Part shown: piece after piece, positions 1 through 64,000 of the stretch | Layout: every line of letters starts with the position of its first letter | Position numbering within the stretch: position 1 is the first letter of the stretch | Origin: Candidatus Zixiibacteriota bacterium | Lineage (GTDB): Bacteria > Zixibacteria > MSB-5A5 > UBA10806 | DNA length: 64,000 nt | Direction of reading: 5' to 3' | NCBI GenBank assembly: GCA_020344055.1 | Contig: CP070813.1 | Coordinates: 230,358 to 294,357, forward strand | The notes under the pieces: generated by a model | The model's database searches: none | What the model was told of the DNA's origin: nothing | Seen by the model: the letters and a program-made list of their open reading frames with translations, nothing else | Made by a program: the position numbers and the translations under genes

Positions 1-318
1 GCAAATCTCAGATGCTGCCCTTTATCGTCACCGCTCTCCATAATAATAATCAATATCCCGATCGATGGCAATAGAAGATATAACAATTGAGAAATTTTTC
101 TGTGATGAATTGCAAAATATGGAGATGATTTTTCGCAAGACATTCATCGCTCATTAATATATTATTCGACTCTGAAAAATGAAATAATTTAAAAGGGAGA
201 TTAACTGGATCCAATTTACGGACAAACGGCGGCGATATTTACGGCATTATGCTGGGCGTTTACATCGACTTTTTTTGCCATAAGCGGCTCGATAATAGGA
301 TCGGTTAAAGTCAACCGA

Positions 319-1107
319 TTGCGGCTGGCCTTCGCGGCCGTGATGATGGCGGGTTCTCATTATATTCTGTTCGGAAGCTTTTTGCCGCTTGATGCCGGTT
401 TAGACCACTGGTTCTGGCTGGGGCTTTCAGGAATTGTAGGATTTGCTATCGGCGACGCCATGCTTTTCGAGGCGTTCGTAATTGTGGGCGCCAGGATCTC
501 GATGCTTCTTATGTCTCTGGTGCCGATAATGAGCGCCCTTTTCGCCTGGCTCGCGCTGGGAGAGATTCTTAACTCTCTCGAGGTGTTCGCCATCTGCCTG
601 ACTGTAGCTGGTATCGCCTGGGTGGTAAAAGACAAGAACAAAGACGCCAACTGGGTGAAGGGGAAAAAACTCGTTCTGGGAATCGCATTGGGAATAGGCG
701 GAGCACTGGGTCAGACCTTCGGCTTGATTCTCTCCAAGAAGGGCTTGGAAGGCGGTTTCCCGACACTATCCGGCAATCTCATCCGGATATTGTGCGCATT
801 GATCGTAATATGGCTTATCACACTTTTTAGAGGGAAGATATCGGCCACGGTCAAAAGCTTAAAAAATAAAAAAGCGTTATACGCTCTGCTGGCGGGGTCG
901 TTTTTCGGACCCTTTGTAGGCGTCTGGCTTTCGTTGATAGCTATTAAATATGCCCGGATCGGAATCGCCGCCACCCTGATGTCGACCACGCCGATAATCC
1001 TGATACCCATCTCGTACTGGATGTTCAAGGAGAAGATCACCATCCAGACCGTTCTGGGCACCGTGATAGCGATAACCGGGGTGGCGATACTTATTTTATC
1101 TCAATAG
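319..1107 (+). CDS. EamA/DMT-family drug/metabolite transporter (5' end uncertain)
   Basis: Multi-TM hydrophobic protein with duplicated EamA-like halves. The in-frame upstream stretch 205..318 encodes a TM-like segment (IYGQTAAIFTALCWAFTSTFFAISGSIIG) with no ATG/GTG/TTG start, so the true start is unclear. Confidence 0.55.
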   Translation: MRLAFAAVMMAGSHYILFGSFLPLDAGLDHWFWLGLSGIVGFAIGDAMLFEAFVIVGARISMLLMSLVPIMSALFAWLALGEILNSLEVFAICLTVAGIAWVVKDKNKDANWVKGKKLVLGIALGIGGALGQTFGLILSKKGLEGGFPTLSGNLIRILCALIVIWLITLFRGKISATVKSLKNKKALYALLAGSFFGPFVGVWLSLIAIKYARIGIAATLMSTTPIILIPISYWMFKEKITIQTVLGTVIAITGVAILILSQ

Positions 1108-1131
1108 TCCTTAAAAGAGAAAAATGGAGTC

Positions 1132-2400
1132 CTATTTCAAAAGGAGCATCTTTTTCGTTATGTTAAAGGACGTTCCTTTAACGGAATAGAGATAGATGCC
1201 CCCCGAATGGTCGTCCCCGTCCCACATAATATTGTGGTGCCCCTCCTCAAGATATGAATCATGCAGCGATCCGATACTGCGACCCAGTATATCGAAAATC
1301 TCAATGGAAACATCGCCCGCTTCGAATAGATAAAAGCTTACGACGGTTTGTGAATTGAACGGGTTCGGGTAATTTCTTACCAGCCCTATTTTCCCCGGCT
1401 TTTCCGGGGCTTCATCATCTGACGAGGAGAGCTCGAAGTCGCCGCCGCCGTATGCGCCCACGTCGCTGGATATCGTCCCCAATCCCCACAGGCTGTCCAG
1501 GACCAAATCGCGGATGTAGGGAGCGCCGACGTCGATGCAGGGAGAGTCATAGGGAAAGCCGTATTCAGTGGACATCAGATGGAAATCGCCCTGATTCCTG
1601 TCACGGAACTCGGGATTGGCGTTTATGTTGCCCTGACCCGGCCACCCGGCGTAAATATCGCTGTAGTTTACCTGAGGAATCGGAGTCCCCTCCTGATAAA
1701 TTTCGGAGCCTTCCGGCGCGCTGTTTCCCCAGAGGATGCAATTAGTAATATTCGGCGCGGAGAAATTTGAAAAAATCGCCCCGCCGTACCACATGGCGTT
1801 GTTACCGAATATGGTGTTATTGATCATATCCGGCGATGAATATTCGCAGAAAATTCCTCCGCCCCTGCCGCCGTCGGTACCGCTGGCGTTATTATTTATT
1901 ATCAGGTTGTTAATAATAGTAGCCTCGGAATTTTCGCAATATATCCCGGCGCCCTGCCCGTAGGGCCAGAAACCGGTATAGGTTGTATTGTCAACGATTT
2001 TATTGTGCGAGATAACCGGGCTCGAATTTTCGCAATAGATCCCACCGCCGTTATCCGAATATCCATTGGTAATTGTAAAACCGGTAATAACCGCCCGGCT
2101 ATCCTCACCGGTCTGAAATATCACCGCATGACCGGTTCCGCCGCCGTCTATCACGGTAGAATCAATATAGTCCTGGATTCCGGTCGTAATATACTTTGAG
2201 GCCAATACCAGATATTGACCGTTGAAATTAATATTCTCGTAATATATACCCGGGGCTACCAGAAGAGTATCGCCCCCCGAGCAATCATTGATGCCGTCCT
2301 GAATAGTCGGGTATTCACCCGGCACATGCCTTATCCGAGCCTCCGCAATGAAACAAAACAGGCCAACCAGGATCATTGCCAGCACAGAATTTTTCAGCAT
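1132..2400 (-). CDS. Secreted right-handed parallel beta-helix repeat protein with T9SS type-A C-terminal sorting domain
   Basis: N-terminal signal peptide (MLKNSVLAMILVGLFCFIAEA). Repeated N-x-T-I-x-G-N motifs typical of PbH1 beta-helix repeats. C-terminus NYPNPFNSQT...KKMLLLK matches T9SS CTD. Start moved to the internal Met preceding the signal peptide. Confidence 0.7.
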   Translation of the reverse strand: MLKNSVLAMILVGLFCFIAEARIRHVPGEYPTIQDGINDCSGGDTLLVAPGIYYENINFNGQYLVLASKYITTGIQDYIDSTVIDGGGTGHAVIFQTGEDSRAVITGFTITNGYSDNGGGIYCENSSPVISHNKIVDNTTYTGFWPYGQGAGIYCENSEATIINNLIINNNASGTDGGRGGGIFCEYSSPDMINNTIFGNNAMWYGGAIFSNFSAPNITNCILWGNSAPEGSEIYQEGTPIPQVNYSDIYAGWPGQGNINANPEFRDRNQGDFHLMSTEYGFPYDSPCIDVGAPYIRDLVLDSLWGLGTISSDVGAYGGGDFELSSSDDEAPEKPGKIGLVRNYPNPFNSQTVVSFYLFEAGDVSIEIFDILGRSIGSLHDSYLEEGHHNIMWDGDDHSGGIYLYSVKGTSFNITKKMLLLK

Positions 2401-2578
2401 TGCGACGACTCCGCCTAAAGTTTCCTTCTTAACAACACAACCAATTATATAACATAAATATACGCAAAAAATATCCTTAAACAAGATAAAAACGAGCTAC
2501 AGATACCGGAAAAATCCTCCCCGGCTTTTCATGACTAATTTATTGGTTATCAATCAGTTAAAACCAAAATGGTAATTT

Positions 2579-3691
2579 TCAGGCCGGTTTTACTTGCAGT
2601 AATTTCTGATAGACCTTTTCTATAACCTCAAGGGCGTACTCGGTCTCGTCTTCAGTACCGGAGTTTATTCGTATTCCGTTTGGAATACCAAAAGGCTTTA
2701 CATGTCTTAAGATCAGGCCTGAATTCAGGCATTCCTCGTTGAACGATTCGGCGAATTCCGCTGAGGGCATTAACAGGAGCAGGAAATTGGCATGGGTTTT
2801 AACGTATTCTATTCCGATTTTATTGAATCCGGCAATCATTTGCCTGAGAGATTTCTCATTAATCTCCAACGTCTTTTTAAGAAACTTATCATCGTCCAGG
2901 GCGGCCACCGCCGCTTTCTGGGCGGCGTGGTTCGGTTCGAACGGCAATTTCACTTTGTATAGTTCGCTTATAATCTCTTTGGGCCCCGCCGCAAATCCGA
3001 CCCGTAAACCTGCCAGGCCGTATGTCTTCGACAAGGTCCTGGTTACAATCAGGTTGTCGTATTCGTAATCGAGCCCATTGGGAAAATCGGGATCTCTTGA
3101 CACGAACTCCGTATAAGCCTCGTCAAGAATGACCAGGATATCCCGGGGCACCCGGGCGATGAATTCCTCAAACTGCCTTTTCGTAAATATGGTGCCGGTG
3201 GGATTGTTGGGATTTGCCAGGTAAATAATTTTTGTTTCAGGGGAAATCGAAGAACCGATAGCTTCCAGGTCGTAGGTATAATTTTTTAAAGGCACCAATG
3301 ACAACTTGCGGCCGAGTTTCCGCACATTAACATATATTCCAATAAAGGTACCGTTCGAAGTCAGAACCTCATCATTCTCCCTTGTGAACGCGCACAGAAT
3401 GTATCCCAATAGAGCATCCACTCCATGCCCGCAGATTACCTGATCGGGATTTTTGCCAAATTTCGCCGCTATTTTAGATACTAATTCCGGCGCCTCTCGA
3501 TCCACATAGCGATGGACCTCGGATAGATTTTCTATCACCGCCTTCATCGCCTGAGGCGAGGGGCCCAATGGATTCTCGTTTGAGGCAAGTTTGACGATTC
3601 TTTTTAGCGATTTTTCTCTGGCCAATTCGCTGATCGGTTTGCCGGGAATATACGGTTTTAGATTTATAATCCATTCCGGGATCTTTATCAT
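2579..3691 (-). CDS. hisC: Histidinol-phosphate aminotransferase
   Basis: N-terminus LKPYIPGKPISELAREKSL...LASNENPLGPSP and 370-aa length fit class-II aminotransferase HisC. Confidence 0.8.
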   Translation of the reverse strand: MIKIPEWIINLKPYIPGKPISELAREKSLKRIVKLASNENPLGPSPQAMKAVIENLSEVHRYVDREAPELVSKIAAKFGKNPDQVICGHGVDALLGYILCAFTRENDEVLTSNGTFIGIYVNVRKLGRKLSLVPLKNYTYDLEAIGSSISPETKIIYLANPNNPTGTIFTKRQFEEFIARVPRDILVILDEAYTEFVSRDPDFPNGLDYEYDNLIVTRTLSKTYGLAGLRVGFAAGPKEIISELYKVKLPFEPNHAAQKAAVAALDDDKFLKKTLEINEKSLRQMIAGFNKIGIEYVKTHANFLLLLMPSAEFAESFNEECLNSGLILRHVKPFGIPNGIRINSGTEDETEYALEVIEKVYQKLLQVKPA

Positions 3692-3800
3692 TTCCTCACA
3701 CCACCACTACTTTGCTAAATCCGGGAGGTTCCGTCATTTCAGGAGCCTCGGTTGCACACAATTGACCGCCAATAAAGCGATTTTCGTCGAAAATATCCAC

Positions 3801-4265
3801 CTATTCTTTGAGGGAATGGATTATTTTTATAGGATCTCCTTCACGCAATTGCCCGCCCGCCAGTGGCCTCGCGAAAACCCCCTCCAGGGGCATTATACAA
3901 TCCCCAACCGCCTGCTTTATAACGCAATCATTATGGCATTCTTTGCCGATCTGTATCACTTCCAGGACGACCGTGTCTCCCAGCGCGATTCGCGATCCAA
4001 CAACAAGTTTTGAAAAATCCAGATCTCTGGTAGTAATATTCTCCGCGAAATCGCCGGGATCGATCTGAATCTGACCTGCGTCCATTTTGGAGAAGCTTTC
4101 ATACGGCAGAAGGCTCACGGGCCTGTCGCTTCCGAAATGAGCGTCGCCCTCGATCCCCTTTCCGACAACAACTTTAACCGAGGGGACATTCTCTTTTTTC
4201 TCCCCTATGTGTGTGGAAATCGAAAGTCTATAAATGCAGGGTCTTGGCGGGATTTCGTTTTTCAT
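3801..4265 (-). CDS. MOSC-domain protein (Moco sulfurase C-terminal-like, YiiM-like)
   Basis: 154 aa with GKGIEGDAHFG...ENITT...GD..LE..Q...C..C motifs characteristic of MOSC beta-barrel proteins; last gene of the Moco operon. Confidence 0.6.
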   Translation of the reverse strand: MKNEIPPRPCIYRLSISTHIGEKKENVPSVKVVVGKGIEGDAHFGSDRPVSLLPYESFSKMDAGQIQIDPGDFAENITTRDLDFSKLVVGSRIALGDTVVLEVIQIGKECHNDCVIKQAVGDCIMPLEGVFARPLAGGQLREGDPIKIIHSLKE

Positions 4266-4309
4266 TCCATTAACAAAAGAGACTGAATGTCATTGTCAGC
4301 ATTTCAATA

Positions 4310-4798
4310 TCAATCGTCTTCCCGTTTCCAATCGCCGCTGCGACCGCCCGATTTCTCCAGCAGCTTTATATAATCGATTTTCATACCACGGTCTACGGCT
4401 TTACCCATATCGTACACGGTCAGGGCCGCCACGGCCGCCGCTGTTAAGGCCTCCATCTCGACCCCGGTTTTATAATGGGTCCCGGCTTCCGATCTTATCG
4501 TAACAGAGGGCGGTTTGTCCGAAAGCTCAAATTCCACAGATACGTAATCCAGAGGGAGTGTATGGCATAAGGGGATCAATTCCGCTGTTTTTTTGGCGGC
4601 CTGGATTCCCGCTATGCGGGCTGTCGAAAGTACGTCCCCCTTGGCAAGATTATTTTCTTTTATGGCCGAAAGCAGTTCCCGGGAAAACAAGATCCTCGCT
4701 TCCGCCACCGCGCGCCTGTCGCTTTCGGATTTTCCGCCGATATCGACCATCCGGGCCTCGCCCCTGCGGTTGACATGACTCAGATTCTTCTTTTTCAT
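4310..4798 (-). CDS. moaC: Cyclic pyranopterin monophosphate synthase accessory protein MoaC
   Basis: LSHVNRRGEARMVDIGGK...ELIPLCHTLPL match the MoaC signature; 4-nt ATGA overlap with upstream moaA. Confidence 0.9.
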   Translation of the reverse strand: MKKKNLSHVNRRGEARMVDIGGKSESDRRAVAEARILFSRELLSAIKENNLAKGDVLSTARIAGIQAAKKTAELIPLCHTLPLDYVSVEFELSDKPPSVTIRSEAGTHYKTGVEMEALTAAAVAALTVYDMGKAVDRGMKIDYIKLLEKSGGRSGDWKREDD

Positions 4799-5775
4799 CC
4801 GCCGATTTCCCGCATCGATGGTTTGAAACCGTTGATTATATTTATATCAGGCGATTTTCTATATAATTTTTCCCTAAAACTGTACTCAATCATCCTGGCC
4901 AGTTCATCAATCGATCCCGTCTCTTTAACAATTGGACCCAGTTCGATCGAACTGCCGTCATATAAGCATCCCAGCAGATCGCCCCGGGAGGTCAGCCTCA
5001 GCCTGTTGCATCTGGCGCAAAAACTCCTGCTGATCGCCGATACGAAACCGATCCGGCCGGGGTAATCGCCATGCTTATAGATCTTAGCCGGCCCTGCATT
5101 AAGATTGTTTATCAATAGCGGTTCCAGCTCTAAATCCATTTTCTGCCTGATCTCATCTTCTCCCACAAACAGCTCTTCTCCCCAACCGGGGCTATTTGAG
5201 GGCATAAACTCAACAAATCTTAAATCGATATTTCTGGGCAAAGCCCATTTGGCGAATAGGGGGATTTCATGATCATTTATGCCCCGCATTACGACCACGT
5301 TTATCTTAACATGCCCGAACGCCTGACTGCGTTCGGCAAGATCAATGGCCTCCAGGACATCCGCGAGCCGGTCTTTTCCGGTGATTTTTTTATATGTAGC
5401 CCTATCCAGAGAATCGAGGCTGATATTCAACCTGTTGAGCCCCGCCCTGACAAAGGCGTCCAGTCTCGGACCCAGCAGGGTGCCGTTGGTGGTCAAGCCA
5501 ATAATCTTTATCGATTCAATTTTCGACGTTTCCTTAATTATATCTTCGAGTTTTTCGCGAAGCAACGGCTCGCCACCGGTGTACCTGATTTTATCAATTC
5601 CCAAAAGGGAAAACGCCTTTATGAGCTTAAGGAGAGTATTATCGGATAGCCGCCTCTTGGGATCATCACCGTTTCGCGAACCGCCATAACAATAACCGCA
5701 ATCCAGGTTACATCTTTCGGTCAGCGAAACCCTGAGATATGAAATCGATCTTCCGTAAATATCCTTCAGTATCAT
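4795..5775 (-). CDS. moaA: GTP 3',8-cyclase MoaA (radical SAM)
   Basis: LTERCNLDCGYCY radical-SAM CxxxCxxC motif near the N-terminus, 326 aa; C-terminal CARCNRLRLTSRGDL second Fe-S motif. Confidence 0.9.
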   Translation of the reverse strand: MILKDIYGRSISYLRVSLTERCNLDCGYCYGGSRNGDDPKRRLSDNTLLKLIKAFSLLGIDKIRYTGGEPLLREKLEDIIKETSKIESIKIIGLTTNGTLLGPRLDAFVRAGLNRLNISLDSLDRATYKKITGKDRLADVLEAIDLAERSQAFGHVKINVVVMRGINDHEIPLFAKWALPRNIDLRFVEFMPSNSPGWGEELFVGEDEIRQKMDLELEPLLINNLNAGPAKIYKHGDYPGRIGFVSAISRSFCARCNRLRLTSRGDLLGCLYDGSSIELGPIVKETGSIDELARMIEYSFREKLYRKSPDINIINGFKPSMREIGG

Positions 5776-6278
5776 AGATCGGGCTTCTTTCCGTTTATCA
5801 GATCCAGGGCATGACGTAACGCCGGAACCACAACATTCAGATTTTCCAACGCGCCTTGCGGATTCCCCGGAAGATTAATTATTAAGATTCTATCGGCGAT
5901 GCCCGCGACCGACCTCGATAGCATCGAGTTCGGTGTAAATTTCGCCGATTCCCGTCTCATGGCCTCCTCGATTCCGGGAATTCGTTTTTCAATCACCTTC
6001 AATGTCGCCTCAGGTGTAACATCCGTCGGCGCTACACCGGTTCCCCCCGATGTTATAATAAGATCGACTGTTCCCGTTTCAATCCAGCTTTTCAAAACCT
6101 TGAGTATTTTTTTTTCACTATCAGGTACTACTTCGCGAAATATTATCTGAAAACCTAAATCCTTCAAATGATTTTCCAGCATAGGACCCGAGGAATCTTT
6201 CCTGCTCCCCTCATAGGCCCGGTCGCTGGAGATTAATATGGCGGCTTTATATTCACCCACGGCAGTATCCATTATCAA
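5772..6278 (-). CDS. moaB: Molybdopterin adenylyltransferase / Moco biosynthesis protein MoaB (MogA family)
   Basis: 168 aa, AILISSDRAYEGSRKDSSGP...ITSGGTGVAPTDVTPEAT...GNPQ motifs of the MoaB/MogA fold; overlaps neighbours by 4 nt. Confidence 0.8.
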   Translation of the reverse strand: MIMDTAVGEYKAAILISSDRAYEGSRKDSSGPMLENHLKDLGFQIIFREVVPDSEKKILKVLKSWIETGTVDLIITSGGTGVAPTDVTPEATLKVIEKRIPGIEEAMRRESAKFTPNSMLSRSVAGIADRILIINLPGNPQGALENLNVVVPALRHALDLINGKKPDL

Positions 6279-7093
6279 TAAATAACCTTTGATACTTTAT
6301 ATTGTTCCAGGGCTCTGACAACGCCGTCGGCGACGGCCCGGGCTTTATCCGATATCTTATAACAGAGCTCTTTGTCGCCGCGCGGATCTATATCGCCGAT
6401 CTTCTGGCCCTTCTCCACTTTTAATCCGTCCCGGCATATTCCCCTGAGCACGCCGTCCATTTCACTCCTGATTGCCATGCCGCCGATTTCCGCCACAACA
6501 TCGTTTTCCCTGATCAGGTCTCCAATCTCATATTTGGGGCTGATAACACCATCAACGGGAGATCTCAGCACCCGCTCGGTGGTAAAACCATTGACGGGCG
6601 CCGGGATGGCGGTATCCTCCCGGGGCGCTTCTGTTGATAAAACTCTTCCGAGATTCGGCCCGCGATTTGTTTCTATGGCCAGATGGCAATTATCCCCGGG
6701 ATAAAAACCGGGACCCAGGCCGATAACGAGTCCCGCCATATCTTTCGAAACATCGATATCCTTCTTCAACATGCGGCCGTCGATTAATATATCAGTTTTT
6801 AAATTTTCCAGGAGCCTTACCTCAGGATCTACCAGAATCGACACTATGCCCGATTCTGCCAACATTAATGCCTCATCCGGATCAGCGGCCGATCTCCCTT
6901 TTACTCCCTCAATTTCAATTTCGCCGGTATAAACAGCTTCGGCGAAACAAACATACCTTCTCACACAGCATGGCTCCGGCCGTTCGAGAGCGATTACGCT
7001 ATATCTTTTTTTAAATAATCTGAAAATAATCCCCGAGGCCAACTCCCCGGCCCCTCGGACAATAACTTGTTCCTTTCGATCACTGCGTTTCAT
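6275..7093 (-). CDS. Molybdenum hydroxylase maturation-associated protein (putative YqeB/EF2563-family, selenium-dependent Mo hydroxylase system)
   Basis: About 272 aa with Rossmann-like VRGAGELASGIIFRL N-terminus, sandwiched between XdhC and MoaB in a coupled operon that also has a YgfJ/MocA-like gene; the family assignment rests on this context and is not verified. Start taken at the internal Met that gives a 4-nt overlap with xdhC. Confidence 0.4.
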   Translation of the reverse strand: MKRSDRKEQVIVRGAGELASGIIFRLFKKRYSVIALERPEPCCVRRYVCFAEAVYTGEIEIEGVKGRSAADPDEALMLAESGIVSILVDPEVRLLENLKTDILIDGRMLKKDIDVSKDMAGLVIGLGPGFYPGDNCHLAIETNRGPNLGRVLSTEAPREDTAIPAPVNGFTTERVLRSPVDGVISPKYEIGDLIRENDVVAEIGGMAIRSEMDGVLRGICRDGLKVEKGQKIGDIDPRGDKELCYKISDKARAVADGVVRALEQYKVSKVIY

Positions 7094-7884
7094 TTGAATT
7101 TCGAGATCTTTCCTTTCCATGCCGCTATAAGCTCGGCCGCGATCGAGACAGCTATCTCATATGGCCCTTCGGCACCGATATCGAGCCCCACCGGCGCATG
7201 AACAACGGATAATTTCTTTTCACTTATACTGGCCTTTTTCAATAATTCGAATACCTTGGCGACCTTTTTTTGCGACCCGATCATGCCGACATACGCGCAC
7301 TCATAACCCAGGACTTTCTCCAGCACGTTCCTGTCGGAATTATGACTCCTGGTAACGATAACCACATAGCAGTTCTCATCCAGCGCCGGGATATGGGCCA
7401 GATATTCGTCGTCGGTGAGAACCGTTGTTATGCCGGTATCGTAACCTTTTAAGATATCTTCCCGGTCATCCACCACGGTTATGGAGAAATCGAGATTTTT
7501 AGCGACCTTCACCAGATCTCTCCCGACATGGCCACCCCCGAATATCACCAGCCTTTTCGGTTTTCCGAATTTCTCCATAAAAACCTTGGCCTCCCCGCCG
7601 CAGCTCATGCCGGTGGAATCGGAACCCTCTCCTGTGAATTTGTATTTCTTCAATTCCGTTTCCAGATCCCCCTGGAACAGGCTTACACAATCATCGATTA
7701 CCAGCTTTTCGAACTTCCCCCCTCCGATTGTCCCATAAATTGACCCATCCGGGTAAACCAGCATCCTGGCGCCGACCTGACGCGGGGCGGAACCGGCGGT
7801 CTGAACGATGGTTGCCAGCGCGAAAGGTCTCCCCTCCCCGATATTACGATTTATCTGGTTGAAAATATCGGCTGTCTCGGTCAT
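7090..7884 (-). CDS. xdhC: XdhC/CoxI-family molybdenum hydroxylase accessory (Moco insertion) protein
   Basis: N-terminal XdhC_CoxI domain (RPFALATIVQTAGSAPRQVGARMLV...DGSIYGTIGGG) followed by the Rossmann XdhC_C part (LVIFGGGHVG). Confidence 0.8.
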   Translation of the reverse strand: MTETADIFNQINRNIGEGRPFALATIVQTAGSAPRQVGARMLVYPDGSIYGTIGGGKFEKLVIDDCVSLFQGDLETELKKYKFTGEGSDSTGMSCGGEAKVFMEKFGKPKRLVIFGGGHVGRDLVKVAKNLDFSITVVDDREDILKGYDTGITTVLTDDEYLAHIPALDENCYVVIVTRSHNSDRNVLEKVLGYECAYVGMIGSQKKVAKVFELLKKASISEKKLSVVHAPVGLDIGAEGPYEIAVSIAAELIAAWKGKISKFK

Positions 7885-8477
7885 ATCACGGATTCGTTAA
7901 TTACATTGTTGTAGTCTTCGACGGTGTCTATATCGATCTGGGAGCTTCCGTCGTAAATAATTACGGCTTCATCCCGGTATTTTTCGAATATGGCGTTTCC
8001 CGCCGGCTCGCCTTCGAGCTTCATTAAATCGTCGAAAAGCGCTCTGGAAAAGATCACCGGATGGCCACGGCCGACAGGTGTTTGAATATACAGGATTAAG
8101 GGCGATTCGCTTTTGAACATGCTTATAGCTTTCTTTATAAGGTCGGATTTTACCGATGGTTTATCAGCCACCATAAACAGTGCAGCTTCCGATCTCTTGT
8201 CAATATTTCTCAAAGCGCATTTGATCGACTCAGCTCTACCTTTATTATATTTTTCATTAAAGACGATCTTTACATTACTCAAGGACTTACTCTCAATCAA
8301 GCGTTTCGCCTTCTCCCCCTGGTATCCCAGAACCACCATAATCTCGGCCAGCCCGGATTCAGCCAGTTGAAAAAGCGATTCCTCGATGACAGTATGCCTC
8401 CCGAAGGGCAAGAGCAGCTTGTTCTTACCCATCCTCTCCGATTTGCCCGCGGCCAAGAGAACGCCGGAAATTTTCAT
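7881..8477 (-). CDS. MobA/MocA-family molybdenum cofactor nucleotidyltransferase (YgfJ-like)
   Basis: ISGVLLAAGKSERMGKNKLLLPF N-terminal NTP_transf_3 motif, 198 aa; first gene of the coupled operon. GTP versus CTP specificity cannot be decided from sequence. Confidence 0.7.
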   Translation of the reverse strand: MKISGVLLAAGKSERMGKNKLLLPFGRHTVIEESLFQLAESGLAEIMVVLGYQGEKAKRLIESKSLSNVKIVFNEKYNKGRAESIKCALRNIDKRSEAALFMVADKPSVKSDLIKKAISMFKSESPLILYIQTPVGRGHPVIFSRALFDDLMKLEGEPAGNAIFEKYRDEAVIIYDGSSQIDIDTVEDYNNVINESVI

Positions 8478-8724
8478 CCTATCTCCACCTGCAAAACATA
8501 CCGGCGACCAGTTCCAATCCCGAACTTATCATGACGTCTCAAATTACAGGTAGTATGATCCTCAGTCAAGTCGATTCAAACCGGTATCCGGCAACATTGC
8601 CTTGTTTATCGATAAAAGATCGCGACGGAAAATGTTTTATTAGATGGAAAAAACCCGGATAATTTATTAAAATGAAAGGTCGACAAGTTTGGTAAGTTAA
8701 AAGAAATAAATCCGGAGCCGGATC

Positions 8725-10440
8725 TTGAATTCCAATAAAAAAGAAAAAAAGAATGCTGATATTGAGGTCGGATCGACCAAACCGACCAACTTCATCAAAG
8801 AGATCATAGAAGAGGATATCGAAAAGGGCAAGAACGACGGCCGGGTGCATACCCGTTTCCCGCCGGAGCCGAACGGTTATCTTCATATCGGCCACGCCAA
8901 GTCCATCTGCTTCAATTTCGGGGTCGCGCAGGAATACAACGGTCTTTGCAACCTCCGGTTCGACGATACCAATCCCACCAAGGAAGAAACCGAATATGTC
9001 GATTCCATCATGGCCGATATCCGCTGGCTGGGGTACGACTGGGAGAACCGGCTCTATTATGCCTCCGATTATTTCGGGACTCTTTACGAATACGCCGTCG
9101 ACCTCATCAAAAAAGGCAAAGCCTACGTCTGCGATCTGAGCGCCGACGAGATAAGGGAATACCGGGGCACTCTGACCGAGCCGGGAAAAGAGAGCCCCTA
9201 TCGCAGCAGATCCGTTGAGGAAAACCTCGATCTGCTTGAGCGGATGAAAAACGGCGAGTTCCCAAATGGAGCCCGGGTATTGCGGGCCAAAATCGATATG
9301 GCGGCGGGTAACCTCAACATGCGCGATCCGGTCATGTACCGGATATTGCACGCCGGCCATCACCGTACGAAAAACGAATGGTGCATATATCCCACCTACG
9401 ATTGGGCGCACGGGCAATCCGACTCCATCGAAGGGATAACGCACTCCCTCTGCGATATAGCCTTCGAGGATCACCGGCCCTTATATGACTGGTTTTTGAT
9501 ACAGCTCGGAGTTCACAAACCACAGCAGATCGAATTCGCCAGGCTGAACCTCACCTATACCATATTGAGCAAGAGATTTCTCCGACGGCTGGTGGAGGAA
9601 AGGTATGTCAACGGCTGGGACGATCCCCGTATGCCGACACTGAGCGGATTGCGCCGACGGGGCTATACCCCGGAATCGATCCGCAACTTCCAGGAACGGA
9701 TCGGGATGGCCAAACGGGCCAGCGTGGTCGATATCGCCCTCCTGGAACACACGCTCCGGGAGGATCTGAATGTCCGGGCCAACAGGGTCATGGCAGTGCT
9801 CAATCCCCTGAAGGTGGTCATCGAGAATTATCCCGAGGATAAGGTCGAGGAATTGAACGCCATCAACAATCCCGAAGATGAGAGCGCCGGAAGCCGCAAG
9901 ATACCGTTCTCAAGAGAAATATATATCGAGGCCGACGATTTCATGGAGAATCCGCCCAAGAAATTCTTCCGCCTTTCGCCCGGTAACGAGGTCAGGCTAA
10001 AGCACGCCTATTTCATCAAGTGCGAAAAGGTGATAAAGGACAAAAGCGGCAAAGTAATTGAGCTTCGCTGCAGTTACGATCCCGCCACTAAAAGCGGCGA
10101 GGCCACCGACGGCCGCAAGGTCAAGGGAACCCTGCACTGGGTATCGGCAGGACATGCCGTCGACGCCGAGGTGCGCCTTTACGATCATTTGTTCACCAAA
10201 GAAGATCCCAACGAGGTCGAGGAGGGCAAAGATTTCACCTCCAATATAAATACTGATTCACTTAAGGTGCTTTCCGGATGCAAAGTGGAGCCTTCCCTGG
10301 CCTCCGCCAAGCCGGGCGATCGTTTTCAGTTTCTACGCCACGGTTACTTCTGCATGGACCCTGATACAAAAAACGGCAAGCTCGTTTTCAACCGCACCGT
10401 CGGCCTGCGGGACACCTGGGCCAAGGTGAAGGGGAAATAG
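8725..10440 (+). CDS. glnS: Glutaminyl-tRNA synthetase
   Basis: [61 protein letters not shown] is almost residue-for-residue the E. coli GlnRS N-terminus with the HIGH motif; 571 aa. Confidence 0.9.
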
Positions 10441-10451
10441 GACATGAGTTA

Positions 10452-10523
10452 GTTGCCAAGCAGGCGCTTGGCAACCAAAGAAATAATCCCAAAATCCTGG
10501 TAACCAAGCGCTGCTTGGTTACC
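10452..10523. terminator. Two adjacent perfect palindromic hairpins between convergent glnS and the TonB receptor gene
   Basis: GTTGCCAAGCAGGCGCTTGGCAAC (10452..10475) and GGTAACCAAGCGCTGCTTGGTTACC (10499..10523); the second is an inverted variant of the first with compensatory stem changes. Confidence 0.6.
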
Positions 10524-10540
10524 AATAAAAAGTAATCACC

Positions 10541-12988
10541 CTAAAAATTAATATCATATGAAATACCGAACGACGGCATCCAGCCGAACCAGTTTTCTGA
10601 CTCTTTACTGAAATTAATACGACCGTCCCGCAAACGCAGGTAATAATTATATTTTCTTACATTTTTTTGATTATAGATATTTAGTATTTCGATAAAGGCC
10701 GTGATTCTTCCTTTCTTCAAGGGGAAATAGCGATTGATTCTCAAATCCAATCTATGATAGGGGCTGAATCGGGAACCCCATTGTTCGTCTGCCTGAAGCC
10801 AGTAAACAGTTCCCTGCGGAGTAGACTCGGATGCAAGAACGACACCGGTATACGGCCATCCCGAATGACACTGGAACGCGGTGCTCAACTGCCATCTGTT
10901 AGTGGGGCGATAATGCATATCCAGATAAAACGTGTGTCGCTGATCCTGGGGAGTGGGTATCGTTACATTGTAATATGCGGAGACATCTTCCGATGGGAAG
11001 TAAATGTGATCGACGTTCTCCTCGACCTTGGCGTAGGCATAACTCGACCACCAGGAAAATTTGCCCCCGGTATCTTTTTTAAGATAAAATTCAATTCCCC
11101 GGGAGCTGCGGTCTTTGAGGAAAATTATCGTACGATCGTTTTCCAGCTCGGGAAACATCTCTATGTCATCAAAAGAGTTACGGTAGGCCGGCCTCAGATT
11201 GGTGTACAGTTTGTCATATGCCTCGACCCGGAAACGGATACCGCTATCGAATTCGTGCTCGATTCCCGCCACCCTCAGCTCCGCTCTCTGCGACGGGTAA
11301 AAATCGAACTCCCCGTCACCCACCATAATCTCGTGTATTCCCTCGGACTGGTAATAATAACCCCAGCCGGCGCAAAGAGCGGTTTTTTCTCCAAGATTGT
11401 AAGCCAGGTTGATACGCGGCGAAAAATCGTCATCTCCCGAATAGGAGATATGGTCATACCGTAATCCTATTTCCGCCACCAGTGGCTCGGCGACGCGGAA
11501 ACGGCCAGCCAGGTAGCTGCCGAACCGGACGCCGGCTTCTTCAAGCGGTCTATAGACAGAGTCAATTCCCGTAAACTGAATATAAGAGCTGTCGGGAGTA
11601 CTGATGTAATCGTAAAGATAATCCCGGTTTAAATAATCATATGTCGCGTTTCTGCTCTGGATCTCGGATCCGAACTTCAGAACCAGAAGATCGGATTGCT
11701 CGTATTCCCAGTCGGTCTTCAATCCAACAAATCGAAAATCCTCGTTATCACGAGCGGTAAAGTCATCCAATAACTCGCCGAAAACTCCTACAGCACGCCC
11801 ATACCGATTGTGCTCGACTTTTCCTACCGAAACTACCGTCTGGGCTAATAGCCGCGGATGGAATTCCGACCACATTGTCATCCAGGCATAGGAGTTGCCG
11901 TAATCGGTAATAAGCGTATCTCCAATATCATCTTCGTCCCCTATTACCTTCATATCATCGTGGGCATGCAGGATGTCGACGGATAAGGAGTGTTTCTTGC
12001 CAAGTTGATATTGAACCTTTCCGAAAAAATCGTAATATGTCGGTTTAATATTATCGTCCGCACCTGCCAGTTTTAGCACATAATCGATATATCCCCTGCG
12101 GGCGGAAAACAGCCAAGACCCGCGGTTATTGTCGAATTTGCCCTCGGCGAAAGCATGGGTGTTGATAAGGCTTATCCCGACGGAAAACCGGTTCTGGTCG
12201 GGGGGCACCTGGCGGGATTTGATCTCAAACGCTCCCGACATCTTGTCGCCATACCGGGCCGGGAATCCTCCCGTCATGAGGTCTATGCTTTCTACGGCGG
12301 CCACGTCTATTACGCTTATGGCCCCGCCGTCTATGTCCTTGAGATGAAACGGCTCGTAAATCTGAAGGCCGTCCAGCATCACCAGTACCTCTTCATATTC
12401 CCCGCCGCGGACCGTGAACCTGGTGGAGAAATCGGTGCTGGACGTTCCCGGCAGGCGGGAGACCGCCCGGAAGAAATCGTTGGCCAGCTGCGGCATGGTG
12501 CGGATCTGCTGTTGTGTCAAGGTCTGTTTGGCGACCGCCTCCTCCCCCATAATGCTGAAACGACCCGGCGTCACTGTAATCGATTTCAGCGGAATGGCCT
12601 TGGGGATCATATTGATCGAAAGTTCTTTCGATGGATTTCCATCGACAATTACACTGTCCAGCCTTAATGTCTCGTAGCCGATGCTGCTGACCTGCAGGGA
12701 GTATCTTCCATCGGAAAGATTTTTCAGGGTAAACCTGCCGTCTACCCCGGATGATGTTCCTGCAAAACCGTTCAGCATCATTACGGTGACACCGGGTATC
12801 GGCTCGTTATTATCGGCGTCATAAATCACCCCCGTTATAAGGCCGGATCCGGGATCGGCCCATGAAATTGCCGGGACATATAATATTAATAGAAAAATAA
12901 TAATAGGCTTGAACTGATAACATTGCCGTCTGGCCGTTGAAGTCGCTTTCAATTTTTTTAGAAGCCCGATCATAATCGATTTCCCCAT
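10541..12988 (-). CDS. TonB-dependent outer-membrane receptor (carboxypeptidase-regulatory-like N-domain + plug + barrel)
   Basis: Signal peptide, N-terminal CarbopepD_reg-like segment (GVIYDADNNEPIPGVTVMMLNG...DGRFTL), 815 aa, C-terminal ...ISYDINF barrel terminus. Confidence 0.75.
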   Translation of the reverse strand: MGKSIMIGLLKKLKATSTARRQCYQFKPIIIFLLILYVPAISWADPGSGLITGVIYDADNNEPIPGVTVMMLNGFAGTSSGVDGRFTLKNLSDGRYSLQVSSIGYETLRLDSVIVDGNPSKELSINMIPKAIPLKSITVTPGRFSIMGEEAVAKQTLTQQQIRTMPQLANDFFRAVSRLPGTSSTDFSTRFTVRGGEYEEVLVMLDGLQIYEPFHLKDIDGGAISVIDVAAVESIDLMTGGFPARYGDKMSGAFEIKSRQVPPDQNRFSVGISLINTHAFAEGKFDNNRGSWLFSARRGYIDYVLKLAGADDNIKPTYYDFFGKVQYQLGKKHSLSVDILHAHDDMKVIGDEDDIGDTLITDYGNSYAWMTMWSEFHPRLLAQTVVSVGKVEHNRYGRAVGVFGELLDDFTARDNEDFRFVGLKTDWEYEQSDLLVLKFGSEIQSRNATYDYLNRDYLYDYISTPDSSYIQFTGIDSVYRPLEEAGVRFGSYLAGRFRVAEPLVAEIGLRYDHISYSGDDDFSPRINLAYNLGEKTALCAGWGYYYQSEGIHEIMVGDGEFDFYPSQRAELRVAGIEHEFDSGIRFRVEAYDKLYTNLRPAYRNSFDDIEMFPELENDRTIIFLKDRSSRGIEFYLKKDTGGKFSWWSSYAYAKVEENVDHIYFPSEDVSAYYNVTIPTPQDQRHTFYLDMHYRPTNRWQLSTAFQCHSGWPYTGVVLASESTPQGTVYWLQADEQWGSRFSPYHRLDLRINRYFPLKKGRITAFIEILNIYNQKNVRKYNYYLRLRDGRINFSKESENWFGWMPSFGISYDINF

Positions 12989-13370
12989 AAAAGGTTGCCT
13001 TCTTGAAATTTCATAAATCGCTTCTCGACTCAGCTCTTAGTAGGCTCATACGAGATCGGGTTTAAAAAGTTGCGGAGTCGTTGCCCGATAATCGTCACTT
13101 ACAGGGGATATCGCGGCGAAAATATCTATAAATACATCTGCCCCATACAACATTCGATTTTAATAAATGCCGGATCTTTTAAAAACCCCACCGCGAATTT
13201 CCCGCCTTGTCATTCCCGAATCGATTGAGAATTCAGAAGGGCACTAAGGCAACCGTTATAGTATTTATTATAGCAACCTCAAACCTGAAATTACGTATCA
13301 CCTACCGGAGCGGATATGTTTATATGCTTATCACCATTAATAATAATCATATCTAAAAAAGGATAAAGCT

Positions 13371-13805
13371 ATGACCAAAGCGGAGGCTATAAAGGCAGCC
13401 CTTGAACTGGCCGATAAGGCCGAGATCGTCATGCTGGGCACCAACGGCGACAACGGCTATCCCAATATCAAGGGGATGATAAAACGTGAGAACGAGGGGC
13501 TTAAAAAGGTTTGGTTCAGCACCAATACCTCATCGAAGAGGGTACCGAAGATTATGAAGGATCCAAAAACCTGCGTCTATTTTGTCGATTTCGAGCAGTG
13601 GAAAGGGCTGATGCTGGTGGGTACCATTGAGGTACTTCAGGACCCGGAATCGAAACAGCGTTTATGGGAGGAAACCGACATACGGTATTACCCCAAAGGC
13701 GTCACCGATCCCGACTACACCGTGATGAGGTTCATGACGGAGTGGTGCAACTATTACCACAAATTATCAAACGTAACATTTAATATTGAGGAAGTTGAGG
13801 AATAG
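13371..13805 (+). CDS. Pyridoxamine 5'-phosphate oxidase-like (FMN-binding split-barrel) family protein
   Basis: 144 aa; pattern EIVMLGTNGDNGYPNIKGM...VYFVDFEQWKGLMLVGTIEVLQD resembles PNPOx-like general-stress-protein-26 family. Confidence 0.5.
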   Translation: MTKAEAIKAALELADKAEIVMLGTNGDNGYPNIKGMIKRENEGLKKVWFSTNTSSKRVPKIMKDPKTCVYFVDFEQWKGLMLVGTIEVLQDPESKQRLWEETDIRYYPKGVTDPDYTVMRFMTEWCNYYHKLSNVTFNIEEVEE

Positions 13806-13807
13806 GA

Positions 13808-14824
13808 ATGGATAATAATCAGACCCGCAGGCAATTTATCAAGAAATGCTCGCAGGCGACCGCCTCTATCATGCTATTTGGCGCCTGCGCCAGGGGCGAC
13901 GAACCATCGGTCACCGAACCCGAAGTAATAATCAAAAATCCGCGCCAGCCTCTCCCCAATCCCTACGTAACCGGTGACGGCAAACCTATTCTGATATGCG
14001 TCGAGGGTAACGATTTTAATCAGATGCTGAATGCCGGCCTGGACGCCATGGGCGGCCTCAACCGGCTGGTAAACGACAACCAGGATGTTCTCATAAAACC
14101 CAATTGTAATTATGCTGATCCCTATCCCGGCGCGTCCAGTCCTGCTTCCGCGGCGGCGATAATTTCCGCCGTCAAACAGGTATCCACCGGCACCGTATCC
14201 GTAGGCGACCAGGGCTGGATGCCTTCGGACCAGGTCTACGGCTCTATCGGCCTCGATATGGCGGTCGAAGCGGCTGAGGGTGTTTTACTGACATTCACTG
14301 ATGACAATACATATCCTGTAAAAAACGACGACTGGACTGATATCGAAGGCAACATGGTAGTGTATGCGGAAGCCTATGACGCTCCGATTATCTTAAGTTT
14401 ATGCAGTTTAAAACGCCATCATACCGCCAGAATGACCTGCTCTTTGAAAAACAATGTGGGCGTGTTCAGGGGACCGGGAATGGTGTGGTCGCGATATTAT
14501 CTTCACAGCCAATCCCAGGACGGGTTTTTGACAACGGTGGCGGAGTTCGCCGGACTGATCAACCCGGAGCTGAACATAGTCGACGCCCGCACAATCCTTA
14601 CCCGCAACGGGCCGCTTTACGAGCAGGGAACGCCGGTATCAGCAAATAAACTTATAATCTGCGGCGACATGGCAGCGACCGACGCCTACTGCGCCGGGAT
14701 CATGGAGCAGCATGATCCCACCTTTTCACCCTCCATGATAGATCTCACCCTGGAAAGAGCGGAGCTGCGGGGACTGGGGACGGCCGATCTGGGTAATGTG
14801 GAGATAATCGAGATTTCAATTTGA
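13808..14824 (+). CDS. Tat-signal DUF362-like protein
   Basis: Twin-arginine motif TRRQFIKK plus hydrophobic stretch at the N-terminus; DVLIKPNCNYADPYPGASS resembles the DUF362 core. Confidence 0.45.
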   Translation: MDNNQTRRQFIKKCSQATASIMLFGACARGDEPSVTEPEVIIKNPRQPLPNPYVTGDGKPILICVEGNDFNQMLNAGLDAMGGLNRLVNDNQDVLIKPNCNYADPYPGASSPASAAAIISAVKQVSTGTVSVGDQGWMPSDQVYGSIGLDMAVEAAEGVLLTFTDDNTYPVKNDDWTDIEGNMVVYAEAYDAPIILSLCSLKRHHTARMTCSLKNNVGVFRGPGMVWSRYYLHSQSQDGFLTTVAEFAGLINPELNIVDARTILTRNGPLYEQGTPVSANKLIICGDMAATDAYCAGIMEQHDPTFSPSMIDLTLERAELRGLGTADLGNVEIIEISI

Positions 14825-14934
14825 TGTTTTAGCGTCGATATAAGGTTTGACTGCGCTAAAGAGCGTGGCGTAAATTATAAATAGCCGAACGTTTATAATT
14901 CGAACAAATTACGTAACGATACCGGGGAGGAAGT

Positions 14935-15708
14935 ATGAGATTCTTAACCATTGTTACGATCGGGGCCATGATAATCTCTTCTTCGATTGTATGCGCCCAA
15001 CAGAAAGGCGATAGAATGAAAGTCGATAAAGATATGGTTTTAATCCCTGCCGGGGAGTTCATGATGGGCGGCGACACCGAGGACGACCACATGCCGATGC
15101 ATAAAGTTTACGTCGATTCGTTCTATATGGATAAATACGAGGTTACCAACGCCCGGTATCAGAAATACTGCGAGGAAACCGGCGCCGAATATCCCGAGTA
15201 CTGGGGCATGGAGGAGTTCCATTGCGGCCCCGATTTCCCGGATCACCCGGTTGTGGGAGTCAGCTGGCGGGAGGCCAGCGATTACGCCGAATGGGCCGGT
15301 AAACGCCTCCCTACCGAGGCCGAATGGGAATACGCAGCCCGGGGAGGAATGACAGATTACATTTACTCCTATGGTATCGAGTCAGATACAACGAAAGCCA
15401 ACTACAATGTAAAAGGGATAAAGAGAAAAGGAAGCATGCCGGTGGGAAGCTACCCTCCCAACGGTTTCGGCCTTCATGATATGACCGGCAACGTGGTGGA
15501 GTGGGTCACGGATTATTATGATAAAGATTATTACAAAGACAGCCCCGAGAAAAATCCCACCGGCCCCGAGGACGGCAAATTCATGGTAATTCGTGGGGGC
15601 GGCTGGCATTCGGGGGCTTACTGCACCCGGGTCTATTTCCGTAACGCTTTGCGTAGTGGATGGCGGGATATCGCCGTCGGTTTTCGCTGCGTTAGAGATA
15701 TCGAATAA
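14935..15708 (+). CDS. Secreted formylglycine-generating-enzyme (SUMF1/FGE-sulfatase) family protein
   Basis: Signal peptide followed by the FGE-sulfatase domain (VLIPAGEFMMGG...YEVTNARY...HPVVGVSWREASDYAEWAGKRLPTEAEWEYAARGG...RGGGWHS...GFRCV). Confidence 0.7.
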   Translation: MRFLTIVTIGAMIISSSIVCAQQKGDRMKVDKDMVLIPAGEFMMGGDTEDDHMPMHKVYVDSFYMDKYEVTNARYQKYCEETGAEYPEYWGMEEFHCGPDFPDHPVVGVSWREASDYAEWAGKRLPTEAEWEYAARGGMTDYIYSYGIESDTTKANYNVKGIKRKGSMPVGSYPPNGFGLHDMTGNVVEWVTDYYDKDYYKDSPEKNPTGPEDGKFMVIRGGGWHSGAYCTRVYFRNALRSGWRDIAVGFRCVRDIE

Positions 15709-15723
15709 CTCTCACTTCCTCGC

Positions 15724-16773
15724 CTATCCCTGGTGAAGCTGCCAGGGCTTAATATTCTCATCGCTGATCTCGGTAGCGTTTTCCTCAATCATCTTCTTGG
15801 CTCGTCTTTCTCCCATCAGCCAGTATTTCCACATGGTCGCCGGCTCAAATTGAAGAGATGTCGCGAGATGGTCTTTGGGATATATAATGTGCAATATTGG
15901 CAGACTGAGACCAAACAGAAAATCTTTAACCTCGGGTTTATTCAGAAGCTGCGGGGCTTCTTTTTTCATGAGCTTAATTATCTTGGACCAATGGAAATAA
16001 GTCCAGGCGCGGTAATAATCACCTCTGACAACCTCGTCGGAAAAAGCGCCCACGGTCCACGCCAGGGCTTTCAGAAATGAAACATCCTCCGCCGCGGTAT
16101 TTCCCCCCCACTCGGTTATCTGGAACTCAAGAGGATGAGTCGAAACCGCCCAGATCTCCTCCGCCCCCAGAGATACCGCCTTTTCAATAGGCAGAAATTC
16201 CTTCACCCCTCCATCATAGAATAGATCCTTACAGTTTGGATGGTTTTCCTCTTTCTCGAAAATCTGTACCGGCTTGGTAAAAAACGGCTCGCTGCAGGAT
16301 GAGACAATTGCGCTTATAAAAGTATCCTCATCAATATCGCCGTTTTTTACCTGGTTGCTTGAAACAAATTGAATCTTTCCCGTCCGGACGTTGGCCACGC
16401 TGACCAGCATCTCCTTGCCGGAGTCAAGTAGCTGGTCGAGTTTTTCCTCGCCGTAATAATAATCCTCCAGAATTTTCCGCAACGGATCCAGCCGGGCGTC
16501 GATGGGACCGCTGATAAAATCAACAAAATGCGATATGGCAGTGGCGATTTTGCCGATAAGGGAGTTCTGAAATATATCTTTATCATTCACGCTGACGTAA
16601 ACGTCACGGCAGTAGGCATGATCGCCCAGAAGAGCGGGCCCCGCCACCAGGGATCCGGTAGACGTTCCCACGGCAACGTCAAACTCCATCTTTTTCTTTC
16701 TTATCAAATATCTCACTACACCGGCAGTGAAAGCTCCCTTGGAAGCCCCGCCCGATAGCACCAATGCTTTCAT
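15724..16773 (-). CDS. Patatin-like phospholipase
   Basis: MKALVLSGGASKGAFTAGVVRYL glycine-rich oxyanion motif and GTSTGS (GxSxG) nucleophile elbow. Confidence 0.75.
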   Translation of the reverse strand: MKALVLSGGASKGAFTAGVVRYLIRKKKMEFDVAVGTSTGSLVAGPALLGDHAYCRDVYVSVNDKDIFQNSLIGKIATAISHFVDFISGPIDARLDPLRKILEDYYYGEEKLDQLLDSGKEMLVSVANVRTGKIQFVSSNQVKNGDIDEDTFISAIVSSCSEPFFTKPVQIFEKEENHPNCKDLFYDGGVKEFLPIEKAVSLGAEEIWAVSTHPLEFQITEWGGNTAAEDVSFLKALAWTVGAFSDEVVRGDYYRAWTYFHWSKIIKLMKKEAPQLLNKPEVKDFLFGLSLPILHIIYPKDHLATSLQFEPATMWKYWLMGERRAKKMIEENATEISDENIKPWQLHQG

Positions 16774-16776
16774 CGG

Positions 16777-17250
16777 TTATCTTCCTTTCTTTATATTTTC
16801 CTTGGTTCTTTCCACGGCGTCCTGGAAGCCACAAAGGATCAGTTGAGCCTTTTTAAGATCTGTAAAAACAATTTCTCTTTCCGCCAGAGATTCCTCGGCG
16901 GCGCCATGTTCGTCCTCATAGTAAGTAACCATACCGGCCAGATCGGAATCGGCCCGGATCATCGCCTCAATGCACTCGGCGTCCTTGCAGGTATCCGCTT
17001 CCTGGTAGAAATCCTCAAGTTGCTCCAGTGTTTCATTCAAGGCACTGTCGGATTGCTCTTCGGCATCCAACAGGAAATTGCCCGCGACACCGCTGTGATC
17101 AAGACAGTAGGTCATCTCGGCCGAATTACGATCATACTCCAGACAACAGAATTCCGGCGGATTACATACGCAGACAAGAACTAAAGCGATTGCAATGAAT
17201 GACAGCAACGATAAAATCCGCTGTTGACTCCCTATTCTCGGCTTTTTCAT
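16777..17250 (-). CDS. Hypothetical secreted acidic Cys-containing protein (operon with patatin)
   Basis: Signal-anchor-like N-terminus, 157 aa, 4-nt gap to the downstream patatin gene; no recognisable domain. Confidence 0.35.
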   Translation of the reverse strand: MKKPRIGSQQRILSLLSFIAIALVLVCVCNPPEFCCLEYDRNSAEMTYCLDHSGVAGNFLLDAEEQSDSALNETLEQLEDFYQEADTCKDAECIEAMIRADSDLAGMVTYYEDEHGAAEESLAEREIVFTDLKKAQLILCGFQDAVERTKENIKKGR

Positions 17251-17565
17251 TAAAGCACCCTCCGCATTTACAGGTTATCTAAATGAACCATTTATGATTA
17301 AAAGATCTTTATTTTCGTTAGTATAATCCTTTGCCGATAACCGGTCAATACAAAATTAATACTTATCAAATATTGAAGCCTGTACACGCAGTAGGGTTGG
17401 CATAAACCGGAATCCAGCTAAAATGCGGGATAGATATAAGCGCCCCCAAAATATCGCATGTTGAATTGAAAAAAACCTTGCGTTTCTGCAACTTTCGAAA
17501 TAAATTATCGTAAATTAGTTTGTATTGCAAACCGATATGTAATACAGACGAAAAGGATTGGAAAG

Positions 17566-18216
17566 ATGAAAGAAAATTTGAATCTCAAAGAATTGGAGCG
17601 AAAAGCTTACCGCGCCACCTTCCAGGACGGCTTTCTGGATATCACTTTGGGGCTGTTTTTAATCGGATCGGCCATCGCCGGATTGTTTCAGGACAATAAG
17701 CCGGTCAGGCTGATAATCACCGTAATTATTATCCTGGTGCCTTTGGCGATATTCCTTTTGGGAAAGAAGAAAATTACCGTCCCGCGGATAGGCATGGTAA
17801 AATTCGGCGCCGAACGTAAAGCCAGAAAAAAGAAGGTGGCTGCCATAATACTGATGGCGGTGATAATTTCCTCATTGCTGGCTCTGATGGCAATGACTCA
17901 TAGCATGCCCATTTTCCTGGCGGAACTTCTCAAAGGTTTCGGCAGCGCGGTGGGGTTCGGCCTGCTGGCTTTTACCATGTTCATTTTCGGCGGTTACTAT
18001 AACGATATCCCCCGGCTGTATCTTTATGGATTGCTGTTTGGTGCCAGCCTTTTCCTGTCGGAATGTTATTATAACAAAGTCGGGATTGAAGTTCACAGCT
18101 CCGTATGGTTTGGGGCTTCCGGTCTGATAATGCTTTCAATCGGCATAAGCCTGCTGATAAGATTTATACGGCTATATCCCGTTCCATCTGAGGAGAGGAC
18201 AGTTGAAGGAGAATAA
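17566..18216 (+). CDS. Hypothetical polytopic membrane protein
   Basis: 216 aa with about 6 hydrophobic helices; overlaps the downstream wHTH regulator gene by 14 nt. Confidence 0.45.
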   Translation: MKENLNLKELERKAYRATFQDGFLDITLGLFLIGSAIAGLFQDNKPVRLIITVIIILVPLAIFLLGKKKITVPRIGMVKFGAERKARKKKVAAIILMAVIISSLLALMAMTHSMPIFLAELLKGFGSAVGFGLLAFTMFIFGGYYNDIPRLYLYGLLFGASLFLSECYYNKVGIEVHSSVWFGASGLIMLSIGISLLIRFIRLYPVPSEERTVEGE

Positions 18217-18529
18217 AGACGGCGAAAAAATAAGATCGTTATCGGAAATCGACCGGGTCATTCACGAGCCGGCGCGGCTTCTGATAATGGCTTATCTATT
18301 CGTAGTCGAATCGGCTGATTTCCTTTTCCTCGAGAGGCAGACCGGCCTCACCCGCGGCAACCTGTCATCCCACCTGAGCAAACTTGAGGATGCCGGTTAC
18401 GTGGAGATAAAAAAGGAGTTTGTCGATAAAATCCCCCGCACTCTTCTCAGTCTCACCGTCTCCGGCCGCGAAGCCTTCAAGGCTTATCGAGATAATATGA
18501 AACATGTGCTGGATGAGTTGCCGGGGTGA
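18203..18529 (+). CDS. Winged-helix transcriptional regulator
   Basis: 108 aa; LTRGNLSSHLSKLEDAGYVEIKKEF is a typical wHTH recognition-helix and wing pattern. Confidence 0.5.
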   Translation: MKENKDGEKIRSLSEIDRVIHEPARLLIMAYLFVVESADFLFLERQTGLTRGNLSSHLSKLEDAGYVEIKKEFVDKIPRTLLSLTVSGREAFKAYRDNMKHVLDELPG

Positions 18530-18661
18530 AATAAGCATAGTCATTCCTTCAAAGATATATCACCCTGATGTGCAATAATATCAGTACGATTATATCCTTG
18601 ACAATAAAGTCCTCTATTTTATATTGATAACCGAGCAGAATTTATTATCTCTGGGGGCGTA

Positions 18662-20752
18662 ATGAAACGATTTTTTGTCCTTCATTTATTAATTTACTTG
18701 CTTACATTTTCTTCAAATGCTCAAAATATTGAATATGTTAATTCTATCCTGTGGGCGAACGCATTTGATGTCAAAACTGTGAATAACTATGCTTATTGCG
18801 TATATACAAATGGCCTTGTGATTTTCGACATATCCAATCCAGCGCAACCCGAATACTTATCAAATCTCTTTCTACAAGGTGAAGGTGGCAAAATTGAAAT
18901 TTCAGGAAATTATGCATACCTTGCTGACGGTACAAATGGCCTTCAAATTATGGATATAGCTAATCCGGCATCCCCGATTTTGACCGGGAATTACAGTAAT
19001 TCAAGCGATGTCATCGACGTATGCGTTGCAGGATCCTATGCATATATTGCCTGCAGCGATTCGGGACTCCAAATCATAGATATATCCGATCCGGCCAATC
19101 CTCTATGTGTTGGGCAATATACTCTCGGGAATGTAATGGGGCTGCATGTTTCCGGAAATTATGCCTTTATTCCCGTACATGGACTTCTTCTTTACATTAT
19201 AAATATATCCAATCCCTTTAATCCAACATATACAGGCACGTTTTTTACACCAAGCAGACCCCGAGATGTATATGTCGTGGGAGATTACGCCTATTTGGCA
19301 ACAGGCACGTCGGAGTACGGTTCCGGCGGTTTGAAGATCATTAACGTATCCAGTCCGACAAATCCCACTCTGGTAGGAAGTTACGATATGATTTACACAT
19401 ACAGTATTTATGTTTCAGGCGATTATGCATATATTAATGATGGTTCCCTTAAAATAATCGACGTTTCAAATCCGTCTATGCCGACGTTAACTGGTTCATA
19501 TTATACGCCATATTCAGTAAACAATGTTTACGAATCCAACGGTCTTGCTTTTGTTGCCGCTGGGACCTTTGAAATCGTCGACGTATCTGATCCGTATAAT
19601 CCAACGCATTACGGAAGCTACGATTCCCTTGGTGGCGCAAACGATGTTTATGTAGTTGACGAATACACTTATGTGGTAGGCCGATTTTTACAAATTTTAA
19701 ATATGTTCAATCTCGGCAATCCTATATTCTTGGGAAATTACATTACGCAAAATTACGTGCGGGTCGTGACTATTGCAGGGTCATACGCTTACATATTCGA
19801 GCAATATGCTGGAATGCTAATTCTAGATATTTCCGATCCTATGAATCCGGTTGTTGTGGGAAGTTATCCCCTATATGCTCACGACATAGAAATATCGGGC
19901 GAATATGCATATATCGGGGGCGGGCCGAATGGGCTCTTGATTATTGATGTTTCCGATCCTACAACTCCCAATTTGGCGGGAAGTTACTCCTCCCACTATA
20001 TTTACGGCGTTTTTGTTTCCGGAGGTTATGTTTACGCCACTTCCGGATTTAATGGACTTTTAATAATAGACGTGTCTGATCCCATAAATCCATTTCTAAC
20101 CGGAAACTATAATACTTCACATGTTGCATTAGATGTATATGTTAAGGACGAATATGCTTACGTGGCCGATAGAAATTCAGGTCTTCAGATTATTGATGTA
20201 TCCGACCCGTTAAACCCGATTTTTGCGGCAAATTACGACACACCCGGACAAGCTTACGATGTTTTTGTATCGGACCATCATGCTTATGTCGCAGATGGAT
20301 ATCAGGGCCTTCAGATAATAAATATCACAAATCCTTCTATACCCCTATTTGTTGGGGGTTACGATACGCCGGGAAAGTCTGAGAATATTCATGTAAGCGG
20401 CAATTATATCTATTTAGCTGATCTATATTCCCTAATAATACTTCATTTTGACTCTCAAACATATATAAAAGAAGTTAATGACTTACCTTATCAATACTCC
20501 TTTAAACAAAATTATCCCAATCCCTTCAACAATTCTACGATCATTGATTATAAACTCAGGCAATCCGAAATGGTGACTATTGACATTTATGATCTTTTGG
20601 GAAGAAAAATCGAGTCACTCGTTAATAAAATTCAACAGCCGGGCGAATATTCCATTACCTGGGAAGCCCGCGAATTATCCTCAGGACTATATTTCTACAC
20701 TATAAAAGCCGGTGAATTTGCCGAAACCAAGAAGATGATGCTTTTAAAATAG
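18662..20752 (+). CDS. LVIVD-repeat beta-propeller protein with T9SS C-terminal sorting domain
   Basis: More than 10 repeats of the G.Y..xxxGLQIIDVSDPxNP LVIVD motif; signal peptide; C-terminus NYPNPFNNST...KKMMLLK. Gene is markedly AT-rich relative to its neighbours. Confidence 0.8.
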   Translation: MKRFFVLHLLIYLLTFSSNAQNIEYVNSILWANAFDVKTVNNYAYCVYTNGLVIFDISNPAQPEYLSNLFLQGEGGKIEISGNYAYLADGTNGLQIMDIANPASPILTGNYSNSSDVIDVCVAGSYAYIACSDSGLQIIDISDPANPLCVGQYTLGNVMGLHVSGNYAFIPVHGLLLYIINISNPFNPTYTGTFFTPSRPRDVYVVGDYAYLATGTSEYGSGGLKIINVSSPTNPTLVGSYDMIYTYSIYVSGDYAYINDGSLKIIDVSNPSMPTLTGSYYTPYSVNNVYESNGLAFVAAGTFEIVDVSDPYNPTHYGSYDSLGGANDVYVVDEYTYVVGRFLQILNMFNLGNPIFLGNYITQNYVRVVTIAGSYAYIFEQYAGMLILDISDPMNPVVVGSYPLYAHDIEISGEYAYIGGGPNGLLIIDVSDPTTPNLAGSYSSHYIYGVFVSGGYVYATSGFNGLLIIDVSDPINPFLTGNYNTSHVALDVYVKDEYAYVADRNSGLQIIDVSDPLNPIFAANYDTPGQAYDVFVSDHHAYVADGYQGLQIINITNPSIPLFVGGYDTPGKSENIHVSGNYIYLADLYSLIILHFDSQTYIKEVNDLPYQYSFKQNYPNPFNNSTIIDYKLRQSEMVTIDIYDLLGRKIESLVNKIQQPGEYSITWEARELSSGLYFYTIKAGEFAETKKMMLLK

Positions 20753-20810
20753 TAATTTAAATCAATTGAACTTTATACGAAATACATGTAATTCCGGCGG
20801 TTCCAAGTAT

Positions 20811-21188
20811 TTACTTGCCGTAAAATATCGCCATCGCCACGGCCGCCAGCACCCCCAGCGCCGCCACCCCCACGGCTACCACCATTACGTGGTTGATCCC
20901 CAGACCTACGCTGGTCCGGTAGGGATCGATCTTGAGAAACTGGTCGTTGGGGCGATTATCGACACGCCGTTTGAACCGGATCCGGTAGTCGTCGAACTTC
21001 TCCAGCATCTCCCAGCCGGCTCTGGCCTCCACCTGGCACAGTTGCTGGACGAATTTGTTATCCTTGAACTTGCCGGTGTAGCTTCTCATTATCTTGAATT
21101 CCCAGCCCTCGAGATCATCTTTCTTATACGCGGTCATAAGCTCTTCCTCGTCTCTGAGTATCTTCGCCCCCCGCGGCCGAGGCGGCAT
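20811..21188 (-). CDS. Hypothetical protein with C-terminal transmembrane anchor
   Basis: 125 aa, charged N-terminal part, single C-terminal hydrophobic helix; lies directly downstream of acs. The antisense ORF 20766..21242 looks low-complexity and is judged spurious. Confidence 0.35.
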   Translation of the reverse strand: MPPRPRGAKILRDEEELMTAYKKDDLEGWEFKIMRSYTGKFKDNKFVQQLCQVEARAGWEMLEKFDDYRIRFKRRVDNRPNDQFLKIDPYRTSVGLGINHVMVVAVGVAALGVLAAVAMAIFYGK

Positions 21189-21302
21189 TTGAACCTGTGG
21201 CTACCGGAATATATGCCATACACCCTCCTCATATATCTATAACAGTATCGGCAGGAAAAAATACGTCAATAAATACATTTATAATTATGTTGGTTTTTAT
21301 TT

Positions 21303-23261
21303 CTATTTGCGGAGTTTAACGATCTCCTCCACCGATTCCGGATTGGCCAGGCTGGTGATATCGCCGAAATCCTCGCCCAGAAACGCCTTTTTTATCACCC
21401 GGCGCATGATCTTGCCGTTTCTGGTCTTGGGAAGATCGCTTACGAAAATAATCTCTTTTGGTTTTAACGGCTTCCCCATCTCATCGGCGACCCGTGATCT
21501 CAATTGTTCTTTAAGATCATCAGGATTGATATCGGACTTATTCAGCACGCAGAAACAGACCACCTCGCTCCCCTTGACTTCATGCGGCACCCCGATGGCG
21601 GCCGCCTCGCTTACCGACGGATGTCCCACCAGCACCGATTCCACTTCGGCGGGCCCGACCCTTTTACCAGCAACCTTAATGGTATCGTCGGATCGGCCCA
21701 GGATATACCACAGGCCGTCATCATCGATTGCCGCCCAATCCCCGTGAACCCAGACATTCTCCCAGCGCGACCAATAGGTATCGAGATATCGTTTATCATC
21801 TTTCCAGAATCCTCGGGTCATGCCGATCCAGGGCGAACGGATTATAAGCTCCCCGACCTTATTTCTCACCGGCTTGCAGTTTTCGTCCACCACGTCGGCG
21901 TCGATACCGGGGCATGCGCCTGAAAATGCCGTCGGCTTGAGCGGCAATAGCGGGTTTCCCATAACAATCCCGCCGCTTATCTCGGTCCCGCCGGAATAAT
22001 TTATGATGGGGCGTTTCCTCTCCCCCACGTTATCGAAAAGCCACATCCAGGGATCGGGATTCCAGGGCTCGCTGGTGGAGGCGAAAAACCTCAGCGATGA
22101 TAAATCGTGCTTTTTTACCGGCTCCTCGCCGAACGGAATAAGGGCTCGGATCAACGTTGGCGTTACTCCCAGCGTATTGATCTTATGCTTTTCTACCATG
22201 GACCATAGCCTGTCCGGCCCAGGATAATCGGGAGCTCCGTCATAGAGGAAACATGCCGCTCCCAAAATGGTAGAGCCGAAAATCAGCCAGGGCCCCATCA
22301 TCCAGCCCAGATCGGTTATCCAATAGATGATATCGCCTTCATGAACATCCGTCCCGAAGGCCATATCCTGCGCCGATTTCACCGGGAAGCCGCAATGGGT
22401 ATGCACGGTGCCTTTCGGTTTGCCCGATGTGCCGGAGGTGTAAATTATCATCAGAACATCTTCGGCCGAGGTTTGCTCAAGTTTCGCTTCCGCGGACTGC
22501 CTGGAAACTATATCGTGCCACCAGATATCGCGGCCCGGTTTCATCTGTATTTTGTTTTCTGCTCGGCGTAACACTATTACATGCTTTATTGATTCTACCT
22601 CAGCCACCGCCCGGTCGGCGGGGTCTTTCAACGAAACGACTTTGCCTCTTCGGAAAAAACCGTCGGCGGTGAAAAGTCCTTTTGCCCCTGCATCGTTCAA
22701 TCGCTCGGCTACCGCCTGCGGTCCGTATCCTGAAAAAAGCGGGAGGATAATGGCGCCGATTTTTGCTATGGCGAATAAGGCAACGACAATCTCCGGGGTC
22801 ATGGGCATATAGATACCTATGGCATCGCCCTTTTTGAAACCGAGCTCCCCTAATGCGTTGGCGCAACGATTCACTTCATCATTTAGCTCACTGTAACTAA
22901 GTGTACGGGTTTCCCCCTCCTCGTCTTCCCAGATTACGGCCGGATTATCTCTGGTATCCGGGTTTTCGGCCCACTTTTCGACGCAGTTGTAGACTATATT
23001 CAGATCGCCGTCGACACACCAGCGGGGAAATTGAATTCCGCTGGATAAATCCACTACTTTCGAATAAGGTTTTTGAAATTTTATGTCCAGGAACTTTAAA
23101 ACAGTTTCAGTGAACCATGCTATCTCTGATGTCGATTTTTCCATAAGTTCATCGAAAGAGCCGATTCCATGCAAATCCATAAACTTCTTCAGATTGCTTC
23201 GCTCGATATAATCCTTTGATGGTTTCCAGACGATATTTCCGCCAAACGTGAATTTATCCAT
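21303..23261 (-). CDS. acs: AMP-forming acetyl/acyl-CoA synthetase
   Basis: 652 aa, AMP-binding signature IYTSGTSGKPKG; N-terminal W..P....NL...C..RH-like Acs pattern. Confidence 0.7.
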   Translation of the reverse strand: MDKFTFGGNIVWKPSKDYIERSNLKKFMDLHGIGSFDELMEKSTSEIAWFTETVLKFLDIKFQKPYSKVVDLSSGIQFPRWCVDGDLNIVYNCVEKWAENPDTRDNPAVIWEDEEGETRTLSYSELNDEVNRCANALGELGFKKGDAIGIYMPMTPEIVVALFAIAKIGAIILPLFSGYGPQAVAERLNDAGAKGLFTADGFFRRGKVVSLKDPADRAVAEVESIKHVIVLRRAENKIQMKPGRDIWWHDIVSRQSAEAKLEQTSAEDVLMIIYTSGTSGKPKGTVHTHCGFPVKSAQDMAFGTDVHEGDIIYWITDLGWMMGPWLIFGSTILGAACFLYDGAPDYPGPDRLWSMVEKHKINTLGVTPTLIRALIPFGEEPVKKHDLSSLRFFASTSEPWNPDPWMWLFDNVGERKRPIINYSGGTEISGGIVMGNPLLPLKPTAFSGACPGIDADVVDENCKPVRNKVGELIIRSPWIGMTRGFWKDDKRYLDTYWSRWENVWVHGDWAAIDDDGLWYILGRSDDTIKVAGKRVGPAEVESVLVGHPSVSEAAAIGVPHEVKGSEVVCFCVLNKSDINPDDLKEQLRSRVADEMGKPLKPKEIIFVSDLPKTRNGKIMRRVIKKAFLGEDFGDITSLANPESVEEIVKLRK

Positions 23262-23516
23262 GCAATATCATATCCTGTTCAGCATTTTCAGATTTCAATA
23301 AAAATCGATTAATAATACACGCCCGGATCATCGGCTGTCAAACATAATTCCACAAATTCCTTGCAATGATATTCGGGATACATTACAATTTGAATGTCGA
23401 TTAAATAACGGTCCGAATTTAATCCAGGGGTTTTGTTTTGAATATAAATAAAATTCGCGTATTCTTTCGAGTCACCAAAATTCGGTCGCTTAGACCGCGC
23501 CGATAATCCCCTTGTC

Positions 23517-24299
23517 ATGATCGCGCTTGAAAAAGTATCGAAATCCTTCGATAACGGACTTACCTACGCTGTCAGGGAGATCGATCTGGACGTCCGGCCC
23601 GGTGAGCTTCTGGTTCTTCTGGGGGAATCGGGTTGCGGCAAAACCACAACGCTGAAAACCATAAACAGGCTTATTGAACCGACTTCGGGACAGGTAATTA
23701 TCAATGGAGAAGATACAGCGCGAATCGATCCGGTGAAACTCCGGCGGAGCATCGGGTACGTATTTCAGGAGATAGGGCTGTTTCCGCATATAAATATCGC
23801 CGGGAATATCGGTATGGTGCCGAGGCTTCTCGGTTGGCCCGATGAAAAAATCAGGTACAGGACTATTGAACTTCTGATCCTTGTCGGCCTTAAACCTGAC
23901 GAATTCAAAAACAGGATGCCGGAAGAGCTATCGGGCGGTCAGAAACAGAGAATCGGGGTGGCGAGGGCGCTGGCCGCGGGAGCGAAAATTATGCTTATGG
24001 ACGAGCCGTTCGGCGCCCTGGATCCCATAACCAGAACAAACCTGATCGAGGAGTTCGCGAAAATTCAAAAAGAGCTGGAGTTGACCGTGGTAATGGTCAC
24101 CCACGACGTTCTGGAGGCGTTGATCCTGGCCGATAGAATCGCCGTAATGAGATCGGGCGAAATATTGGCGCTGGGAAAACCGGCGGAACTCGTTTCCAAT
24201 CCTCCTCATCCTTACGTTTCAGAACTGCTGAATACGCCGCGCCGTCAGACGGAAAAAGTGAATCGCATAATAAGAGGCGAAAACAGAAGTGACTTATAG
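23517..24299 (+). CDS. ABC transporter ATP-binding protein, OpuC/ProV (osmoprotectant/quaternary-amine) type
   Basis: Walker A GESGCGKTT, ABC signature LSGGQKQR, Walker B IMLMDEPFGALD; 260 aa without CBS tail. Confidence 0.8.
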   Translation: MIALEKVSKSFDNGLTYAVREIDLDVRPGELLVLLGESGCGKTTTLKTINRLIEPTSGQVIINGEDTARIDPVKLRRSIGYVFQEIGLFPHINIAGNIGMVPRLLGWPDEKIRYRTIELLILVGLKPDEFKNRMPEELSGGQKQRIGVARALAAGAKIMLMDEPFGALDPITRTNLIEEFAKIQKELELTVVMVTHDVLEALILADRIAVMRSGEILALGKPAELVSNPPHPYVSELLNTPRRQTEKVNRIIRGENRSDL

Positions 24300-25812
24300 T
24301 TCTATATCGGAACAGCTCGGTCTTTTGCCCGGTTACCTGGGCAATCATCTGCTTTTGACTCTAATCGCCTTAATAGCGGGAATAGTAATCTGTGTTCCCT
24401 GCGGCGTGATGGTAACACGGATTAAATCTTTGCAATGGCCGACTCTAACAATAGCAGGAATTTTACAGACCATCCCCGGTATCGCCCTTCTGGCCATAAT
24501 GGTTCCTCTTCTGGGACGGATCGGTTTTCTGCCCGCGCTGATCGCTCTAATCGTTTACAGCGTTCTTCCAATTCTTCGTAACACCGTAACCGGTATACTG
24601 GGGGTGGAGAAATCGGTTTTGGAGGCGGCCAGGGGAATCGGTATGACCGATATGCAGTCGCTTTTTAAGGTCGAGCTTCCCCTTTCGTTGCCCGTTATTG
24701 TCGCCGGTATCAGGACCGCGGCGGTATGGGTGGTGGGTACGGCCACGCTGGCCACCCCGGTGGGCGCTACCAGCCTGGGAAATTACGTTTTCAGCGGTCT
24801 GCAGACACAGAATATTTCGGCCATTATAGTGGGATGCGTGGCGGCCGCGCTGCTGGCAATCGTACTGGATCAAACCATCAGGTTAACTGAAAAAACCGTC
24901 TCCCGAAGAAACTTCAAATTGGCCGCTCTTACAGCCACCATATTACTGATCCTATTTGCTATCGGGCTGGCTCCCCTCGCCCGTCATCGGGGTATCGGTG
25001 AAACCGGCAAAACGATCGCCATCGGCTCTAAACCTTTCACGGAGCAATATATTCTGGCCAGGCTCATAGCTGATAATCTTTCCAGAAACGGTTTCAATAC
25101 CGATATCCGTTCGGGAATGGGCTCCATTATCCTGTTCGAGGCGTTAGCCAATAATGAGGTCGATTGTTATGTCGATTACACCGGCACTATCTGGACAAAT
25201 GTCATGAAAAAAGACCATCTACCTCCTCGTAGCCGGATATTAATGGAGATGACTGCATGGTTAAAAAAAGAATGCGAAATACTTTGCCCCGGCGCCCTGG
25301 GATTTGAAAATACTTATGCCCTGGCTGTGCGCAAAGAAACCGCTGACCGGTATAACTTGAATACCATCGATGATCTTTCGCGCTTATCTAATGAATTCTC
25401 CATGGGTAGCGACTATGAATTCTTTTCGCGACCCGAATGGAAGGAACTTAAAGACAAATATAATCTGAATTTCAAGGAACTGATAACTCTCGATCCGACC
25501 CTGATGTATAGCGCCATCGCACAAAAACAGGTTGATGTTATCTCCGCATATTCTACCGACGGACGGATTTTAGACTTCGATCTGATGGTGCTGGACGATA
25601 CGAAGCAGGCTCTTCCTCCTTACGACGCGGTTCTGCTGTTATCTGAACGGGCTTCGAAAAATTCAAGTCTGGTCCGAATTCTGAACGATCTGGTTGGAGG
25701 GATAGACGATGATGCCATGCGCAACGCCAACAAGATTGTCGATGTCGACGGCCAATCTGTCGACAGCGCCGCGATCTACCTCAAAAGCCTGATCGATAGT
25801 TCGGGAGATTAA
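24289..25812 (+). CDS. ABC permease fused to a C-terminal glycine-betaine/quaternary-amine-type substrate-binding domain (OpuCB-OpuCC-like fusion)
   Basis: N-terminal half with 5-6 TM helices and the permease EAA-like region (EAARGIGMTD); C-terminal approx 270 aa soluble domain (AIGSKPFTEQYILARLIADNL...DCYVDYTGT) of OpuAC/ProX-like binding-protein type. Confidence 0.7.
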   Translation: MTYSSISEQLGLLPGYLGNHLLLTLIALIAGIVICVPCGVMVTRIKSLQWPTLTIAGILQTIPGIALLAIMVPLLGRIGFLPALIALIVYSVLPILRNTVTGILGVEKSVLEAARGIGMTDMQSLFKVELPLSLPVIVAGIRTAAVWVVGTATLATPVGATSLGNYVFSGLQTQNISAIIVGCVAAALLAIVLDQTIRLTEKTVSRRNFKLAALTATILLILFAIGLAPLARHRGIGETGKTIAIGSKPFTEQYILARLIADNLSRNGFNTDIRSGMGSIILFEALANNEVDCYVDYTGTIWTNVMKKDHLPPRSRILMEMTAWLKKECEILCPGALGFENTYALAVRKETADRYNLNTIDDLSRLSNEFSMGSDYEFFSRPEWKELKDKYNLNFKELITLDPTLMYSAIAQKQVDVISAYSTDGRILDFDLMVLDDTKQALPPYDAVLLLSERASKNSSLVRILNDLVGGIDDDAMRNANKIVDVDGQSVDSAAIYLKSLIDSSGD

Positions 25813-25906
25813 GTAGGTGTGGTGAAAAACCTCGTCAGGAATATTGTTTTTTACCGGAAGGTTAATTAAGAAAATGATTCTTAAATATTATTCCAGAGGA
25901 TAAGTC

Positions 25907-26917
25907 ATGACACAGTCAATATTAAAACTTGATTCGGTCGATGTATCCGCATTGGAAAGCTATCGCGAGAAATTCGCCCTGGATGTATTAACCGGATTAT
26001 CGGAACCGCGAAAATCCATTCCCTCAATATATCATTACGATGCCGAGGGAAGCAGGTTATTCACTAAAATTACCGAGCTGCCGGAATATTATCCGACCAG
26101 ATGCGAGGTGGAGACACTTAAAAGAAACATAGGTCGATTCGCCGGTTATATGGAATCGGAAACCATAAACTTGATCGAATTCGGCCCCGGCGACGGCAGC
26201 AAGACCAGGATACTGGTGGAGTACTTCCTGAACAAAGGGCTGGCGTTCCAGTACATTCCCATTGATATATCCTTTTCAGCCCTCGACGATCTGCATCGGG
26301 CGTTTAAAAAATCCTATCCCAAACTGGAGCTCAAAGGGCTGGTGGCCGATTATTTCTCCGGAATAAAGTGGCTTAATAACGAGTATAACCGAAAAAACAT
26401 AGTCCTATTCCTCGGTTCGAACATAGGTAATTTCAATCAGGCAAAATCGAAACTGTTTTTGCGTAATTTATGGAATCACCTCAACGACGGCGATATCGTT
26501 ATAATAGGATTTGATCTCAAAAAGGATATCGATCTATTACTGAGAGCCTACAACGATTCCCAGGGTGTAACGGCTGAATTCAATCTCAACCTGTTACGCA
26601 GAATAAATCGGGAATTGGCCGGTGAATTCGACGTATCGAAATTCAGGTTTTTCGCCACCTACGACGTTTTCAGCGGCGCCATGGAGAGTTACCTGGTCAG
26701 TCTCGAAAAACAGGAAGTGATCATTGGCGAAATAGGAAGATCTTTTCATTTCGATCCCTGGGAGCCTATTCATACTGAGTATTCATACAAATACCTGGAA
26801 TCCGATATTCTCAACCTGGCGAAAAATACAGGTTTTATATTAAAAGAAAATCTTTATGACGAGAAAAAGTACTTTGTAAACTCTGTATGGGAAGTGTACA
26901 AGCCGCACGCCAGTTAA
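25907..26917 (+). CDS. egtD: EgtD-like L-histidine N-alpha-methyltransferase
   Basis: YHYDAEGSRLFTKITELPEYYPTRCE closely matches the EgtD hallmark (Y.YD..GS.LFE.I.ELPEYYPTR.E); SAM-binding EFGPGDGSKT; 336 aa. Confidence 0.8.
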   Translation: MTQSILKLDSVDVSALESYREKFALDVLTGLSEPRKSIPSIYHYDAEGSRLFTKITELPEYYPTRCEVETLKRNIGRFAGYMESETINLIEFGPGDGSKTRILVEYFLNKGLAFQYIPIDISFSALDDLHRAFKKSYPKLELKGLVADYFSGIKWLNNEYNRKNIVLFLGSNIGNFNQAKSKLFLRNLWNHLNDGDIVIIGFDLKKDIDLLLRAYNDSQGVTAEFNLNLLRRINRELAGEFDVSKFRFFATYDVFSGAMESYLVSLEKQEVIIGEIGRSFHFDPWEPIHTEYSYKYLESDILNLAKNTGFILKENLYDEKKYFVNSVWEVYKPHAS

Positions 26918-26924
26918 AGTAATA

Positions 26925-29900
26925 ATGAGCATCGCCGAAAAATACGCCGGAAAAGAGCGCAGAGCCCTCTGCGGAATCTGTCCCGCAGGTTGCTGGGTGA
27001 AGGTCAAATACGATAAGGATGGGAAATTATCGGAGGTTCGCGCCGACGATAGCTCCGAGCTGGGAATGATCTGCAAGCTGGGCGAGCATTCCGCCGATAT
27101 CGTATATTCGGAACACCGCCTGAAATATCCCCTGAAAAGAAAAAGCCCTAAGGGCACCTATGAATTCGAACGGATTTCCTGGGATGAGGCCTATGATATA
27201 ATAGTCGAAAAATTGAATGCGCTTAAATCTCAATTCGGCCCCGAATCAACATGTATATACACCGGCAGGGGAAGTTTCGAGCTTGCCTTATGCGATATCT
27301 TTCAGCCGGCCGGTGTAGCCGTTTCCTCGGCCTCCAGCGTACTGTTTCCCTTCGGATCGCCTAACACCATGGGCGTGGGAGCGCTCTGTTACGTGGCCTT
27401 TGCCATGATCGCCCCGCACGTAACAATGGGGGGTATGCTGATCGATATGTACTCCGATATTGAAAACAGCGATCTAATCGTGGCTTGGGGCGCCAACCCC
27501 GCCACCGACTGCCCGCCGCTGGATCTCAAGAGAATCCTGGCAGCCCGCGATCGGGGAGCTGAGGTGGTAGTGATAGACCCCCGCAGAACCAGAACGGCTA
27601 AAATGACCGACGCCGAATGGGTTCCTGTCCGCCCGGGTACTGACGGCGCTCTAGCCCTGGGAATGTGCAACGTGCTTATAGAAGAAGAGCTTTACGACGA
27701 CGATTTCGCCGGGAACTGGACCGTCGGTTTCGATGATTTCGTAAGATACGTTCAGCATTATCGCCCGGAAGTGGTGGAAAAGACTACCGGTGTGCCAGCG
27801 GATACGGTTGTAAAGCTCGCCAGGAGAATCGCCGGTTCCAACGGCGCCTCTCCCGTTATGTACAGCGGCCTCGAATACAGCGACAGCGGGGTGCAGGCTA
27901 TCCGTGCCACCATGGTGCTGTGGGCGTTAGCGGGACAGCTTGACGTCCCCGGCGGGCGTTGCTTCAGTATGAGGCAAAATCAATTTCCTCTTAACAAAAG
28001 CGGGCATATACCGAATCCTGATCTTAAAAAAGCGCTGGGCAGAGATAAATTCCCGGTTTACAGTTCCTATCGCGGCGAATCGCATGCCATAGTCCTTCCC
28101 GATTCGGTGATACATGGAAAACCTTATAAGATCAGATCGCTAATTATGCATGGCGCTTCCATTACTACTTCCTGGCCGGAACCGCACATCTGGAAAGAAA
28201 CTTTAAACGCCCTCGATTTCCTGGTCTGCATCGACCGGCAACTTACCGCCGACGCCACTTACGCCGACATCGTTCTGCCCGCCACCACCATGTACGAGAT
28301 CGAATCGTACATGACCTACGGCCCGATTTTCAGAATAAGAGAAAAGGTGATCGAGCCGGTCGGCGAGGCAAGAAACGATTTCGTCATAATGGCCGAACTT
28401 GCAAAACATCTCGGCTACGGCCACCTATATCCCCAAAATGAAGAAGAATTATTGAATAAGGTATTGGAAAATTCCGGTTTTACTCTGGAACAGGTACGAG
28501 AAGCCGGTGGCGAAGTACAAGCCCCTACCGTTATGAACCAGTATAAAAAGTGGGAGAAGGGACAACTAAGACCGGATGGTAAGCCAGGATTTGATACACC
28601 TACTGGCAAATTCGAAATAGCCTCGACGATACTGGAAGAACATGGTTATGAGCCCTTGCCGGTATACACTGAACCTGCCGAAAGCCCGCAATCGCGGCCC
28701 GATATGACCGGGAAATATCCACTGGTTTTCAACTCCGGTTCCAGGGTAACGACCGACTTCCGCACCCAGCATCACGGGATACCGTCGTTATACAAACAGC
28801 GGCCCGAACCGACCGTTACCATAAATACACAGGATGCTAAAGAAAGAGATATCAAAACCGGCGATCTCGTTACAATCAAGACCGCCCGCGGACAGGTCGA
28901 TTTGAGAGCGTATGTAACGGATGATATTGTAATGGGCGCCATCGACGCCAACATGGGCGGTGGCGGTCCCGTGGGCCCGGAGGCCTGGCAGAAATGTAAC
29001 ATAAACAATCTCACCGATCTTCAGAGATATGACCCCATATCCGGCTTCCCGGTTTACAAGGCATTGTTATGCGACGTGGTAAAGGCCGGGGTTGCATCCA
29101 ATAAAGTGGTTATCGATTCGGGAGAGGATGGCACGGTAAAAGAATCCAAAAGGATGAAAAAAGAAATGCCCTTGCGCCGCGTCTATCTCGATCATAACGC
29201 CACCACCTATCTCGATCCCGAAGTGCTCAAGGTGATGACCGAATTTATGGAAAATGGTTTCGGTAATCCCTCCTCTATTTACCAGGAGGGACGCAAAGCC
29301 AGGGATGCCCTTGAAGCGGCCCGGCGGAGTATGGCCCAGCTTCTCAATTGCACCGCCCGGCGAATCATCTTCACCGGCGGCGGTTCCGAGGCTAACAACC
29401 TCGCCATCAAGGGAGCGGCATTTGCCAATTGGAATGCCAATAGACATATTATAACATCTGCCATCGAGCATCCTGCGGTGCTCAACGCCTGCAAATGGCT
29501 GGAGAAATTCGGCTTCGAGGTAACATATCTTTCGGTAGATAATACCGGTTTGATAAGCCCGGAGGATTTCGAGAAGGCTATCAAACCCAACACCGTCCTC
29601 GCCACCATCATGCTGGCCAATAACGAGACCGGCACCATCCAGCCTATAAAGGAGCTGGCGAAAATCGCCCATGAAAAATCGATCCTGTTTCATACCGACG
29701 CTACCCAGGGTATCGGGAAGATTCCTGTCGATGTAACAGATCTGGATGTCGATATGCTCTCCATGTCGGGGCACAAGCTTTACGGGCCGAAAGGTGTCGG
29801 CGTATTTTATATAAAATCCGGTCTCGAAATCGATCCCCTCATTCACGGCGGCAAGCAGGAACGGGGCCAGCGCGCCGGTACCGAAAACATGGTAAATATA

Positions 29901-30332
29901 GTGGGGATGGGAAAAGCGGCCGAGATAGCGGTGCAGAAGCTTCCGGAGATGGATAAGCTGCGAAAGATGAGGGATAAGCTGGAACAGGGTATAAGAAAAC
30001 TAGTACCCGACGTCAGGCTCAACGGCCACGAAACTGAAAGATTACCAAACACCTTGAATCTCACCCTCCCCGGCATGCGGGGCGAATCGGTTACCCTAGC
30101 TCTCGATCAAAGAGGCATTTCCATATCGTCCGGTTCCGCCTGCAGATCCGGCTCGCCTAAACCGTCTCACGCTCTGCTCGCCATGGGCCTGAGCGAGGAC
30201 GACGCCCACTGCGCTATAAGATTATCACTGGGCCTTAAAAACACCGAGGACGATATCGATTACGCTCTCAGGCAGTTCGGGGCGGTCATCAAAGACGATA
30301 AAAGCTCGGTGCGGTTTATACCGTGCAGGTAG
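26925..30332 (+). CDS. Metallopterin-dependent ergothioneine synthase-like fusion: Mo/W-bisPGD oxidoreductase module (aa 1 to approx 740) + NifS-like cysteine desulfurase module (aa approx 748-1135)
   Basis: Single uninterrupted 1135-codon ORF. N-terminus has the CGICPAGC Fe-S cysteine motif and molybdopterin-oxidoreductase and molybdopterin-dinucleotide-binding-like regions. From nt approx 29166 the sequence is a class-V aminotransferase (YLDHNATTYLDPEV, PLP-lysine SGHKLYGPKG, active-site SSGSACRSG). Starts 7 nt after egtD. Confidence 0.75.
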   Translation: MSIAEKYAGKERRALCGICPAGCWVKVKYDKDGKLSEVRADDSSELGMICKLGEHSADIVYSEHRLKYPLKRKSPKGTYEFERISWDEAYDIIVEKLNALKSQFGPESTCIYTGRGSFELALCDIFQPAGVAVSSASSVLFPFGSPNTMGVGALCYVAFAMIAPHVTMGGMLIDMYSDIENSDLIVAWGANPATDCPPLDLKRILAARDRGAEVVVIDPRRTRTAKMTDAEWVPVRPGTDGALALGMCNVLIEEELYDDDFAGNWTVGFDDFVRYVQHYRPEVVEKTTGVPADTVVKLARRIAGSNGASPVMYSGLEYSDSGVQAIRATMVLWALAGQLDVPGGRCFSMRQNQFPLNKSGHIPNPDLKKALGRDKFPVYSSYRGESHAIVLPDSVIHGKPYKIRSLIMHGASITTSWPEPHIWKETLNALDFLVCIDRQLTADATYADIVLPATTMYEIESYMTYGPIFRIREKVIEPVGEARNDFVIMAELAKHLGYGHLYPQNEEELLNKVLENSGFTLEQVREAGGEVQAPTVMNQYKKWEKGQLRPDGKPGFDTPTGKFEIASTILEEHGYEPLPVYTEPAESPQSRPDMTGKYPLVFNSGSRVTTDFRTQHHGIPSLYKQRPEPTVTINTQDAKERDIKTGDLVTIKTARGQVDLRAYVTDDIVMGAIDANMGGGGPVGPEAWQKCNINNLTDLQRYDPISGFPVYKALLCDVVKAGVASNKVVIDSGEDGTVKESKRMKKEMPLRRVYLDHNATTYLDPEVLKVMTEFMENGFGNPSSIYQEGRKARDALEAARRSMAQLLNCTARRIIFTGGGSEANNLAIKGAAFANWNANRHIITSAIEHPAVLNACKWLEKFGFEVTYLSVDNTGLISPEDFEKAIKPNTVLATIMLANNETGTIQPIKELAKIAHEKSILFHTDATQGIGKIPVDVTDLDVDMLSMSGHKLYGPKGVGVFYIKSGLEIDPLIHGGKQERGQRAGTENMVNIVGMGKAAEIAVQKLPEMDKLRKMRDKLEQGIRKLVPDVRLNGHETERLPNTLNLTLPGMRGESVTLALDQRGISISSGSACRSGSPKPSHALLAMGLSEDDAHCAIRLSLGLKNTEDDIDYALRQFGAVIKDDKSSVRFIPCR

Positions 30333-30414
30333 AAATTTAAATATTCTTTGACATCTTATTAAATCAACATTTATTCATATCGTAAGAAGCTTAATCATTG
30401 ATAAGGAGGGAATT

Positions 30415-31524
30415 ATGGTTAAATTCCTATTATCCATCTCCTTGATTCTAATATCAGCGAGTTTATATATTAGTTATGCGCAGGATGATCCAAGCAGTTT
30501 GTTTCCAATAGAAGTCGATGGAAAGTATGGATTCATTGATGATAAAGGAAATATAATTGTCGAGCCGCAATATGATCGAACATTTGAAATTGATGTGAGA
30601 GTATCTTTTATTTTATTTTTTACATACAAAGGATCTAACGCTCCATATCTCATTAATAAAGACGGGAAATGGGGTTATATCGATATCAATGGAGATATAT
30701 TAATTGAGCCTAAATATGATTGGGCCGGCTCATTTGATGGGGATTTGGCACCTGTTAGAATTGGGGATCAATATTGCTATATCGATAATTCGGGAAACTG
30801 TATTCTTAAGGGAGACTGGGTGGGTGTTGGAGGATTTTATGAAGGGCTTGGAAACATCGAAGTAGTTGATAGCAGTACGGGTAATGATAGTCTCTGGCGC
30901 TGTATTAATAAGGACGGTCAAATGATAATTGAGCCACAATTTAAGGGGGCTACCCCATTTTTTGACGGAAGAGCGGCATTTTGGGAGAAAAATGATCTGG
31001 GCCAAATTAAATGGGGATACATCAACAAAAACGGTGAAGTAGTGATAAATCCTATTTATGACTATGAAAAGAATTTCTCAGAAAATGTCGCTAATGTCCT
31101 TGTCGGTGCGGAAATAAAAGGTGTTTTGGAGTTTGAGGGCGGTAAATGGGGATATATCGACACTTCAGGTAATTTTATAATCAATCCACAATTTGACGAT
31201 GCTGGGCCCTTTTCCGAAAATTTAGCTGCGGTTGAAATAGACGGAAAATGGGGATTCATTAATAAAAGCGGAAAATTCGTTATAGAGCCGAAATATAATT
31301 GGGCTTCGAGATTTTTCGAAGGACTGGCGTTAGTCGATTCTGAAGGGAAATACGGATACATTGATAAAGACGGTGATTATATTATAAAACCAAAATTTAT
31401 AGATGCGGGCAATTTTTATAACGGATTGGCCAGAGTTAATTTCGGAGATAAATGGGGTTACATAAATAAAAAGGGCGAAAATATATTTAAAGATGATTAC
31501 AAAAAACCATTTTTCGCTCGATAA
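30415..31524 (+). CDS. WG-repeat (KWGYI-type) secreted protein
   Basis: Signal peptide plus about 10 repeats of DGKWGYIDxxGxxxIxPxYD; strongly AT-rich gene. Confidence 0.7.
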   Translation: MVKFLLSISLILISASLYISYAQDDPSSLFPIEVDGKYGFIDDKGNIIVEPQYDRTFEIDVRVSFILFFTYKGSNAPYLINKDGKWGYIDINGDILIEPKYDWAGSFDGDLAPVRIGDQYCYIDNSGNCILKGDWVGVGGFYEGLGNIEVVDSSTGNDSLWRCINKDGQMIIEPQFKGATPFFDGRAAFWEKNDLGQIKWGYINKNGEVVINPIYDYEKNFSENVANVLVGAEIKGVLEFEGGKWGYIDTSGNFIINPQFDDAGPFSENLAAVEIDGKWGFINKSGKFVIEPKYNWASRFFEGLALVDSEGKYGYIDKDGDYIIKPKFIDAGNFYNGLARVNFGDKWGYINKKGENIFKDDYKKPFFAR

Positions 31525-31695
31525 TCCGAAATATTAGTTAAGATATGATAGAACTATTCTATTTATATTTTTAAACTTTCAATATTAACCGAATAAATCG
31601 CCCCAAAAACCGATTGCCAAGCCCTTCATATTTCCTTAGATTGCAACATTTATAATGAAAATAATGGTGAACTTTTGATACGGGAGATTTGAGCA

Positions 31696-32898
31696 ATGTA
31701 CGGGAAGATCAAAGAAGACCTCCAGAGAGAACTCCAGGCCACGCGCGACGCCGGCCTTTATAAAGAGGAACGGGTAATCATGACCCCGCAGGGAGCCGAG
31801 ATAAAGGTCAAGACCGGGCAGACGGTCCTTAACTTCTGCGCTAACAACTACTTAGGGCTATCATCGCACCCCAGACTGATCGAAGCCGCCCACAAAACGC
31901 TGGACGAGTGGGGTTACGGGCTGTCGTCGGTGCGGTTTATATGCGGTACCCAGGATATTCACAAACAGCTCGAGGCCAAGGTCTCGGAGTTTCTGGGCAC
32001 CGACGATACCATCCTCTACGCCGCCTGTTTCGATGCCAACGGCGGGGTATTCGAACCGTTTTTCGACGCTGAATGCGCCATCATCTCTGATGCCCTCAAC
32101 CACGCTTCCATCATCGACGGGGTCAGGCTATGTAAAGCCCAGCGGTTCCGTTACGCCAACAACGATATGAACGAGCTCGAGGATTGCCTGAAAAAAGCCA
32201 AGGATCTCAAGTACCGTATCGTCTGCACCGATGGGGTCTTCTCCATGGACGGCAACATCGCCAACCTGAAAGGTATTTGCGACCTGGCCGAAAAATATGA
32301 CGCCATGGTCCTGGTGGACGACTCCCATGCTACCGGTTTCATGGGCAAGACCGGCCGCGGCACCCACGAATACAACGGCGTCATGGGGCGGGTCGATATC
32401 ATAACTACCACCTTCGGTAAGGCGCTCGGCGGCGCGTCAGGAGGATGCACATCCGGTCATAAGGAGATAATCGAGTGGCTTCGTCAGAAATCGCGGCCGT
32501 ACCTGTTCAGCAATACTCTCGCTCCTTCGGTTACCGGCGCCACATTGGAGATGTTCAACATCCTGATGGCCACCACCGAGCTTCGCGACAAGCTGGAAAG
32601 CAACCAGCGCTATTTCCGCAAGGCCATGACCGAAGCCGACTTCGATATCAAGCCCGGCGATCATCCCATCGTTCCCATCATGTTCGGCAAGTTCGAAAAC
32701 GACGCCAAGCTGGCGCAGGATTTCGCCAAAGACATGCTGGCCGAGGGGATTTACGTTATCGGATTCTCCTACCCCGTGGTCCCTAAGGGCCAGGCCCGTA
32801 TCCGTGTGCAGCTCTCCGCCGCCCACAATAAAGAGCACATCGACAAGGCCATCGAGGCGTTCATCAAGATCGGCAAAAAGCATAAGGTGATAGAGTAA
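31696..32898 (+). CDS. kbl: Glycine C-acetyltransferase (2-amino-3-ketobutyrate CoA ligase)
   Basis: Near-colinear match to E. coli Kbl ([15 protein letters not shown]...[16 protein letters not shown]...[31 protein letters not shown]); 400 aa. Confidence 0.9.
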
Positions 32899-32906
32899 AC
32901 AATTTC

Positions 32907-33003
32907 GTGGTGTCGGCTCGCCTGAGCCGACACCAAAAATGAGGTCGGCAGTTTATCTGCCGACGCGCTGTTATAGGGACAGATCATCGGTCTGTCCTTT
33001 TTA
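32907..33003 (+). terminator. Three consecutive hairpins after kbl, the last a GC stem + T-run intrinsic terminator
   Basis: GTGTCGGCTCGCCTGAGCCGACAC, GTCGGCAGTTTATCTGCCGAC, then GGGACAGATCATCGGTCTGTCCTTTTT. Confidence 0.6.
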
Positions 33004-33080
33004 TATAATTTCCATTTTTATTATATTTATTTGAGATCTTTTCTGGACTAGGACTGTAAAACCATTTATAACATACATTC
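32967..33080 (+). repeat. Intergenic cassette copy A (terminator hairpin + conserved leader/promoter-like block) upstream of paralog 1
   Basis: GCTGTTATAGGGACAGATCATCGGTCTGTCC ... GAGATCTTTTCTGGACTAGGACTGTAAAACCATTTATAACATAC; compare copies at 34258..34372 and 35531..35565. Confidence 0.6.
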
Positions 33081-33099
33081 CTTAACAAGGAGAAAATTA

Positions 33100-34182
33100 A
33101 TGAGCGTATTTTCCTCATGCAGGTTACTTATAATATCAAGCTTTACTATTTTGGCATCAATTTTACTATTCCCTTCAACGGGTGAATGCCAGGTAATTTC
33201 CGGTCATTCGCGATTTTTACTGGTGGCCCCCGACGCTCGCGGCAAAAGCCTGGCCGACGGCGGTAGCGTATTCTCAAAGAGCGCGGCCTCGGTATATTAC
33301 AACCCGGCGCTCCTTGTAACCGGCTATCAGTTTTCGGCGGAGGTAAATTACTGTAAGCATTTGCCGCTTCTTTCAGATGTTTCAATTAGTAATTATTTCA
33401 TTTCAAAAAGCCTTAATGACTGGGGCTATTTTGGTATAGGATATTCAAGGCATGATTATGGAGGTGGAGAACGACTGGACGAATATTATCGAACGATTAA
33501 ACCTTACGCATATTCCCTGGGTATCTGGTATGCGATTTCATTCGATCCTTATAATTCGTGTGGAATAGGCGTCAAGTTTATAAAGATCCATGCGGGGCGA
33601 TACAGAATAGATTCTTCGACGCTCGAGGCCTCGTCAATGGCAATTGATTTCGGGATGCTATCAAGAAATCACCTCCCGCAGGCGACCTGGCAAAATGACG
33701 AGATATTTTACCCCCATATTAACAGGCTTTTTAAGGTAGAGAGGGATAAGGGATTTTCCTTCGGGATTTCGTTCTCAAATCTTGGGAGGGATCTTGAATA
33801 TGAACATTATCCTTATTCCGAATCCATTCCGAAACGGCTTCGCGTCGCCGCCGGATACCAGGCGGTGGATTCGGAGCCGGTGGGATTGCGTTTGACGGTT
33901 GACGCCACCAGAGTGCTGATCGATATGGATGATTCGTTCAGAGAAGAATGGAGTGAGGTTGCCTGGTCATACGGATTGGAATCGACTTTCTATTATATCG
34001 TTCATTTCCGCTTCGGCAGGTTATTGGATCGGGGCGATCACCAGCGATACAATACCATCGGATTCGGTGTCGGACCGGAGTGGCTGAGCTTGGATTATTC
34101 GTATGTGTTAGACAGCGATGATCGATGGAATCGAAGCGGCGAAGAATATTCGTTTTCCCTTAGATGTAATATTTCACCATAA
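33100..34182 (+). CDS. Signal-peptide protein, paralog 1 of a tandem triplicated family (predicted outer-membrane beta-barrel-like; possibly PorV/PorQ-type T9SS-associated, unverified)
   Basis: 360 aa; shares with paralogs 2 and 3 the blocks PDARGKSL..GGSVFS, YYNPALLVT, LGIWAA.SFDP.NS.G.GIK, FDFG.LSRNHLP, ERD.GFSFG.S, AGYQA.DSEPVGLRL.VDAT, WSYGLE.TFYY, RFNT.GFG.GPEW.SLDYS, EEYS.S.RCNISP. Confidence 0.5.
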   Translation: MSVFSSCRLLIISSFTILASILLFPSTGECQVISGHSRFLLVAPDARGKSLADGGSVFSKSAASVYYNPALLVTGYQFSAEVNYCKHLPLLSDVSISNYFISKSLNDWGYFGIGYSRHDYGGGERLDEYYRTIKPYAYSLGIWYAISFDPYNSCGIGVKFIKIHAGRYRIDSSTLEASSMAIDFGMLSRNHLPQATWQNDEIFYPHINRLFKVERDKGFSFGISFSNLGRDLEYEHYPYSESIPKRLRVAAGYQAVDSEPVGLRLTVDATRVLIDMDDSFREEWSEVAWSYGLESTFYYIVHFRFGRLLDRGDHQRYNTIGFGVGPEWLSLDYSYVLDSDDRWNRSGEEYSFSLRCNISP

Positions 34183-34257
34183 GTCATGTAGCTCGGTAGC
34201 TTGCTACCGCCATCGGTATGGTTCCCAAGCGGCGCTTGGGAACCAGGAATATATAAT

Positions 34258-34372
34258 TTGTAGGGACAGATCACCGATCTGTCCTTATTTAAATTAAAAT
34301 ACACCTACTCAAAATATAAATGGGATCTTTTCTGGATTATAACTATAAAACCATTTATAATATAATTTCCTG
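34258..34372 (+). repeat. Intergenic cassette copy B upstream of paralog 2
   Basis: TGTAGGGACAGATCACCGATCTGTCC ... GGGATCTTTTCTGGATTATAACTATAAAACCATTTATAATATAA; near-identical to copy A in both sub-blocks. Confidence 0.6.
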
Positions 34373-34388
34373 AGCAAAGGAGAATCAG

Positions 34389-35498
34389 ATGGGTGTATCT
34401 TTTCCAGGCCGGCGTTACCTAATAGCAGGTTTTACTATTTTTGCGTCAATCACGCTATTGCCGGCATACGGGCAAAGCCAGGACGGCCATATTGAGGCTC
34501 GATTTCTCTTAATACCTCCCGACGCCCGCGGCAGAGCTCTCGGCGAGGGCGGCAGCGTCTTCTCCAAAGGGGCGATTTCCGCCTATTATAACCCCGCACT
34601 TCTGGTTACCAGCGAGCTGTTTTCCGGTGAGTTCAATTACAGCGATTACGCGCCCGATTTCGTTGACGGCATGTCCACCAAAAATATCTTCATATCAAAT
34701 AATATAGATGATATGGTTTTTTGCGCCCTGGGATATACTAGATTTGACTTTTCCAATGGTTTAGATATACCCGAGTATGAGTCTGAATCTTATGACTATT
34801 CGCTGGGTATCTGGGCAGCGGTTTCATTTGACCCTCATAATTCATTGGGGGCGGGAATCAAATATATTAAAAGGTATCACCAATCATCTTATATGGGATC
34901 GGATTATGTATCATCGCGTGAAGGATCCTCCTACGCGTTCGATTTCGGCCTGCTATCCCGGAATCACCTGCCGGTTACCACCTTATACAACGATACGATT
35001 TATTACCCTGTCTTACACAAGCTGTTTAAAGTCGAGAGAGACAGGGGATTTTCATTCGGTATCTCCCTGGCTAATGTCGGTAAGGCAATGACATTCTTCG
35101 AAAAAGATAGAGCCGATCCAATTCCCAGAAATTTCCGATTCGCCGCTGGATATCAGGCGATCGACACCGAACCTGTAGGCCTGCGATTGACCCTCGACGC
35201 CACCAAACTGCTTATCGACGTTGATGATTCCTTTAAAGAGGAATGGAACGAAATCGTCTGGTCGTACGGCCTTGAAGCTACGTTTTATTATATTTTACAT
35301 TTTCGCCTTGGACGGCTATTTGACCGCGATAGCTACCAACGGTTCAATACCGTCGGATTCGGTATCGGCCCGGAGTGGCTCAGCCTGGATTATTCCACGA
35401 TTCTGGGAGATACCGATGATTGGCGCTGGAACAGAAGAGCTGAAGAATATTCGATCTCAATTAGATGTAATATTTCGCCGAATGATTTAAACTTGTAG
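34389..35498 (+). CDS. Signal-peptide protein, paralog 2 of the tandem family
   Basis: 369 aa; same conserved blocks as paralog 1 (about 50% identity by eye), preceded by the same intergenic cassette. Confidence 0.5.
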   Translation: MGVSFPGRRYLIAGFTIFASITLLPAYGQSQDGHIEARFLLIPPDARGRALGEGGSVFSKGAISAYYNPALLVTSELFSGEFNYSDYAPDFVDGMSTKNIFISNNIDDMVFCALGYTRFDFSNGLDIPEYESESYDYSLGIWAAVSFDPHNSLGAGIKYIKRYHQSSYMGSDYVSSREGSSYAFDFGLLSRNHLPVTTLYNDTIYYPVLHKLFKVERDRGFSFGISLANVGKAMTFFEKDRADPIPRNFRFAAGYQAIDTEPVGLRLTLDATKLLIDVDDSFKEEWNEIVWSYGLEATFYYILHFRLGRLFDRDSYQRFNTVGFGIGPEWLSLDYSTILGDTDDWRWNRRAEEYSISIRCNISPNDLNL

Positions 35499-35530
35499 GT
35501 CGGCCCCGCGGAACGCGGGGCTGCCGACAC

Positions 35531-35565
35531 GCTGTTATTGGGACAGATCATCGACCCGTCCTTTA
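35531..35565 (+). repeat. Intergenic cassette copy C (terminator part only) upstream of paralog 3
   Basis: GCTGTTATTGGGACAGATCATCGACCCGTCC, nearly identical to the copy-A hairpin; the leader block has diverged. Confidence 0.5.
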
Positions 35566-35674
35566 TTTGTATCCATATAAATAATAATCGCTTGCAATAT
35601 ACAATCATAAACTCTATTATGGTTTAGAATTGAAAATACAATGCAAGCATCATCCGCACCGAAGGGGAAAGGCC

Positions 35675-36799
35675 ATGAAAGTATTATCGAGCTATCTCAA
35701 AAGCAAATATGTTAGAGCCGGTATAATCGTTATTGCATCAGTCGCATTATTGCCTTCGATTGGGCAGTGTCAGGCACGGTATACAAATCCGCAATTCTTA
35801 TTGATAGCCCCGGACGCCCGGGGCAAAAGCCTGGGCGGAGGCGGAAGCGTGTTTTCCATAGGCGCCATTTCCGCATATTATAATCCCGCGCTTCTTGTGA
35901 CCAGCGAGGAGTTTTCGGGAGAGTATAATTATTGCGGTTATATGCCGAAAATCGCTGACGATTTATTCCCGAAAAATATCTACCTTTCTTCCAATTACAG
36001 GGATTTGCTCTATTTTGGAATGGGCTATTCCAAATTTAGTTACGGGGAACAGGAACGGATGGACGAATTGGGAAATCTGTTGGGTAGATTCGAATCATAT
36101 GAATCTGCTCTGGGTTTCTGGGCCGCCATTACCTTTGATCCGGACAACTCATTTGGAGCCGGAATTAAATACATTGAAAGCCATCTGGCGGAAGTCGGGG
36201 CCGGGTCGGAAAGAGGTAGAGGCGATGCCTCGACCGTTGCTTTTGATTTCGGCATATTGTCTCGAAACCATCTTCCCGAAGCAACCTGGCAGAATGAAAA
36301 GATATTTTATCCTGATCTCCGCAGGCTTTTCGGGGTGGAAAGAGATTTGGGATTTTCATTCGGTGTGTCGATCGCGAACCTGGGCGAAGGTCTGGAATAT
36401 ATCGATGAGGACCAGTCCTATCCTCTCCCAAAACGACTTCGTTTAGGCCTCGGATACCAGGCTATCGATTCGGAGCCGGTCGGATTACGATTGGCCGTCG
36501 ACGCCACCAAAATATTGGTTTATATGAATGACCCCTTCGAAAGAGAATGGTACGAAATCGTCTGGTCGTACGGCTTGGAATCTACCTTCTATTATCTGTT
36601 TAGTATCCGATTCGGGCGTATGTTAGACCGCGATGGCCATCAGAGATTTAATACTATCGGATTCGGTATAGGGCCGGAATGGTTCAGTCTGGATTATTCC
36701 CGCGTTCTGGATAGCGATATCGACTGGAATCGAAGAGGCGATGAATATTCAATTTCGATCAGATGCAATATCTCCCCGAAGACTTTTAAGAACTTTTAA
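35675..36799 (+). CDS. Signal-peptide protein, paralog 3 of the tandem family
   Basis: Start placed at MKVLSSY (signal peptide) inside ORF 35630..36799; same conserved blocks; ends in ...KTFKNF (aromatic C-terminus, as expected for barrel OMPs). Confidence 0.5.
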   Translation: MKVLSSYLKSKYVRAGIIVIASVALLPSIGQCQARYTNPQFLLIAPDARGKSLGGGGSVFSIGAISAYYNPALLVTSEEFSGEYNYCGYMPKIADDLFPKNIYLSSNYRDLLYFGMGYSKFSYGEQERMDELGNLLGRFESYESALGFWAAITFDPDNSFGAGIKYIESHLAEVGAGSERGRGDASTVAFDFGILSRNHLPEATWQNEKIFYPDLRRLFGVERDLGFSFGVSIANLGEGLEYIDEDQSYPLPKRLRLGLGYQAIDSEPVGLRLAVDATKILVYMNDPFEREWYEIVWSYGLESTFYYLFSIRFGRMLDRDGHQRFNTIGFGIGPEWFSLDYSRVLDSDIDWNRRGDEYSISIRCNISPKTFKNF

Positions 36800-36856
36800 T
36801 AACAGAAATCTGCAGGGTACAGCTAGCCAAGGCCAAGCGGTATCATTAGAAAAATA

Positions 36857-37362
36857 TTATTTCCCCGGCGGCGTATATACTACCCCGTGCTCGAGATAAA
36901 ACTTGAGCAGGGTCAGCGCCTCACCCCAGCAGCAGGCGCACTCCAGGATCATGGCGCGGGCCTCGGAGGTATCAGGATAACCGGATTCGGTCAATGTAAC
37001 AACCGTGCCGCCGTGTTTCCCCTCCAGCGCCAATTCCACCGTCGTGAAATAACTTTCCCCACCGGGTACCATTCGAACGCGAAACTATTCGGCCTCTCGG
37101 CTTTGACGACCCTGCATTCGGTCTCAGCGCTGTAGAAATCCTGTCCCCAATCCTTCCAGCGGAACCACATCCTCCCGTCCGGTCTTGGATCAATCTCGGT
37201 GGCATGGGTGAAAAACGTGTTCCAGTCATCGCCGGATGTAATAGTATAGAAAACCTTCTCCGGCGGCGCAGCGATAAATACTCTATGCTTGATATCTTTT
37301 CCGAATTGTCCTGACATATCTTCCTCCATAAATCTGTGAATAGGCGAATCTAATTGAAACAT
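36857..37362 (-). pseudogene. SRPBCC (AHSA1/polyketide-cyclase-like) gene interrupted by a frameshift near 37060..37080
   Basis: ORF 36991..37362 encodes an SRPBCC N-terminal approx 100 aa (RVFIAAPPEKVFYTITSGDDWNTFF...AFEW); the C-terminal beta-strands and helix continue in another frame as ORF 36857..37072 (ESYFTTVELALEGKHGGTVVTL...WGEALTLLKFYLEHG). Confidence 0.5.
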
Positions 37363-37491
37363 AAATCGATATCAATATGTAATGTTAATATGGAGATAGA
37401 AAGAAACAATAGGATTGACTATTTCAAAAAACCATTTATCTTAAAATAAGCAAATTAAACTTATCTTCAACGCCTTTACAAGAGGTCCAAA

Positions 37492-39186
37492 ATGAGAAAA
37501 ATCTACTATCCTAAAACGTTCTTTACGGCTATCATCTTTTTGCTCGTGGCGATAACGGCTTTTGCCCAGTGGCCGGTTAGCTCCGACAGTAACATGATCA
37601 TATGCGATCGGTTCGGCGACCAGTGCATACCGAAAATCGCCGCCGCATCCGATGGCGGCTGCTATGTCAGCTGGTTCGATCATTCCTCCGGTAATTACGA
37701 TGTTTACATGCAGCGGTTGAACGGCAACGGCGTGATTCAATGGGATTCAGGTGGAATGTTGATAAGCAACGAAACGCAGGAAACCTGGCTCACCGATTAC
37801 GATATGACGGTCGATGGTGACGATCATGCCATAGTGGTGTTCAACGATACCAGGGCTGGCGGCGACTGGGATATCTACGCCTATCGAATTAGCCCGAATG
37901 GAGATTTTATCTGGGGTACGAGCGGCCTGACACTTTCCGATAATGTCAACTTCGAGGCCAATGCGGTGGTTACTGTAACATCATCCGGTAATTTCGTCTT
38001 CGCCTGGCAGGATGAAATCTCGGTCTATCTTCGAAAAGTCGATCCCCAGGGGACCGACATGTGGTCGCCGCATACGATCAATATCACATCAACATATGGT
38101 ACGGTGAAGCCTCGAATCGTCTCGGCCGAGAGCGACGACGTTATCGTGGCGGTAATGCAGGCCAGCGGCCCGAACTACTGGGACCCTCAACATCTATATG
38201 CTCATAAGTTCGATTCTCTTGGCGTTGAACAATGGGGAAGCGGAGGAGTAGCTATCAGCACCGCCGGGGGAATCGCTCCTTATATGGATTATGATCTTAC
38301 TTCTGACGGTGACGGGGGAGCATATTCTTTCTGGTATGATGACAGAGATATGAGTCTCAATGCATACGTCCAGCATATTCTTTCCGACGGCGCGATGGCC
38401 TGGACGGCCAACGGCGTTCAGGTTTCACTTGCCGCCGGAGAACTGCAGATGTACCCCTCCCTGGTCCGCTTCTCATCCTCCAGCGAAGTGCTGGTATTCT
38501 ACCTGGCAACCGATATAAACCAGAACCTGAATGGCGTCCACGGGCAGAAACTCGACTCTCTGGGCACCCGGCAATGGGGCTCGAACGGAATCGTTTTCGT
38601 ACCTATGACTAACCAGACCAGAAGCCATATTTCCGCCCAACCTCAACCCGAAGGAGCCGTCATAGTCTATAAAGAATACCCGCCCGGCAGCGCTATTCAA
38701 AGCTATATAAAAGCCACCAGGGTCGATATGGACGGCAATCAGGTATGGAGTACATCGCCGGTCGATATGTGCTCGAACCTGAGTGAAAAGATACGTGTCC
38801 CGACGACAGTTAATGATTCAGGCATGGTGATTGCCGCCTGGGATGATGGAAGGTTAGATCCCAACGGCGACATCTATCTGCAGAATATCAATGCCGACGG
38901 TTCCCTGGGACCGCCATCAGGTTCCTCCGGATGCGAATATGTGGTAGGCGATGTTAACAACAGCGGCGCCTATAACGGCCTCGACATAACTTATGGTGTG
39001 GCGTTTTTCAAAGGAGGCGCCGCCCCTCCTTACCAATGCGAATGTACGCCGGGCAACTTCTGGTATGTCGCGGGTGACGTCAATAACAGCTGCTCGTTTA
39101 ACGGGTTGGATATTACCTACGGCGTGGCGTACTTCAAGGGCGGCGCCGACCCGATACCATGTGATGATTGCCCGCCGGTAGAATAA
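37492..39186 (+). CDS. Secreted protein with C-terminal tandem dockerin-like Ca-binding repeats
   Basis: Signal peptide; C-terminus has two copies of GDVNNSGxxNGLDITYGVAxFKGGA (dockerin type-I-like). No T9SS CTD. Confidence 0.5.
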   Translation: MRKIYYPKTFFTAIIFLLVAITAFAQWPVSSDSNMIICDRFGDQCIPKIAAASDGGCYVSWFDHSSGNYDVYMQRLNGNGVIQWDSGGMLISNETQETWLTDYDMTVDGDDHAIVVFNDTRAGGDWDIYAYRISPNGDFIWGTSGLTLSDNVNFEANAVVTVTSSGNFVFAWQDEISVYLRKVDPQGTDMWSPHTINITSTYGTVKPRIVSAESDDVIVAVMQASGPNYWDPQHLYAHKFDSLGVEQWGSGGVAISTAGGIAPYMDYDLTSDGDGGAYSFWYDDRDMSLNAYVQHILSDGAMAWTANGVQVSLAAGELQMYPSLVRFSSSSEVLVFYLATDINQNLNGVHGQKLDSLGTRQWGSNGIVFVPMTNQTRSHISAQPQPEGAVIVYKEYPPGSAIQSYIKATRVDMDGNQVWSTSPVDMCSNLSEKIRVPTTVNDSGMVIAAWDDGRLDPNGDIYLQNINADGSLGPPSGSSGCEYVVGDVNNSGAYNGLDITYGVAFFKGGAAPPYQCECTPGNFWYVAGDVNNSCSFNGLDITYGVAYFKGGADPIPCDDCPPVE

Positions 39187-39298
39187 GCACATCTCGTTCC
39201 CAGGCGCCGCCTGGAAACGAGTAAAAACCAATTGCTATTACAAAGATAGTATAGGGGTTCAAAATTGGAGCCCCTGCTGTAATTTGTTCAATTAAATC

Positions 39299-40096
39299 CT
39301 ATCCCAGCGTTACATCCAGATAAAGCATCACCACAATGCCCACCATGGTGCCGATTGTCGCCAGCCTCTCGTGGCCTTTGCGGTGCGTTTCCGGCACGAT
39401 CTCATCGCTGATGACATAAAGCATGGCGCCCGCGGCAAATCCCATGGCATAGGGGAGTATCGGCGCCGCTATTGTCACCGCCCAGGCGCCGAACAGAGCC
39501 AGCGGTATCTCAACCAAACCGGCCCGGATTCCCACCAGGCTGGCGTAAAAATATGTGCCCATTCCAACGCCAAGAGCGGCTACCGCCACCGCAAGACCCT
39601 CGGGTATATTCTGAATTCCGATCGCCAGCATCAATTTTAGCGCATTATCAATATCCCCGGACCCGAATCCCACGCCCACCGCCAATCCTTCAGGCGCATT
39701 ATGAAGTGTGATGGCGATAATAAAAAGCCATACCGCCCTTATTCTCTTTGTCTTAATGCCTTCAGGTCCCTTAACCGCGTGCTGATGCGGGAAGATGTGA
39801 TCGGATAGATCCAGAAGGATCACACCCAGCGCTACCCCGATTATAACGGGCCATATACCGCCGTAGTCAATACCCGGCAGGATAAGACTGGTGAAACTGG
39901 CGGTGAGCATTATACCGGCCGCAAATCCCAATGAAACATCAAGAAATTTCTCCGATGGTCTTCTCCAGAGCAATACTATCAACGCACCGATAGCGTTAGT
40001 CAGGGTAATAAATAAACCACCGATCAAGCCCTGCCAGATCGGGTTCGATCCGGCAATCGCCCTGAAAGCATTTTCAATCCAGCCTGTCTCCATCAT
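39299..40096 (-). CDS. zupT: ZIP-family divalent metal transporter (ZupT-like)
   Basis: 265 aa, 8 TM; HNAPEGLAVGV and HNIPEGLAVAV motifs diagnostic of ZIP/ZupT. Confidence 0.8.
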   Translation of the reverse strand: MMETGWIENAFRAIAGSNPIWQGLIGGLFITLTNAIGALIVLLWRRPSEKFLDVSLGFAAGIMLTASFTSLILPGIDYGGIWPVIIGVALGVILLDLSDHIFPHQHAVKGPEGIKTKRIRAVWLFIIAITLHNAPEGLAVGVGFGSGDIDNALKLMLAIGIQNIPEGLAVAVAALGVGMGTYFYASLVGIRAGLVEIPLALFGAWAVTIAAPILPYAMGFAAGAMLYVISDEIVPETHRKGHERLATIGTMVGIVVMLYLDVTLG

Positions 40097-40190
40097 CTAC
40101 CCCTTCAAAATCGTTTAATCTCGTTTGTTATGTGAATATGATTCTCATTATCATATTCAATATAATCCAAGGTCTTAACCCTCTCAACAA

Positions 40191-41456
40191 CTATTTTGTT
40201 CCGGATGCGCTTTCCTTCTGGCGGGCCTTCGGCCCCCCGTAAAGGCCGATATCCGAACGAGTCCCATCGGAGTCCGTCAAAAGCGGGTTGCCGGTTTCTT
40301 TAAGCGGCGAATCGGGCAAAAGGCGGAAATCCTCCGTATCAGCAAATCCGGGATCTACGCTGATATTTCCTTTTTTATCTGTATAATCCGGCATATCTCC
40401 GTATTCGCCGTCTTTATTGCTCCAAACGTCGTTATAAGAGATATCAAAATTATATAGCGTTCCGTAATTCCAGATTCCCACGCAGGGACATACCCACTGA
40501 TCCCTCCAACCGTTATTCACGACAATATTATTCGAAAATCTTCCCGTGCATTCATCCGACCAGATGGCCATCCCGCAGTTGCCGTTGTTGTAGACAATGT
40601 TATTAGTGGCGTCCATATATGATGTCCCCGTGGCGATAATGCCCCAGCCGAGGTTATCCCGGACAATATTATTGGAGCATACCACCCGGCTGTCTCCGAA
40701 GGAACCTATCCCCTTCCAATAATTGGATATCCGGTTACGCACAATGACCGCATTGGCATCCCAGGTTATGCCGATTCCCGCCCCCCGCCCACCGTTGATG
40801 ATATTGTCAGCTATATAAGCCGTGGCTCCTCTATATAGCGCGATCCCGTCCCAGGTGTTATTTTTGATACGGTTGTTGATTATAAACAGCTCCGCTCCCT
40901 CTCTACCCATAATACCGCCGATACCCACCACCACCGATTCAGGGCGATCGCTGTTGTCGGCGATAAGGCAGTTCTCGATCGTGACTCTGCCCCATTTCAC
41001 CACCACCGCGGCATCGGTCGCCATACCGTCCAGATCCCTCTTCCCCCCGGTTATCTGCAGGTTCGATATATATGAACCGTAACTTCGTAAAAACAAAACT
41101 CCGTAGCCGGCGCCGGTTACCAGGACGGTCGAATCCACGCCCGAACCAATTATGGTGAGACCTTTATTTTCGACTAAAAAACCGCGGCTGGCTTTTACCG
41201 GCGTAACATGATCTTCGCAATTACCGCAGAGGCTCTCCGGATAGGCGTATGACTGCGATACATATTTTCCCGGCCCGATAATCACCGTATCGCCGTGGGA
41301 GCAGCGGTCCAGAGCGGCCTGGAGATTCCTGAACGGTTTTGTTACGGATCCATCGCCTCTAACGTTATCCCCCAGATCATCGACGTGAAAAGTCCCGGCC
41401 GGTACCGCCGTGGATGATACCAACAACGCGGATATTATTAAGAAGCCTCTCAGCAT
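40191..41456 (-). CDS. Secreted right-handed parallel beta-helix (pectin-lyase-fold) repeat protein
   Basis: Signal peptide; repeated I-x-N-N / G-x-G-I beta-helix rungs (NNIVRDNLGWGIIATG...NNIVYNNGNCGMAIW...NNIVVNNGW). Confidence 0.6.
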   Translation of the reverse strand: MLRGFLIISALLVSSTAVPAGTFHVDDLGDNVRGDGSVTKPFRNLQAALDRCSHGDTVIIGPGKYVSQSYAYPESLCGNCEDHVTPVKASRGFLVENKGLTIIGSGVDSTVLVTGAGYGVLFLRSYGSYISNLQITGGKRDLDGMATDAAVVVKWGRVTIENCLIADNSDRPESVVVGIGGIMGREGAELFIINNRIKNNTWDGIALYRGATAYIADNIINGGRGAGIGITWDANAVIVRNRISNYWKGIGSFGDSRVVCSNNIVRDNLGWGIIATGTSYMDATNNIVYNNGNCGMAIWSDECTGRFSNNIVVNNGWRDQWVCPCVGIWNYGTLYNFDISYNDVWSNKDGEYGDMPDYTDKKGNISVDPGFADTEDFRLLPDSPLKETGNPLLTDSDGTRSDIGLYGGPKARQKESASGTK

Positions 41457-41750
41457 ATCGTTTTATTAGGAGCGATTTCGCCCCCAGTCAAGATTTTATA
41501 ATACCGACCCCTCCAAAAATGGCGATGAAAATGCAATTTTATCAGATATAATTATCAAAAGACCGGGAACGCCGGCCCAGGTATAGCACCTTCACCATAT
41601 TTTTCCCGTGCCTGTCGCGGAATTATTTTGCCGCCGATACGCAACCAATTGCGATTCAACGTGATACAATGTCGTAGCATTTTGAAACAATCTCGCTTAT
41701 CGGGAGCCGATTTTGCGGATAATTCCCTTAAACGTCACAGGGGAGGCACC

Positions 41751-42512
41751 GTGATTTACAGTTCTCATACAAATTCGCTCCGCCACATTACCGACTTGAT
41801 CAAAGCCAAACTTGAGCTGGGAAAATCCTTTGAAAAACTCTCTTCGGGGATGAAAATCAACAGGGCTTCCGACGATCCTGCCGGCCTGGTAATATCGGAA
41901 CAAATGCGGGCAAGGATAGGGGAAATATCGCAGCTAATTAGAAACATCGAATATCAAAACAATAAATACACCGTCGCTGAGAGCGGCCTCGCCGCCATGC
42001 AGGTCAATCTGCAGGAGATAAGAAACGTGGCTCTGGCGGCGTCCGACGAGGGGGCGGTAACGGACGATATGCGCACCGCCTATCAAACCGTCGTGAATAG
42101 AAATATCGAGGGTTTTAATAACATTATTAAAAATACAAGCTTCGGTACCCAGGCCCTTTTAGATGGCTCCGAGGGTTCCGTGGCGGATATAAAAGAGCTG
42201 GATAATCTCGATATCACCGACCCTGAACAGGCCCGTCTGGCGGTGGGTATTATAGATGAGAAAATTAACGAGATTCTTAATCTCAGGGGAGAAATAGGCG
42301 CCAAACAGAAATACCAGTTCGGATCGCAAAAATCGAACCTTCAAACGGAATTAATCAATCTAACGGCTGCGGAATCGAGCATTCGCGATACTGATATGGC
42401 TCGAGAATATGCAAATATGGTGTCATACGAAATCAAGTTGAAAGCCGGGATGTCTCTTCTGGCTCACAGACACCTGTTATCCGGATTTTTAGTCAACATA
42501 ATCGCCAGATAA
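41751..42512 (+). CDS. Short flagellin-domain protein (N- and C-terminal flagellin helices, approx 253 aa)
   Basis: LSSGMKINRASDDPAGLVISEQMRARI matches the flagellin N-domain signature and ESSIRDTDMAREYANMVSYEIKLKAGMSLLAH the C-domain signature. Start proposed at GTG 41751, preceded by GGGGAGG RBS; the longer ORF from 41628 lacks an RBS. Confidence 0.6.
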   Translation: MIYSSHTNSLRHITDLIKAKLELGKSFEKLSSGMKINRASDDPAGLVISEQMRARIGEISQLIRNIEYQNNKYTVAESGLAAMQVNLQEIRNVALAASDEGAVTDDMRTAYQTVVNRNIEGFNNIIKNTSFGTQALLDGSEGSVADIKELDNLDITDPEQARLAVGIIDEKINEILNLRGEIGAKQKYQFGSQKSNLQTELINLTAAESSIRDTDMAREYANMVSYEIKLKAGMSLLAHRHLLSGFLVNIIAR

Positions 42513-42544
42513 TCGTTTTTTATTATACAATATAACCGCAGATC

Positions 42545-43552
42545 CTACTTTCGGCGGTCTTTGAAGTGATCATATCCGTTAGGCTCGATTTCAGCAATCG
42601 CTCCGTCTCTTCCCTGTAGTTTGATTCCAGTCTCCTCTTTCGTTCTGCCTATGGGGTAAACGGAACATCCTCCGGAATTCATCGAATCCCTCAATTTATA
42701 ATATAAATGTTCCGGTACCGTTCCCATCAATACATAATCCTCGCCGCCGTAAAGGGCGAAGTCTGTCGCGTCCGGACCATTGATATGGCAATATTGCCTG
42801 CACTCTTCGGAAATCGGTAAATCGCTTTCCCTGACAAGCGCCCCCACCTTCGATTCCCTGCAGATATTACCCAGGTCGGCCATAACCCCGTCGGATATGT
42901 CAATTAACGAGGTCGCGAAACCCGACGATGATATAATCTCTCCCTCCTTTAGATGGGGATGCGGCGAGACATGCGCCCCGGTAAGAGAGCCGTACTTTTT
43001 TATACTTAACGCCCGCTTCAAAATATCAAGTCCCGCGGCCGATGATCCGACCTCGCCGGTCACGAAAATCACCTGATCCACTCCCGCCCCCGATCGATAC
43101 AGAACCTTATCTTTTGAAGATTCGCCCACCAGAAATATGTTAATAAACAACAATTCGGGCGACAGCGATGTATCCCCTCCAATCAGATCGATTTTATATT
43201 CAGCCGCCAGGGACGACATCCCCGATACCAGCTTATCAAGGTAATCGATTTCGGTGGATTCCGGAGCTCCCAGGGAAAGCAGGGCGTACAACGGTTTCCC
43301 TCCCATGGCGGCGATATCCGATATATTGACCGCCAGCGCTTTTCGGCCGAGATTTTCGGGACTCATAAATCCTTTCGTAAAGTGTACCCCTTCGACAAGA
43401 ACGTCGGTCGTAAGCAACATCACCTTGTCGTTGGACGATTCCACTACCGCGCAATCGTCTCCGATACCTTTTATAACGTTTTCTCCGGCCGGCCCGACTA
43501 TACCTCTTATCATTTCGATTAATCCGAATTCGCCTAAATCGTTCAGTTTCAT
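42545..43552 (-). CDS. thiL: Thiamine-monophosphate kinase
   Basis: LGEFGLIEMIRGIVGPAGENVIKGIGDDCAVVE...LLTTDVLVEGVHF: AIR-synthase-related fold with ThiL N-terminal pattern; 335 aa. Confidence 0.8.
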   Translation of the reverse strand: MKLNDLGEFGLIEMIRGIVGPAGENVIKGIGDDCAVVESSNDKVMLLTTDVLVEGVHFTKGFMSPENLGRKALAVNISDIAAMGGKPLYALLSLGAPESTEIDYLDKLVSGMSSLAAEYKIDLIGGDTSLSPELLFINIFLVGESSKDKVLYRSGAGVDQVIFVTGEVGSSAAGLDILKRALSIKKYGSLTGAHVSPHPHLKEGEIISSSGFATSLIDISDGVMADLGNICRESKVGALVRESDLPISEECRQYCHINGPDATDFALYGGEDYVLMGTVPEHLYYKLRDSMNSGGCSVYPIGRTKEETGIKLQGRDGAIAEIEPNGYDHFKDRRK

Positions 43553-43565
43553 TTGAGTCTAAATA

Positions 43566-43612
43566 TACAATAAAAAAACCGCCCGACCCAAAAAATCCGG
43601 CGGCGGTTTTTC
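43566..43612. terminator. GC hairpin flanked by A/T runs downstream of the DUF4340 gene
   Basis: AAAAAAACCGCCCGACCC...CCGGCGGCGGTTTTTCAG. Confidence 0.5.
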
Positions 43613-43625
43613 AGAAAAATCCGGC

Positions 43626-44624
43626 TTATTTATCCGGTTTTTTGAACTGATCCTCAAAGATCCTTTCGAATGTATTTTTGGGAACGACGTAAACGGCATT
43701 TTTCCCGTCTACAACGGCGTATCTCTGCTCCTCATCGTCGACGGGCTTGCTGAATTTTACCAAATTACTTTTGCCGGCGTTATCCATGGCCAGAAAAGTA
43801 TAATCCGGATTTTCAAGTCCGAATTTATCCATATTTTCCGGATCGGTGATCCCCGATGCCCTTATGCTGGAGAGGGTGGAGTGCAGTCTTTTTATCTTGC
43901 TCTCCTCGAGCCTCAGCCCTTTTTCGGGGGAAATCTGTGTCCAGATCTCCTCCGGCGGAGCCAGGGTATCCTCCGACGGTTCCTGTAAGAGCGCAAACTC
44001 AAATTCGGTTTTGCCCCTTTTTATTTTATAGGACTTTATCTGATCCCTGGGGATATCGATTAGGGCCAGTTCCACCCATCGGTCGGTGGGTAGTTTTTTC
44101 TCCGGGGGCGCGTTCCAGGCCGCGAACCGCGAGATAAAATTATCATCCGCCAGGTATACTATCGGCGATCCTGCCAGCCGCATGAAACAACCGCGGCCGC
44201 CGCTACCTTTTCCGATATAGGCGTGGAGGAGTTTCGATCCCTCCTCATCGAAAATTTCGATCTGCAGCGCCCGCTCATCGGTAATATCGAAATCTTCATA
44301 TAGCTCGGCGGACTCCCCCCTGATCTGCCCGCTGACATCGTTTAAGTTCGTAAATAGATTATCGATATCGGTTTTCTTGGCGGGAGCGTTGTAGGCGTTG
44401 GTCACCACCCACCCGGTATCGATTCTGGCGAAATGCAATCCTGAATCGGGGTAATCGCGTTTGTAAATATCCACCCTGGCCGCCATTTCAGAATCGAATT
44501 CGATATCAAGGGCCCCCAGGCTTTCCGGCGCGCTGGTAGGGGAATCGACATTTCTCAACACCACCCATAAAATCAACAACGCGCCCAGTACAATCAGCAT
44601 CGAGTAAATAATTCTCTTGTTCAT
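43626..44624 (-). CDS. DUF4340-like protein (GldG-associated)
   Basis: N-terminal TM anchor, 332 aa, immediately downstream (1-nt gap) of the GldF/GldG-like fusion, the usual position of DUF4340 genes. Confidence 0.5.
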   Translation of the reverse strand: MNKRIIYSMLIVLGALLILWVVLRNVDSPTSAPESLGALDIEFDSEMAARVDIYKRDYPDSGLHFARIDTGWVVTNAYNAPAKKTDIDNLFTNLNDVSGQIRGESAELYEDFDITDERALQIEIFDEEGSKLLHAYIGKGSGGRGCFMRLAGSPIVYLADDNFISRFAAWNAPPEKKLPTDRWVELALIDIPRDQIKSYKIKRGKTEFEFALLQEPSEDTLAPPEEIWTQISPEKGLRLEESKIKRLHSTLSSIRASGITDPENMDKFGLENPDYTFLAMDNAGKSNLVKFSKPVDDEEQRYAVVDGKNAVYVVPKNTFERIFEDQFKKPDK

Positions 44625-47111
44625 TTATCTCACACCTCCGGCAGCCTGTTCAAGAAGTCTCCTGTACGCCAATCGTTTATCGCGCCTGACGATCATCCTG
44701 AAAACGCCAAACGCTACTATAACCGCCGGCGCCAGCAGAATGGTAAAAATCCTCCAGAGTATCTTTGAAAGCGGAGAGGTCTCCTTCAGGAAACGAACTT
44801 GAATAATCTTGCTCCTGATATGAAGCAGATCCTCGCTCAAGGCGAATCCCTCAATGGCCTTTAACAACAGATCTTCATGAGACGGTTTCTGACCCCGGAA
44901 CCCGGCCTCCGGTATGAATTGATCGGAAAAAATCTCGTTGTTGCCTATAAACATTAATCTGCCCGGAGCCGGAGTCACGGATTCAACGTCAGAGAGAGCT
45001 TCGACTGAATCGGGTAGATCCTGCCATTTCGGCGGAGGCTGATTCTCGTATGGATCCGGGAACTGCCCCTCCAGGATCACCGCCAGAGGCTGACGCCCGA
45101 TTTTCTCCTGGTAGTCGGGATTGGCAACATCGCCCGCCAACGGCAATCCTGAAAATTCGGCCTCCCAGGTATCGGAGCTGGAGGTCATCAATACCGAAAG
45201 CTTGAGTCCGAGCTCGTCGACTTTCGTAGAATCGATCTTTATGGGGGAACCCCAGAGATAAACCATGGGGCCCAGATTGGCGGTAAACGCGTAATCCTGG
45301 TTGATATTTTCCGGGGAGATCCGGATCTGCACCGGCGATTGAACGTCAAGGTTCACCGGAACCGTAAGAAAACCGAACGACTGCTGGGCTTGGACTCCGA
45401 CCACCTGATTCTGCGCGTCCATCATGATTTTGTCACCCAGCGAGATACCGTAGTTCGAAATCAATCCGTTGATTCCGGGATCGGCCTTGGCCGGCATAAT
45501 CATGACGTCTCCGCCCCGACCGGGACTGTAATTAAACCTGTACGCCTGTGACGCGATTATCACGTCCTTGCCGGCGTAAAGCTGTCTGGCGATCTCATAC
45601 TTTTGCCTGTCCGAAAGGCTTTTGGGTTCCACCACCAGTATCGCCTTGACGTCATCCGGCAGAGTCTCTTTCGAGGACAGCTCTATCCGGCTTAAATTGT
45701 AGCCGAGCTGCCTGTAAGTATTCGCGAGGTTTTGATACCTGTCGTTCTTTTCGGGTATCTGCTGTCCCATCGTTTGCATAAACTGGCGCATTCTGGGATC
45801 GTTATATCTGGGATCCATCGGCTCATAGGGAGCCACAAGGGCGATAACCGGGGGAGCTTCCTGGGTCATCTTGAATATTATCGAACAGATATCGTATTCG
45901 AGACTGGGCAAACTCGAGGGCATAACCTGGGGAATGACTTCGTCCGGCTTATCCAGATAAGATATCGATATCGATGAAAAGACTTTTTTAATGCCGACGG
46001 CGTCCCGTTCAGTGGTTCGCAGAGTAAAAGGGGCAATGCCCTTTTCCGTCAAGCTCTGGGCAAGTTCCTCGTTTCCGGTCGGATCGATGACCTCGTATTT
46101 TATTTTGCCGGAGATCTTTTTGAATTCCTCGAGCTTGTCGGTGATATTCCTCTCGATATCCTTCATGCCGGGCGGCATTTTCTCTTCCGGCGTAACATAA
46201 TACCTGATGGTCACGGTGGTCTTGAGGTCCTCGATTATATTTTTCGCGGAATCGCTTATGGTATAGATCTTGCCTTCGGTAGCATCCCACCGTCCCAGCG
46301 GCAGCTGATAGACTATTATATTGAACATAGCCGCCACGGCGAGCATAACCACGGCCGCGCCGGTAAACGTAAGATCGGCCTGCCGTCTCATCCTCTGCTC
46401 CACCGTCAGGGCGTTCAGAACCAGGAATACCGCCGTGAAGGACAAAAAGTACACGATATCGTTGATGCTTATCACGCCCTTATACATGGTCTCGAAATGC
46501 CCCAGCGACCCGACGGACCTCTGAAGAAAGGTGCCCAGTCCGCCGATCCACGAATCCAGCTGCGCCGCGATGGGAAGCCAGCCCAGAAGGTGCAGCAACA
46601 TCGCTCCTATCACAGCCATCACCCAAGCCGTTATCTGGTCTTTAAAAAGCCCCGAAAAAAACAGCCCAAGTGAGGTATACAAACCTCCCAGAAACAGCAA
46701 TCCGAGATATCCGCCGAATATGGGGCCGCCGTCGGGATCTCCCAGGATTATAATCGCTATCATAATCGGTAACGTACCCAGCAGGTACAATACGTAGAAT
46801 CCCAGGCCCGCGAAAAACTTGCCTAAAACCAGATGCATCGATTTTACCGGAAGCGATTGCAATAGGGCAATCGAACCCGATTTCTGCTCCTCCGCCCAGA
46901 GCCTCATGGTGATAGCGGGAAGGAAAAACAGCATCAACCACGAATTTATGGAGAAAAAGTCCCTCATCTCGGCAACGCCGGCGGCAAAGAAGAAAAAGAA
47001 ACTGTACAATCCGGAGCAAACCGCCAGTATCGCGACTATGAATACATAAGCGATGGGGGAATTGAAATAGGATGAAAATTCTCTTCTAAAAATAGTCATT
47101 ACGTTTTTCAT
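44625..47111 (-). CDS. Fusion of ABC-2-type permease (GldF-like) and GldG-like gliding-associated ABC auxiliary component
   Basis: 828 aa: N-terminal approx 240 aa with 6 TM helices (ABC-2 permease), then a large periplasmic region and a C-terminal TM helix, as in GldG. Confidence 0.6.
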   Translation of the reverse strand: MKNVMTIFRREFSSYFNSPIAYVFIVAILAVCSGLYSFFFFFAAGVAEMRDFFSINSWLMLFFLPAITMRLWAEEQKSGSIALLQSLPVKSMHLVLGKFFAGLGFYVLYLLGTLPIMIAIIILGDPDGGPIFGGYLGLLFLGGLYTSLGLFFSGLFKDQITAWVMAVIGAMLLHLLGWLPIAAQLDSWIGGLGTFLQRSVGSLGHFETMYKGVISINDIVYFLSFTAVFLVLNALTVEQRMRRQADLTFTGAAVVMLAVAAMFNIIVYQLPLGRWDATEGKIYTISDSAKNIIEDLKTTVTIRYYVTPEEKMPPGMKDIERNITDKLEEFKKISGKIKYEVIDPTGNEELAQSLTEKGIAPFTLRTTERDAVGIKKVFSSISISYLDKPDEVIPQVMPSSLPSLEYDICSIIFKMTQEAPPVIALVAPYEPMDPRYNDPRMRQFMQTMGQQIPEKNDRYQNLANTYRQLGYNLSRIELSSKETLPDDVKAILVVEPKSLSDRQKYEIARQLYAGKDVIIASQAYRFNYSPGRGGDVMIMPAKADPGINGLISNYGISLGDKIMMDAQNQVVGVQAQQSFGFLTVPVNLDVQSPVQIRISPENINQDYAFTANLGPMVYLWGSPIKIDSTKVDELGLKLSVLMTSSSDTWEAEFSGLPLAGDVANPDYQEKIGRQPLAVILEGQFPDPYENQPPPKWQDLPDSVEALSDVESVTPAPGRLMFIGNNEIFSDQFIPEAGFRGQKPSHEDLLLKAIEGFALSEDLLHIRSKIIQVRFLKETSPLSKILWRIFTILLAPAVIVAFGVFRMIVRRDKRLAYRRLLEQAAGGVR

Positions 47112-47113
47112 AG

Positions 47114-48085
47114 CTATTTCTCCACTTTCTCGCCGGATAATTTCTTCTCCGAACCAACCTTGACGTAATAACGGAAGGCTTCCTCCATGGAGGATTTATC
47201 CCGTTTAAATTCCCTGATCAGCCAGCCATTGCTGTTCAGCTTTTCGGCCAGCTTAATCCAGGCGTTCCCGTTGGAGGACGATTCGACCCTTGCCGTCGAG
47301 AATCCTTCTTTCTCGACTATATTATAATCCAGCTGCAACTCTTCCTTGAGGCCGTCGAGCATGACCGCAAGATCTCCCCTGGAAACTTTCACGCTAAGCG
47401 TAAACCTCACCGCCTGCGACACTTTTGACTGCAGTTCCTCCAGGGTCCCGTCGGCCACTATGAATCCGTCGGTAATAATAACTACCCTATCGGCGATGGC
47501 CTCGACTTCCTGCAATATATGGGTCGAGAAGATAATGGTTTTATCGTGTGCCAGCGACCTTATAAGATCACGTATTCCGATAATTTGCATCGGATCCAAT
47601 CCCGACGTCGGTTCGTCGAGAATGAGCACCTCGGGATCGTGGATCAGCGCCTGGGCCAGCCCCGCCCGCTGAATGTAACCCCGAGACAAGGTGCCCACGG
47701 TGGTCTTGAAAACCTCCCGTAAACCGCAGGCGTTAACGACGTACTCGATTCGTTCCCTTAGCCTGGAATCGGACAATCCCCTGGCTTTGCCCACAAAATC
47801 GAGGTATTCCGAAACCTCCATCTCACCATACAGAGGAGGCGTTTCGGGCAGATAGCCTACCCTACGACGAACCTCGATCGGTTCTTTAAGGATATCGTAT
47901 CCGGCAACCTTCCCGCCGCCCGAGGTGGGGACGATCTGAGTGGTAAGAATCTTCATCGTGGTCGTCTTCCCCGCTCCGTTGGGTCCCAGAAGACCCATGA
48001 CCTCTCCTTTATTGGCCTTCAAGGAAGCGTCGGAAACGGCCACGACGGAACCGTAATTCATACTTAAACCGTTAGCTTCAACCAT
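47114..48085 (-). CDS. ABC transporter ATP-binding protein (GldA-like)
   Basis: Walker A GPNGAGKTT, signature LSRGYIQR, Walker B LILDEPTSGLD, plus approx 90 aa C-terminal extension. Confidence 0.8.
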   Translation of the reverse strand: MVEANGLSMNYGSVVAVSDASLKANKGEVMGLLGPNGAGKTTTMKILTTQIVPTSGGGKVAGYDILKEPIEVRRRVGYLPETPPLYGEMEVSEYLDFVGKARGLSDSRLRERIEYVVNACGLREVFKTTVGTLSRGYIQRAGLAQALIHDPEVLILDEPTSGLDPMQIIGIRDLIRSLAHDKTIIFSTHILQEVEAIADRVVIITDGFIVADGTLEELQSKVSQAVRFTLSVKVSRGDLAVMLDGLKEELQLDYNIVEKEGFSTARVESSSNGNAWIKLAEKLNSNGWLIREFKRDKSSMEEAFRYYVKVGSEKKLSGEKVEK

Positions 48086-48364
48086 TTCAAATACCCTTTA
48101 TCTGTTTGTCCTAAGCCTCTCAATTTCACAGCCGGTAAATTAATATTATACTCCGGCGAATTTTCAAGGTTCGCATAATACAAAAAAAAATTCCAATTTT
48201 CCATATTTTTAATGCAGATATTTCAAATATTCCCTTTCGGGCCGTCAAATCCAGTTATTTCACTTATTTTAATTTGCCCCCGATATTAACAACAATTATA
48301 TTGAATCCACCCTCATTTTCGAGGCTTTGGGTGAATGTGATTTTGTGAGTGAGTAAAAAGCGAG

Positions 48365-49651
48365 GTGAATATGCACGGCGGTAATGAGAAATTCTCCTGG
48401 AAAAACGTACTTCCCAACTGCAAACCGATAACAAGGGTGCTCTCCGCGGGATACGACCCGGCGTTTTCCGAGATGTCGGCGAAAACCCCTATTTTCCCCA
48501 CGTCGACTTTTCTTTTCAAATCCGCCGAACATGGAGAGAGATTTTTTTACCTGATGAGTCACCCCGAGGAAAGAGGGCAGGACGAAGATCCCGGGCTGAT
48601 TTATTCCAGGATGAACAATCCCAACATGGAAATAGCTGAGGATAAGATGCTGGTTCTGGAGCCCGGCGCCGAGGACGCCGCGGTCCTGCCATCGGGGATG
48701 TCCGCCATTTCCACTATGTGCCTGGCGCTTCTCAAACCCGGCGATATAATTTTATATTCGGCGCCCGTCTATGGAGGGACCGAGCACCTTTTCGAAATGG
48801 TTTTCCCCAAATTCGGGATCGAAACCAAACCGGTTTACTCCCCGGAGGCAAGCGAGTATCGGGGCAACCTCGATAAATACAAAGACCGGATCGCCATGAT
48901 ATTCATCGAGACTCCCACCAATCCCACAATCGTCCATACCGATATTCAGGAAATCGCAGGGTTGGCAGGGGAATATAGATCGGCCGAAAACGGGATTAAG
49001 GTGGCTGTCGATAATACCTTCATGGGGCCGGTCTTCCAGAATCCCATCCCGCTGGGCGCGGATCTGGTGATATACTCCGCCACAAAATTCATCGGCGGGC
49101 ACTCCGACCTGATCGGCGGTTTCGTGCTCGGGAAAAAAGGCGATATCCGGCTGATAAAATCCTATCGTTCCGTTCTGGGAGCGACCACCGATCCTTTTTG
49201 CTGCTGGATGATATCACGGTCCCTCGAAACAATCGATCTCAGGGTGAAAAAATGCTCCGAAAACGCCGCCAAAATCGCCGCTTTCCTGGCCGATCACCGC
49301 AAAATAAAAAAAGTGGTTTATCCCACCGTTCTGGATAAGGAAAGCTCACAATATCAGATCTATAAAAAGCAGTGCCGGGGCCCGGGGGCTCTGATCTCCT
49401 TTTATATCAACGGAGGGAAAAAAGAAGCCTTCTCCCTATTGGACAATGTGGAGGTCTGCAAGCTCGCCGTCAGCCTGGGAGGGACCGAAACCTTGATACA
49501 GCATCCCAGACGGATGACCCATGCTGACGTATCCGACGATATGTGCGAAAAAGTTGGACTGACTGACTCCATGATCCGACTCTCGGTCGGCATCGAGGAC
49601 CCGGACGACATAATTGACGATCTGAAAAAAGCGCTGGGAAAAGTCGGTTAA
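48365..49651 (+). CDS. PLP-dependent Cys/Met-metabolism enzyme (methionine gamma-lyase / cystathionine gamma-synthase family)
   Basis: Cys_Met_Meta_PP family blocks (NPN..IAEDKMLVLEPGAEDAAVLPSGMSAI..., YSATKFIGGHSDLIGG with the PLP-lysine). Confidence 0.7.
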   Translation: MNMHGGNEKFSWKNVLPNCKPITRVLSAGYDPAFSEMSAKTPIFPTSTFLFKSAEHGERFFYLMSHPEERGQDEDPGLIYSRMNNPNMEIAEDKMLVLEPGAEDAAVLPSGMSAISTMCLALLKPGDIILYSAPVYGGTEHLFEMVFPKFGIETKPVYSPEASEYRGNLDKYKDRIAMIFIETPTNPTIVHTDIQEIAGLAGEYRSAENGIKVAVDNTFMGPVFQNPIPLGADLVIYSATKFIGGHSDLIGGFVLGKKGDIRLIKSYRSVLGATTDPFCCWMISRSLETIDLRVKKCSENAAKIAAFLADHRKIKKVVYPTVLDKESSQYQIYKKQCRGPGALISFYINGGKKEAFSLLDNVEVCKLAVSLGGTETLIQHPRRMTHADVSDDMCEKVGLTDSMIRLSVGIEDPDDIIDDLKKALGKVG

Positions 49652-49778
49652 CAAATATCGTTCCGTAAATTTATATTTGTTTCTTTTCTAAACGTTTCAT
49701 TCTTTTTATGAATCGCCTTTTATTTTCCCGGTGGGCGTCTAATTATTATTTTTCGATAGAAAAGGGGGGCGATCTGCC

Positions 49779-50237
49779 ATGTTACCGGACAAGAAGACCA
49801 TGCTTAAAAAAATGCTTGAAGCCAACCTGCTTGACCGCAAACAGGTTAGCGAGGCTATTGCGTACTGCAAAAAACAGAACGAGGACCTGTACCATTACCT
49901 CACAACACGTCTGGATAAATCATCCGCAAAAATCAATCGATTCTTTATCGATAACTTCGATTGCCACCCGATTATTCTCAACGACATCGTATTAAATCCC
50001 GACGTCCTAAATATGGTGCCCACCAGTTTAATGGTAAATCATCTGATCGTACCGGCTTTTCAAATCAGACAGAGAGTCTATCTGGCCGTCTCCGATCCAC
50101 TGGATATAGACGGCCTTAGGGCTGTTATGAAATATACGGGCGAAAGAAGCGGCATTTTGCTGTCATCGAAGGATCATATAATCAAGGCCTTAGCCGAATA
50201 TTTATTTAAACCAAAAATCGCCTCGATTATGAAATGA
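49779..50237 (+). CDS. Standalone T2SS-E N-terminal (MshEN-like) domain protein
   Basis: 152 aa; pattern LL..KQVSEAI...KKQNEDLYHYL......S...I..F......P.I.L.D....P.VL..VP.....NHLIVPAF......YLAVSDPLDIDGLRAVMKYTGERSGILLSSKDHIIKALAEYL mirrors GspE/PilB N-terminal domains. Confidence 0.45.
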   Translation: MLPDKKTMLKKMLEANLLDRKQVSEAIAYCKKQNEDLYHYLTTRLDKSSAKINRFFIDNFDCHPIILNDIVLNPDVLNMVPTSLMVNHLIVPAFQIRQRVYLAVSDPLDIDGLRAVMKYTGERSGILLSSKDHIIKALAEYLFKPKIASIMK

Positions 50238-50318
50238 TATCTCTAATCTATTATAATCAAACGTGTTCGGCTTGATTCATCGGGCCGGTTGCCTGTGACA
50301 GCAATTACAGGCGACAAT

Positions 50319-51191
50319 TTACTTTTTCAGAATCCCCGTTACCACCCTCTCTATACCGCCAAGATCATTATGTGAACGTAGATCCATGAAAAGAGGAAAC
50401 ATAATCTTTTTTACCGTCTCGGCTTGACCCAGACCGACTTCAAAGGCCATAAGCCCGCCCGGCTTTAAGATTCTCGGCGCCCTCCTGCTTATCACCTTGA
50501 AAAATCTCAAAGGATCCTCCGGGCTGAAAAGCGCCGTTCGGGGCTCATGCTCTATAACCTCGGGCTGGAGCCTCTCTTTCTCGTATTCCGCTACGTAAGG
50601 AGGATTCGATACGACGCAATCGAAGACATCCAGACCCTCGATAAATTTTCTATCAAGAATATCGCCCGCCATAAATTTCGTATACTCTTGAACATTATTC
50701 AGGGCGGCGTTCTCTCTGGCTAGATCCAGGGCATCCGCGCTGATATCCACGCCAACGATATAAGTATCTGCAATGTTTTTGGCGAGAGCTATGGCGATAT
50801 TCCCTGAGCCGGTCCCGATATCGAGGATTTTCGGCGATTCGAAATCCTTAAGCACTTCAATAACAACTTCAACCAGAATTTCCGTTTCAGGGCGGGGAAT
50901 CAGAGCCCGCGGGTCGCATCTTATTCTTGCGTTATAAAACTCGACGTAACCTACCAGGTATTGCAGGGGTACTCGCTCCGCGCGCCTGTAAATCAGTTTT
51001 ATATATTTGTCAATTTTATCCGGATCTACTGTTCTTCGCGGATTTAAAAGAAGTTCGGGCCGCCTCATATCCAATACATGTCTCAAAAGGATTTCAGCCG
51101 AAACATCGAAATCTTCTATGCCGGTTTTTTTAAGCTGTTTTTTGCCCCAGTCAAGCAGAGAACCTGTATCCCAGCTACGCCCAGCCGTCAA
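50319..51191 (-). CDS. prmC: Release-factor glutamine N5-methyltransferase
   Basis: VSNPPY catalytic motif, SAM-binding ILDIGTGSGNIAIALA, 290 aa. Confidence 0.85.
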   Translation of the reverse strand: MTAGRSWDTGSLLDWGKKQLKKTGIEDFDVSAEILLRHVLDMRRPELLLNPRRTVDPDKIDKYIKLIYRRAERVPLQYLVGYVEFYNARIRCDPRALIPRPETEILVEVVIEVLKDFESPKILDIGTGSGNIAIALAKNIADTYIVGVDISADALDLARENAALNNVQEYTKFMAGDILDRKFIEGLDVFDCVVSNPPYVAEYEKERLQPEVIEHEPRTALFSPEDPLRFFKVISRRAPRILKPGGLMAFEVGLGQAETVKKIMFPLFMDLRSHNDLGGIERVVTGILKK

Positions 51192-51399
51192 TAATTTCCC
51201 TTTCGAAAAAAGCGGGAATGGAATCGTTCATCGTCCTGAAGTCCCGGCAACCGCCATGCATACGGAGCCGGCGGGCGTGATCTGGATAATTGTTGTCGTC
51301 TTGAAGGGAGAGCCGATTTCTAAGTTCTGTAAAACTCCCCATCATAATGGCGGCGGACGCGAAAGCCGATACTTCGAGAAAATCCCTTCTTTTCATATC

Positions 51400-52011
51400 C
51401 TAGTTCTCCGTTGTTTTCTTTTCGGCAAAGAAACCGTACCCTAACGCCAGCCTCAGGGACGATCCCGTAAACTCGAACGTTTTCTCGACCGGCTCTCCTA
51501 CGAGGTTAAATTCCTGCCATTTCATCCGGTAATCGAATTCAAAGAAATACCGGGAACTGAAAAAATAACGGATTCCCCCGAAAACGGCGGCCCAGTAGGA
51601 ATCATCGGTCCGTTTCGAAAAAATGTTTGAATCCTTGAACCTGCTGAAACCGGTATCCATGCCAAATACCAGCCTGGTGCCTCCGGATTCGGTTATCTCG
51701 TATTCATAATCTCCCAGAAATCCCACGCCCCAGGAGGAGATATCCGACGTACTGTTGCCGGGATTTATATTTTTGCTGAAAAATGATACGATTGCCCCGG
51801 TCCTGAATCCTTCGTCGAAACAGTAATACAATCCCGATTCCACCGACATATTGTCGTAAATCTCATAGCTGTTTCTGTCGGAACTGCCGAATTCGACCTT
51901 GCTCAATGGAAGATATTCCGTGCCGAGGCTTATTGAAATCCCTTCCGATGCCGGGACTCCGCTGGAAATAAACGGGATAACAAATAGCGCCGCTATAACC
52001 TTCCTGTACAT
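51400..52011 (-). CDS. Small outer-membrane beta-barrel protein (OmpW/OMP_b-brl-like)
   Basis: Signal peptide, 203 aa, alternating hydrophobic beta-strand pattern. Confidence 0.4.
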   Translation of the reverse strand: MYRKVIAALFVIPFISSGVPASEGISISLGTEYLPLSKVEFGSSDRNSYEIYDNMSVESGLYYCFDEGFRTGAIVSFFSKNINPGNSTSDISSWGVGFLGDYEYEITESGGTRLVFGMDTGFSRFKDSNIFSKRTDDSYWAAVFGGIRYFFSSRYFFEFDYRMKWQEFNLVGEPVEKTFEFTGSSLRLALGYGFFAEKKTTEN

Positions 52012-53339
52012 CAGGCCGCCGTTAAATTGAAATTGTTGATTTTCATAAACGGTACCAGCATGAGCGCCCCGTACTGAGGGATAAGTCTTTGCTGCGCGGA
52101 AAGCATCTCAACGTTGGAGAAGGCCTCCAGCATGGACTGCTGGACTCTCATATCAACTACAGGCTTAGTAATCTTTCCGCTTTCGATAAGAAAGGTGCCG
52201 TCCCGCGTATACCCTGTCACCAGTGTCCTCATGGGATTGAGGAAATTCAGATACCAGAACCGGGTTATATAAATTCCATGCTCGGTCGAGCCTATCATCT
52301 CATCCACGCTGTAATTGCCGGGATTGATAACCATGGCCTTGGGATACGGCCCGTACGAATTATCGGGCGGGAGAGCATGTCCGGTAGATTGCGTACCGGC
52401 AAGATTAGCGTAATAGCTGTTGTAGACCCCGGCTCTCGCAATACCGTTTTCTATTATGGTAACCTTACGCTTGGGGGCTCCCTCATAATCGAACGGCAGA
52501 TACTCTATCTGCGGATGGAACGGATCTTCGGTGATGGTTATGTTTTCGCCCATAATCCGCTCACCGAATTTACCGCTCATAAAGCTCCTGTTCTGATGAA
52601 GCAGTTTACCGCCGAAACCGAGGAACGCCAGAAACAGAAGGAAATTGGCGACCGCGTCGGGCTCCAGAATCACCGTGTAGTTTCCGGGTTCCAGTTGAAC
52701 GGGGTCGGTCTTATATGACGCCTTATCGAGCGCTCTTTGAGATACCGCTTTAAAATCGAACTTCTCGATATCTCTTCCCGCGGCCTGAGCCCAGCCAGCG
52801 AGCCCGTTTTCCGCCGTCGCCGTAAGGGTGAAACGGTATTCGGTATTGCTGGCAAAACTCTCGGTGCCCAGGGAGTTAGCCACGGCCAGCGAGGTTCCGG
52901 AGTTCTGCAAAGTGCCGGCGCAGGAAAGCGAATCCGATTTCGCTCTTTTGACGATATCGGCAACCGCATCAGCTCTGCCGCTCGCGGAATGGTCGAATGT
53001 CTTTTTATAAAAGCCGTCCGTTTTCATTATACTCTGCGAATCCGGCAGCGAATTGAAATCGGGATCGTCCTTCTGGTTTCGAGCTATCTCCTCCGCGTTC
53101 TGGATCAACCTTATCAGGCTGTCCGGAGTGATATCATTGGAGCGAGAGACGCCTATTTTCTTGCCGAATATCGCCCGGCACCAGATGGTGGAATCGGAAC
53201 GTCCCATATTCTGATGAATAAGGTTTTCCGCGAAACGGGTAAGGTAGAACTCCTCCGATTCACAGACCAACTCGGTCTGATCGGCCCTGGAGCTTTTCAG
53301 CGCCTTTTTGAAATCGCCGAGAATATTCTCATTTATCAT
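52011..53339 (-). CDS. pmbA: TldD/PmbA-family metalloprotease (PmbA/TldE-like)
   Basis: PmbA_TldD fold; paired immediately downstream of tldD; start chosen at MINENILGD inside ORF 52011..53426. Confidence 0.7.
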   Translation of the reverse strand: MINENILGDFKKALKSSRADQTELVCESEEFYLTRFAENLIHQNMGRSDSTIWCRAIFGKKIGVSRSNDITPDSLIRLIQNAEEIARNQKDDPDFNSLPDSQSIMKTDGFYKKTFDHSASGRADAVADIVKRAKSDSLSCAGTLQNSGTSLAVANSLGTESFASNTEYRFTLTATAENGLAGWAQAAGRDIEKFDFKAVSQRALDKASYKTDPVQLEPGNYTVILEPDAVANFLLFLAFLGFGGKLLHQNRSFMSGKFGERIMGENITITEDPFHPQIEYLPFDYEGAPKRKVTIIENGIARAGVYNSYYANLAGTQSTGHALPPDNSYGPYPKAMVINPGNYSVDEMIGSTEHGIYITRFWYLNFLNPMRTLVTGYTRDGTFLIESGKITKPVVDMRVQQSMLEAFSNVEMLSAQQRLIPQYGALMLVPFMKINNFNLTAA

Positions 53340-54784
53340 CAAGCACCAACCTTCACGTCGGATACCAGTATGGGCGACGCTCCCTGGGCGGTCCTGGCGT
53401 TCTGCCCCGGCTGTCCCTTCCCGCAATTCGGCGTCCCCCAGACTTTCCAGGAGGACTCATCGGCTACGCCTTTGACCGAACTCCAGAAATCTATGGTTTT
53501 GCCGGAAAAGGTCGGATTTTTGAATACCCGGCCCAACTTCCCGCCTTTGATTTCCCGGGCTATTTCGCATCCGAACTCAAATGAGGATCTGTCATCCGAC
53601 GGCGACCACGACGATATCGTCGACATGTAGATACCGTCGTCCACCGAGGATATAATATCATCGAATGTCATATCTCCGGGGGCAAGACTGACATTTGTTA
53701 TTCTGATTATCGGCATATTCCCCCAACTGTCGGCCCTCATGGCGCCCGTAGAACGGGCGGAAATCATTGCGGCCGTTTCCCGCGATGATAGATATCCGAC
53801 CAGAATGCCGTTTCTTATCAAATCCGCCTTGTGGGCTTTCACTCCTTCGTCATCATAACCATACGAAGCCAGACCATGGGGATGAGTGGGATCGGAGAAA
53901 ACGTTGATAATAGGAGAACCGTACCGCAGTTTTCCCAGCCTATCGACGGTGGCGAAACTCGTGCCCGAAAAGTTACGCTCCGATCCGAATACCCTGTCGA
54001 GTTCGAGAGGATGTCCTATCAGCTCGTGTATTAAAAGGCTTACGACAGAACCCTCAAACACCGCGTCGATTGTTTTCGAGGGACAAGCCTCGGCTGCAAG
54101 CAACGCCTGAACCTCCTCTGCAAGACGGGGGATTTCCGATTTAAAATCATACTCCGAAAGGAGCTCATATCCCTTACATTCATATTGCCCGCCGTTTTTC
54201 GGGAAACTGCGGGTGGCCCTTTCCCTGTGAGACCTGCTTATGCCGAGCTCCAACCCGACTCCGGAATGAATTATCTTCTGGTTAACGCGGGTGCCCTCGG
54301 ATGAGGCGAAAAATGCAACCGTCTTCCGGAAATCGATATGAGAATTTCGGGTATTTAGTTCCTCCCGGGCGGCCATCATGCCGTCCAGTTCCGAGAGGTA
54401 TTCAAGTTTTTCCTTTAGCGCAATCTCAAAAGGATCTATTTCGAAATTGGAGATATAATCATCTTTAAATGATTCCGTATCGGCCAGCTTGACCGGCTTG
54501 TCGTTTAACGTAGCCGAAGCCCTGCCGATATCGACAGCGTATTTTACCGCCCGCGAAATCTCCTTTTCGTTAATAACGGAGGTGCCGAAAAAACCCCATG
54601 CCCCTTCCACAAGAACCCTGATCCCCATGCCTCTGTCGACCGAGCGGTTTACCGACTCCGGGGAGCCATCCGAAAATGAAAGGGATTCATCCTCTATCTC
54701 GATATAACGGCCGTCGGCATATGAAGCTCCCAGCGATCGAGCCCTTTCCACCGCGTCAATGGCAAGTTTTTCTATTTGAGCCAT
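53339..54784 (-). CDS. tldD: TldD-family metalloprotease
   Basis: 481 aa; N-terminal IDAVERARSLGASYADGRYIEIEDESL... and GIRVLVEGAWGF motifs typical of TldD. Confidence 0.8.
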   Translation of the reverse strand: MAQIEKLAIDAVERARSLGASYADGRYIEIEDESLSFSDGSPESVNRSVDRGMGIRVLVEGAWGFFGTSVINEKEISRAVKYAVDIGRASATLNDKPVKLADTESFKDDYISNFEIDPFEIALKEKLEYLSELDGMMAAREELNTRNSHIDFRKTVAFFASSEGTRVNQKIIHSGVGLELGISRSHRERATRSFPKNGGQYECKGYELLSEYDFKSEIPRLAEEVQALLAAEACPSKTIDAVFEGSVVSLLIHELIGHPLELDRVFGSERNFSGTSFATVDRLGKLRYGSPIINVFSDPTHPHGLASYGYDDEGVKAHKADLIRNGILVGYLSSRETAAMISARSTGAMRADSWGNMPIIRITNVSLAPGDMTFDDIISSVDDGIYMSTISSWSPSDDRSSFEFGCEIAREIKGGKLGRVFKNPTFSGKTIDFWSSVKGVADESSWKVWGTPNCGKGQPGQNARTAQGASPILVSDVKVGA

Positions 54785-54833
54785 CTTGATCAGAAAATTA
54801 AAATCGTTTTGGGGCGACTCCCGGGGACCTTTT

Positions 54834-55913
54834 TCAGTTTTTGGCGTTCAATGGTTCCCGGTGCACCGTTTTTTTCGCTTCCAAAATCAACGCGCTTATG
54901 TCGCCGTTTATTATGTTTTCGAGATCGTAGAGAGTCAAGCCGAATCTGTGATCGGTCACCCTGTTCTGAGGAAAATTATAGGTGCGGATCTTTTCCGAGC
55001 GATCACCCGTTCCCACCTGTGTTTTTCTCCGACGGGCCTGCTCGCTGTTCTGTTCCCTGACGGCCTTATCGAGAAGACGCGCTCTCAAGACCTTCATAGC
55101 CTTATTCTTATTTTTCAGCTGAGATTTCTCGTCCTGGCAGGTGACCACCATGCCGGAAGGGATATGAGTTATCCGAACGGCGGAATCGGTGGTGTTCACC
55201 GACTGACCGCCCGGCCCCGACGATCTGAAGACATCTATCTTCAAGTCATTGGGATCGATCCTGATATCCACCTCGCGGGCTTCGGGCAGCACCGCCACGC
55301 TGGCCGCCGAGGTGTGGATTCTTCCCGAGGCCTCGGTCTGGGGAACCCTCTGGACCCTGTGAACGCCCGATTCATACTTCAAATCCCCGAAAACACCCTT
55401 GCCTTCCACCAGAAATATAATCTCCTTCAAACCTCCGATTCCGGTGGCGCTGGTATTCATAACGTCCATCTTCCATTCTTTATTTTCTATATAGCGACTG
55501 TACATCCTGTAGAGGTCGGCGGCAAACAGGGCCGCTTCCTCGCCGCCGGTTCCGGCCCTGATCTCCACAATGGCGTTTTTATCGTCGTCGGGATCCCTGG
55601 GTATCAAAAGCATTTCGAGTTCCGCTCTCACTTTTTCATAGTGATCTTCCAGTTCCTCCAGATCGGACTCCGCGAGCTCCAGCAGCTCTTTATCATCTGA
55701 TGTTTTCAGGATTTCCCGGTTGTCGTCTATATCCTTTATAATCTTCCTGAATTGCCGCCCCTTGATTAAGATCTCTTCCAGATCGGCATGCTCTTTGGAA
55801 AGCTCCCGGTATTTATTGTGATTGTTTATAACACCGGGATCGGCCAGAAGCTCGGTAAGCTCCCCGAAACGTTTCTCTAAAGGCTCCAATGCTTTTAACA
55901 AATCAACAGACAT
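54834..55913 (-). CDS. prfA: Peptide chain release factor 1
   Basis: GGQ motif [23 protein letters not shown]; 359 aa. Confidence 0.9.
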
Positions 55914-55936
55914 AATATTTATTACGGTTGTGGAAG

Positions 55937-56941
55937 TTAAGCGGGCTCGGGATCGAGGTATGTACCCGCGATGGATTCTTTCAACGCCGTTAAAGCCACC
56001 TCGACCTGATCATCGGACGGTTCCCTGGTGGTGATCCTCTGTATCCAGAGACCGGGGGCTATTAAAAACCTGGTTACCGGATGCGACCGCGTTTTCCCCG
56101 ATAGCTTCAATAGCTCAAACGACAATCCCGCCACCATCGGGAGGAATAAAAGGTGAGTTGAAAATCGTTCAAACAATCCCGGAGGATGACCGATAACTAC
56201 CGCGAAAACCGTATCGGATACCGAATAGGTCAGAATCGCGAGTAAAGCGACGATCAGAATAAAGCTGGTGCCGCATCTGGGGTGATGGGTTGTAAACCCC
56301 CGCGTGGATTCAACTTTTAACGGCAGATCGGACTCAAACGCGAAAATCGATTTGTGTTCCGCACCATGATACTGAAAAATCCTCCTGAAGCTTTCAAATC
56401 GGGAGAGCGACCAGATATAGAAAAGAAAGATAAGCATCCGAACCGCGCCCGCCACAAGATTGAATCCGACCGCGTCCCTGGGTATGGCCAGCAATTGAGT
56501 TATTAATATGGGTAAAAAGAAAAATATCGCCAATCCCATGCTTATGGAAAAAATAACCGTCAGCGCTACAGCCAGGTCCAGTTTTCCCGATTGCCTGTCG
56601 GCAATAACAGGTTCCTTATTCTCCGAGTCCCTGGCGGCTATCTCCGCGGAATAATTCAAGGTCTTGATTCCCAGAACCAGCATCTCCACAAACGAAATCA
56701 CTCCGCGGATAATAGGTTTATTCAGTATCTTCTTCTTTTTAGTAATGGACACAAAAGGCTCGGTTTTGGTATGAATGCTCCCGTCGGAAAGCCGCAAAGA
56801 CGTCGATACCTTCTCCGGCGACCTGATCATCACACCCTCGATAACGGCTTGCCCGCCGACGTTTTTATCCACCGAACGCAAAGCCGCCAATGGAATCGAA
56901 AGGCTGGCTACGAGAGACTTTTTTAACAGGGGTCCGCCCAT
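55937..56941 (-). CDS. DUF1385-family membrane protein (conserved rpmE-prfA neighbour)
   Basis: [16 protein letters not shown] matches the DUF1385 hallmark; start moved to internal Met (MGGPLLKK) to avoid overlap with rpmE. Confidence 0.6.
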
Positions 56942-56969
56942 AAATAATCCGCCGGGGAGATGGAATACG

Positions 56970-57197
56970 TTACTTCTTTTCCTTATTGTTTTGTGTCGAC
57001 GTATCGCCATATTTGCGCCGGAATCTCTCGACTCTTCCAGCGGTATCGACAAGTTTCTGTTTACCGGTAAAAAACGGGTGGCAGCTGGAGCAAATTTCCA
57101 CCGCGATATCCTTAACCGTAGACCTGGTCTTGAAACTGTTCCCGCAAGCGCATTTTATGGTGGCCTCCATGTACTTCGGATGAATTTTCGATTTCAA
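56970..57197 (-). CDS. rpmE: 50S ribosomal protein L31
   Basis: [27 protein letters not shown]...[13 protein letters not shown]: Zn-ribbon type L31, 75 aa. Confidence 0.9.
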
Positions 57198-57300
57198 TTT
57201 ATCCTCCTGATCCGATTATCTTCAAAATACTACAAACCTTAAATATAATATACGATTCCCGCTACGCAAATACTATTTAATCTCCTTAAGCCCATATTTT

Positions 57301-58623
57301 TTACCGCATTAGTGTCGTTTTCAATGTTTTTAACCGATCCGATTTGTTTGTATTGCCTTCTGCCCCCATTATCTTCACGAAATAAATCCCGCTTGCGCAT
57401 CCACTATTACCATTGTCGGTTCCATCCCAATAAACTTCGCCATAACCGTCTAAGGTTTCAATATATAACGCCTTTATCAACCGCCCCGAAATATCAAAAA
57501 TGCCGATATCCCTTTCTCTTGGTCCAGAATCATAGCTATGGAGCTTAATCACCGTACCGGCATTGAAGGGGTTAGGATAACTCTTTATCAAATAAGCGGT
57601 TTCCGGTAACATCTCCGATCTCTCTTCTTCGATACCGATCGCCGTATCATCGATAATCGTAATCGACAACGGACCGTCGCCGAGGCCGTATGATCCAATC
57701 ACGTTGCCCGAAAAATCTATCTTACTGACCGTATCATCGCCAAAATTGCAGGAATACACATATCCCAGGGAGTCCGCGGCTATGGAGGACGCTCCCAGGC
57801 CAACCATTATGGGATTTGAGGGGCCACGAATTATATCGCCGCTGAATATATCGTAGGAATAGACATAGCCATTCGCGGACCACCCTCCTGCCGACAGGTA
57901 ACCGATCCCGGTCGGGGAGATCGCCAGCCGGGAGGGTTGCCCGCCTATGAGTACGGAATCGATGGCAACTCCCGACCCGGGATCGAAAATATAAACCGAA
58001 CCCTCCACGTCGTCATAATTCCCGGTGCAGACTATATGAAGCATGCCGTCGGGCGCGCGGCTTATCCATTGCGGATTTTTGCCCACGTTATGGTCCGACA
58101 CGAAGGAGAAACCGCTTAATTCAATTCGGGCGACTTTACCCTGGCCGTAGCTGAAATTATTCGGATCGAAATATGTCTGGGTTACATAAAGATAATTATC
58201 CCGGCATAACAATCCCTCCGGATATCCTCCGATCTCGAGATCGCCGTCTATGGTATTTGTCACCAGGTTCAATCTGTACACTTTTCCCGATACCCAGCCG
58301 GTGACATAGGCGTAATTTCCGTAAAAGGCTATATTGTAAGGATTCGATCCTACAGGGAGAAGGTAAGTAAATTCAATTTGATGACTCGAGGAATTTATCT
58401 TCATGACGTCGGCTGAGATGGAATTGACGACATAAAGATAATTATCATAAAACGCCACCTGGTTGGGCGTCTCCCCCAGAATGGCGATATGATTGGCAAC
58501 AAGCCCGCTTTCCAGATCGATCAGCGACAACGTCTCCGCCAGGCCGTTCACCACATACGCTTCACGCTGCGCGTTCGGGGATGAACATAGTAACAAAATT
58601 AAAAAAAACGTTAACTTTCTCAT
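57301..58623 (-). CDS. YVTN/YncE-type beta-propeller protein with T9SS-like C-terminal domain; candidate surface cobalamin-binding BtuG analogue
   Basis: Signal peptide; repeated NP..IA......YV blades; C-terminal YPNPFNAGTVIKL...GIYFVKI CTD; 4-nt overlap with the upstream BtuB-like gene, which sits behind a cobalamin riboswitch. Confidence 0.5.
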   Translation of the reverse strand: MRKLTFFLILLLCSSPNAQREAYVVNGLAETLSLIDLESGLVANHIAILGETPNQVAFYDNYLYVVNSISADVMKINSSSHQIEFTYLLPVGSNPYNIAFYGNYAYVTGWVSGKVYRLNLVTNTIDGDLEIGGYPEGLLCRDNYLYVTQTYFDPNNFSYGQGKVARIELSGFSFVSDHNVGKNPQWISRAPDGMLHIVCTGNYDDVEGSVYIFDPGSGVAIDSVLIGGQPSRLAISPTGIGYLSAGGWSANGYVYSYDIFSGDIIRGPSNPIMVGLGASSIAADSLGYVYSCNFGDDTVSKIDFSGNVIGSYGLGDGPLSITIIDDTAIGIEEERSEMLPETAYLIKSYPNPFNAGTVIKLHSYDSGPRERDIGIFDISGRLIKALYIETLDGYGEVYWDGTDNGNSGCASGIYFVKIMGAEGNTNKSDRLKTLKTTLMR

Positions 58624-60836
58624 AGTAACCCTCCAGAATTCTCCAGTTTCAGGTTGAATCTATATTCCCGGGGCCTTTCCGGCTGACGATCCAGAATCTC
58701 ATACTGTACGTCGCCCATATTCAAAATGTCGATCCCGGCCGAGATACGGACCTTTCCAAAAGCCTTAGTATAACCCATACGTAAATCCAGCAGGTCTACC
58801 GGCGGCAGAGATTTCGTATTTTCCTCCGTCTGGTAACGTCTACCCAGATGACGCCCTGTTAGTTTTATGTCAATTCCGTATTTTCTAAATTGAATTCCCG
58901 CAGTCTGGGCCCCGATCGGCCGAAACGTCAGGAATTTGCTATAATGGTTAATTTCAGTCTCTTTGTTTAAAGGCTTTGTATATGACGCCGACCAGAAAAC
59001 CGTTACCGGTCCGGAAAAAGGGGCGCTCTCAAATGATAACTCCCATCCGCTGATCTCCGCTTTCGATAGATTAACCGGCTTAAATTTATTTCCGGCCCAG
59101 CGCCGCCAGATAATCAGATCATCATATTCCCGGAAGTGCCGGGCAATTCTGAATTTCGCCGGCACCGCGCTCTCGATATCGACATCGAAACCGATCTCGT
59201 ATCCCTCCGATACCTCCGATTTCAGGGCGGGGTTGGGTTCGGCGAAAACATCCTCCTTCCAGAAAAGGTCGGTCATATCCGGGAGACGCCTGGACCGCGA
59301 AAATGAAATATCGAATCCGGGATTGGCGAAAAGATCAAAACCGGTTCTCAATGTTGCGGAGGGAGCGTCGAAATCTCCCCCATCTCCCCCTTCCCTCCTG
59401 TACCCGACAGAAATTGCCGAAAAGTTCTTGATTTTGCGAAATCGCGGCAACGGGTAAGTAATACCGCTTTGAATTGAGTTCGTGGTCCGTGAATGAAATC
59501 CGAAACTCGCCTCCGGCCTGATATGGTCCTCGCCGTCAAGCGATTCGTACCGCAACTCCCCGGAAAGATCAAAATCGAAATCCCCCTTATACCGGTATGC
59601 CGCCTTAAGATCCCTTCCGGACTCTTTGAACGTGGAGTTATAGGCAATAAAATTATAGACGGATCTGGGGGAATCGTACTGTATCTCGCGATTCGTCATT
59701 CCGCCCGTAAATATTATGCCGGAATTAGGATCGAAATCCCTCGAAAATTTTAAAACCAGTTCCCTTTCGAAAATATCGGAGCGGGCATCGGGAGTAACCT
59801 GGAATATCGGCCCGGGGGAGCCGGCGTTTCTTTTGAAAAGCCTGGTAGTAAACTCCAGCGACGTATGATCGTATTCGTGTTTGATAACCCCGAAAAATTT
59901 CCTGTCATGGTAATAGTTGTTCTCACGGTTTTGAATCGAATCCCGGGGATCGGTAAACGTAAAATCGCCCCGGTCGAATATATCCTCATAATCGATACTG
60001 AACTCCGTTTTAAGAAAAATGGGCCCCGACAGTCGAGCCGTATATCCCTCACGGTCGAAGCCACCCCGTTCGGCGCCGGTTTCGATCTTCAGGTCATCAT
60101 CCGGATCGGCCGTGATGAAATTCACGCTTCCCGCCAGCCCTTTGCTGTCGTAACCGCCGCCCTTGACTATCTCGATTTTCGATACCGATCCCAAGGGAAT
60201 GGATGAGATATCCCCTCTTGACGATAAGACGGAGTTTATTCTTCTGCCGTTTAGTTTTATCTCGGTGCTATTCAGATCGGAGCCGCGCATACGCAGGAAT
60301 TTCTGGGCGCCGTATTCCACAAACTCTATCTCGGGAAGCCGCGATTGCAACTCGTCGATTGAAAACACCCCGCCATTGCCAATTTCAACAATCGTCACAT
60401 TGCCCTGACGGGTTATCAGTACCGGCCCGGTCCTGGACGCGGAAACGACCTGCCCTTTCACCTCTACGGGAAATGGCGTTAGCTCTATGACTAGAGACGT
60501 CGTGGAATATGATTCCACGGAGATCTCTATTTTTTCGGACGGTTTATATCCGATTCTTCCGGCGCTCAGGGAATATTCTCCGGACGGTATGTCGTTGAAA
60601 CGAAACGATCCATCGAAATCGGAGATGGAGGTTTTACCGTAATCCTCTATTGTAACCGTAACCCCCGAAATCGGGGCGCCCGAAACGCTGTCAATGACTT
60701 TCCCGGAGATCTTGACCTCGGATTGGGCATAGAGAATACCGGAAAAAAATATGAATGCCGCGATTACTGAAAATAAATACCGGCAAAGGGCTTTTGCTGA
60801 TAATTGCCGCCTCGCCGACGAACTTTTCGATGTCAT
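58620..60836 (-). CDS. btuB: TonB-dependent receptor, BtuB-like (cobalamin riboswitch-controlled)
   Basis: Signal peptide, CarbopepD_reg-like N-domain, plug and 22-strand barrel length (738 aa), C-terminal aromatic terminus region; cobalamin riboswitch in its leader. Confidence 0.65.
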   Translation of the reverse strand: MTSKSSSARRQLSAKALCRYLFSVIAAFIFFSGILYAQSEVKISGKVIDSVSGAPISGVTVTIEDYGKTSISDFDGSFRFNDIPSGEYSLSAGRIGYKPSEKIEISVESYSTTSLVIELTPFPVEVKGQVVSASRTGPVLITRQGNVTIVEIGNGGVFSIDELQSRLPEIEFVEYGAQKFLRMRGSDLNSTEIKLNGRRINSVLSSRGDISSIPLGSVSKIEIVKGGGYDSKGLAGSVNFITADPDDDLKIETGAERGGFDREGYTARLSGPIFLKTEFSIDYEDIFDRGDFTFTDPRDSIQNRENNYYHDRKFFGVIKHEYDHTSLEFTTRLFKRNAGSPGPIFQVTPDARSDIFERELVLKFSRDFDPNSGIIFTGGMTNREIQYDSPRSVYNFIAYNSTFKESGRDLKAAYRYKGDFDFDLSGELRYESLDGEDHIRPEASFGFHSRTTNSIQSGITYPLPRFRKIKNFSAISVGYRREGGDGGDFDAPSATLRTGFDLFANPGFDISFSRSRRLPDMTDLFWKEDVFAEPNPALKSEVSEGYEIGFDVDIESAVPAKFRIARHFREYDDLIIWRRWAGNKFKPVNLSKAEISGWELSFESAPFSGPVTVFWSASYTKPLNKETEINHYSKFLTFRPIGAQTAGIQFRKYGIDIKLTGRHLGRRYQTEENTKSLPPVDLLDLRMGYTKAFGKVRISAGIDILNMGDVQYEILDRQPERPREYRFNLKLENSGGLL

Positions 60837-60869
60837 TCCGAACCTCGCCCTCGAAGGTTGAAGGAACTA

Positions 60870-61020
60870 TTTACGATGGTATCCTGACTTACGGACCCTT
60901 TGCGGGCGGCCGCGCCTTCCCCTCTTGCGAGTGTGGCTCTTCGCGGCGCTTACCCGATCACAGTAGCGGGGCTGTGACGGTATCTCACCGTCTTCCCATC
61001 GGGGCTTTCACCCTGTTTAT
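60870..61020 (-). promoter_or_regulatory. Cobalamin (B12) riboswitch in the leader of the BtuB-like gene
   Basis: mRNA-sense sequence GGUGAAAGCC..GGGAAGACGGUGAGAUACCGUCACAGCCCCGCUACUGUGA...GAGCCACACUCGCAAGAGGGGAAGGCG...GUAAGUCAGGAUACCAUCG contains the conserved GGUG..A..CC / CCCGC.ACUGU / GGGAAGG / AGUCAGGA.ACC (B12-box) blocks in the canonical order, ending about 45 nt before the ATG. Confidence 0.7.
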
Positions 61021-61059
61021 CTACAATAAATTTTAATTCACTTGTCCCCGGTTGTCAAG

Positions 61060-61096
61060 CTTGAATGTAAAAAAGTAGGGGTCAGGCATGCCTGAC
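61060..61096 (-). terminator. Hairpin downstream of T9SS cargo gene 61124..62122
   Basis: AGGGGTCAGGCATGCCTGACCCCT perfect palindrome. Confidence 0.5.
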
Positions 61097-61123
61097 CCCT
61101 ACAAGTAACCATCTTACATCATA

Positions 61124-62122
61124 TTACTTCAGCAGCGTCATCCGCCTGGTATAAGAACCCTCCGCCGTCTCCAAACGGTAGAAATAGATGCCGCTGGGAT
61201 GACCTGATCCATCCCAGGTTATTTCATGATGGCCCGTTGACATCGGCGCCGAAATCGGGTGGTCAATTTCACGCCCCAGCAGATCATAGATTATAAGCTT
61301 GATAGGCGAATCATTTAGAAGTTCGAATTCGATTACGGTTGAGGCGTTGAACGGATTGGGATAATTCGATAGATAAATATCGGGCAATTCGGGGATTTCA
61401 ACTTCGTTCATGCCCGTAGTCACAACGTGAATTATCCCATCTACCAGAACCGGCGGAATAAAATAGGTAGGTATCGAATAATTGCCGAATCCGGAGGGAT
61501 AATACCAGCCTCCAATTAGATCTAAATCAATATCTGTTCCGGGTAAAACGTCCGGGGATACTGCCATAATAATTTGCCCGACCGGATTATGACCGGGCGA
61601 TACCGGGTCTAAACTAGCAAGTTGAAAACTGATTACTCCGTCTTCGTATTCATAATAGTTTTCGGTGGAAAAGAATTGGCCATATTCGATATTCAAGAAC
61701 TCGACCTGCAGATCATTGAATGCAAAATGGAGGTTTATGCCCGTTAACATCTCGGGGGTAATAGCATAAAACGGTATGCCTACAGTATCTCCGGGAGAAG
61801 CGTATACTTCTTGAATGATAAGAGTATCGAGTTCATTGGGTAGAGGAGGGTTGTTGCCGATAGTCAAATAAAAGAACAAAATATTCCACCAATCGGCTAC
61901 GGTGTGAAATAAACTGTCGCCGTTCATATCGCCCCCTAACCATGAACAACTCGACGTATCAATCCAGCTTGACTGATAAGCCCCTCCCAAATACCATGAC
62001 AAGTATATAATATCCAGACCGTTAAAGGTCCCGTCACAGGTCATATCCCCCGGAACCTGGGCATATGAATATAACGGCAATAAAGCCATAATAACCAGCG
62101 AGATCATAATTGATTTAGCCAT
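61124..62122 (-). CDS. Secreted protein with N-terminal dockerin-like motifs and T9SS type-A C-terminal domain
   Basis: Signal peptide; GDMTCDGTFNGLDIIYL and GGDMNGDS Ca-binding dockerin-like motifs; C-terminus NYPNPFNAST...GIYFYRLETAEGSYTRRMTLLK. Confidence 0.6.
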   Translation of the reverse strand: MAKSIMISLVIMALLPLYSYAQVPGDMTCDGTFNGLDIIYLSWYLGGAYQSSWIDTSSCSWLGGDMNGDSLFHTVADWWNILFFYLTIGNNPPLPNELDTLIIQEVYASPGDTVGIPFYAITPEMLTGINLHFAFNDLQVEFLNIEYGQFFSTENYYEYEDGVISFQLASLDPVSPGHNPVGQIIMAVSPDVLPGTDIDLDLIGGWYYPSGFGNYSIPTYFIPPVLVDGIIHVVTTGMNEVEIPELPDIYLSNYPNPFNASTVIEFELLNDSPIKLIIYDLLGREIDHPISAPMSTGHHEITWDGSGHPSGIYFYRLETAEGSYTRRMTLLK

Positions 62123-62273
62123 ATCTTCCCCCGGAATATCGGTTTTCCTTTTGATGTAAAATAGATTATGTAATCCCCGTTGTCAATAAAAATCGTGTTC
62201 CATTGAGGCGTCAGGAATCCTTTCCTGACGCTTTAAACCGGAAGGAAGGGATTCCTTCCGGCGCAGAAACCTA

Positions 62274-63734
62274 TCACTTCAACAGCGTCATCCGCCTGGT
62301 GTATGAGCCCTCCGCCGTCTCCAGGCGGTAGAAATAGATGCCGCTGGGATAATTGTCAGCGTTCCACGTAATAAAATGATCCCCGGCTTCTTTGAATTCG
62401 CTGAGCGGGATATCTACAACGCGCCCGAGAAGATCGTAGATAACTATTTTAACATCGCCGGCTTGCGGAATACTGAAGGATATATTAGTGGAGGCGTTGA
62501 AAGGATTGGGGTAATTATCCAAGAAGAGAAAATTGTCGGGAGCGGAACTTGAGACCTCATCAATGCCGGTGGCGCCGACGTTTTCCCACCAGGTGATTCT
62601 ATTGCCGAATTGAGCCGCCCCGAGCACATCGGTATCGCCGTCGAGGTCGAAGTCTTTGGCATCGATGCCGGTGGCGCCGTCAAAATTGTCTGAAATCGTA
62701 TGTTCCAACCAATCCAAGGGATCGCCGGTATTCTCCCACCAGGCTATTTTATCGCTATTTATGGCCGCCCCCAGTATGTCTACATCCCCATCATTGTCAA
62801 AATCCGCCGTGCGAACGGAGTGCGGTCTGCTGAACCCGTATGCGATCGTATACTGATCGAATCCCTGAGATCCGTTATTCTCGAACAATAGAACCTGGTT
62901 GATTACGCAGACCGTTGCCAGTATATCGATATCACCATCCGAATCGACATCATCGGGATAGGCACAGCTGGGGCGTGCCGTGGTGGACAGAATAATGTGT
63001 TTCGTAAAATTCTGGTTGCCGTCGTTCTCGAACCACGCGATCTCCCCGGCCTGGCTGGCCGTTCCGATCAAATCCACGTCCAGATCGGAATCGAGATCGG
63101 CCGCCGCCACGCTGTTGGCGTTATCCCAATTGTCTATAACAATATGGTCAGTGAAAACCAGGTTACCCTCATTTTCAATCCAGCCCATCCTGTTGATGCC
63201 GCCTTCGCAGCAGCATACGAGCACGTCCGGATCGAGATCGGAATCGACGTCCGCCACGGTGAGGAAGCTGGCGTACGGCCAACTGCCGATGATATGCCGC
63301 GTGAAGCTCTGCGAACCCTGGTTCTCCCATAGCTCGACCCCGTTGGTCTGGGAGGCGCACAGTATGTCGATATCATCATCGTTATCCATATCGACCGCGT
63401 AAACCGCCATAGCGTAATACGAACTATCGGAGATATTATGCTGTTGAAAATTCAAATTATCAAGGTTCTCCCACCAGGTTACGCAGTGCCCGAGGCGGCC
63501 CGAGGCGACTACATCGGTATCGCTGTCGTCGTCCATATCTATGCCGAAAACGCTCCAGGGATTATTGTAATATTGCGCAACGGGGTGTTCGACAAATCCG
63601 ATCTGGGTAAAACCTGTAGCTGCAAAAGCAAGCGACAGGACCAATCCTGCCATAAAATAATATAAATACGCGATCATAAATATCCTCCCCGTTCTGTTTT
63701 TTAGGCGATAATTTCGGCATCCAGTGCTAACCAC
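62274..63734 (-). CDS. FG-GAP/VCBS-repeat beta-propeller protein with T9SS type-A C-terminal domain
   Basis: Repeated D.D.DGD.D Ca-binding loops followed by W.EN (FG-GAP-like blades); C-terminus identical in its last 17 aa to that of 61124..62122. Confidence 0.65.
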   Translation of the reverse strand: MVSTGCRNYRLKNRTGRIFMIAYLYYFMAGLVLSLAFAATGFTQIGFVEHPVAQYYNNPWSVFGIDMDDDSDTDVVASGRLGHCVTWWENLDNLNFQQHNISDSSYYAMAVYAVDMDNDDDIDILCASQTNGVELWENQGSQSFTRHIIGSWPYASFLTVADVDSDLDPDVLVCCCEGGINRMGWIENEGNLVFTDHIVIDNWDNANSVAAADLDSDLDVDLIGTASQAGEIAWFENDGNQNFTKHIILSTTARPSCAYPDDVDSDGDIDILATVCVINQVLLFENNGSQGFDQYTIAYGFSRPHSVRTADFDNDGDVDILGAAINSDKIAWWENTGDPLDWLEHTISDNFDGATGIDAKDFDLDGDTDVLGAAQFGNRITWWENVGATGIDEVSSSAPDNFLFLDNYPNPFNASTNISFSIPQAGDVKIVIYDLLGRVVDIPLSEFKEAGDHFITWNADNYPSGIYFYRLETAEGSYTRRMTLLK

Positions 63735-63852
63735 ACATCAACTATATATACAATTTTATCTACGAAATATTCCCACAAAGGTTATAATTATAAAAACGTA
63801 GGAGCGAGATTACCTCGCCCCTACGGAAGTTTAATATCTTCAATTAATTATC

Positions 63853-64000
63853 ATTTCAACAGCGTCATCCGCCTGGTGTAAGAGTCATCCGCCGTCTCCA
63901 GGCGATAGAAATAGATGCCGCTGGTGTAATTATCACCGTTCCAGGTAACAGAATGATTGCCAGCTTCTTTGAATTCATTCAGCGGAACATCCACTACGCG
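63853..64000 (-). CDS. 3' end (partial, runs off window) of a third T9SS type-A CTD cargo gene
   Basis: DNA from 63853 is about 85-90% identical to the 3' ends of the two preceding genes (TCATTTCAACAGCGTCATCCGCCTGGTGTAAGAG...); encodes ...RRMTLLK-type CTD. Confidence 0.55.

What the first reader, a model, noticed from the sequence alone, without database searches (positions are those of the whole stretch)
23517..30332. Operon linking an OpuC-type ABC importer to ergothioneine biosynthesis by the metallopterin-dependent route (EgtD + MES)
Four co-oriented genes with tiny gaps: ABC ATPase (23517..24299), permease fused to a quaternary-amine-type binding domain (24289..25812, 11-nt overlap), an EgtD-like histidine trimethylase (25907..26917) and, 7 nt later, the 1135-aa Mo/W-pterin-desulfurase fusion. 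Established knowledge: EgtD makes hercynine; a metallopterin-dependent ergothioneine synthase (MES) with exactly this two-module architecture was characterised from Caldithrix abyssi and inserts sulfur from cysteine into hercynine; ergothioneine importers EgtUV are OpuC/ProU-type ABC systems with a fused permease-binding domain. A biosynthetic EgtD-MES pair co-transcribed with an EgtUV-like transporter is, to my knowledge, not a described arrangement. It could mean import of hercynine or histidine-betaine precursors, salvage of ergothioneine, or export.
Basis: partly seen in the sequence, partly recalled or inferred. Interest (0 to 1): 0.8.

Follow-up and report, generated by a model that had tools for sequence, protein, structure and literature searches.

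The report
Ergothioneine operon with coupled betaine importer
A Zixibacteria genome joins the oxygen-independent two-enzyme pathway for the antioxidant ergothioneine to a betaine-type ABC uptake system in one operon, and the same pairing recurs in many uncultured bacteria, which suggests an undescribed way of both making and taking up this compound.

Summary
Four co-oriented genes sit at exactly the stated coordinates: an ABC ATPase, a permease fused to an OpuAC-type binding domain, EgtD, and a 1135-aa MES.

MES is 70% identical to the characterised Caldithrix abyssi enzyme and keeps every residue shown there to matter. EgtD passes its equivalog cut-off and keeps the histidine-site residues.

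The transporter has the EgtUV architecture but is not an EgtU. Its binding domain is closest to Archaeoglobus ProX (40% identity, against 32% to EgtU), and it has Phe where SpEgtU has its invariant Gly244.

The new result is comparative:
- 12 of 88 MES loci carry an OpuAC-type ABC importer directly beside EgtD/MES, in at least four gene orders and from two transporter lineages.
- There were none in an equal length of more distant flank.
- Relatives of the window's transporter (58-61% identity) sit beside EgtB-EgtD, the aerobic route.
- The C. abyssi reference locus has no transporter.
- No paper I could search describes the linkage.

The most likely reading is de novo ergothioneine synthesis coupled to uptake of ergothioneine and/or hercynine. 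A generic glycine-betaine importer remains a serious rival. I class it as a new variant of a known kind, interest about 0.6.

The parts
23262..23516 (.). 255-nt intergenic region between the divergent acetyl-CoA synthetase gene (21303-23261, minus strand) and the operon. It holds a block conserved in the two closest relatives (23424-23459) and a promoter-like site (23361-23389).
   Evidence: Alignment with L001 and L002; coordinates; promoter scan (consensus match only, with 22 sites found against 13.7 +/- 3.8 expected). No Rfam family matched.
23517..24299 (+). ABC ATPase, 260 aa, consisting of the nucleotide-binding domain only. Walker A is GESGCGKT at aa 36, the signature LSGGQ at aa 138 and Walker B LMDEP at aa 160. 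There is no C-terminal CBS region.
   Evidence: Pfam ABC_tran 3.5e-34. TIGR01186 proV scores 291 bits, below its 326.6 cut-off, and covers profile positions 3-246 of 363. Motifs. Compare the 385-aa OpuCA-like ATPase in L009.
24289..24990 (+). Permease (transmembrane) half of the fusion protein, aa 1-234, with about six hydrophobic segments. The GTG start overlaps the ATPase stop codon by 11 nt.
   Evidence: BPD_transp_1 aa 36-194; hydropathy; overlap. L001 shows the same overlap, from an ATG start at 7363.
24991..25812 (+). Extracytoplasmic substrate-binding domain, aa 235-507, OpuAC family (cluster F-III type as defined in the EgtU paper). It has an aromatic cage (Y297, Y343, Y421, Y445, with N341 at the base) and a carboxylate clamp (K248, T300, R381). 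F250 occupies the position of SpEgtU Gly244.
   Evidence: OpuAC 1.8e-48. PDB matches: AfProX 3e-57, HpEgtU 1.5e-37, BilEB 9e-37. Residue table. AF2 model pLDDT 94.6. Foldseek TM-scores: 0.91 to AfProX, 0.90 to HpEgtU, 0.89 to BilEB.
25813..25906 (+). 94-nt spacer between the transporter genes and egtD. It is 83% conserved in L001 and L002, has an AGGA ribosome-binding site before egtD, and has no predicted plus-strand terminator.
   Evidence: Alignment; terminator scan; sequence. An internal promoter cannot be excluded.
25907..26917 (+). EgtD, the SAM-dependent L-histidine N-alpha-trimethyltransferase that makes hercynine.
   Evidence: TIGR03438 299.3 bits against a cut-off of 290.9; Methyltransf_33 1.1e-93. 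Mtb EgtD Y39/F47/Y56/N166/Y206/T213/E282/S284 correspond to Y44/F52/Y61/N175/Y215/T222/E291/S293.
26925..29084 (+). MES N-terminal metallopterin (bis-MGD type) module, aa 1-720. It has the Fe4S4 cysteines C16/C19/C23/C50 and the metal-ligand cysteine C155.
   Evidence: Molybdopterin and Molydop_binding domains. The closest solved N-terminal relative is acetylene hydratase 2e7z. Residues, invariant in alignment A1. Equivalents of CaMES C14/17/21/48/153 (PMC9516567).
29157..30332 (+). MES C-terminal PLP-dependent cysteine desulfurase module, aa 745-1135. It has the PLP lysine K951 and the persulfide-relay cysteines C1073, C1096 and C1134.
   Evidence: Aminotran_5 7.4e-86; NifS-like 510 bits. PDB cysteine desulfurases score about 1e-110. 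Residues. Equivalents of CaMES K952/C1074/C1097/C1135, of which K952, C1074 and C1135 were shown to be essential (PMC9516567).

Best explanation
This is a four-gene operon of an uncultured Zixibacteria genome. It combines oxygen-independent ergothioneine synthesis with an ABC importer for a carboxylate-bearing quaternary amine.

Synthesis. EgtD trimethylates histidine to hercynine, using three SAM. [quoted passage not shown] That centre transfers the sulfur to C2 of hercynine, giving ergothioneine. The reaction mechanism is taken from the C. abyssi study. What is shown here is orthology and retention of the residues.

Transport. The ATPase and the permease-binding-domain fusion form a binding-domain-dependent importer. 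I infer that its physiological substrate is a histidine betaine. Ergothioneine itself is most likely, as recapture or scavenging of a compound that costs three SAM and one cysteine. Hercynine is a possible second substrate that would feed MES directly. The substrate is inferred from repeated gene linkage and was not shown.
For: MES and EgtD identity:
- MES is 70% identical to C. abyssi MES over 1135 aa and 91% to a Zixibacteria MAG.
- All nine functional residues are conserved (PMC9516567).
- EgtD passes its equivalog cut-off and keeps the histidine-site residues.

Operon structure:
- The ATPase and permease overlap by 11 nt, and the gaps are 94 nt and 7 nt.
- No plus-strand terminator is predicted between the genes.
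- The gene order is kept in L001, L002 and L090.

The ligand is a betaine:
- The aromatic cage and the K248/T300/R381 carboxylate clamp are invariant in 117 clade members.

Coupling to the ergothioneine pathway:
- 12 of 88 MES loci have an OpuAC ABC system beside EgtD/MES, in at least four gene orders. None lies in 360 kb of farther flank.
- Two non-orthologous transporter lineages are involved. One has the permease before the SBD, as here. The other has the SBD before the permease (L005 type), and its best PDB matches are the EgtU proteins, at 2e-44 to 3e-41.
- Four of eight sampled relatives of the window's transporter (58-70% identity) sit beside EgtD. Three of those four are paired with EgtB, the O2-dependent route, confirmed by TIGR03440 at 541-565 bits.
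- The metabolites common to the MES and EgtB routes are hercynine and ergothioneine.

Other support:
- The ATPase lacks the C-terminal CBS region. In osmoregulated OpuA/OpuC systems that region mediates ionic-strength gating (established knowledge).
Against: - The binding domain's nearest solved relative is AfProX, a glycine-betaine and proline-betaine binder: 40% identity against 32% to the EgtU proteins.
- It matches AfProX at 15 of 17 tabulated pocket positions, including F250.
- In SpEgtU a G244F change weakens ergothioneine binding about 100-fold.
- No alignment column separates egt-linked from unlinked clade members.
- Half of the sampled relatives are not next to egt genes.
- Only about 14% of MES loci show the linkage, and the C. 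abyssi reference locus has none.
- The fold does not discriminate: TM-score 0.89-0.91 to both AfProX and apo EgtU.
- Co-transcription and the identity of the substrate are both untested.
Confidence: 0.55

Rival explanations
1. The transporter is an ordinary compatible-solute importer (glycine betaine or proline betaine, like AfProX). It is placed in one stress-response transcription unit with ergothioneine synthesis because both supply protective betaines, and it has no metabolic connection to the pathway.
For: - The best solved relative is AfProX (3e-57, 40% identity).
- Pocket residues match AfProX except D109->N341 and T42->S279.
- Phe is at the Gly244 position, and G244F costs SpEgtU about 100-fold in ergothioneine affinity.
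- Stand-alone copies of both transporter lineages exist.
- Ergothioneine has been proposed, though not shown, to act as a compatible solute (PMC12689799).
Against: - The linkage to egtD recurs with two unrelated transporter lineages and two unrelated sulfur-insertion enzymes. A pathway-related substrate explains that more simply.
- The ATPase lacks the CBS region.
- HpEgtU binds ergothioneine while sharing the window's Tyr/Phe state and its Pro and Gly at the two residues nearest the sulfur. The SpEgtU signature is therefore not a universal requirement.
- G244F still leaves roughly micromolar binding. This is my inference from the reported Ka of about 2e7 per M and the 100-fold loss.
Confidence: 0.3
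2. The importer carries some other quaternary amine unrelated to histidine betaines, for example another trimethylated amino acid, carnitine, or a choline ester that serves as a nutrient.
For: OpuAC-family domains bind many quaternary amines. Structurally close matches include choline, carnitine, arsenobetaine and engineered nicotine and acetylcholine binders.
Against: The carboxylate clamp K248/T300/R381 is invariant, which argues against choline-type ligands that lack a carboxylate. Nothing in the neighbourhoods points to catabolism of such compounds.
Confidence: 0.08
3. The adjacency has no functional meaning: two independent units happen to lie side by side.
For: The 94-nt spacer before egtD is conserved and could hold its own promoter. 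Most MES loci lack a transporter.
Against: Twelve binding-protein genes lie within 3.5 kb of the core and none farther out. There are at least four gene orders and two transporter lineages. The same linkage is seen with EgtB-EgtD in other lineages, one of them an Acidobacteriota MAG. No terminator is predicted in the spacer.
Confidence: 0.04
4. The ABC system exports newly made ergothioneine.
For: Producer organisms do release ergothioneine (mentioned in PMC9516567).
Against: Binding-domain-dependent ABC systems with this permease fold are importers (established knowledge). The fused OpuAC domain with an intact ligand cage is an uptake receptor.
Confidence: 0.02

Closest known systems
EgtD-MES ergothioneine pathway of Caldithrix abyssi (Beliaeva and Seebeck 2022, PMC9516567)
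   Same: The two-enzyme route is the same, and MES has the same two-module architecture and nearly the same length (1135 against 1136 aa). It is 70% identical, and every residue tested or highlighted there is kept: the four Fe-S cysteines, the metal-ligand cysteine, the PLP lysine and the three C-terminal cysteines.
   Different: The C. abyssi-type locus reads EgtD - FMN reductase - MES - Rieske protein and has no transporter (L007 is similar). Here egtD and MES are 7 nt apart and are preceded by an ABC importer. The organism is a Zixibacteria MAG.
EgtUV (EgtU) ergothioneine ABC importer of S. pneumoniae, H. pylori and L. monocytogenes BilE
   Same: A separate ATPase plus a permease with a C-terminal fused OpuAC-type binding domain. 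The aromatic cage, the Asn at the cage base and the Lys/Thr/Arg carboxylate clamp are conserved. The fold has a TM-score of 0.89-0.90 to apo HpEgtU and BilEB.
   Different: Identity is only 31-33%. Phe250 replaces the Gly244 that is invariant in the SpEgtU group (Ser in Hp). Tyr297/Phe339 replace Phe293/Tyr337. Asp446 replaces Gln444. The loop that touches the thione in SpEgtU is one residue shorter. Known EgtUV systems were described in organisms that cannot make ergothioneine; this one is fused to the biosynthetic genes.
Archaeoglobus fulgidus ProX (glycine betaine / proline betaine binding protein, PDB 1sw1, 1sw2, 3mam)
   Same: It is the best sequence and fold match: E 3e-57, 40% identity, TM-score 0.91. 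It has the same four-Tyr cage, Phe at the Gly244 position and Phe at the Tyr337 position.
   Different: AfProX is a free binding protein, whereas here the domain is fused to the permease. D109 is replaced by Asn341 and T42 by Ser279, and there is a one-residue loop deletion. The gene context is ergothioneine biosynthesis.
Precursor-uptake and betaine-synthesis gene clusters (E. coli betT-betIBA; B. subtilis opuB/opuC with gbsAB). Recalled from established knowledge, not tested here.
   Same: The logic is the same: an importer for a betaine or its precursor is placed genetically or regulatorily with the enzymes that make the betaine.
   Different: The compound, the enzymes and the transporter families differ. 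In those systems the imported precursor (choline) cannot be made by the cell, whereas here EgtD makes hercynine in the cell.

Membership tests
MES (metallopterin-dependent ergothioneine synthase) | Single polypeptide with an N-terminal bis-MGD-type molybdopterin module and a C-terminal class V (NifS/IscS-like) cysteine desulfurase | tested here: met
   Molybdopterin (aa 65-494), Molydop_binding (aa 602-713) and Aminotran_5 (aa 753-1113). 70% identity to C. abyssi MES over the full length.
MES (metallopterin-dependent ergothioneine synthase) | Four N-terminal cysteines for an Fe4S4 cluster, and the metal-ligand cysteine (CaMES C14, C17, C21, C48, C153) | tested here: met
   C16, C19, C23, C50 and C155 are present and invariant in alignment A1. 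The reference numbering was verified on L004.
MES (metallopterin-dependent ergothioneine synthase) | PLP lysine and persulfide-relay cysteines (CaMES K952, C1074, C1135 essential; C1097 conserved) | tested here: met
   K951, C1073, C1134 and C1096. Their roles come from PMC9516567.
MES (metallopterin-dependent ergothioneine synthase) | Encoded together with a histidine-specific EgtD | tested here: met
   egtD ends 7 nt before MES. EgtD is adjacent in 63 of 88 MES loci.
MES (metallopterin-dependent ergothioneine synthase) | Converts hercynine plus cysteine to ergothioneine; Mo or W dependence | not testable with these tools
   Needs expression and LC-MS.
EgtD (L-histidine N-alpha-methyltransferase) | Scores above the curated equivalog cut-off | tested here: met
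   TIGR03438 at 299.3 bits against 290.9. The margin is small. EasF scores 164 bits, below its cut-off.
EgtD (L-histidine N-alpha-methyltransferase) | Histidine-site residues of mycobacterial EgtD (Y39, F47, Y56, N166, Y206, T213, E282, S284) | tested here: met
   All eight are identical: Y44, F52, Y61, N175, Y215, T222, E291, S293. T163->N172 and M252->S261 differ.
EgtU / EgtUV ergothioneine importer | ATPase plus a permease with a C-terminal fused binding domain | tested here: met
   The architecture is described.
EgtU / EgtUV ergothioneine importer | Quaternary-amine cage (F293/Y341/Y419/Y443 with N339) and carboxylate clamp (K242, T296, R379) | tested here: met
   Y297/Y343/Y421/Y445 with N341, and K248, T300, R381. 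The first cage residue is Tyr, not Phe.
EgtU / EgtUV ergothioneine importer | Gly at position 244 (invariant in the SpEgtU group) to make room for the water network around the thione | tested here: not met
   Phe250, invariant in 117 clade members. G244F weakens ergothioneine binding about 100-fold in SpEgtU. HpEgtU has Ser here.
EgtU / EgtUV ergothioneine importer | F293/Y337 'F-Y switch' relative to AfProX | tested here: not met
   Y297/F339, which is the AfProX state. HpEgtU, a proven ergothioneine binder, shares it, so the feature is not universal.
EgtU / EgtUV ergothioneine importer | Groups with the EgtU sequence cluster | tested here: not met
   31-33% identity to Hp, Lm and Sp EgtU against 40% to AfProX. 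By contrast the L005-type MES-linked transporters do have the EgtU proteins as their best PDB hits.
EgtU / EgtUV ergothioneine importer | High-affinity ergothioneine binding that is selective over hercynine | not testable with these tools
   Needs ITC or uptake assays.
AfProX-type glycine betaine binding proteins | Four-tyrosine cage plus a Lys/Thr/Arg carboxylate clamp | tested here: met
   Y297, Y343, Y421, Y445 and K248, T300, R381.
AfProX-type glycine betaine binding proteins | Binds glycine betaine or proline betaine as the physiological ligand | not testable with these tools
   Identity is only 40%, and the gene context argues for a different physiological ligand.
Osmoregulated OpuA/OpuC/ProU ABC importers | ATPase with a C-terminal tandem CBS regulatory region | tested here: not met
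   The ATPase is 260 aa with only ABC_tran. The proV model is matched at positions 3-246 of 363, below its cut-off. The OpuC-type ATPase in L009 is 385 aa.

The most novel reading that the evidence does not exclude
Two unrecognised clades of binding-domain-fused ABC importers are dedicated histidine-betaine transporters. One is the permease-SBD type seen here, and the other is the SBD-permease L005 type. Both are genetically coupled to ergothioneine biosynthesis, across the anaerobic MES route and the aerobic EgtB route. Both have Phe where ergothioneine-specific EgtU has Gly or Ser, so they may prefer hercynine or accept both compounds. That would give a salvage route feeding MES or EgtB directly and sparing three SAM per molecule.
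Probability: 0.3. Interest if true: 0.75.

Novelty: new variant of a known kind. Interest (0 to 1): 0.6.

Why it matters
Ergothioneine uptake has so far been described in bacteria that cannot make it, and anaerobic synthesis has been described without any transport component.

A recurrent physical coupling of a betaine importer to EgtD, whichever enzyme inserts the sulfur, would mean that environmental producers also recapture or scavenge ergothioneine or its precursor. That would:
- extend the known sequence space of ergothioneine or hercynine binding proteins beyond the EgtU signature;
- give a concrete, cheap experiment, namely ligand binding by one soluble domain;
- identify candidates useful for engineering ergothioneine production strains, either to block re-uptake or to feed hercynine.

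The survey also shows that MES is widespread (Zixibacteria, anammox bacteria, Nitrospirota, Desulfobacterota) yet is annotated almost everywhere only as a cysteine desulfurase.

Tried and rejected
- **Riboswitch or other RNA element.** An Rfam search of 22800-31800 at E <= 1 found nothing.
- **Promoter and terminator scan.** Counts were not clearly above the shuffled expectation. I used the scan only to note that no plus-strand terminator is predicted between the genes.
- **L009 (Lentibacillus).** It looked like a desulfurase near an EgtUV-like system. It is an ordinary OpuC system with a separate lipoprotein and a CBS-bearing ATPase, 7 kb from a plain cysteine desulfurase. Dropped.
- **The 1685-aa 'MES' ORF in L001.** An artefact of a masked run of N.
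- **The roughly 1150-aa proteins after the unlinked Zixibacteria transporters.** They are about the size of MES but are not MES. They gave no tblastn match and carry an HxxEH motif typical of M16 peptidases.
- **Alignment columns separating egt-linked from unlinked transporter relatives.** None exist, so linkage cannot be turned into a sequence signature.
- **Fold comparison of a high-confidence AF2 model of the binding domain.** It cannot separate AfProX from EgtU: TM-score 0.89-0.91 to both in their open forms.
- **L069.** MES is followed directly by an ABC ATPase, with no EgtD in 2.5 kb upstream. That would have favoured hercynine import, but the contig ends inside the ATPase.
- **Export reading.** Rejected on the architecture of the system.

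Full report
**Observation**

The ATPase and permease genes overlap by 11 nt. Gaps of 94 nt and 7 nt follow.

Pfam and NCBIfam give the domain content that was described:
- an ABC ATPase;
- a BPD_transp_1 permease fused to an OpuAC binding domain (aa 241-495);
- an EgtD-type methyltransferase (TIGR03438, 299.3 bits against a cut-off of 290.9);
- a 1135-aa protein with Molybdopterin, Molydop_binding and Aminotran_5 domains.

The unit is bounded upstream by a divergent acetyl-CoA synthetase gene. Downstream, after 82 nt, comes a low-GC WG-repeat gene. A protein 100% identical to the permease fusion is recorded from a Candidatus Zixiibacteriota MAG on a 3.83-Mb contig.

**The biosynthetic half**

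The large protein is a MES orthologue.
- It is 91% identical to a Zixibacteria MAG protein and 70% identical over its full length to the Caldithrix abyssi protein.
- The C. abyssi copy I fetched (L004) carries every published residue at the published number, so it is a valid reference.
- The window protein has C16/C19/C23/C50 (the Fe-S cluster), C155 (the metal ligand), K951 (PLP), and C1073, C1096 and C1134 (the persulfide relay). All are invariant in a five-sequence alignment.
- The C. abyssi study showed that the equivalents of C155, K951, C1073 and C1134 are required for ergothioneine production, and that sulfur transfer is intramolecular (PMC9516567).

EgtD aligns to the M. tuberculosis structure with all eight histidine-contact residues identical. 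The reaction mechanism itself is inferred by orthology and was not tested here.

**The transporter half**

The ATPase is a bare nucleotide-binding domain of 260 aa. It matches the proV model only over positions 3-246 of 363 and scores below that model's cut-off. It therefore lacks the C-terminal CBS region found in osmoregulated OpuA/OpuC ATPases. The role of that region is established knowledge, and L009 provides a 385-aa example.

The permease has about six hydrophobic segments followed by the binding domain. This is the EgtU layout.

The binding domain, however, is not an EgtU by sequence.
- Its best solved relative is A. fulgidus ProX, at 3e-57 and 40% identity.
- H. pylori EgtU, Listeria BilEB and S. 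pneumoniae EgtUC score 1e-37 to 1e-34, at 31-33% identity.
- An AlphaFold model (pLDDT 94.6) superposes equally well on open AfProX (TM-score 0.91), apo HpEgtU (0.90) and BilEB (0.89). The fold does not discriminate.

I mapped the ligand-contact positions defined for SpEgtU.
- The window domain keeps the cage (Y297, Y343, Y421, Y445, with N341 at the base) and the carboxylate clamp (K248, T300, R381). The ligand is therefore a betaine with a carboxylate.
- It has Phe250 where the SpEgtU group has an invariant Gly244.
- It has the AfProX state of the F/Y switch.

The weight of this evidence is limited, for three reasons:
- G244F costs SpEgtU about 100-fold in ergothioneine affinity but does not abolish binding.
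- HpEgtU, a proven ergothioneine binder, also has the Tyr/Phe state.
- HpEgtU also shares Pro and Gly at the two residues nearest the sulfur, as does the window.

**Does the linkage recur?**

A genome scan and a metagenome scan with a MES alignment gave 88 MES loci.
- EgtD is adjacent in 63 of them, and an OpuAC-type ABC system is adjacent in 12.
- The gene orders include ATPase-transporter-EgtD-MES, MES-EgtD-ATPase-transporter, EgtD-MES-ATPase-transporter, and one case on the opposite strand.
- All 12 binding-protein genes lie within 3.5 kb of the EgtD-MES core (388 kb sampled). None lies in the 360 kb of farther flank (p about 4e-4).
- Some loci are close relatives, so that p-value is optimistic. 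Many contigs end near the pair, so 12 of 88 is a lower bound.

Apart from the window's close relatives L001 and L002, the linked transporters in this scan are of a different lineage. In these the binding domain precedes the permease. L005, the example aligned in full, is about 30% identical to the window's domain, and its best PDB matches are the EgtU proteins, at 2e-44 to 3e-41. A further member of that lineage is linked in L100, while the Nitrosococcus and Brocadiaceae copies stand alone.

**The window's own transporter lineage**

The window's lineage is common at 56-70% identity in Zixibacteria, Bacteroidota and Acidobacteriota. I could view eight relatives in context:
- One (70% identity) has the window's order, with EgtD and a truncated MES.
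- Three (58-61% identity) sit directly upstream of EgtB and EgtD. Both enzymes score above their equivalog cut-offs.
- Four are not next to egt genes.

The pocket is invariant across 117 clade members, and no column separates linked from unlinked members.

The same transporter lineage is thus tied to EgtD whether sulfur is inserted by the anaerobic MES or by the O2-dependent EgtB. The only pathway-specific metabolites those two routes share are hercynine and ergothioneine. This is the main argument that the substrate belongs to the pathway.

**Prior description**

- The C. abyssi-type locus reads EgtD - FMN reductase - MES - Rieske protein and has no transporter.
- The MES paper and its supplement do not mention one.
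- The EgtUV papers do not discuss linkage to biosynthesis.
- Four further full-text searches found nothing.
- The library covers open-access papers only, so a description in a subscription journal cannot be excluded.

**Mechanism and confidence**

- I am confident (about 0.9) that 25907-30332 encodes ergothioneine synthesis by the EgtD-MES route.
- I am fairly confident (about 0.8) that the transporter is functionally coupled to it.
- I give about 0.55 to the substrate being ergothioneine and/or hercynine.
- The main rival (0.3) is a generic glycine-betaine-type importer that shares a stress-response transcript.
- Between the two histidine betaines, recapture of ergothioneine fits the fact that EgtD is present in every linked locus. 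Phe250, and the fact that MES and EgtB both use hercynine, keep hercynine open as a substrate.

**Verdict**

The enzymes are new members of known families. The coupled importer, from a binding-domain clade outside EgtU, is a new variant of a known kind and is supported by comparative evidence that goes beyond this window.

Noticed in passing
window 2579-8477 (minus strand): A molybdenum-cofactor biosynthesis and maturation cluster lies 15-20 kb upstream of MES. It comprises a MOSC-domain protein (3801-4265), MoaC (4310-4798), MoaA (4795-5775), MoaB/Mog-like (5772-6278), YqeB (6275-7120, TIGR03309 at 290 bits against a cut-off of 220), an XdhC-family chaperone (7090-7884) and a MocA-like cytidylyltransferase (7881-8477). 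hisC (2579-3691) is next to it. YqeB, XdhC and MocA usually accompany xanthine-dehydrogenase-type enzymes, so a link to MES is not established.
   Followed up: partly
L092 11103-12497; L094 4741-6141; L007 3190-4563: An FAD-dependent pyridine-nucleotide disulfide oxidoreductase sits next to egt genes or to the egt-type transporter in three unrelated loci. In L092 its best matches are NF004992 and RclA/MerA-like models, all below their cut-offs. It is a candidate reductase for oxidised ergothioneine.
   Followed up: no
L101 5605-6186 and 10037-10306; L007 8337-8762: In the C. abyssi-type loci an NADPH-dependent FMN reductase (flavodoxin-like) gene lies between egtD and MES. In L101 a small Rieske protein also follows MES. 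These are possible redox partners of MES and are absent from the window's operon.
   Followed up: partly
proteins P0241-P0360: MES homologues at 68-92% identity are named by their sources only as 'cysteine desulfurase NifS/IscS' or 'aminotransferase class V'. They occur in anammox bacteria (Scalindua, Kuenenia, Jettenia, Brocadiaceae), Nitrospirota, Desulfobacteria and Desulfomonile. The family is widely under-annotated.
   Followed up: no
L069 2333-6174: MES is followed 20 nt later by an ABC ATPase gene, and there is no EgtD in the 2.5 kb upstream (a PilZ protein and an unknown 497-aa protein lie there instead). The contig ends inside the ATPase. If that genome lacks EgtD, it would argue for hercynine import.
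   Followed up: partly
window 25907-26917 compared with L092, L095, L097, L005, L007: The window's EgtD is 56-59% identical to the EgtDs of the EgtB-linked loci but only 41-42% identical to the EgtDs of the Calditrichota MES loci. This suggests that the transporter and EgtD may move as a module while the sulfur-insertion enzyme is exchanged. Some transporter-less MES loci also have window-like EgtDs, so the pattern is not clean.
   Followed up: partly
window 25120-25125 (aa G278-S279 of the fusion protein): The window-type binding domains are one residue shorter than AfProX and BilEB, and two shorter than HpEgtU, in the loop that corresponds to SpEgtU T274/T275, which touches the thione and imidazole ring.
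   Followed up: no
window 30415-31524: A gene for a protein with seven WG beta-repeats follows MES after 82 nt on the same strand. The segment drops to 41.5% GC, and no terminator is predicted in between. No NCBIfam family matches. Whether it belongs to the transcript is unknown.
   Followed up: no
window 33100-36799, 18662-20752 and 1132-2484: Three tandem PorV/PorQ-family outer-membrane paralogues lie at 33100-34182, 34389-35498 and 35630-36799. Two proteins have type IX secretion sorting domains, one of them with 11 LVIVD repeats. A flagellin gene lies at 41628-42512.
   Followed up: no
window 14935-15708: A stand-alone 257-aa FGE-sulfatase-domain protein. It gives partial, sub-threshold matches to GldK and to the C-terminal half of EgtB. 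It is probably unrelated to the operon.
   Followed up: no
L005 14398-14880; L095 5647-6180: DinB-superfamily genes flank two transporter-linked egt clusters. From general knowledge, DinB-fold proteins include thiol-dependent transferases, so these could be enzymes that use ergothioneine.
   Followed up: no

Follow-up and report, generated by a model that had tools for sequence, protein, structure and literature searches.

The locus and its fusion gene

The window, by which we mean the whole 64,000-nt stretch of DNA that was analysed, contains a fusion gene for a putative metallopterin-dependent ergothioneine synthase (MES), an egtD gene next to it and, further upstream, two genes of an ABC importer. 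Residues are given below with their counterparts in CaMES, the metallopterin-dependent ergothioneine synthase of Caldithrix abyssi (Beliaeva & Seebeck, JACS Au 2022; PMC9516567).

23517..24299, + strand: ProV-like ABC ATPase, overlapping the next gene (24289..25812) by 11 nt (Pfam ABC_tran)
24289..25812, + strand: ABC permease (N-terminal) fused to an AfProX-type betaine-binding domain (C-terminal), 507 aa (Pfam BPD_transp_1, OpuAC)
25907..26917, + strand: EgtD, L-histidine N-alpha-methyltransferase, the trimethylhistidine maker (TIGR03438, Pfam Methyltransf_33, PDB)
26925..30332, + strand: probable MES orthologue, a single ORF of 1135 aa (ORF, Pfam, identity to CaMES)
26925..29126, + strand: N-terminal Mo/W bis-pterin module of the DMSO-reductase family, residues 1-734 (Pfam Molybdopterin, Molydop_binding)
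26970..27074, + strand: Fe4S4-binding cysteines C16, C19, C23 and C50 (CaMES Cys14, 17, 21 and 48; pairwise alignment)
27387..27389, + strand: C155, predicted Cys ligand of the Mo/W centre (aligns with CaMES Cys153 and with the ligand Cys of acetylene hydratase)
29127..29174, + strand: variable, basic inter-module linker (KESKRMKKEMPL), residues 735-750 (alignment, AlphaFold2)
29175..30329, + strand: NifS/IscS-type PLP cysteine desulfurase module, residues 751-1135 (Aminotran_5, NifS TIGR03402, PDB)
29775..29777, + strand: K951, PLP Schiff-base lysine (CaMES Lys952; alignment), kept in 80/80 loci
30141..30143, + strand: C1073, persulfide-forming loop cysteine (CaMES Cys1074; alignment)
30210..30212, + strand: C1096 (CaMES Cys1097; alignment), conserved but dispensable
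30324..30326, + strand: C1134 in the tail FIPCR, second relay cysteine (CaMES Cys1135; alignment)

The MES ORF runs from an ATG to a TAG without an internal stop. Pfam finds three domains in it: Molybdopterin (residues 65-494, 8e-44), Molydop_binding (602-713, 2e-19) and Aminotran_5 (753-1113, 7e-86). An earlier sequence-only reading had named these three domains and proposed an uninterrupted fusion of a metallopterin module and a desulfurase module; the 1135-aa frame and its Pfam matches bear this out.

The CGICPAGC stretch that had been picked out as an N-terminal Fe-S motif does supply C16, C19 and C23. Together with C50, these cysteines are invariant in 66 aligned proteins and are present at 79 of 80 related loci, the sole exception being a gap; C155 is kept in all 80. 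The end of the beta-barrel, put at about residue 740, needs a minor correction: the Pfam domain stops at 713, and family conservation runs on to DSGE at residues 731-734. From homology to the DMSO-reductase family we infer that the module would bind a Mo or W bis-MGD cofactor. No MES has yet been obtained pure at full length, and even for CaMES bis-MGD, Mo/W, the Fe4S4 cluster and an M=S intermediate are deduced (PMC9516567).

The best solved relative of the N-terminal module is tungsten-dependent acetylene hydratase (PDB 2E7Z, 6e-68), whose CxxCxxxC...C Fe4S4 motif and Cys metal ligand align with those of the MES. The hydratase, however, is without a desulfurase domain, and its catalytic Asp (presumably Asp13), which follows the second Fe-S cysteine in a C-D pair that aligns with C19-P20, is replaced by Pro20; across the 80 loci the residue found here is always P, S or A and never Asp. 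Its chemistry is hydration, as against C-S bond formation in MES. To our knowledge, no Mo/W enzyme other than MES is known to make such a bond.

The start of the desulfurase module had been placed near nt 29166, which is where M748 of MPLRRVYLDHNATT lies, and the PLP lysine of SGHKLYGP and the active-site cysteine of SSGSACRSG had been correctly picked out as well, being K951 and C1073. The latter is present in 79 of the 80 loci, where the lone exception is a contig end, and C1134 in 77, where every exception is a contig end; C1096 is found in 76, with Arg instead in L035 and L047. Solved class-V desulfurases of the NifS/IscS type (PDB 1P3W, 5WT2 and 9WEP) align with the module end to end (1e-110 to 1e-94) and share its PLP lysine and mobile-loop cysteine, while the MES module differs in its fusion to a pterin module and in its extra essential C-terminal cysteine, C1134. 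NifS and IscS deliver sulfur to scaffold or carrier proteins, whereas MES does so intramolecularly (PMC9516567). The module scores 509.8 bits with the NifS equivalog TIGR03402 (cutoff 530.75) and 386.9 with the IscS model (cutoff 643.2), and it passes the IscS-subfamily model PRK02948 at 325.3 (cutoff 304).

Orthology to CaMES and probable ergothioneine synthesis

The window protein and C. abyssi MES (locus L010) are 70% identical over their full length, 77% in the N-terminal and 62% in the C-terminal module. They are of nearly equal length (1135 and 1136 aa), have the same three-domain order and a shared C-terminal tail, ...RF(I/V)PCR, and are both co-encoded with EgtD. The L010 protein has Cys or Lys at each residue number cited in PMC9516567. 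All nine residues named or tested in that study are kept in the window protein (C16, C19, C23, C50, C155, K951, C1073, C1134 and C1096) and are invariant or nearly so in the 66 proteins; true substitutions across the 80 loci occur only at the C1096 position, which is dispensable (PMC9516567). The residues by which the discoverers admitted proteins to the family, Cys153, Lys952, Cys1074, Cys1097 and Cys1135 (Table S1 legend, PMC9516567), all have their counterparts here. In CaMES, C153S abolishes activity and K952A abolishes ergothioneine synthesis, C1074S and C1135S each bring activity down 2000-fold, and C1097S has a mere 2-fold effect (PMC9516567). The isolated C-terminal module of CaMES is an active desulfurase in vitro (PMC9516567).

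The window protein differs from CaMES in its host, which is Zixibacteria-like, a phylum absent from Table S1 of PMC9516567. The nearest genome is that of a Zixibacteria MAG, and its genes stand in the same order. The nearest homologue, L001, looks truncated at its C-terminus (residues 1-1080), but this was traced to a run of N in the assembly and is not biology.

The EgtD stop codon lies 7 nt before the MES ATG, in the same orientation. Its product scores 299.3 bits with the NCBIfam equivalog TIGR03438 (cutoff 290.9), matches Pfam Methyltransf_33 at 1e-93 and solved EgtD (PDB 7SCF, 4PIM) at 1e-47, and conserves the YYPTR, FLGSxIGN, GVTAxFN and TExS stretches. EgtD adjoins MES in 59 of the 80 loci, that is, in 59 of the 70 whose flanks are both available; it is upstream in the window, but downstream of MES in 35 of those 59. 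The corresponding figure given by the discoverers is 55 of ~80 genomes (PMC9516567). The sequence-only reading had missed both the ergothioneine synthase function and the EgtD gene 7 nt upstream.

We read the window gene, at a probability of about 0.9, as an MES which with EgtD would make up a two-enzyme, O2-independent pathway to ergothioneine in a Zixibacteria-like anaerobe; this assignment is made by sequence comparison. The same role, sulfurization of EgtD-made trimethylhistidine, is played elsewhere by EanB (rhodanese-like, anaerobic) and EgtB (an O2-dependent sulfoxide synthase), whose folds and chemistry are unrelated to those of MES; domain and family profile searches showed no homologue of either beside EgtD in the window. 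MES matters as an O2-independent ergothioneine route, and confident orthologues map which anaerobes make this antioxidant. With the window protein the family now reaches into a Zixibacteria-like genome; otherwise this protein adds little, the importer linkage described below aside.

Among the 70 well-flanked loci, 11 are without an adjacent EgtD, and some of these family members might use imported trimethylhistidine (TMH) or different substrates. In the case of the window protein it is improbable that a sulfur transferase of the MES family serves a substrate other than TMH, for example another heterocycle, or uses selenocysteine to make selenoneine. Besides the 11 loci, such a reading draws on the discoverers' speculation that oxidative heterocycle sulfurization may be more widespread (PMC9516567), and on the lack of any defined TMH-binding residues, by which specificity becomes unreadable from sequence. 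Set against it are the closely spaced, co-oriented EgtD gene, the high identity to a proven ergothioneine maker, and the breadth of activity in the family: CaMES, AbMES, EaMES and hvMES come from different lineages and made ergothioneine in E. coli, so that distant homologues from an archaeon, Abyssubacteria and a vent metagenome have all done so (PMC9516567).

Proposed sulfur relay and the role of the fusion

Every mechanistic step for the window MES itself is taken over by orthology and would run as follows. EgtD, as its equivalog match suggests, would trimethylate histidine to TMH (hercynine). The PLP module, with its Schiff base on K951, would then convert L-cysteine to alanine and leave a persulfide on loop C1073. 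From there the sulfane sulfur would pass via tail C1134, in the same polypeptide, to the Mo/W bis-MGD held by C155, and an Fe4S4 cluster would sit on C16, C19, C23 and C50. Mutagenesis of CaMES showed that neither relay cysteine can be spared and that the sulfur stays within one polypeptide (PMC9516567); the order of the two cysteines is one that we infer. Imidazole C2 of TMH would finally attack an M(VI)=S sulfido group, ergothioneine would leave, and M(IV) would be resulfurated. The discoverers put this attack forward as a tentative proposal, and isotope exchange in CaMES revealed the sulfur transfer to be reversible (PMC9516567).

In the sequence-only reading, a short basic linker could give the SSGSAC cysteine direct access to the metal. 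The linker is there as quoted, but direct reach finds no support, and the C-terminal Cys1135 of CaMES, which is equally essential, points to a relay. Conservation in the protein is lowest at the linker (residues 721-750 are 23% identical to CaMES), and the distance from E734 to R752 varies from 14 to 22 aa across the 80 loci; the linker of the window protein is basic, shorter than that of CaMES and without sequence resemblance to it. An AlphaFold2 model built from the 66-sequence alignment (pLDDT 72.8, pTM 0.53) falls below pLDDT 50 at residues 735-749. It is weakest at the metal site, linker, Cys loop and tail, the elements of the relay, and so neither backs nor contradicts the reach of C1073 or C1134 to C155. 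The PDB search found no full-length MES structure, and the literature searched held no later structural or mechanistic MES papers.

It is very unlikely that the desulfurase domain serves maturation only, by sulfurating Moco, in the manner of ABA3 or of systems assisted by XdhC, or by Fe-S insertion, and does not supply sulfur for each turnover. ABA3 has an N-terminal NifS-like domain and a C-terminal MOSC domain, an architecture that differs from that of MES. In other systems, maturing Mo cofactors do receive sulfur from cysteine desulfurases (PMC9516567), and XdhC-like and MOSC genes are found elsewhere in the window. The K952A variant of CaMES, however, still exchanges 34S between ergothioneine and TMH and makes no ergothioneine de novo (PMC9516567), which means that the desulfurase is needed for turnover and not for activation. 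Pro20, in the place of the catalytic Asp, likewise argues against a hydratase-type module that is merely matured by its neighbour.

Both modules lie in one uninterrupted frame in 79 of the 80 related loci, which come from other genomes of many phyla. Each of the top 120 database homologues is a full-length fusion of ~1,090-1,184 aa in which these three domains recur, and in a set of 185,579 species-representative genomes at least 584, from many bacterial and archaeal lineages, encode relatives of MES, so that to call this a rare domain pairing was an overstatement. The architecture is already known, having been published and named MES in 2022. The top database homologues are still publicly annotated as 'NifS/IscS cysteine desulfurase', and no MES-specific NCBIfam model is among the 25 best matches of the window protein.

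Comparison across these loci confirms the fusion as a genuine single polypeptide, a DMSO-reductase-family bis-pterin module joined to a NifS-like desulfurase, and excludes the hidden stop or frameshift that the sequence-only reading had considered. Neighbouring Mo/W oxidoreductase and nifS/iscS genes that a sequencing error or a chimeric assembly had run together would fit the poor conservation and low model confidence of residues 735-750 and the in-frame ATG (M748, with AAGGA before it) where the desulfurase module begins, but this artefact is effectively refuted by the comparison, because the two modules share a frame in 79 of 80 independent loci, because the top homologues are full-length fusions, and because CaMES, which has no M748 in the alignment, is itself a fusion for which fusion is obligatory for activity (PMC9516567).

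Genomic surroundings and the linked importer

Genes for MoaA, MoaC and MoaB/Mog are present within the window, so the organism makes molybdopterin; no MobA gene (MGD synthesis) was identified in the window, where a nearby nucleotidyltransferase is MocA-like, below cutoff. The Moco biosynthesis cluster (3.8-8.5 kb) was considered as part of the MES system and rejected, since ~19 kb of unrelated genes lie between. Its accessory YqeB, XdhC-like and MocA-like genes suggest a client of the xanthine-dehydrogenase type.

Promoter and terminator scans of 23000-31800 gave counts within shuffle expectation, and operon limits are not indicated by them. In the Rfam scan there was no riboswitch or other RNA element near the operon, the sole match being a cobalamin riboswitch 30 kb away. 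The GC content of the operon (0.41-0.55) is like that of its flanks and unremarkable, giving no sign of recent transfer by base composition.

The permease-binding gene is probably in the same operon as egtD-MES, and both it and the ATPase gene are syntenic in L001 and L002. The ATPase scores 291 bits with the proV subfamily, below the cutoff of 326.6. The EgtUV importer of S. pneumoniae and H. pylori (PMC9732360) has the same build, an ATPase plus a permease fused to an OpuAC-type binding domain. Solved EgtU binding domains match that of the window at ~1e-33 to 1e-37, whereas the glycine-betaine binder AfProX (1SW2) is much closer at 1e-56, and Gly244, Phe293 and Tyr337 of SpEgtU are Phe, Tyr and Phe in the window, as in AfProX (F15, Y63, F107). 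The linked transporter was accordingly rejected as an EgtUV, the specificity determinants of EgtU being absent.

It is possible, though we hold it only tentatively, that the AfProX-type importer is a dedicated transporter of the pathway, distinct from the EgtUV type, which would import hercynine for MES or take ergothioneine up again. Imported TMH was a better substrate source than co-expressed EgtD (PMC9516567), a paper that makes no mention of a transporter linked to MES. That the linkage to a betaine-type importer recurs in other phyla is a modest new point, previously unreported. Beside egtD-MES the importer takes two forms, permease-SBD in the window and its Zixibacteria relatives and SBD-permease in Scalindua and Gemmatimonadota, and these two architectures span at least three lineages. 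All of the linked importers have an AfProX-like aromatic cage and a common Asp109-to-Asn change.

The fused reading frame

26925..30332 (+), ORF encoding a homologue of MES (metallopterin-dependent ergothioneine synthase); 1135 codons, ATG start, TAG stop, zero internal stops

The single-frame fusion proposed in the sequence-only reading is borne out by this uninterrupted ORF, in whose product Pfam finds Molybdopterin (residues 65-494, 8e-44), Molydop_binding (602-713, 2e-19) and Aminotran_5 (753-1113, 7e-86). The motifs also lie where that reading placed them, with C16, C19 and C23 in CGICPAGC, M748 at nt 29166, K951 in SGHKLYGP and C1073 in SSGSACRSG. A stop or frameshift hidden near the junction, which would leave two ordinary adjacent genes, is ruled out by comparison with homologues: of the 80 loci that a genome scan retrieved, 79 have one uninterrupted frame spanning both modules. 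The best 120 protein-database homologues are all ~1,090-1,184 aa long, with the same set of domains as the window protein, and at least 584 genomes (scanned at one genome per species) encode a relative. Hence the fusion is genuine and widely distributed, and to call it a rare domain pairing was an overstatement. The exceptional locus, L025, has a lone in-frame stop at about residue 963 of an otherwise full-length MES homologue (assembly error, pseudogene or recoding are possible). In L001, a Zixibacteria chromosome, an N-run after residue 1080 deletes the final ~55 codons of MES.

At the start of the desulfurase module (29140..29168, +), M748 has an in-frame ATG with an AAGGA ~11 nt 5′ of it, and separate translation of this module is conceivable. 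M748 is not conserved in CaMES, the Caldithrix abyssi enzyme, and in the published CaMES data separate polypeptides fail to sustain synthesis (PMC9516567).

Identity and proposed sulfur relay

25907..26917 (+), EgtD, L-histidine N-alpha-methyltransferase; stop 7 nt 5′ of the MES ATG

Judged by its sequence, the window protein is a straightforward orthologue of MES, an enzyme class already found, named and functionally characterised in 2022 (PMC9516567). CaMES has 1136 aa, with an N-terminal module akin to tungsten acetylene hydratase (Fe4S4 cysteines 14, 17, 21 and 48; metal ligand Cys153) and a C-terminal cysteine desulfurase (Lys952 and Cys1074, with Cys1097 and Cys1135 also conserved), and four MES homologues from different lineages converted trimethylhistidine to ergothioneine in E. 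coli (PMC9516567). A C. abyssi MAG locus from our scan (L010) was used as the CaMES stand-in, since its protein is 1136 aa long and each position numbered in that study holds a Cys or Lys. Over its full length the window protein shares 70% identity with this stand-in (N module, 77%; C module, 62%; linker, 23%) and keeps all nine diagnostic residues (C16, C19, C23, C50, C155, K951, C1073, C1096 and C1134), which are invariant in a 66-protein alignment, C1096 nearly so. Wherever one of the 80 loci departs from an essential residue, the departure is a gap left by a contig end or an N-run, and true substitutions at the nine residues occur only in two Bacteroidota MAGs (L035 and L047), both C1096 to Arg. 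This natural variation fits the mutagenesis, where C153S, K952A, C1074S and C1135S were practically inactive and C1097S, the equivalent of the one residue replaced, caused only a 2-fold loss (PMC9516567). The window protein also falls within the inclusion criterion of Table S1 of the MES discoverers (PMC9516567).

The EgtD gene was recognized by TIGR03438 (NCBIfam, 299.3 bits versus a cutoff of 290.9), Pfam Methyltransf_33 (1e-93) and solved EgtD structures (1e-47). At 59 of the 80 loci (59/70 where both flanks are present) EgtD is no more than 600 nt from the MES gene, upstream of MES in 24 and downstream in 35, which agrees with the co-occurrence reported for 55 of about 80 genomes (PMC9516567).

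Carried over by orthology, the published CaMES mechanism is the best-supported one for the window protein. Trimethylhistidine would be produced by EgtD, cysteine sulfur would be moved to C1073 by the PLP module, and it would then reach the Mo/W centre held by C155 by way of the tail cysteine C1134, all in the same chain; the trimethylhistidine imidazole C2 would attack M(VI)=S, which would then be regenerated. Two differently inactivated CaMES polypeptides did not complement each other, so that sulfur transfer is intramolecular, and K952A CaMES retains 34S exchange between ergothioneine and trimethylhistidine, so that it is turnover, rather than maturation, that needs the desulfurase (PMC9516567). 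The proposal that the SSGSAC cysteine could get to the metal directly thanks to a short linker is supported only in part: a second, C-terminal cysteine is required in the published data, and no element is less conserved than the linker (E734-R752 spacing, 14-22 aa), which is basic in the window lineage only. An AlphaFold2 model of the window protein (pLDDT 72.8, pTM 0.53) has its lowest confidence at the metal site (115-169), linker (735-749), Cys loop (1072-1077) and tail (1131-1135).

Among solved structures, acetylene hydratase 2E7Z is nearest to the N module (6e-68), and its Fe-S motif and metal-ligand Cys have aligned counterparts in the window protein. In the hydratase, the Asp after the second Fe-S cysteine, which we take to be the catalytic Asp13, corresponds to Pro20 of the window protein, a position occupied by P, S or A, and never D, in the 80 loci. 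We read the N module as having acetylene hydratase's cofactor scaffold yet not being a hydratase. NifS/IscS desulfurases match the C module along its whole length (1e-94 to 1e-110), and its 509.8 bits on the NifS equivalog, just under the 530.75 cutoff, fit a specialised offshoot. A PDB search with the window protein found no chain spanning both modules, and a literature search found no later structural or mechanistic MES paper.

The MES family is systematically under-annotated. Where the source gives a name, homologues P0004-P0120 of the protein-database matches are called 'cysteine desulfurase NifS', 'IscS subfamily cysteine desulfurase' or 'aminotransferase class V-fold PLP-dependent enzyme'; 'ergothioneine synthase' is absent among them. 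The NCBIfam models that match the window protein best are those for NifS/IscS, which score under the respective equivalog cutoffs, and none of the best 25 is specific to MES.

Linked transporter and operon limits

23517..24299 (+), ProV-like ABC ATPase; with the permease fusion directly upstream of EgtD, 11-nt overlap with the next gene
24289..25812 (+), permease fused to an OpuAC-type binding domain, 507 aa; between the ATPase and EgtD

The overall build of this transporter is similar to the ergothioneine importer EgtUV, but its binding domain is far nearer the glycine-betaine binder AfProX (1e-56) than the solved EgtU domains (1e-33 to 1e-37). Assignment as EgtU was rejected because the domain has AfProX residues at all three positions that separate SpEgtU from AfProX (PMC9732360). 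Operon linkage of such a betaine-type ABC importer to egtD-MES recurs in two Zixibacteria relatives (L001 and L002), in Scalindua (L005, L006 and L008) and in Gemmatimonadota/unclassified bacteria (L061 and L064); L046 has it too. In the Scalindua and Gemmatimonadota/unclassified loci an ATPase and an SBD-permease fusion adjoin egtD-MES, with domain order opposite to the window's. All these binding domains share an AfProX-type cage and an Asp109-to-Asn (D109N) change and are without the SpEgtU ergothioneine determinants. That two domain architectures were recruited to the same neighbourhood suggests a pathway role for the transporter, which might be hercynine uptake or re-import of ergothioneine. 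No linked transporter is mentioned in the MES paper (PMC9516567), and this unreported linkage, the lasting NifS/IscS mis-annotation of the family and the relay geometry are the residual value of the finding.

The downstream WG-repeat protein and glycine C-acetyltransferase genes are linked to MES in none of the 80 loci, so we end the operon unit at 30332.

Other window genes and the host

3801..8477 (-), molybdopterin biosynthesis cluster: MOSC-domain protein, MoaC, MoaA, MoaB/Mog-like, YqeB, XdhC-like chaperone, MocA-like cytidylyltransferase
14935..15708 (+), 257-aa protein with a lone FGE-sulfatase domain (Pfam, 6e-61)
48365..49651 (+), cystathionine gamma-synthase/methionine gamma-lyase family PLP enzyme (PRK07049, 468 bits, under the 504 cutoff)
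58620..60836 (-), TonB-dependent receptor gene, cobalamin riboswitch immediately 5′
60861..61036 (-), cobalamin riboswitch (Rfam RF00174, 73 bits), directly upstream of the receptor gene

The molybdopterin cluster, which is not contiguous with the MES operon, shows cofactor capacity. Its accessory genes point to a client other than MES, either a xanthine dehydrogenase or a selenium-dependent hydroxylase; YqeB, of selenium-dependent Mo cofactor biosynthesis, scores 290 bits versus a cutoff of 220, the MocA-like cytidylyltransferase scores under cutoff, and no MobA was seen within the 64-kb window. EgtB and OvoA have C-terminal domains of the FGE-sulfatase fold family, and EgtB also has a DinB-like domain; no second Pfam domain of this or another kind was detected in the 257-aa protein, which is probably formylglycine-generating-enzyme-like and unrelated to the ergothioneine operon. 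The PLP enzyme belongs to sulfur amino-acid metabolism, with 18 kb between it and the MES operon and no sign that the two are linked. The TonB-dependent receptor is presumably for B12 uptake.

Zixibacteria are missing from the 2022 genome table (PMC9516567). The closest locus among the matches listed is on Candidatus Zixiibacteriota chromosome CP070742.1, with 91% identity in MES and 82% DNA identity over 23415-30163 in identical gene order, so the window comes from a related but distinct species. Three tandem PorV-like outer-membrane paralogues (33100..36799, +), and type IX secretion C-terminal sorting domains on several proteins (1132..2484, 18662..20752 and 61124..63734), indicate a T9SS-using lineage. 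T9SS is associated with the FCB group, and these signs would fit a Zixibacteria/FCB-group host.

Follow-up and report, generated by a model that had tools for sequence, protein, structure and literature searches.

Genes of the locus

Three co-oriented paralogous genes, here called A, B, and C, lie in tandem in the 64-kb stretch of Candidatus Zixiibacteriota DNA that we analyzed (the window), downstream of a kbl-like gene. The genes and their left-hand neighbor are as follows.

31696..32898, + strand: kbl-like neighbor (2-amino-3-ketobutyrate CoA ligase-like aminotransferase), an ORF upstream of copy A
33100..34182, + strand: copy A, PorV/PorQ-family outer-membrane barrel, 360 aa (P0016; NF033709 132.9 bits, PF19572 35.7 bits)
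34389..35498, + strand: copy B, PorV/PorQ-family outer-membrane barrel, 369 aa (P0017; NF033709 123.6 bits)
35675..36799, + strand: copy C, PorV/PorQ-family outer-membrane barrel, 374 aa (P0001; NF033709 150.8 bits, AF2 model, Foldseek)

The copies recur with a regular period of ∼1290-1300 nt, and their products are 57-58% identical in a full-length alignment. They share the blocks DFGxLSRNHLP, GYQAxDxEPVGLRL, R(F/Y)NTxGFGxGPEWxSLDYS, and EYSxSxRCNISP; the coordinates and all of the conserved blocks given in a preliminary description of this DNA were found again. The lengths given there also hold for A and B, but the 389 aa given for C correspond to its maximal ORF, which opens at TTG 35630. 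The start of C is likely ATG 35675, which has GGGGAAAGG directly ahead of it and yields the 374-aa form present in the NCBI record (P0001, 100% identity).

The left-hand anchor of the locus is kept in relatives, as a 400-aa Aminotran_1_2 ortholog of the kbl-like gene precedes the PorV-like genes in contigs L002, L004, and L007. On the other side, a disrupted convergent gene sits between copy C and a gene at 37492 that encodes a 564-aa protein.

A, B, and C are PorV-type outer-membrane barrels

The family had been considered unassigned, but NCBI already lists these proteins, from a Candidatus Zixiibacteriota MAG, as "PorV/PorQ family protein". All three pass the NCBIfam PorV/PorQ family model NF033709 (A, 132.9; B, 123.6; and C, 150.8 bits; cutoff, 90 bits), and the PF19572 score is above the gathering threshold of 27 bits (35.7 bits for copy A). 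When the family profile was searched against the PDB, PorV was the sole match (Flavobacterium johnsoniae PorV, 6h3i_F, E = 1.4e-76, full length). An AF2 model of copy C has 14 strands (pLDDT 74, pTM 0.73), and its top Foldseek matches, 8gl6_F and 6h3i_F, are both PorV (TM 0.70-0.75), compared with a TM of only about 0.45 to FadL and TodX. Beyond the clade, canonical PorV proteins of Bacteroidota are the nearest relatives. These data show that A, B, and C are PorV-type, 14-stranded, FadL-fold outer-membrane barrels, in agreement with the first of two earlier guesses about the kind of barrel; the second, PorP/SprF, fails, as TIGR03519, which has a cutoff of 90.55 bits, gives scores of only 13.9-16.6.

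The proteins are homologous over their full length to PorV (LptO), the carrier of type-A cargo in the Bacteroidota type IX secretion system (T9SS; F. johnsoniae, 6H3I/8GL6 chain F), and share with it the 14-strand barrel and the N-terminal hatch motif FLLxxxDARxxGLG...NPA. They differ from it in being only 22-27% identical to F. johnsoniae PorV and below the cutoff of the PorV equivalog model NF033710 (80-108 bits versus 250), in missing a loop insertion of roughly 50 residues present in that protein, and in having a conserved insertion of their own (LSRNHLP...YP...LFxVERD). They are also three old paralogs and not one gene, without an adjacent porU, and occur in Zixibacteria and not in Bacteroidota. 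PorQ, the PorZ anchor of the attachment complex, shares the superfamily model NF033709 with A, B, and C, but these score 31-54 bits with the PorQ model NF033711 (cutoff, 220), and their nearest outside relatives are PorV. The likeness to PorP/SprF, the shuttles of cargo with type-B C-terminal domains (CTDs), which comprise several paralogous outer-membrane carrier barrels per genome, in some cases with a linked cargo gene (PMC12618676), is conceptual only, since there is no homology at the family level.

As in the setting of PorV, the genome that carries A, B, and C encodes many type-A CTD proteins, and five proteins of the window pass TIGR04183, which models the type-A sorting domain. The expectation of T9SS cargo is thus borne out, but the proposed partnership with the gene downstream is not, as profile searches detected neither a type-A nor a type-B CTD in the 564-aa protein and the disrupted gene intervenes. 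The window contains neither porU nor sprA nor any other gene of the T9SS machinery, so the T9SS role of A, B, and C is predicted from homology. By analogy with PorV, each would dock on an SprA-type translocon, use its extracellular loops to bind cargo at the C-terminal sorting domain, and carry the cargo to, or anchor it at, the cell surface. In a solved T9SS system, the extracellular loops of PorV are the binding site of the cargo CTD (PMC10994853).

It is in these predicted loops, which are hypervariable, that A, B, and C appear mainly to differ: only 7% of loop positions are conserved, versus 40% in the strands and 60% in the hatch. Clade-specific fixed residues are few (n = 7) and so provide no clear signature of functional specialization. 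Loops that vary within and between clades, together with the missed PorV equivalog cutoff, the lack of adjacent T9SS machinery, and a copy number that varies from 1 to 3 among relatives, could be taken to mean that the barrels are FadL-like channels or general surface porins, not T9SS carriers, whose copies vary their exposed loops, for example in evading phages or predators. We regard this as unlikely, because PorV is far closer to these proteins than FadL or TodX by both profile and fold, profile searches did not match them to the Pfam family FadL/Toluene_X, the abundant type-A CTD cargo of the genome requires a PorV-type carrier, and variable loops are expected of a cargo-binding face too (PMC10994853).

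The spacers contain clusters of REP-like palindromes

REP-like palindromes, listed below, form a small cluster in each spacer, and the hairpin GGGACAGATCAYCGRYCYGTCC is found ahead of each copy. As had been reported, this hairpin is common to the three copies; it occurs exactly three times in 64 kb (32976, 34263, and 35540; 0 expected) and at a similar distance from each start codon (103-114 nt).

32908..32964, + strand: two accessory palindromes after kbl, TGGTGTCGGCTCGCCTGAGCCGACACCA and GGTCGGCAG...CTGCCGAC (fold, orthologous spacer alignment)
32975..33005, + strand: REP-like hairpin AGGGACAGATCATCGGTCTGTCCTT, then TTTATAT (11 pairs, passes a terminator-like scan)
34195..34245, + strand: accessory palindromes GGTAGCTTGCTACC and the family-2 element TGGTTCCCAAGCGGCGCTTGGGAACCA (fold)
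34260..34294, + strand: GTAG-tagged REP-like hairpin GTAGGGACAGATCACCGATCTGTCC, then TTATTTAAAT (13-bp stem)
35495..35528, + strand: nested GTAG-tagged palindrome, GTAG-GTCGGCCCCGCGGAACGCGGGGCTGCCGAC (fold; the tag overlaps the stop codon of B)
35540..35571, + strand: degenerate REP-like hairpin GGGACAGATCATCGACCCGTCC with two stem mismatches, then TTTATTTGTA (fold)

The final hairpins upstream of A and B have stems of 11-13 bp, and the one upstream of C folds poorly (z = -1.3). The other upstream hairpins noted previously are real and stable (z = -5.6 to -6.8 in the A and B spacers; -6.8 for the spacer after kbl). No comparable hairpin was found by folding 3' of copy C, so the repeat unit is hairpin, promoter, and gene.

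Several of these elements have counterparts in the related contig L004. The hairpin at 32975..33005 is at the same position there, the palindrome GGTCGGCAG...CTGCCGAC has a GTAG tag in the L004 version, the nested palindrome at 35495..35528 differs by one base, in the loop, and the hairpin matching that at 35540 is intact and followed by TTTTTTTG. Conservation of the spacers is far above that of neutral sites: identity between paralogs is 0.84-0.86 in the hairpin blocks versus 0.35-0.42 at four-fold sites (for A and C, 43/51 nt around the hairpin are identical), and the orthologous B-C spacer is 85% identical versus 46% at four-fold sites of C.

The final palindrome of the spacers, (GTA)GGGACAGATCAYCGRTCTGTCC, is a sequence-specific element that is also present, base-identical, at unrelated intergenic sites of other FCB phyla. 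Exact copies of the hairpin occur at 18 genome loci, nine of them in one Electryoneota MAG, mostly at contig ends and embedded in a ∼110-nt repeat. Among all copies, only one is not intergenic, a chance match within a coding sequence of a Pseudomonas genome. Most independent copies have a GTAG head; those upstream of A (ATAG) and C (ATTG) have degenerate versions of it. REPs are defined as palindromes of 20-40 bp with an unpaired GTAG tag (PMC3733652), and the elements described here resemble REP/BIME/RAYT systems (PMC3733652, PMC2817692) in being extragenic 22-30-nt palindromes with an unpaired 5' GTAG, clustered in spacers and sometimes paired tail-to-tail (in Tariuqbacter). Whole elements also come and go, as the window and L004 differ by a 40-nt indel that is exactly one palindrome. 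The family-2 element is dispersed in L004, L005, L007, L024, and L026. RAYT transposase genes are present in the related contigs L026, where a family-2 variant abuts the gene, and L028 (NF047646 passed), but not within the window. Unlike REP families, which are usually species- or genus-specific, the hairpin is identical across phyla, and it is atypically low-copy in Zixibacteria (one exact copy in a 3.74-Mb chromosome). A 2013 survey did not report GTAG repeats from the FCB group.

The hairpin also differs from REPs in what follows it at the PorV locus, namely a T-tract, as in a classical intrinsic terminator. A T-tract is present at 7/7 PorV-locus copies, compared with one (L016) of about ten other independent sites, so the hairpin probably terminates transcription at PorV-like loci. 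The hairpins at 32975..33005 and 34260..34294 are the probable terminators of kbl and A, respectively, although the T-tracts upstream of B and C are interrupted and failed a simple terminator scan. The last palindrome of each spacer would act as the intrinsic terminator, and the hairpins ahead of it may protect the mRNA 3' end.

An operator offers a different account of the same palindrome, in which GGACAGATC-N3-GATCTGTCC would bind a dimeric transcription factor through which the downstream promoters are co-regulated and would be neither terminator nor REP. The perfect 9-3-9 inverted repeat upstream of B and in L004, the fixed distance of 103-152 nt upstream of start codons, a left arm conserved at 100% in contrast to a right arm that changes in A and C with no compensation, and an L002 copy that has no T-tract and is located 135 nt upstream of a gene start are all in its favor. 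We nevertheless consider it improbable, since a stop codon lies 48-170 nt upstream of most copies, whose contexts are many and unrelated, the element is part of the dispersed repeat that breaks contigs in one MAG, and the unpaired GTAG head is typical of REPs (PMC3733652). A compensated variant (GAAC...GTTC) in L003 also argues for a hairpin, though a symmetric operator would permit the same change.

Each gene has a candidate promoter

Candidate promoters were located between the hairpins and the start codons.

33035..33092, + strand: A/B-type promoter block, GATCTTTTCTGGACT (-35-like TGGACT) ... TAAAACCATTTATAAC (-10-like TATAAC) (alignment)
34324..34382, + strand: A/B-type promoter block, TGGATT ... 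TATAAT (alignment to the copy A block)
35592..35620, + strand: C-type promoter candidate, TTGCAA, 17-nt spacer, TATTAT (scan, 9/12 matches)

For A and B, the hexamers were identified by eye, and they score below the threshold of the scan. Both blocks end in a Shine-Dalgarno AAGGAG (33087-33092 and 34377-34382), and the copy A block is kept in copy B of the window, L005, and L024, and partly in copy A of L004. Its identity between A and B is 0.72, versus 35% at four-fold sites. The leader block GATCTTTTCTGGA...TAAAACCATTTATAA, previously assigned to every copy, is confined to A and B (54/75 identical). The region upstream of C is different, and its -35 context, ATCGCTTGC, is kept in copy C of L004 and L001. 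A conserved, sigma-70-like candidate promoter lies ∼40 nt 3' of the hairpin, with A and B sharing one type and C having a second, and is followed by a Shine-Dalgarno sequence.

As each copy has its own hairpin and its own conserved candidate promoter, A, B, and C are probably transcribed separately in this genome, which makes the suggestion of an independent terminator and promoter per copy plausible here. Separate transcription is not universal, since in L004 only 41 nt, and no hairpin, lie between copies A and B. The motif AAAACCATTTAT does recur at 37428, before the 37492 gene, as had been observed, but it is not conserved upstream of the ortholog of this gene in L005, where the -35 and -10 hexamers are; the shared regulation proposed from this motif is not supported.

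The duplication is old

Phylogenetic analysis places the PorV-like proteins in three clades, A, B, and C, and L004 contains one-to-one orthologs in the same order. Copy A groups with L004 copy 1 (77% identity), copy B with L004 copy 2 (88%), L005-7 (73%), and L024 (71%), and copy C with orthologs at 70-71% (71% for L004), compared with 52-58% between paralogs. The dN/dS comparison suggested in the preliminary description gave saturated paralog dS values of 2.0-2.3 (omega, 0.14-0.16) and ortholog dS values of 0.45-1.4 (omega, 0.13-0.17), and the survey of related genomes also suggested there revealed the variation in copy number given above. These results show that the duplication is old and that all three copies are under purifying selection.

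A recent segmental triplication of a terminator-leader-gene unit, with the intergenic cassette as a remnant now kept for independent expression, would fit the regular period, the constant hairpin position, and the A/C and A/B spacer matches, but it is largely refuted by the orthologs, tree, and dS and is very improbable given that the paralogs are 57% identical, the A/B promoter block is missing from C, the hairpin, far from being private to the duplicated segment, is also found at unrelated loci in other phyla, and a neutral relic would have decayed as the near-random four-fold sites have.

Based on the above results, the joint explanation that we consider likely is that of old, triplicate PorV-type barrel genes separated by REP-like spacers with a probable terminator role and each preceded by its own candidate promoter. 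The gene family itself is ordinary and already annotated, and it is the noncoding spacers that provide a twist of modest interest.

Three tandem genes encode PorV/PorQ-family barrels

Downstream of a kbl-like gene (31696–32898) lie three open reading frames in the same orientation:

33100–34182, copy A
34389–35498, copy B
35630 or 35675 to 36799, copy C

End-to-end alignment of the three products gives 57–58% identity with a mean column identity of 74%, and every conserved block quoted in the preliminary description was found in this alignment. A repeat finder detects a period of ~1290–1300 nt that runs through coding and intergenic parts alike. The length of 389 aa first given for C holds only for the maximal reading frame from a TTG codon; the ATG at 35675, preceded by the ribosome-binding site GGGGAAAGG, gives a 374-aa product that is 100% identical to the NCBI protein P0001.

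The family had been called unassigned, but in the 3.83-Mb contig of this Candidatus Zixiibacteriota MAG, NCBI already names all three products "PorV/PorQ family protein." The tentative PorV/PorQ guess made from the sequence was correct, as A, B, and C score 132.9, 123.6, and 150.8 bits on NF033709 (PorV/PorQ family; cutoff, 90) and 35.7, 32.3, and 44.4 bits on Pfam PF19572 (cutoff, 27). They fall below the cutoffs of the PorV equivalog NF033710 (95.2, 79.7, and 108.2 bits; cutoff, 250), on which P0041 and P0044, true PorV proteins, reach 480 and 509 bits, and of the PorQ equivalog NF033711 (31.1, 35.4, and 54.4 bits; cutoff, 220). A PorP/SprF assignment fails, with at most 17 bits on TIGR03519 against a cutoff of 90.55 (A, 13.9; B, 16.6; C, no match), as does a FadL assignment, with no match of any copy to the FadL/Toluene_X model PF03349 at E ≤ 1.

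When a profile of 33 homologs was searched against the PDB, its sole match, over the full length, was Flavobacterium johnsoniae PorV (6H3I chain F, E = 1.4e-76), and no FadL chain was recovered. The AlphaFold2 model of C (pLDDT 74, pTM 0.73) has 14 main strands and is a 14-stranded FadL-fold outer-membrane β-barrel, for which the best Foldseek matches are the PorV chains 8gl6_F and 6h3i_F from SprA translocon complexes (TM 0.70–0.75); FadL and TodX reach a TM of only ~0.45. In a database of 5.8 billion proteins, the nearest relatives outside the immediate clade are canonical Bacteroidota PorV proteins.

Two differences separate the Zixibacteria clade from F. johnsoniae PorV. The block with the highest conservation in the clade, DFGxLSRNHLP..YP..LFxVERDxGFSFG (window ~36245–36370, residues ~191–232 of C, in a predicted periplasmic turn), is mostly inserted sequence when compared with F. 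johnsoniae PorV, which in turn has a ~50-residue loop insertion that the clade lacks. At residues ~28–33 of A, B, and C, a Gln directly follows the predicted signal-peptide cleavage site (G-E/Q-C/S-Q) and is nearly invariant in the family; Q33 is present in at least 90% of the 33 family sequences. We take this residue to recall the Bacteroidetes "Q-rule" of pyroglutamate N termini.

The triplication is old

The order kbl, PorV-like gene, (SRPBCC), 564-aa protein, Zip, and β-helix recurs in related metagenomic contigs, where the number of PorV-like genes varies from one to three. One of these contigs, L004, matches the window in the order of its three copies, each a one-to-one ortholog of its counterpart (A, 77% identity; B, 88%; C, 71%; paralogs, 52–58%). 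Other contigs carry only a B-type copy (L005–7 and L024) or only a C-type copy (L001–3). In a neighbor-joining tree, the sequences form three clades, each of which joins one window copy to sequences from other samples, and single-copy homologs (~40% identity) branch below the triplication. Synonymous divergence between paralogs is saturated (dS 2.0–2.3; 0.45–1.4 between orthologs). Because of the one-to-one orthologs, the three clades, and the saturated paralog dS, we conclude that the duplication is old, and not the recent segmental event first proposed.

Values of ω are 0.13–0.18 throughout the paralog and ortholog comparisons, a codon-level sign that A, B, and C are all under purifying selection. 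Later loss or recombination explains the variation in copy number. The B-type ortholog of L024 (3834–4871; CP070742.1, Zixibacteria bin38) aligns only to residues 1–284 and is labeled "partial" by NCBI; it directly follows kbl, and its spacer mixes features of the kbl-A and A-B spacers of the window, a pattern that fits removal of copy A through recombination between cassettes.

A constrained hairpin precedes each copy

The hairpin GGGACAGATCAYCGRYCYGTCC occurs three times in the 64 kb (0 expected), once upstream of each copy, and none comparable was found downstream of C. Thus, of the terminator-plus-leader cassette attributed to every copy, the hairpin is present before A, B, and C, but the leader block GATCTTTTCTGGA...TAAAACCATTTATAA only before A and B. 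Two or three stable stem-loops lie in each spacer (for the A and B spacers, z = −5.6 to −6.8); the hairpin before C folds poorly, with two mismatches in its stem. No RNA family was matched by Rfam at a permissive threshold across 32000–38000.

Sequence identity of cassette elements and four-fold degenerate sites
A/B hairpin block: 24/28 (86%)
A/C hairpin block: 43/51 (84%)
A/B promoter block: 54/75 (72%)
B-C spacer, window versus L004: 85%
Four-fold sites in C, window versus L004: 46%
Four-fold sites between paralogs: 35–42% (26% expected at random)

As the cassette is far more conserved than neutral sites, it is under constraint and is no decaying relic.

The hairpin resembles a dispersed REP element

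REPs are imperfect palindromes of 20–40 bp with an unpaired GTAG at one end, which occur singly or in clusters and have proposed roles in termination and mRNA stabilization (PMC3733652). A palindrome with such a head, GTAG-GGACAGATC-N3-GATCTGTCC, precedes B and recurs at both copies of L004, at L002 and L024, and at most of the copies from other phyla. In most independent copies, GTA immediately precedes GGGACAG, leaving a GTAG head unpaired; before A and C this head is degenerate, reading ATAG and ATTG.

When one genome per species was scanned, the exact hairpin was located at 18 loci. Its copy number is three in the window, all at this locus; one exact copy in the Zixibacteria chromosome CP070742.1 (3.74 Mb), precisely upstream of the B-type ortholog; and at least nine in the Ca. 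Tariuqbacter arcticus MAG (phylum Electryoneota; nine loci), most of them <100 nt from a contig end and inside a ~110-nt repeat. Cloacimonadota MAGs contribute three loci, other MAGs a few, and Pseudomonas a single chance coding match inside an ORF. Apart from that match, all copies are intergenic, typically 48–170 nt after a stop codon, and most have no PorV-like gene nearby. A reading of the hairpin as a private part of a duplicated cassette is therefore not supported, since the same sequence stands at unrelated intergenic sites and in other phyla. Almost all copies are identical, and a compensated pair is seen only in L003.

Other palindromes share these features. A GTAG-tagged one, GTAG-GTCGGC...GCCGAC, lies at 35495 and has an L004 counterpart upstream of A. 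A second family, TGGTTCCCAAGCGSCGCTTGGGAACCA, is represented upstream of B and scattered across several Zixibacteria loci; a 40-nt indel between the B-C spacers of the window and L004 is exactly one element of this family, and a variant directly adjoins a Y1-transposase gene in contig L026. On the REP-associated tyrosine transposase (RAYT) model NF047646 (cutoff, 80), this gene scores 101.6 bits and one in contig L028 scores 113.3; tblastn found no RAYT gene in the window. The RAYT genes (L028 8215–8391 and 8453–8929; L026 16605–17132, minus strand) are 1–6 kb from a single-copy, pre-duplication PorV-like gene in these two deeper-branching contigs, and L028 has a 59-aa partial duplicate of the RAYT N terminus (93% identity) just upstream of its RAYT gene. 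Because the hairpin is low-copy in Zixibacteria, the window has no RAYT gene, and cross-phylum identity is unusual for REPs, we call it REP-like rather than a proven REP.

Further palindromes were observed elsewhere in the window:

61075–61102, palindrome GTAGGGGTCAGGCATGCCTGACCCCTAC with GTAG...CTAC at both ends, just downstream of the T9SS cargo gene 61124–62122 (minus strand)
10452–10475 and 10498–10524, two hairpins with a CCAAGCG..GCTTGG core between convergent tRNA-synthetase and TonB-receptor genes

The REP-like clusters probably act as terminators

The hairpin copy after kbl passes an intrinsic-terminator scan (11 pairs plus TTTATATAAT). In the copies after A and B the T-tract is interrupted, and the scan does not report them; in L004 and L001, orthologous copies carry unbroken runs of seven T. 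Every PorV-locus copy of the hairpin is followed by a T-tract (seven in total: window, three; L004, two; L001 and L024, one each); among ~10 other independent hairpin sites, only L016 has such a tract. From these tracts, we infer termination at the PorV-locus hairpins, and the REP-like palindrome clusters between A, B, and C probably terminate transcription. The most economical reading is that the PorV-locus hairpin is a REP-type palindrome serving as an intrinsic terminator, with the preceding hairpins stabilizing the 3′ end.

Candidate promoters

The A/B block is present upstream of A and B in the window, upstream of the B-type copies of L005 and L024, and partly upstream of the L004 A copy. 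By eye, it reads TGGAYT, a 17-nt spacer, TATAAY, and then AAGGAG, putative promoter hexamers that are not among the 12 sites returned by a σ70 scan (9.5 expected from shuffles, no enrichment). By the same visual comparison, σ54 and Bacteroidetes-type readings of the leader block misfit in spacing and consensus bases.

For C, the scan gives a distinct candidate, TTGCAA-17-TATTAT, whose −35 context is kept in the C copies of L004 and L001. An inverted repeat, GCTTGCA...TGCAAGC, with arms ~45 nt apart, brackets this C-type promoter (35590–35650) and is kept in L004 (7890–7975); it could represent paired operators or a 5′ structure. The A-B gap of L004 is only 41 nt and has neither hairpin nor promoter block, so A and B are probably co-transcribed there.

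Shared regulation with the gene for the 564-aa protein had been suggested from the recurrence of AAAACCATTTAT at 37428. This match overlaps the spacer and −10 of a TTGACT-16-TATCTT promoter, and in the L005 ortholog of the gene the hexamers are kept but the motif is not (AGGAAATCAATTAT); the proposal is therefore unsupported.

Neighboring genes

The surroundings of the locus include the following genes:

25907–26917 (plus), EgtD-type L-histidine Nα-methyltransferase (TIGR03438, 299 bits)
26925–30332 (plus), 1135-aa fusion of a molybdopterin oxidoreductase and a class-V aminotransferase (cysteine desulfurase-like)
36862–37362 (minus), disrupted convergent SRPBCC/AHSA1-like gene between C and the 564-aa gene
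37492–39186 (plus), 564-aa protein with a signal peptide and two Cys-flanked dockerin-like C-terminal repeats (last ~85 aa)
41628–42512 (plus), flagellin, a few kb downstream of A–C
44625–48085 (minus), GldA/GldG-like ABC transporter, below equivalog cutoffs

The dockerin-like repeat of the 564-aa protein, GDVNNSxxxNGLDITYGVAxFKGG, is kept in its L005 ortholog (5117–6811; 72% identity overall). No T9SS sorting domain is detectable in this protein, and Dockerin_1 matches it only at E = 0.79. In L001, an LVIVD/choice-of-anchor-B protein occupies its position. The SRPBCC gene is frameshifted near 37060, its C-terminal half (...TTVELALEGKHGGTVVTLTESGYPD...LEHGVVYTPPGK) running on in another frame, and its L005 ortholog (4400–4960, minus) has an in-frame stop (TLT*SGYPD). 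Because the two lesions differ, gene decay seems likelier than a sequencing error.

The EgtD-type gene and the fusion that follows it are kept just upstream of kbl in L004 (1–3879), and the pair presumably resembles the metallopterin-dependent ergothioneine synthase described in Caldithrix. With a flagellin gene in the same window as the T9SS cargo genes, the genome combines flagellar genes with abundant T9SS cargo.

Cargo and a possible role for three carriers

At least five window proteins pass TIGR04183, the type-A T9SS sorting domain, indicating that the host genome uses the T9SS, with CTD-bearing cargo:

1132–2484 (minus), T9SS cargo gene
18662–20752, T9SS cargo gene
57301–58623 (minus), T9SS cargo gene
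61124–62122 (minus), T9SS cargo gene
62274–63734 (minus), T9SS cargo gene

Besides A, B, and C, no T9SS machinery gene is present in the 64-kb window, and we found no paper on the T9SS in Zixibacteria. In the solved system, PorV docks at the SprA lateral opening and binds the cargo CTD within the pore through its extracellular loops (PMC10994853); in Bacteroidota, all type-A cargo is reported to be served by one PorV (PMC12618676). By homology with the solved system, A, B, and C as PorV-type barrels would dock on the SprA lateral opening and bind the CTD by their loops.

With strands, turns, and loops assigned by general barrel rules, the share of positions conserved across all three clades is 60% in the N-terminal hatch, 40% in the strands, 40% in the predicted periplasmic turns, and 7% in the predicted extracellular loops. 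Because these loops are so little conserved, the three proteins differ mainly on the cargo-contacting face of PorV. Such differences fit carriers with differing cargo preferences, and they fit ordinary surface-loop diversification equally well; there are only seven clade-specific fixed residues, too few to inform on sub-functionalization. A bolder scenario, which we regard as rather unlikely, is that PorV was replaced in the Zixibacteria lineage by three long-maintained carriers whose divergent loops route type-A or non-canonical (e.g. dockerin-like-tailed) cargo by class, as a type-A counterpart of the specialized PorP/SprF shuttles, and that a GTAG-REP family shared among FCB candidate phyla was domesticated as terminators and insulators that keep the carriers independently expressed.

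Current understanding is unchanged by these results, as automatic annotation had already named A, B, and C correctly. They slightly extend REP biology: FCB candidate phyla have both GTAG-tagged palindromes and RAYT genes, and at least one of the palindrome families appears to double as a terminator. For readers of genomes, they advise caution, since a hairpin conserved in the spacers of tandem paralogs may be a dispersed element and not a duplication relic. T9SS biology has so far been worked out almost wholly in Bacteroidota, and three PorV-type barrels kept outside that phylum offer a natural test of type-A cargo partitioning and specificity loops.
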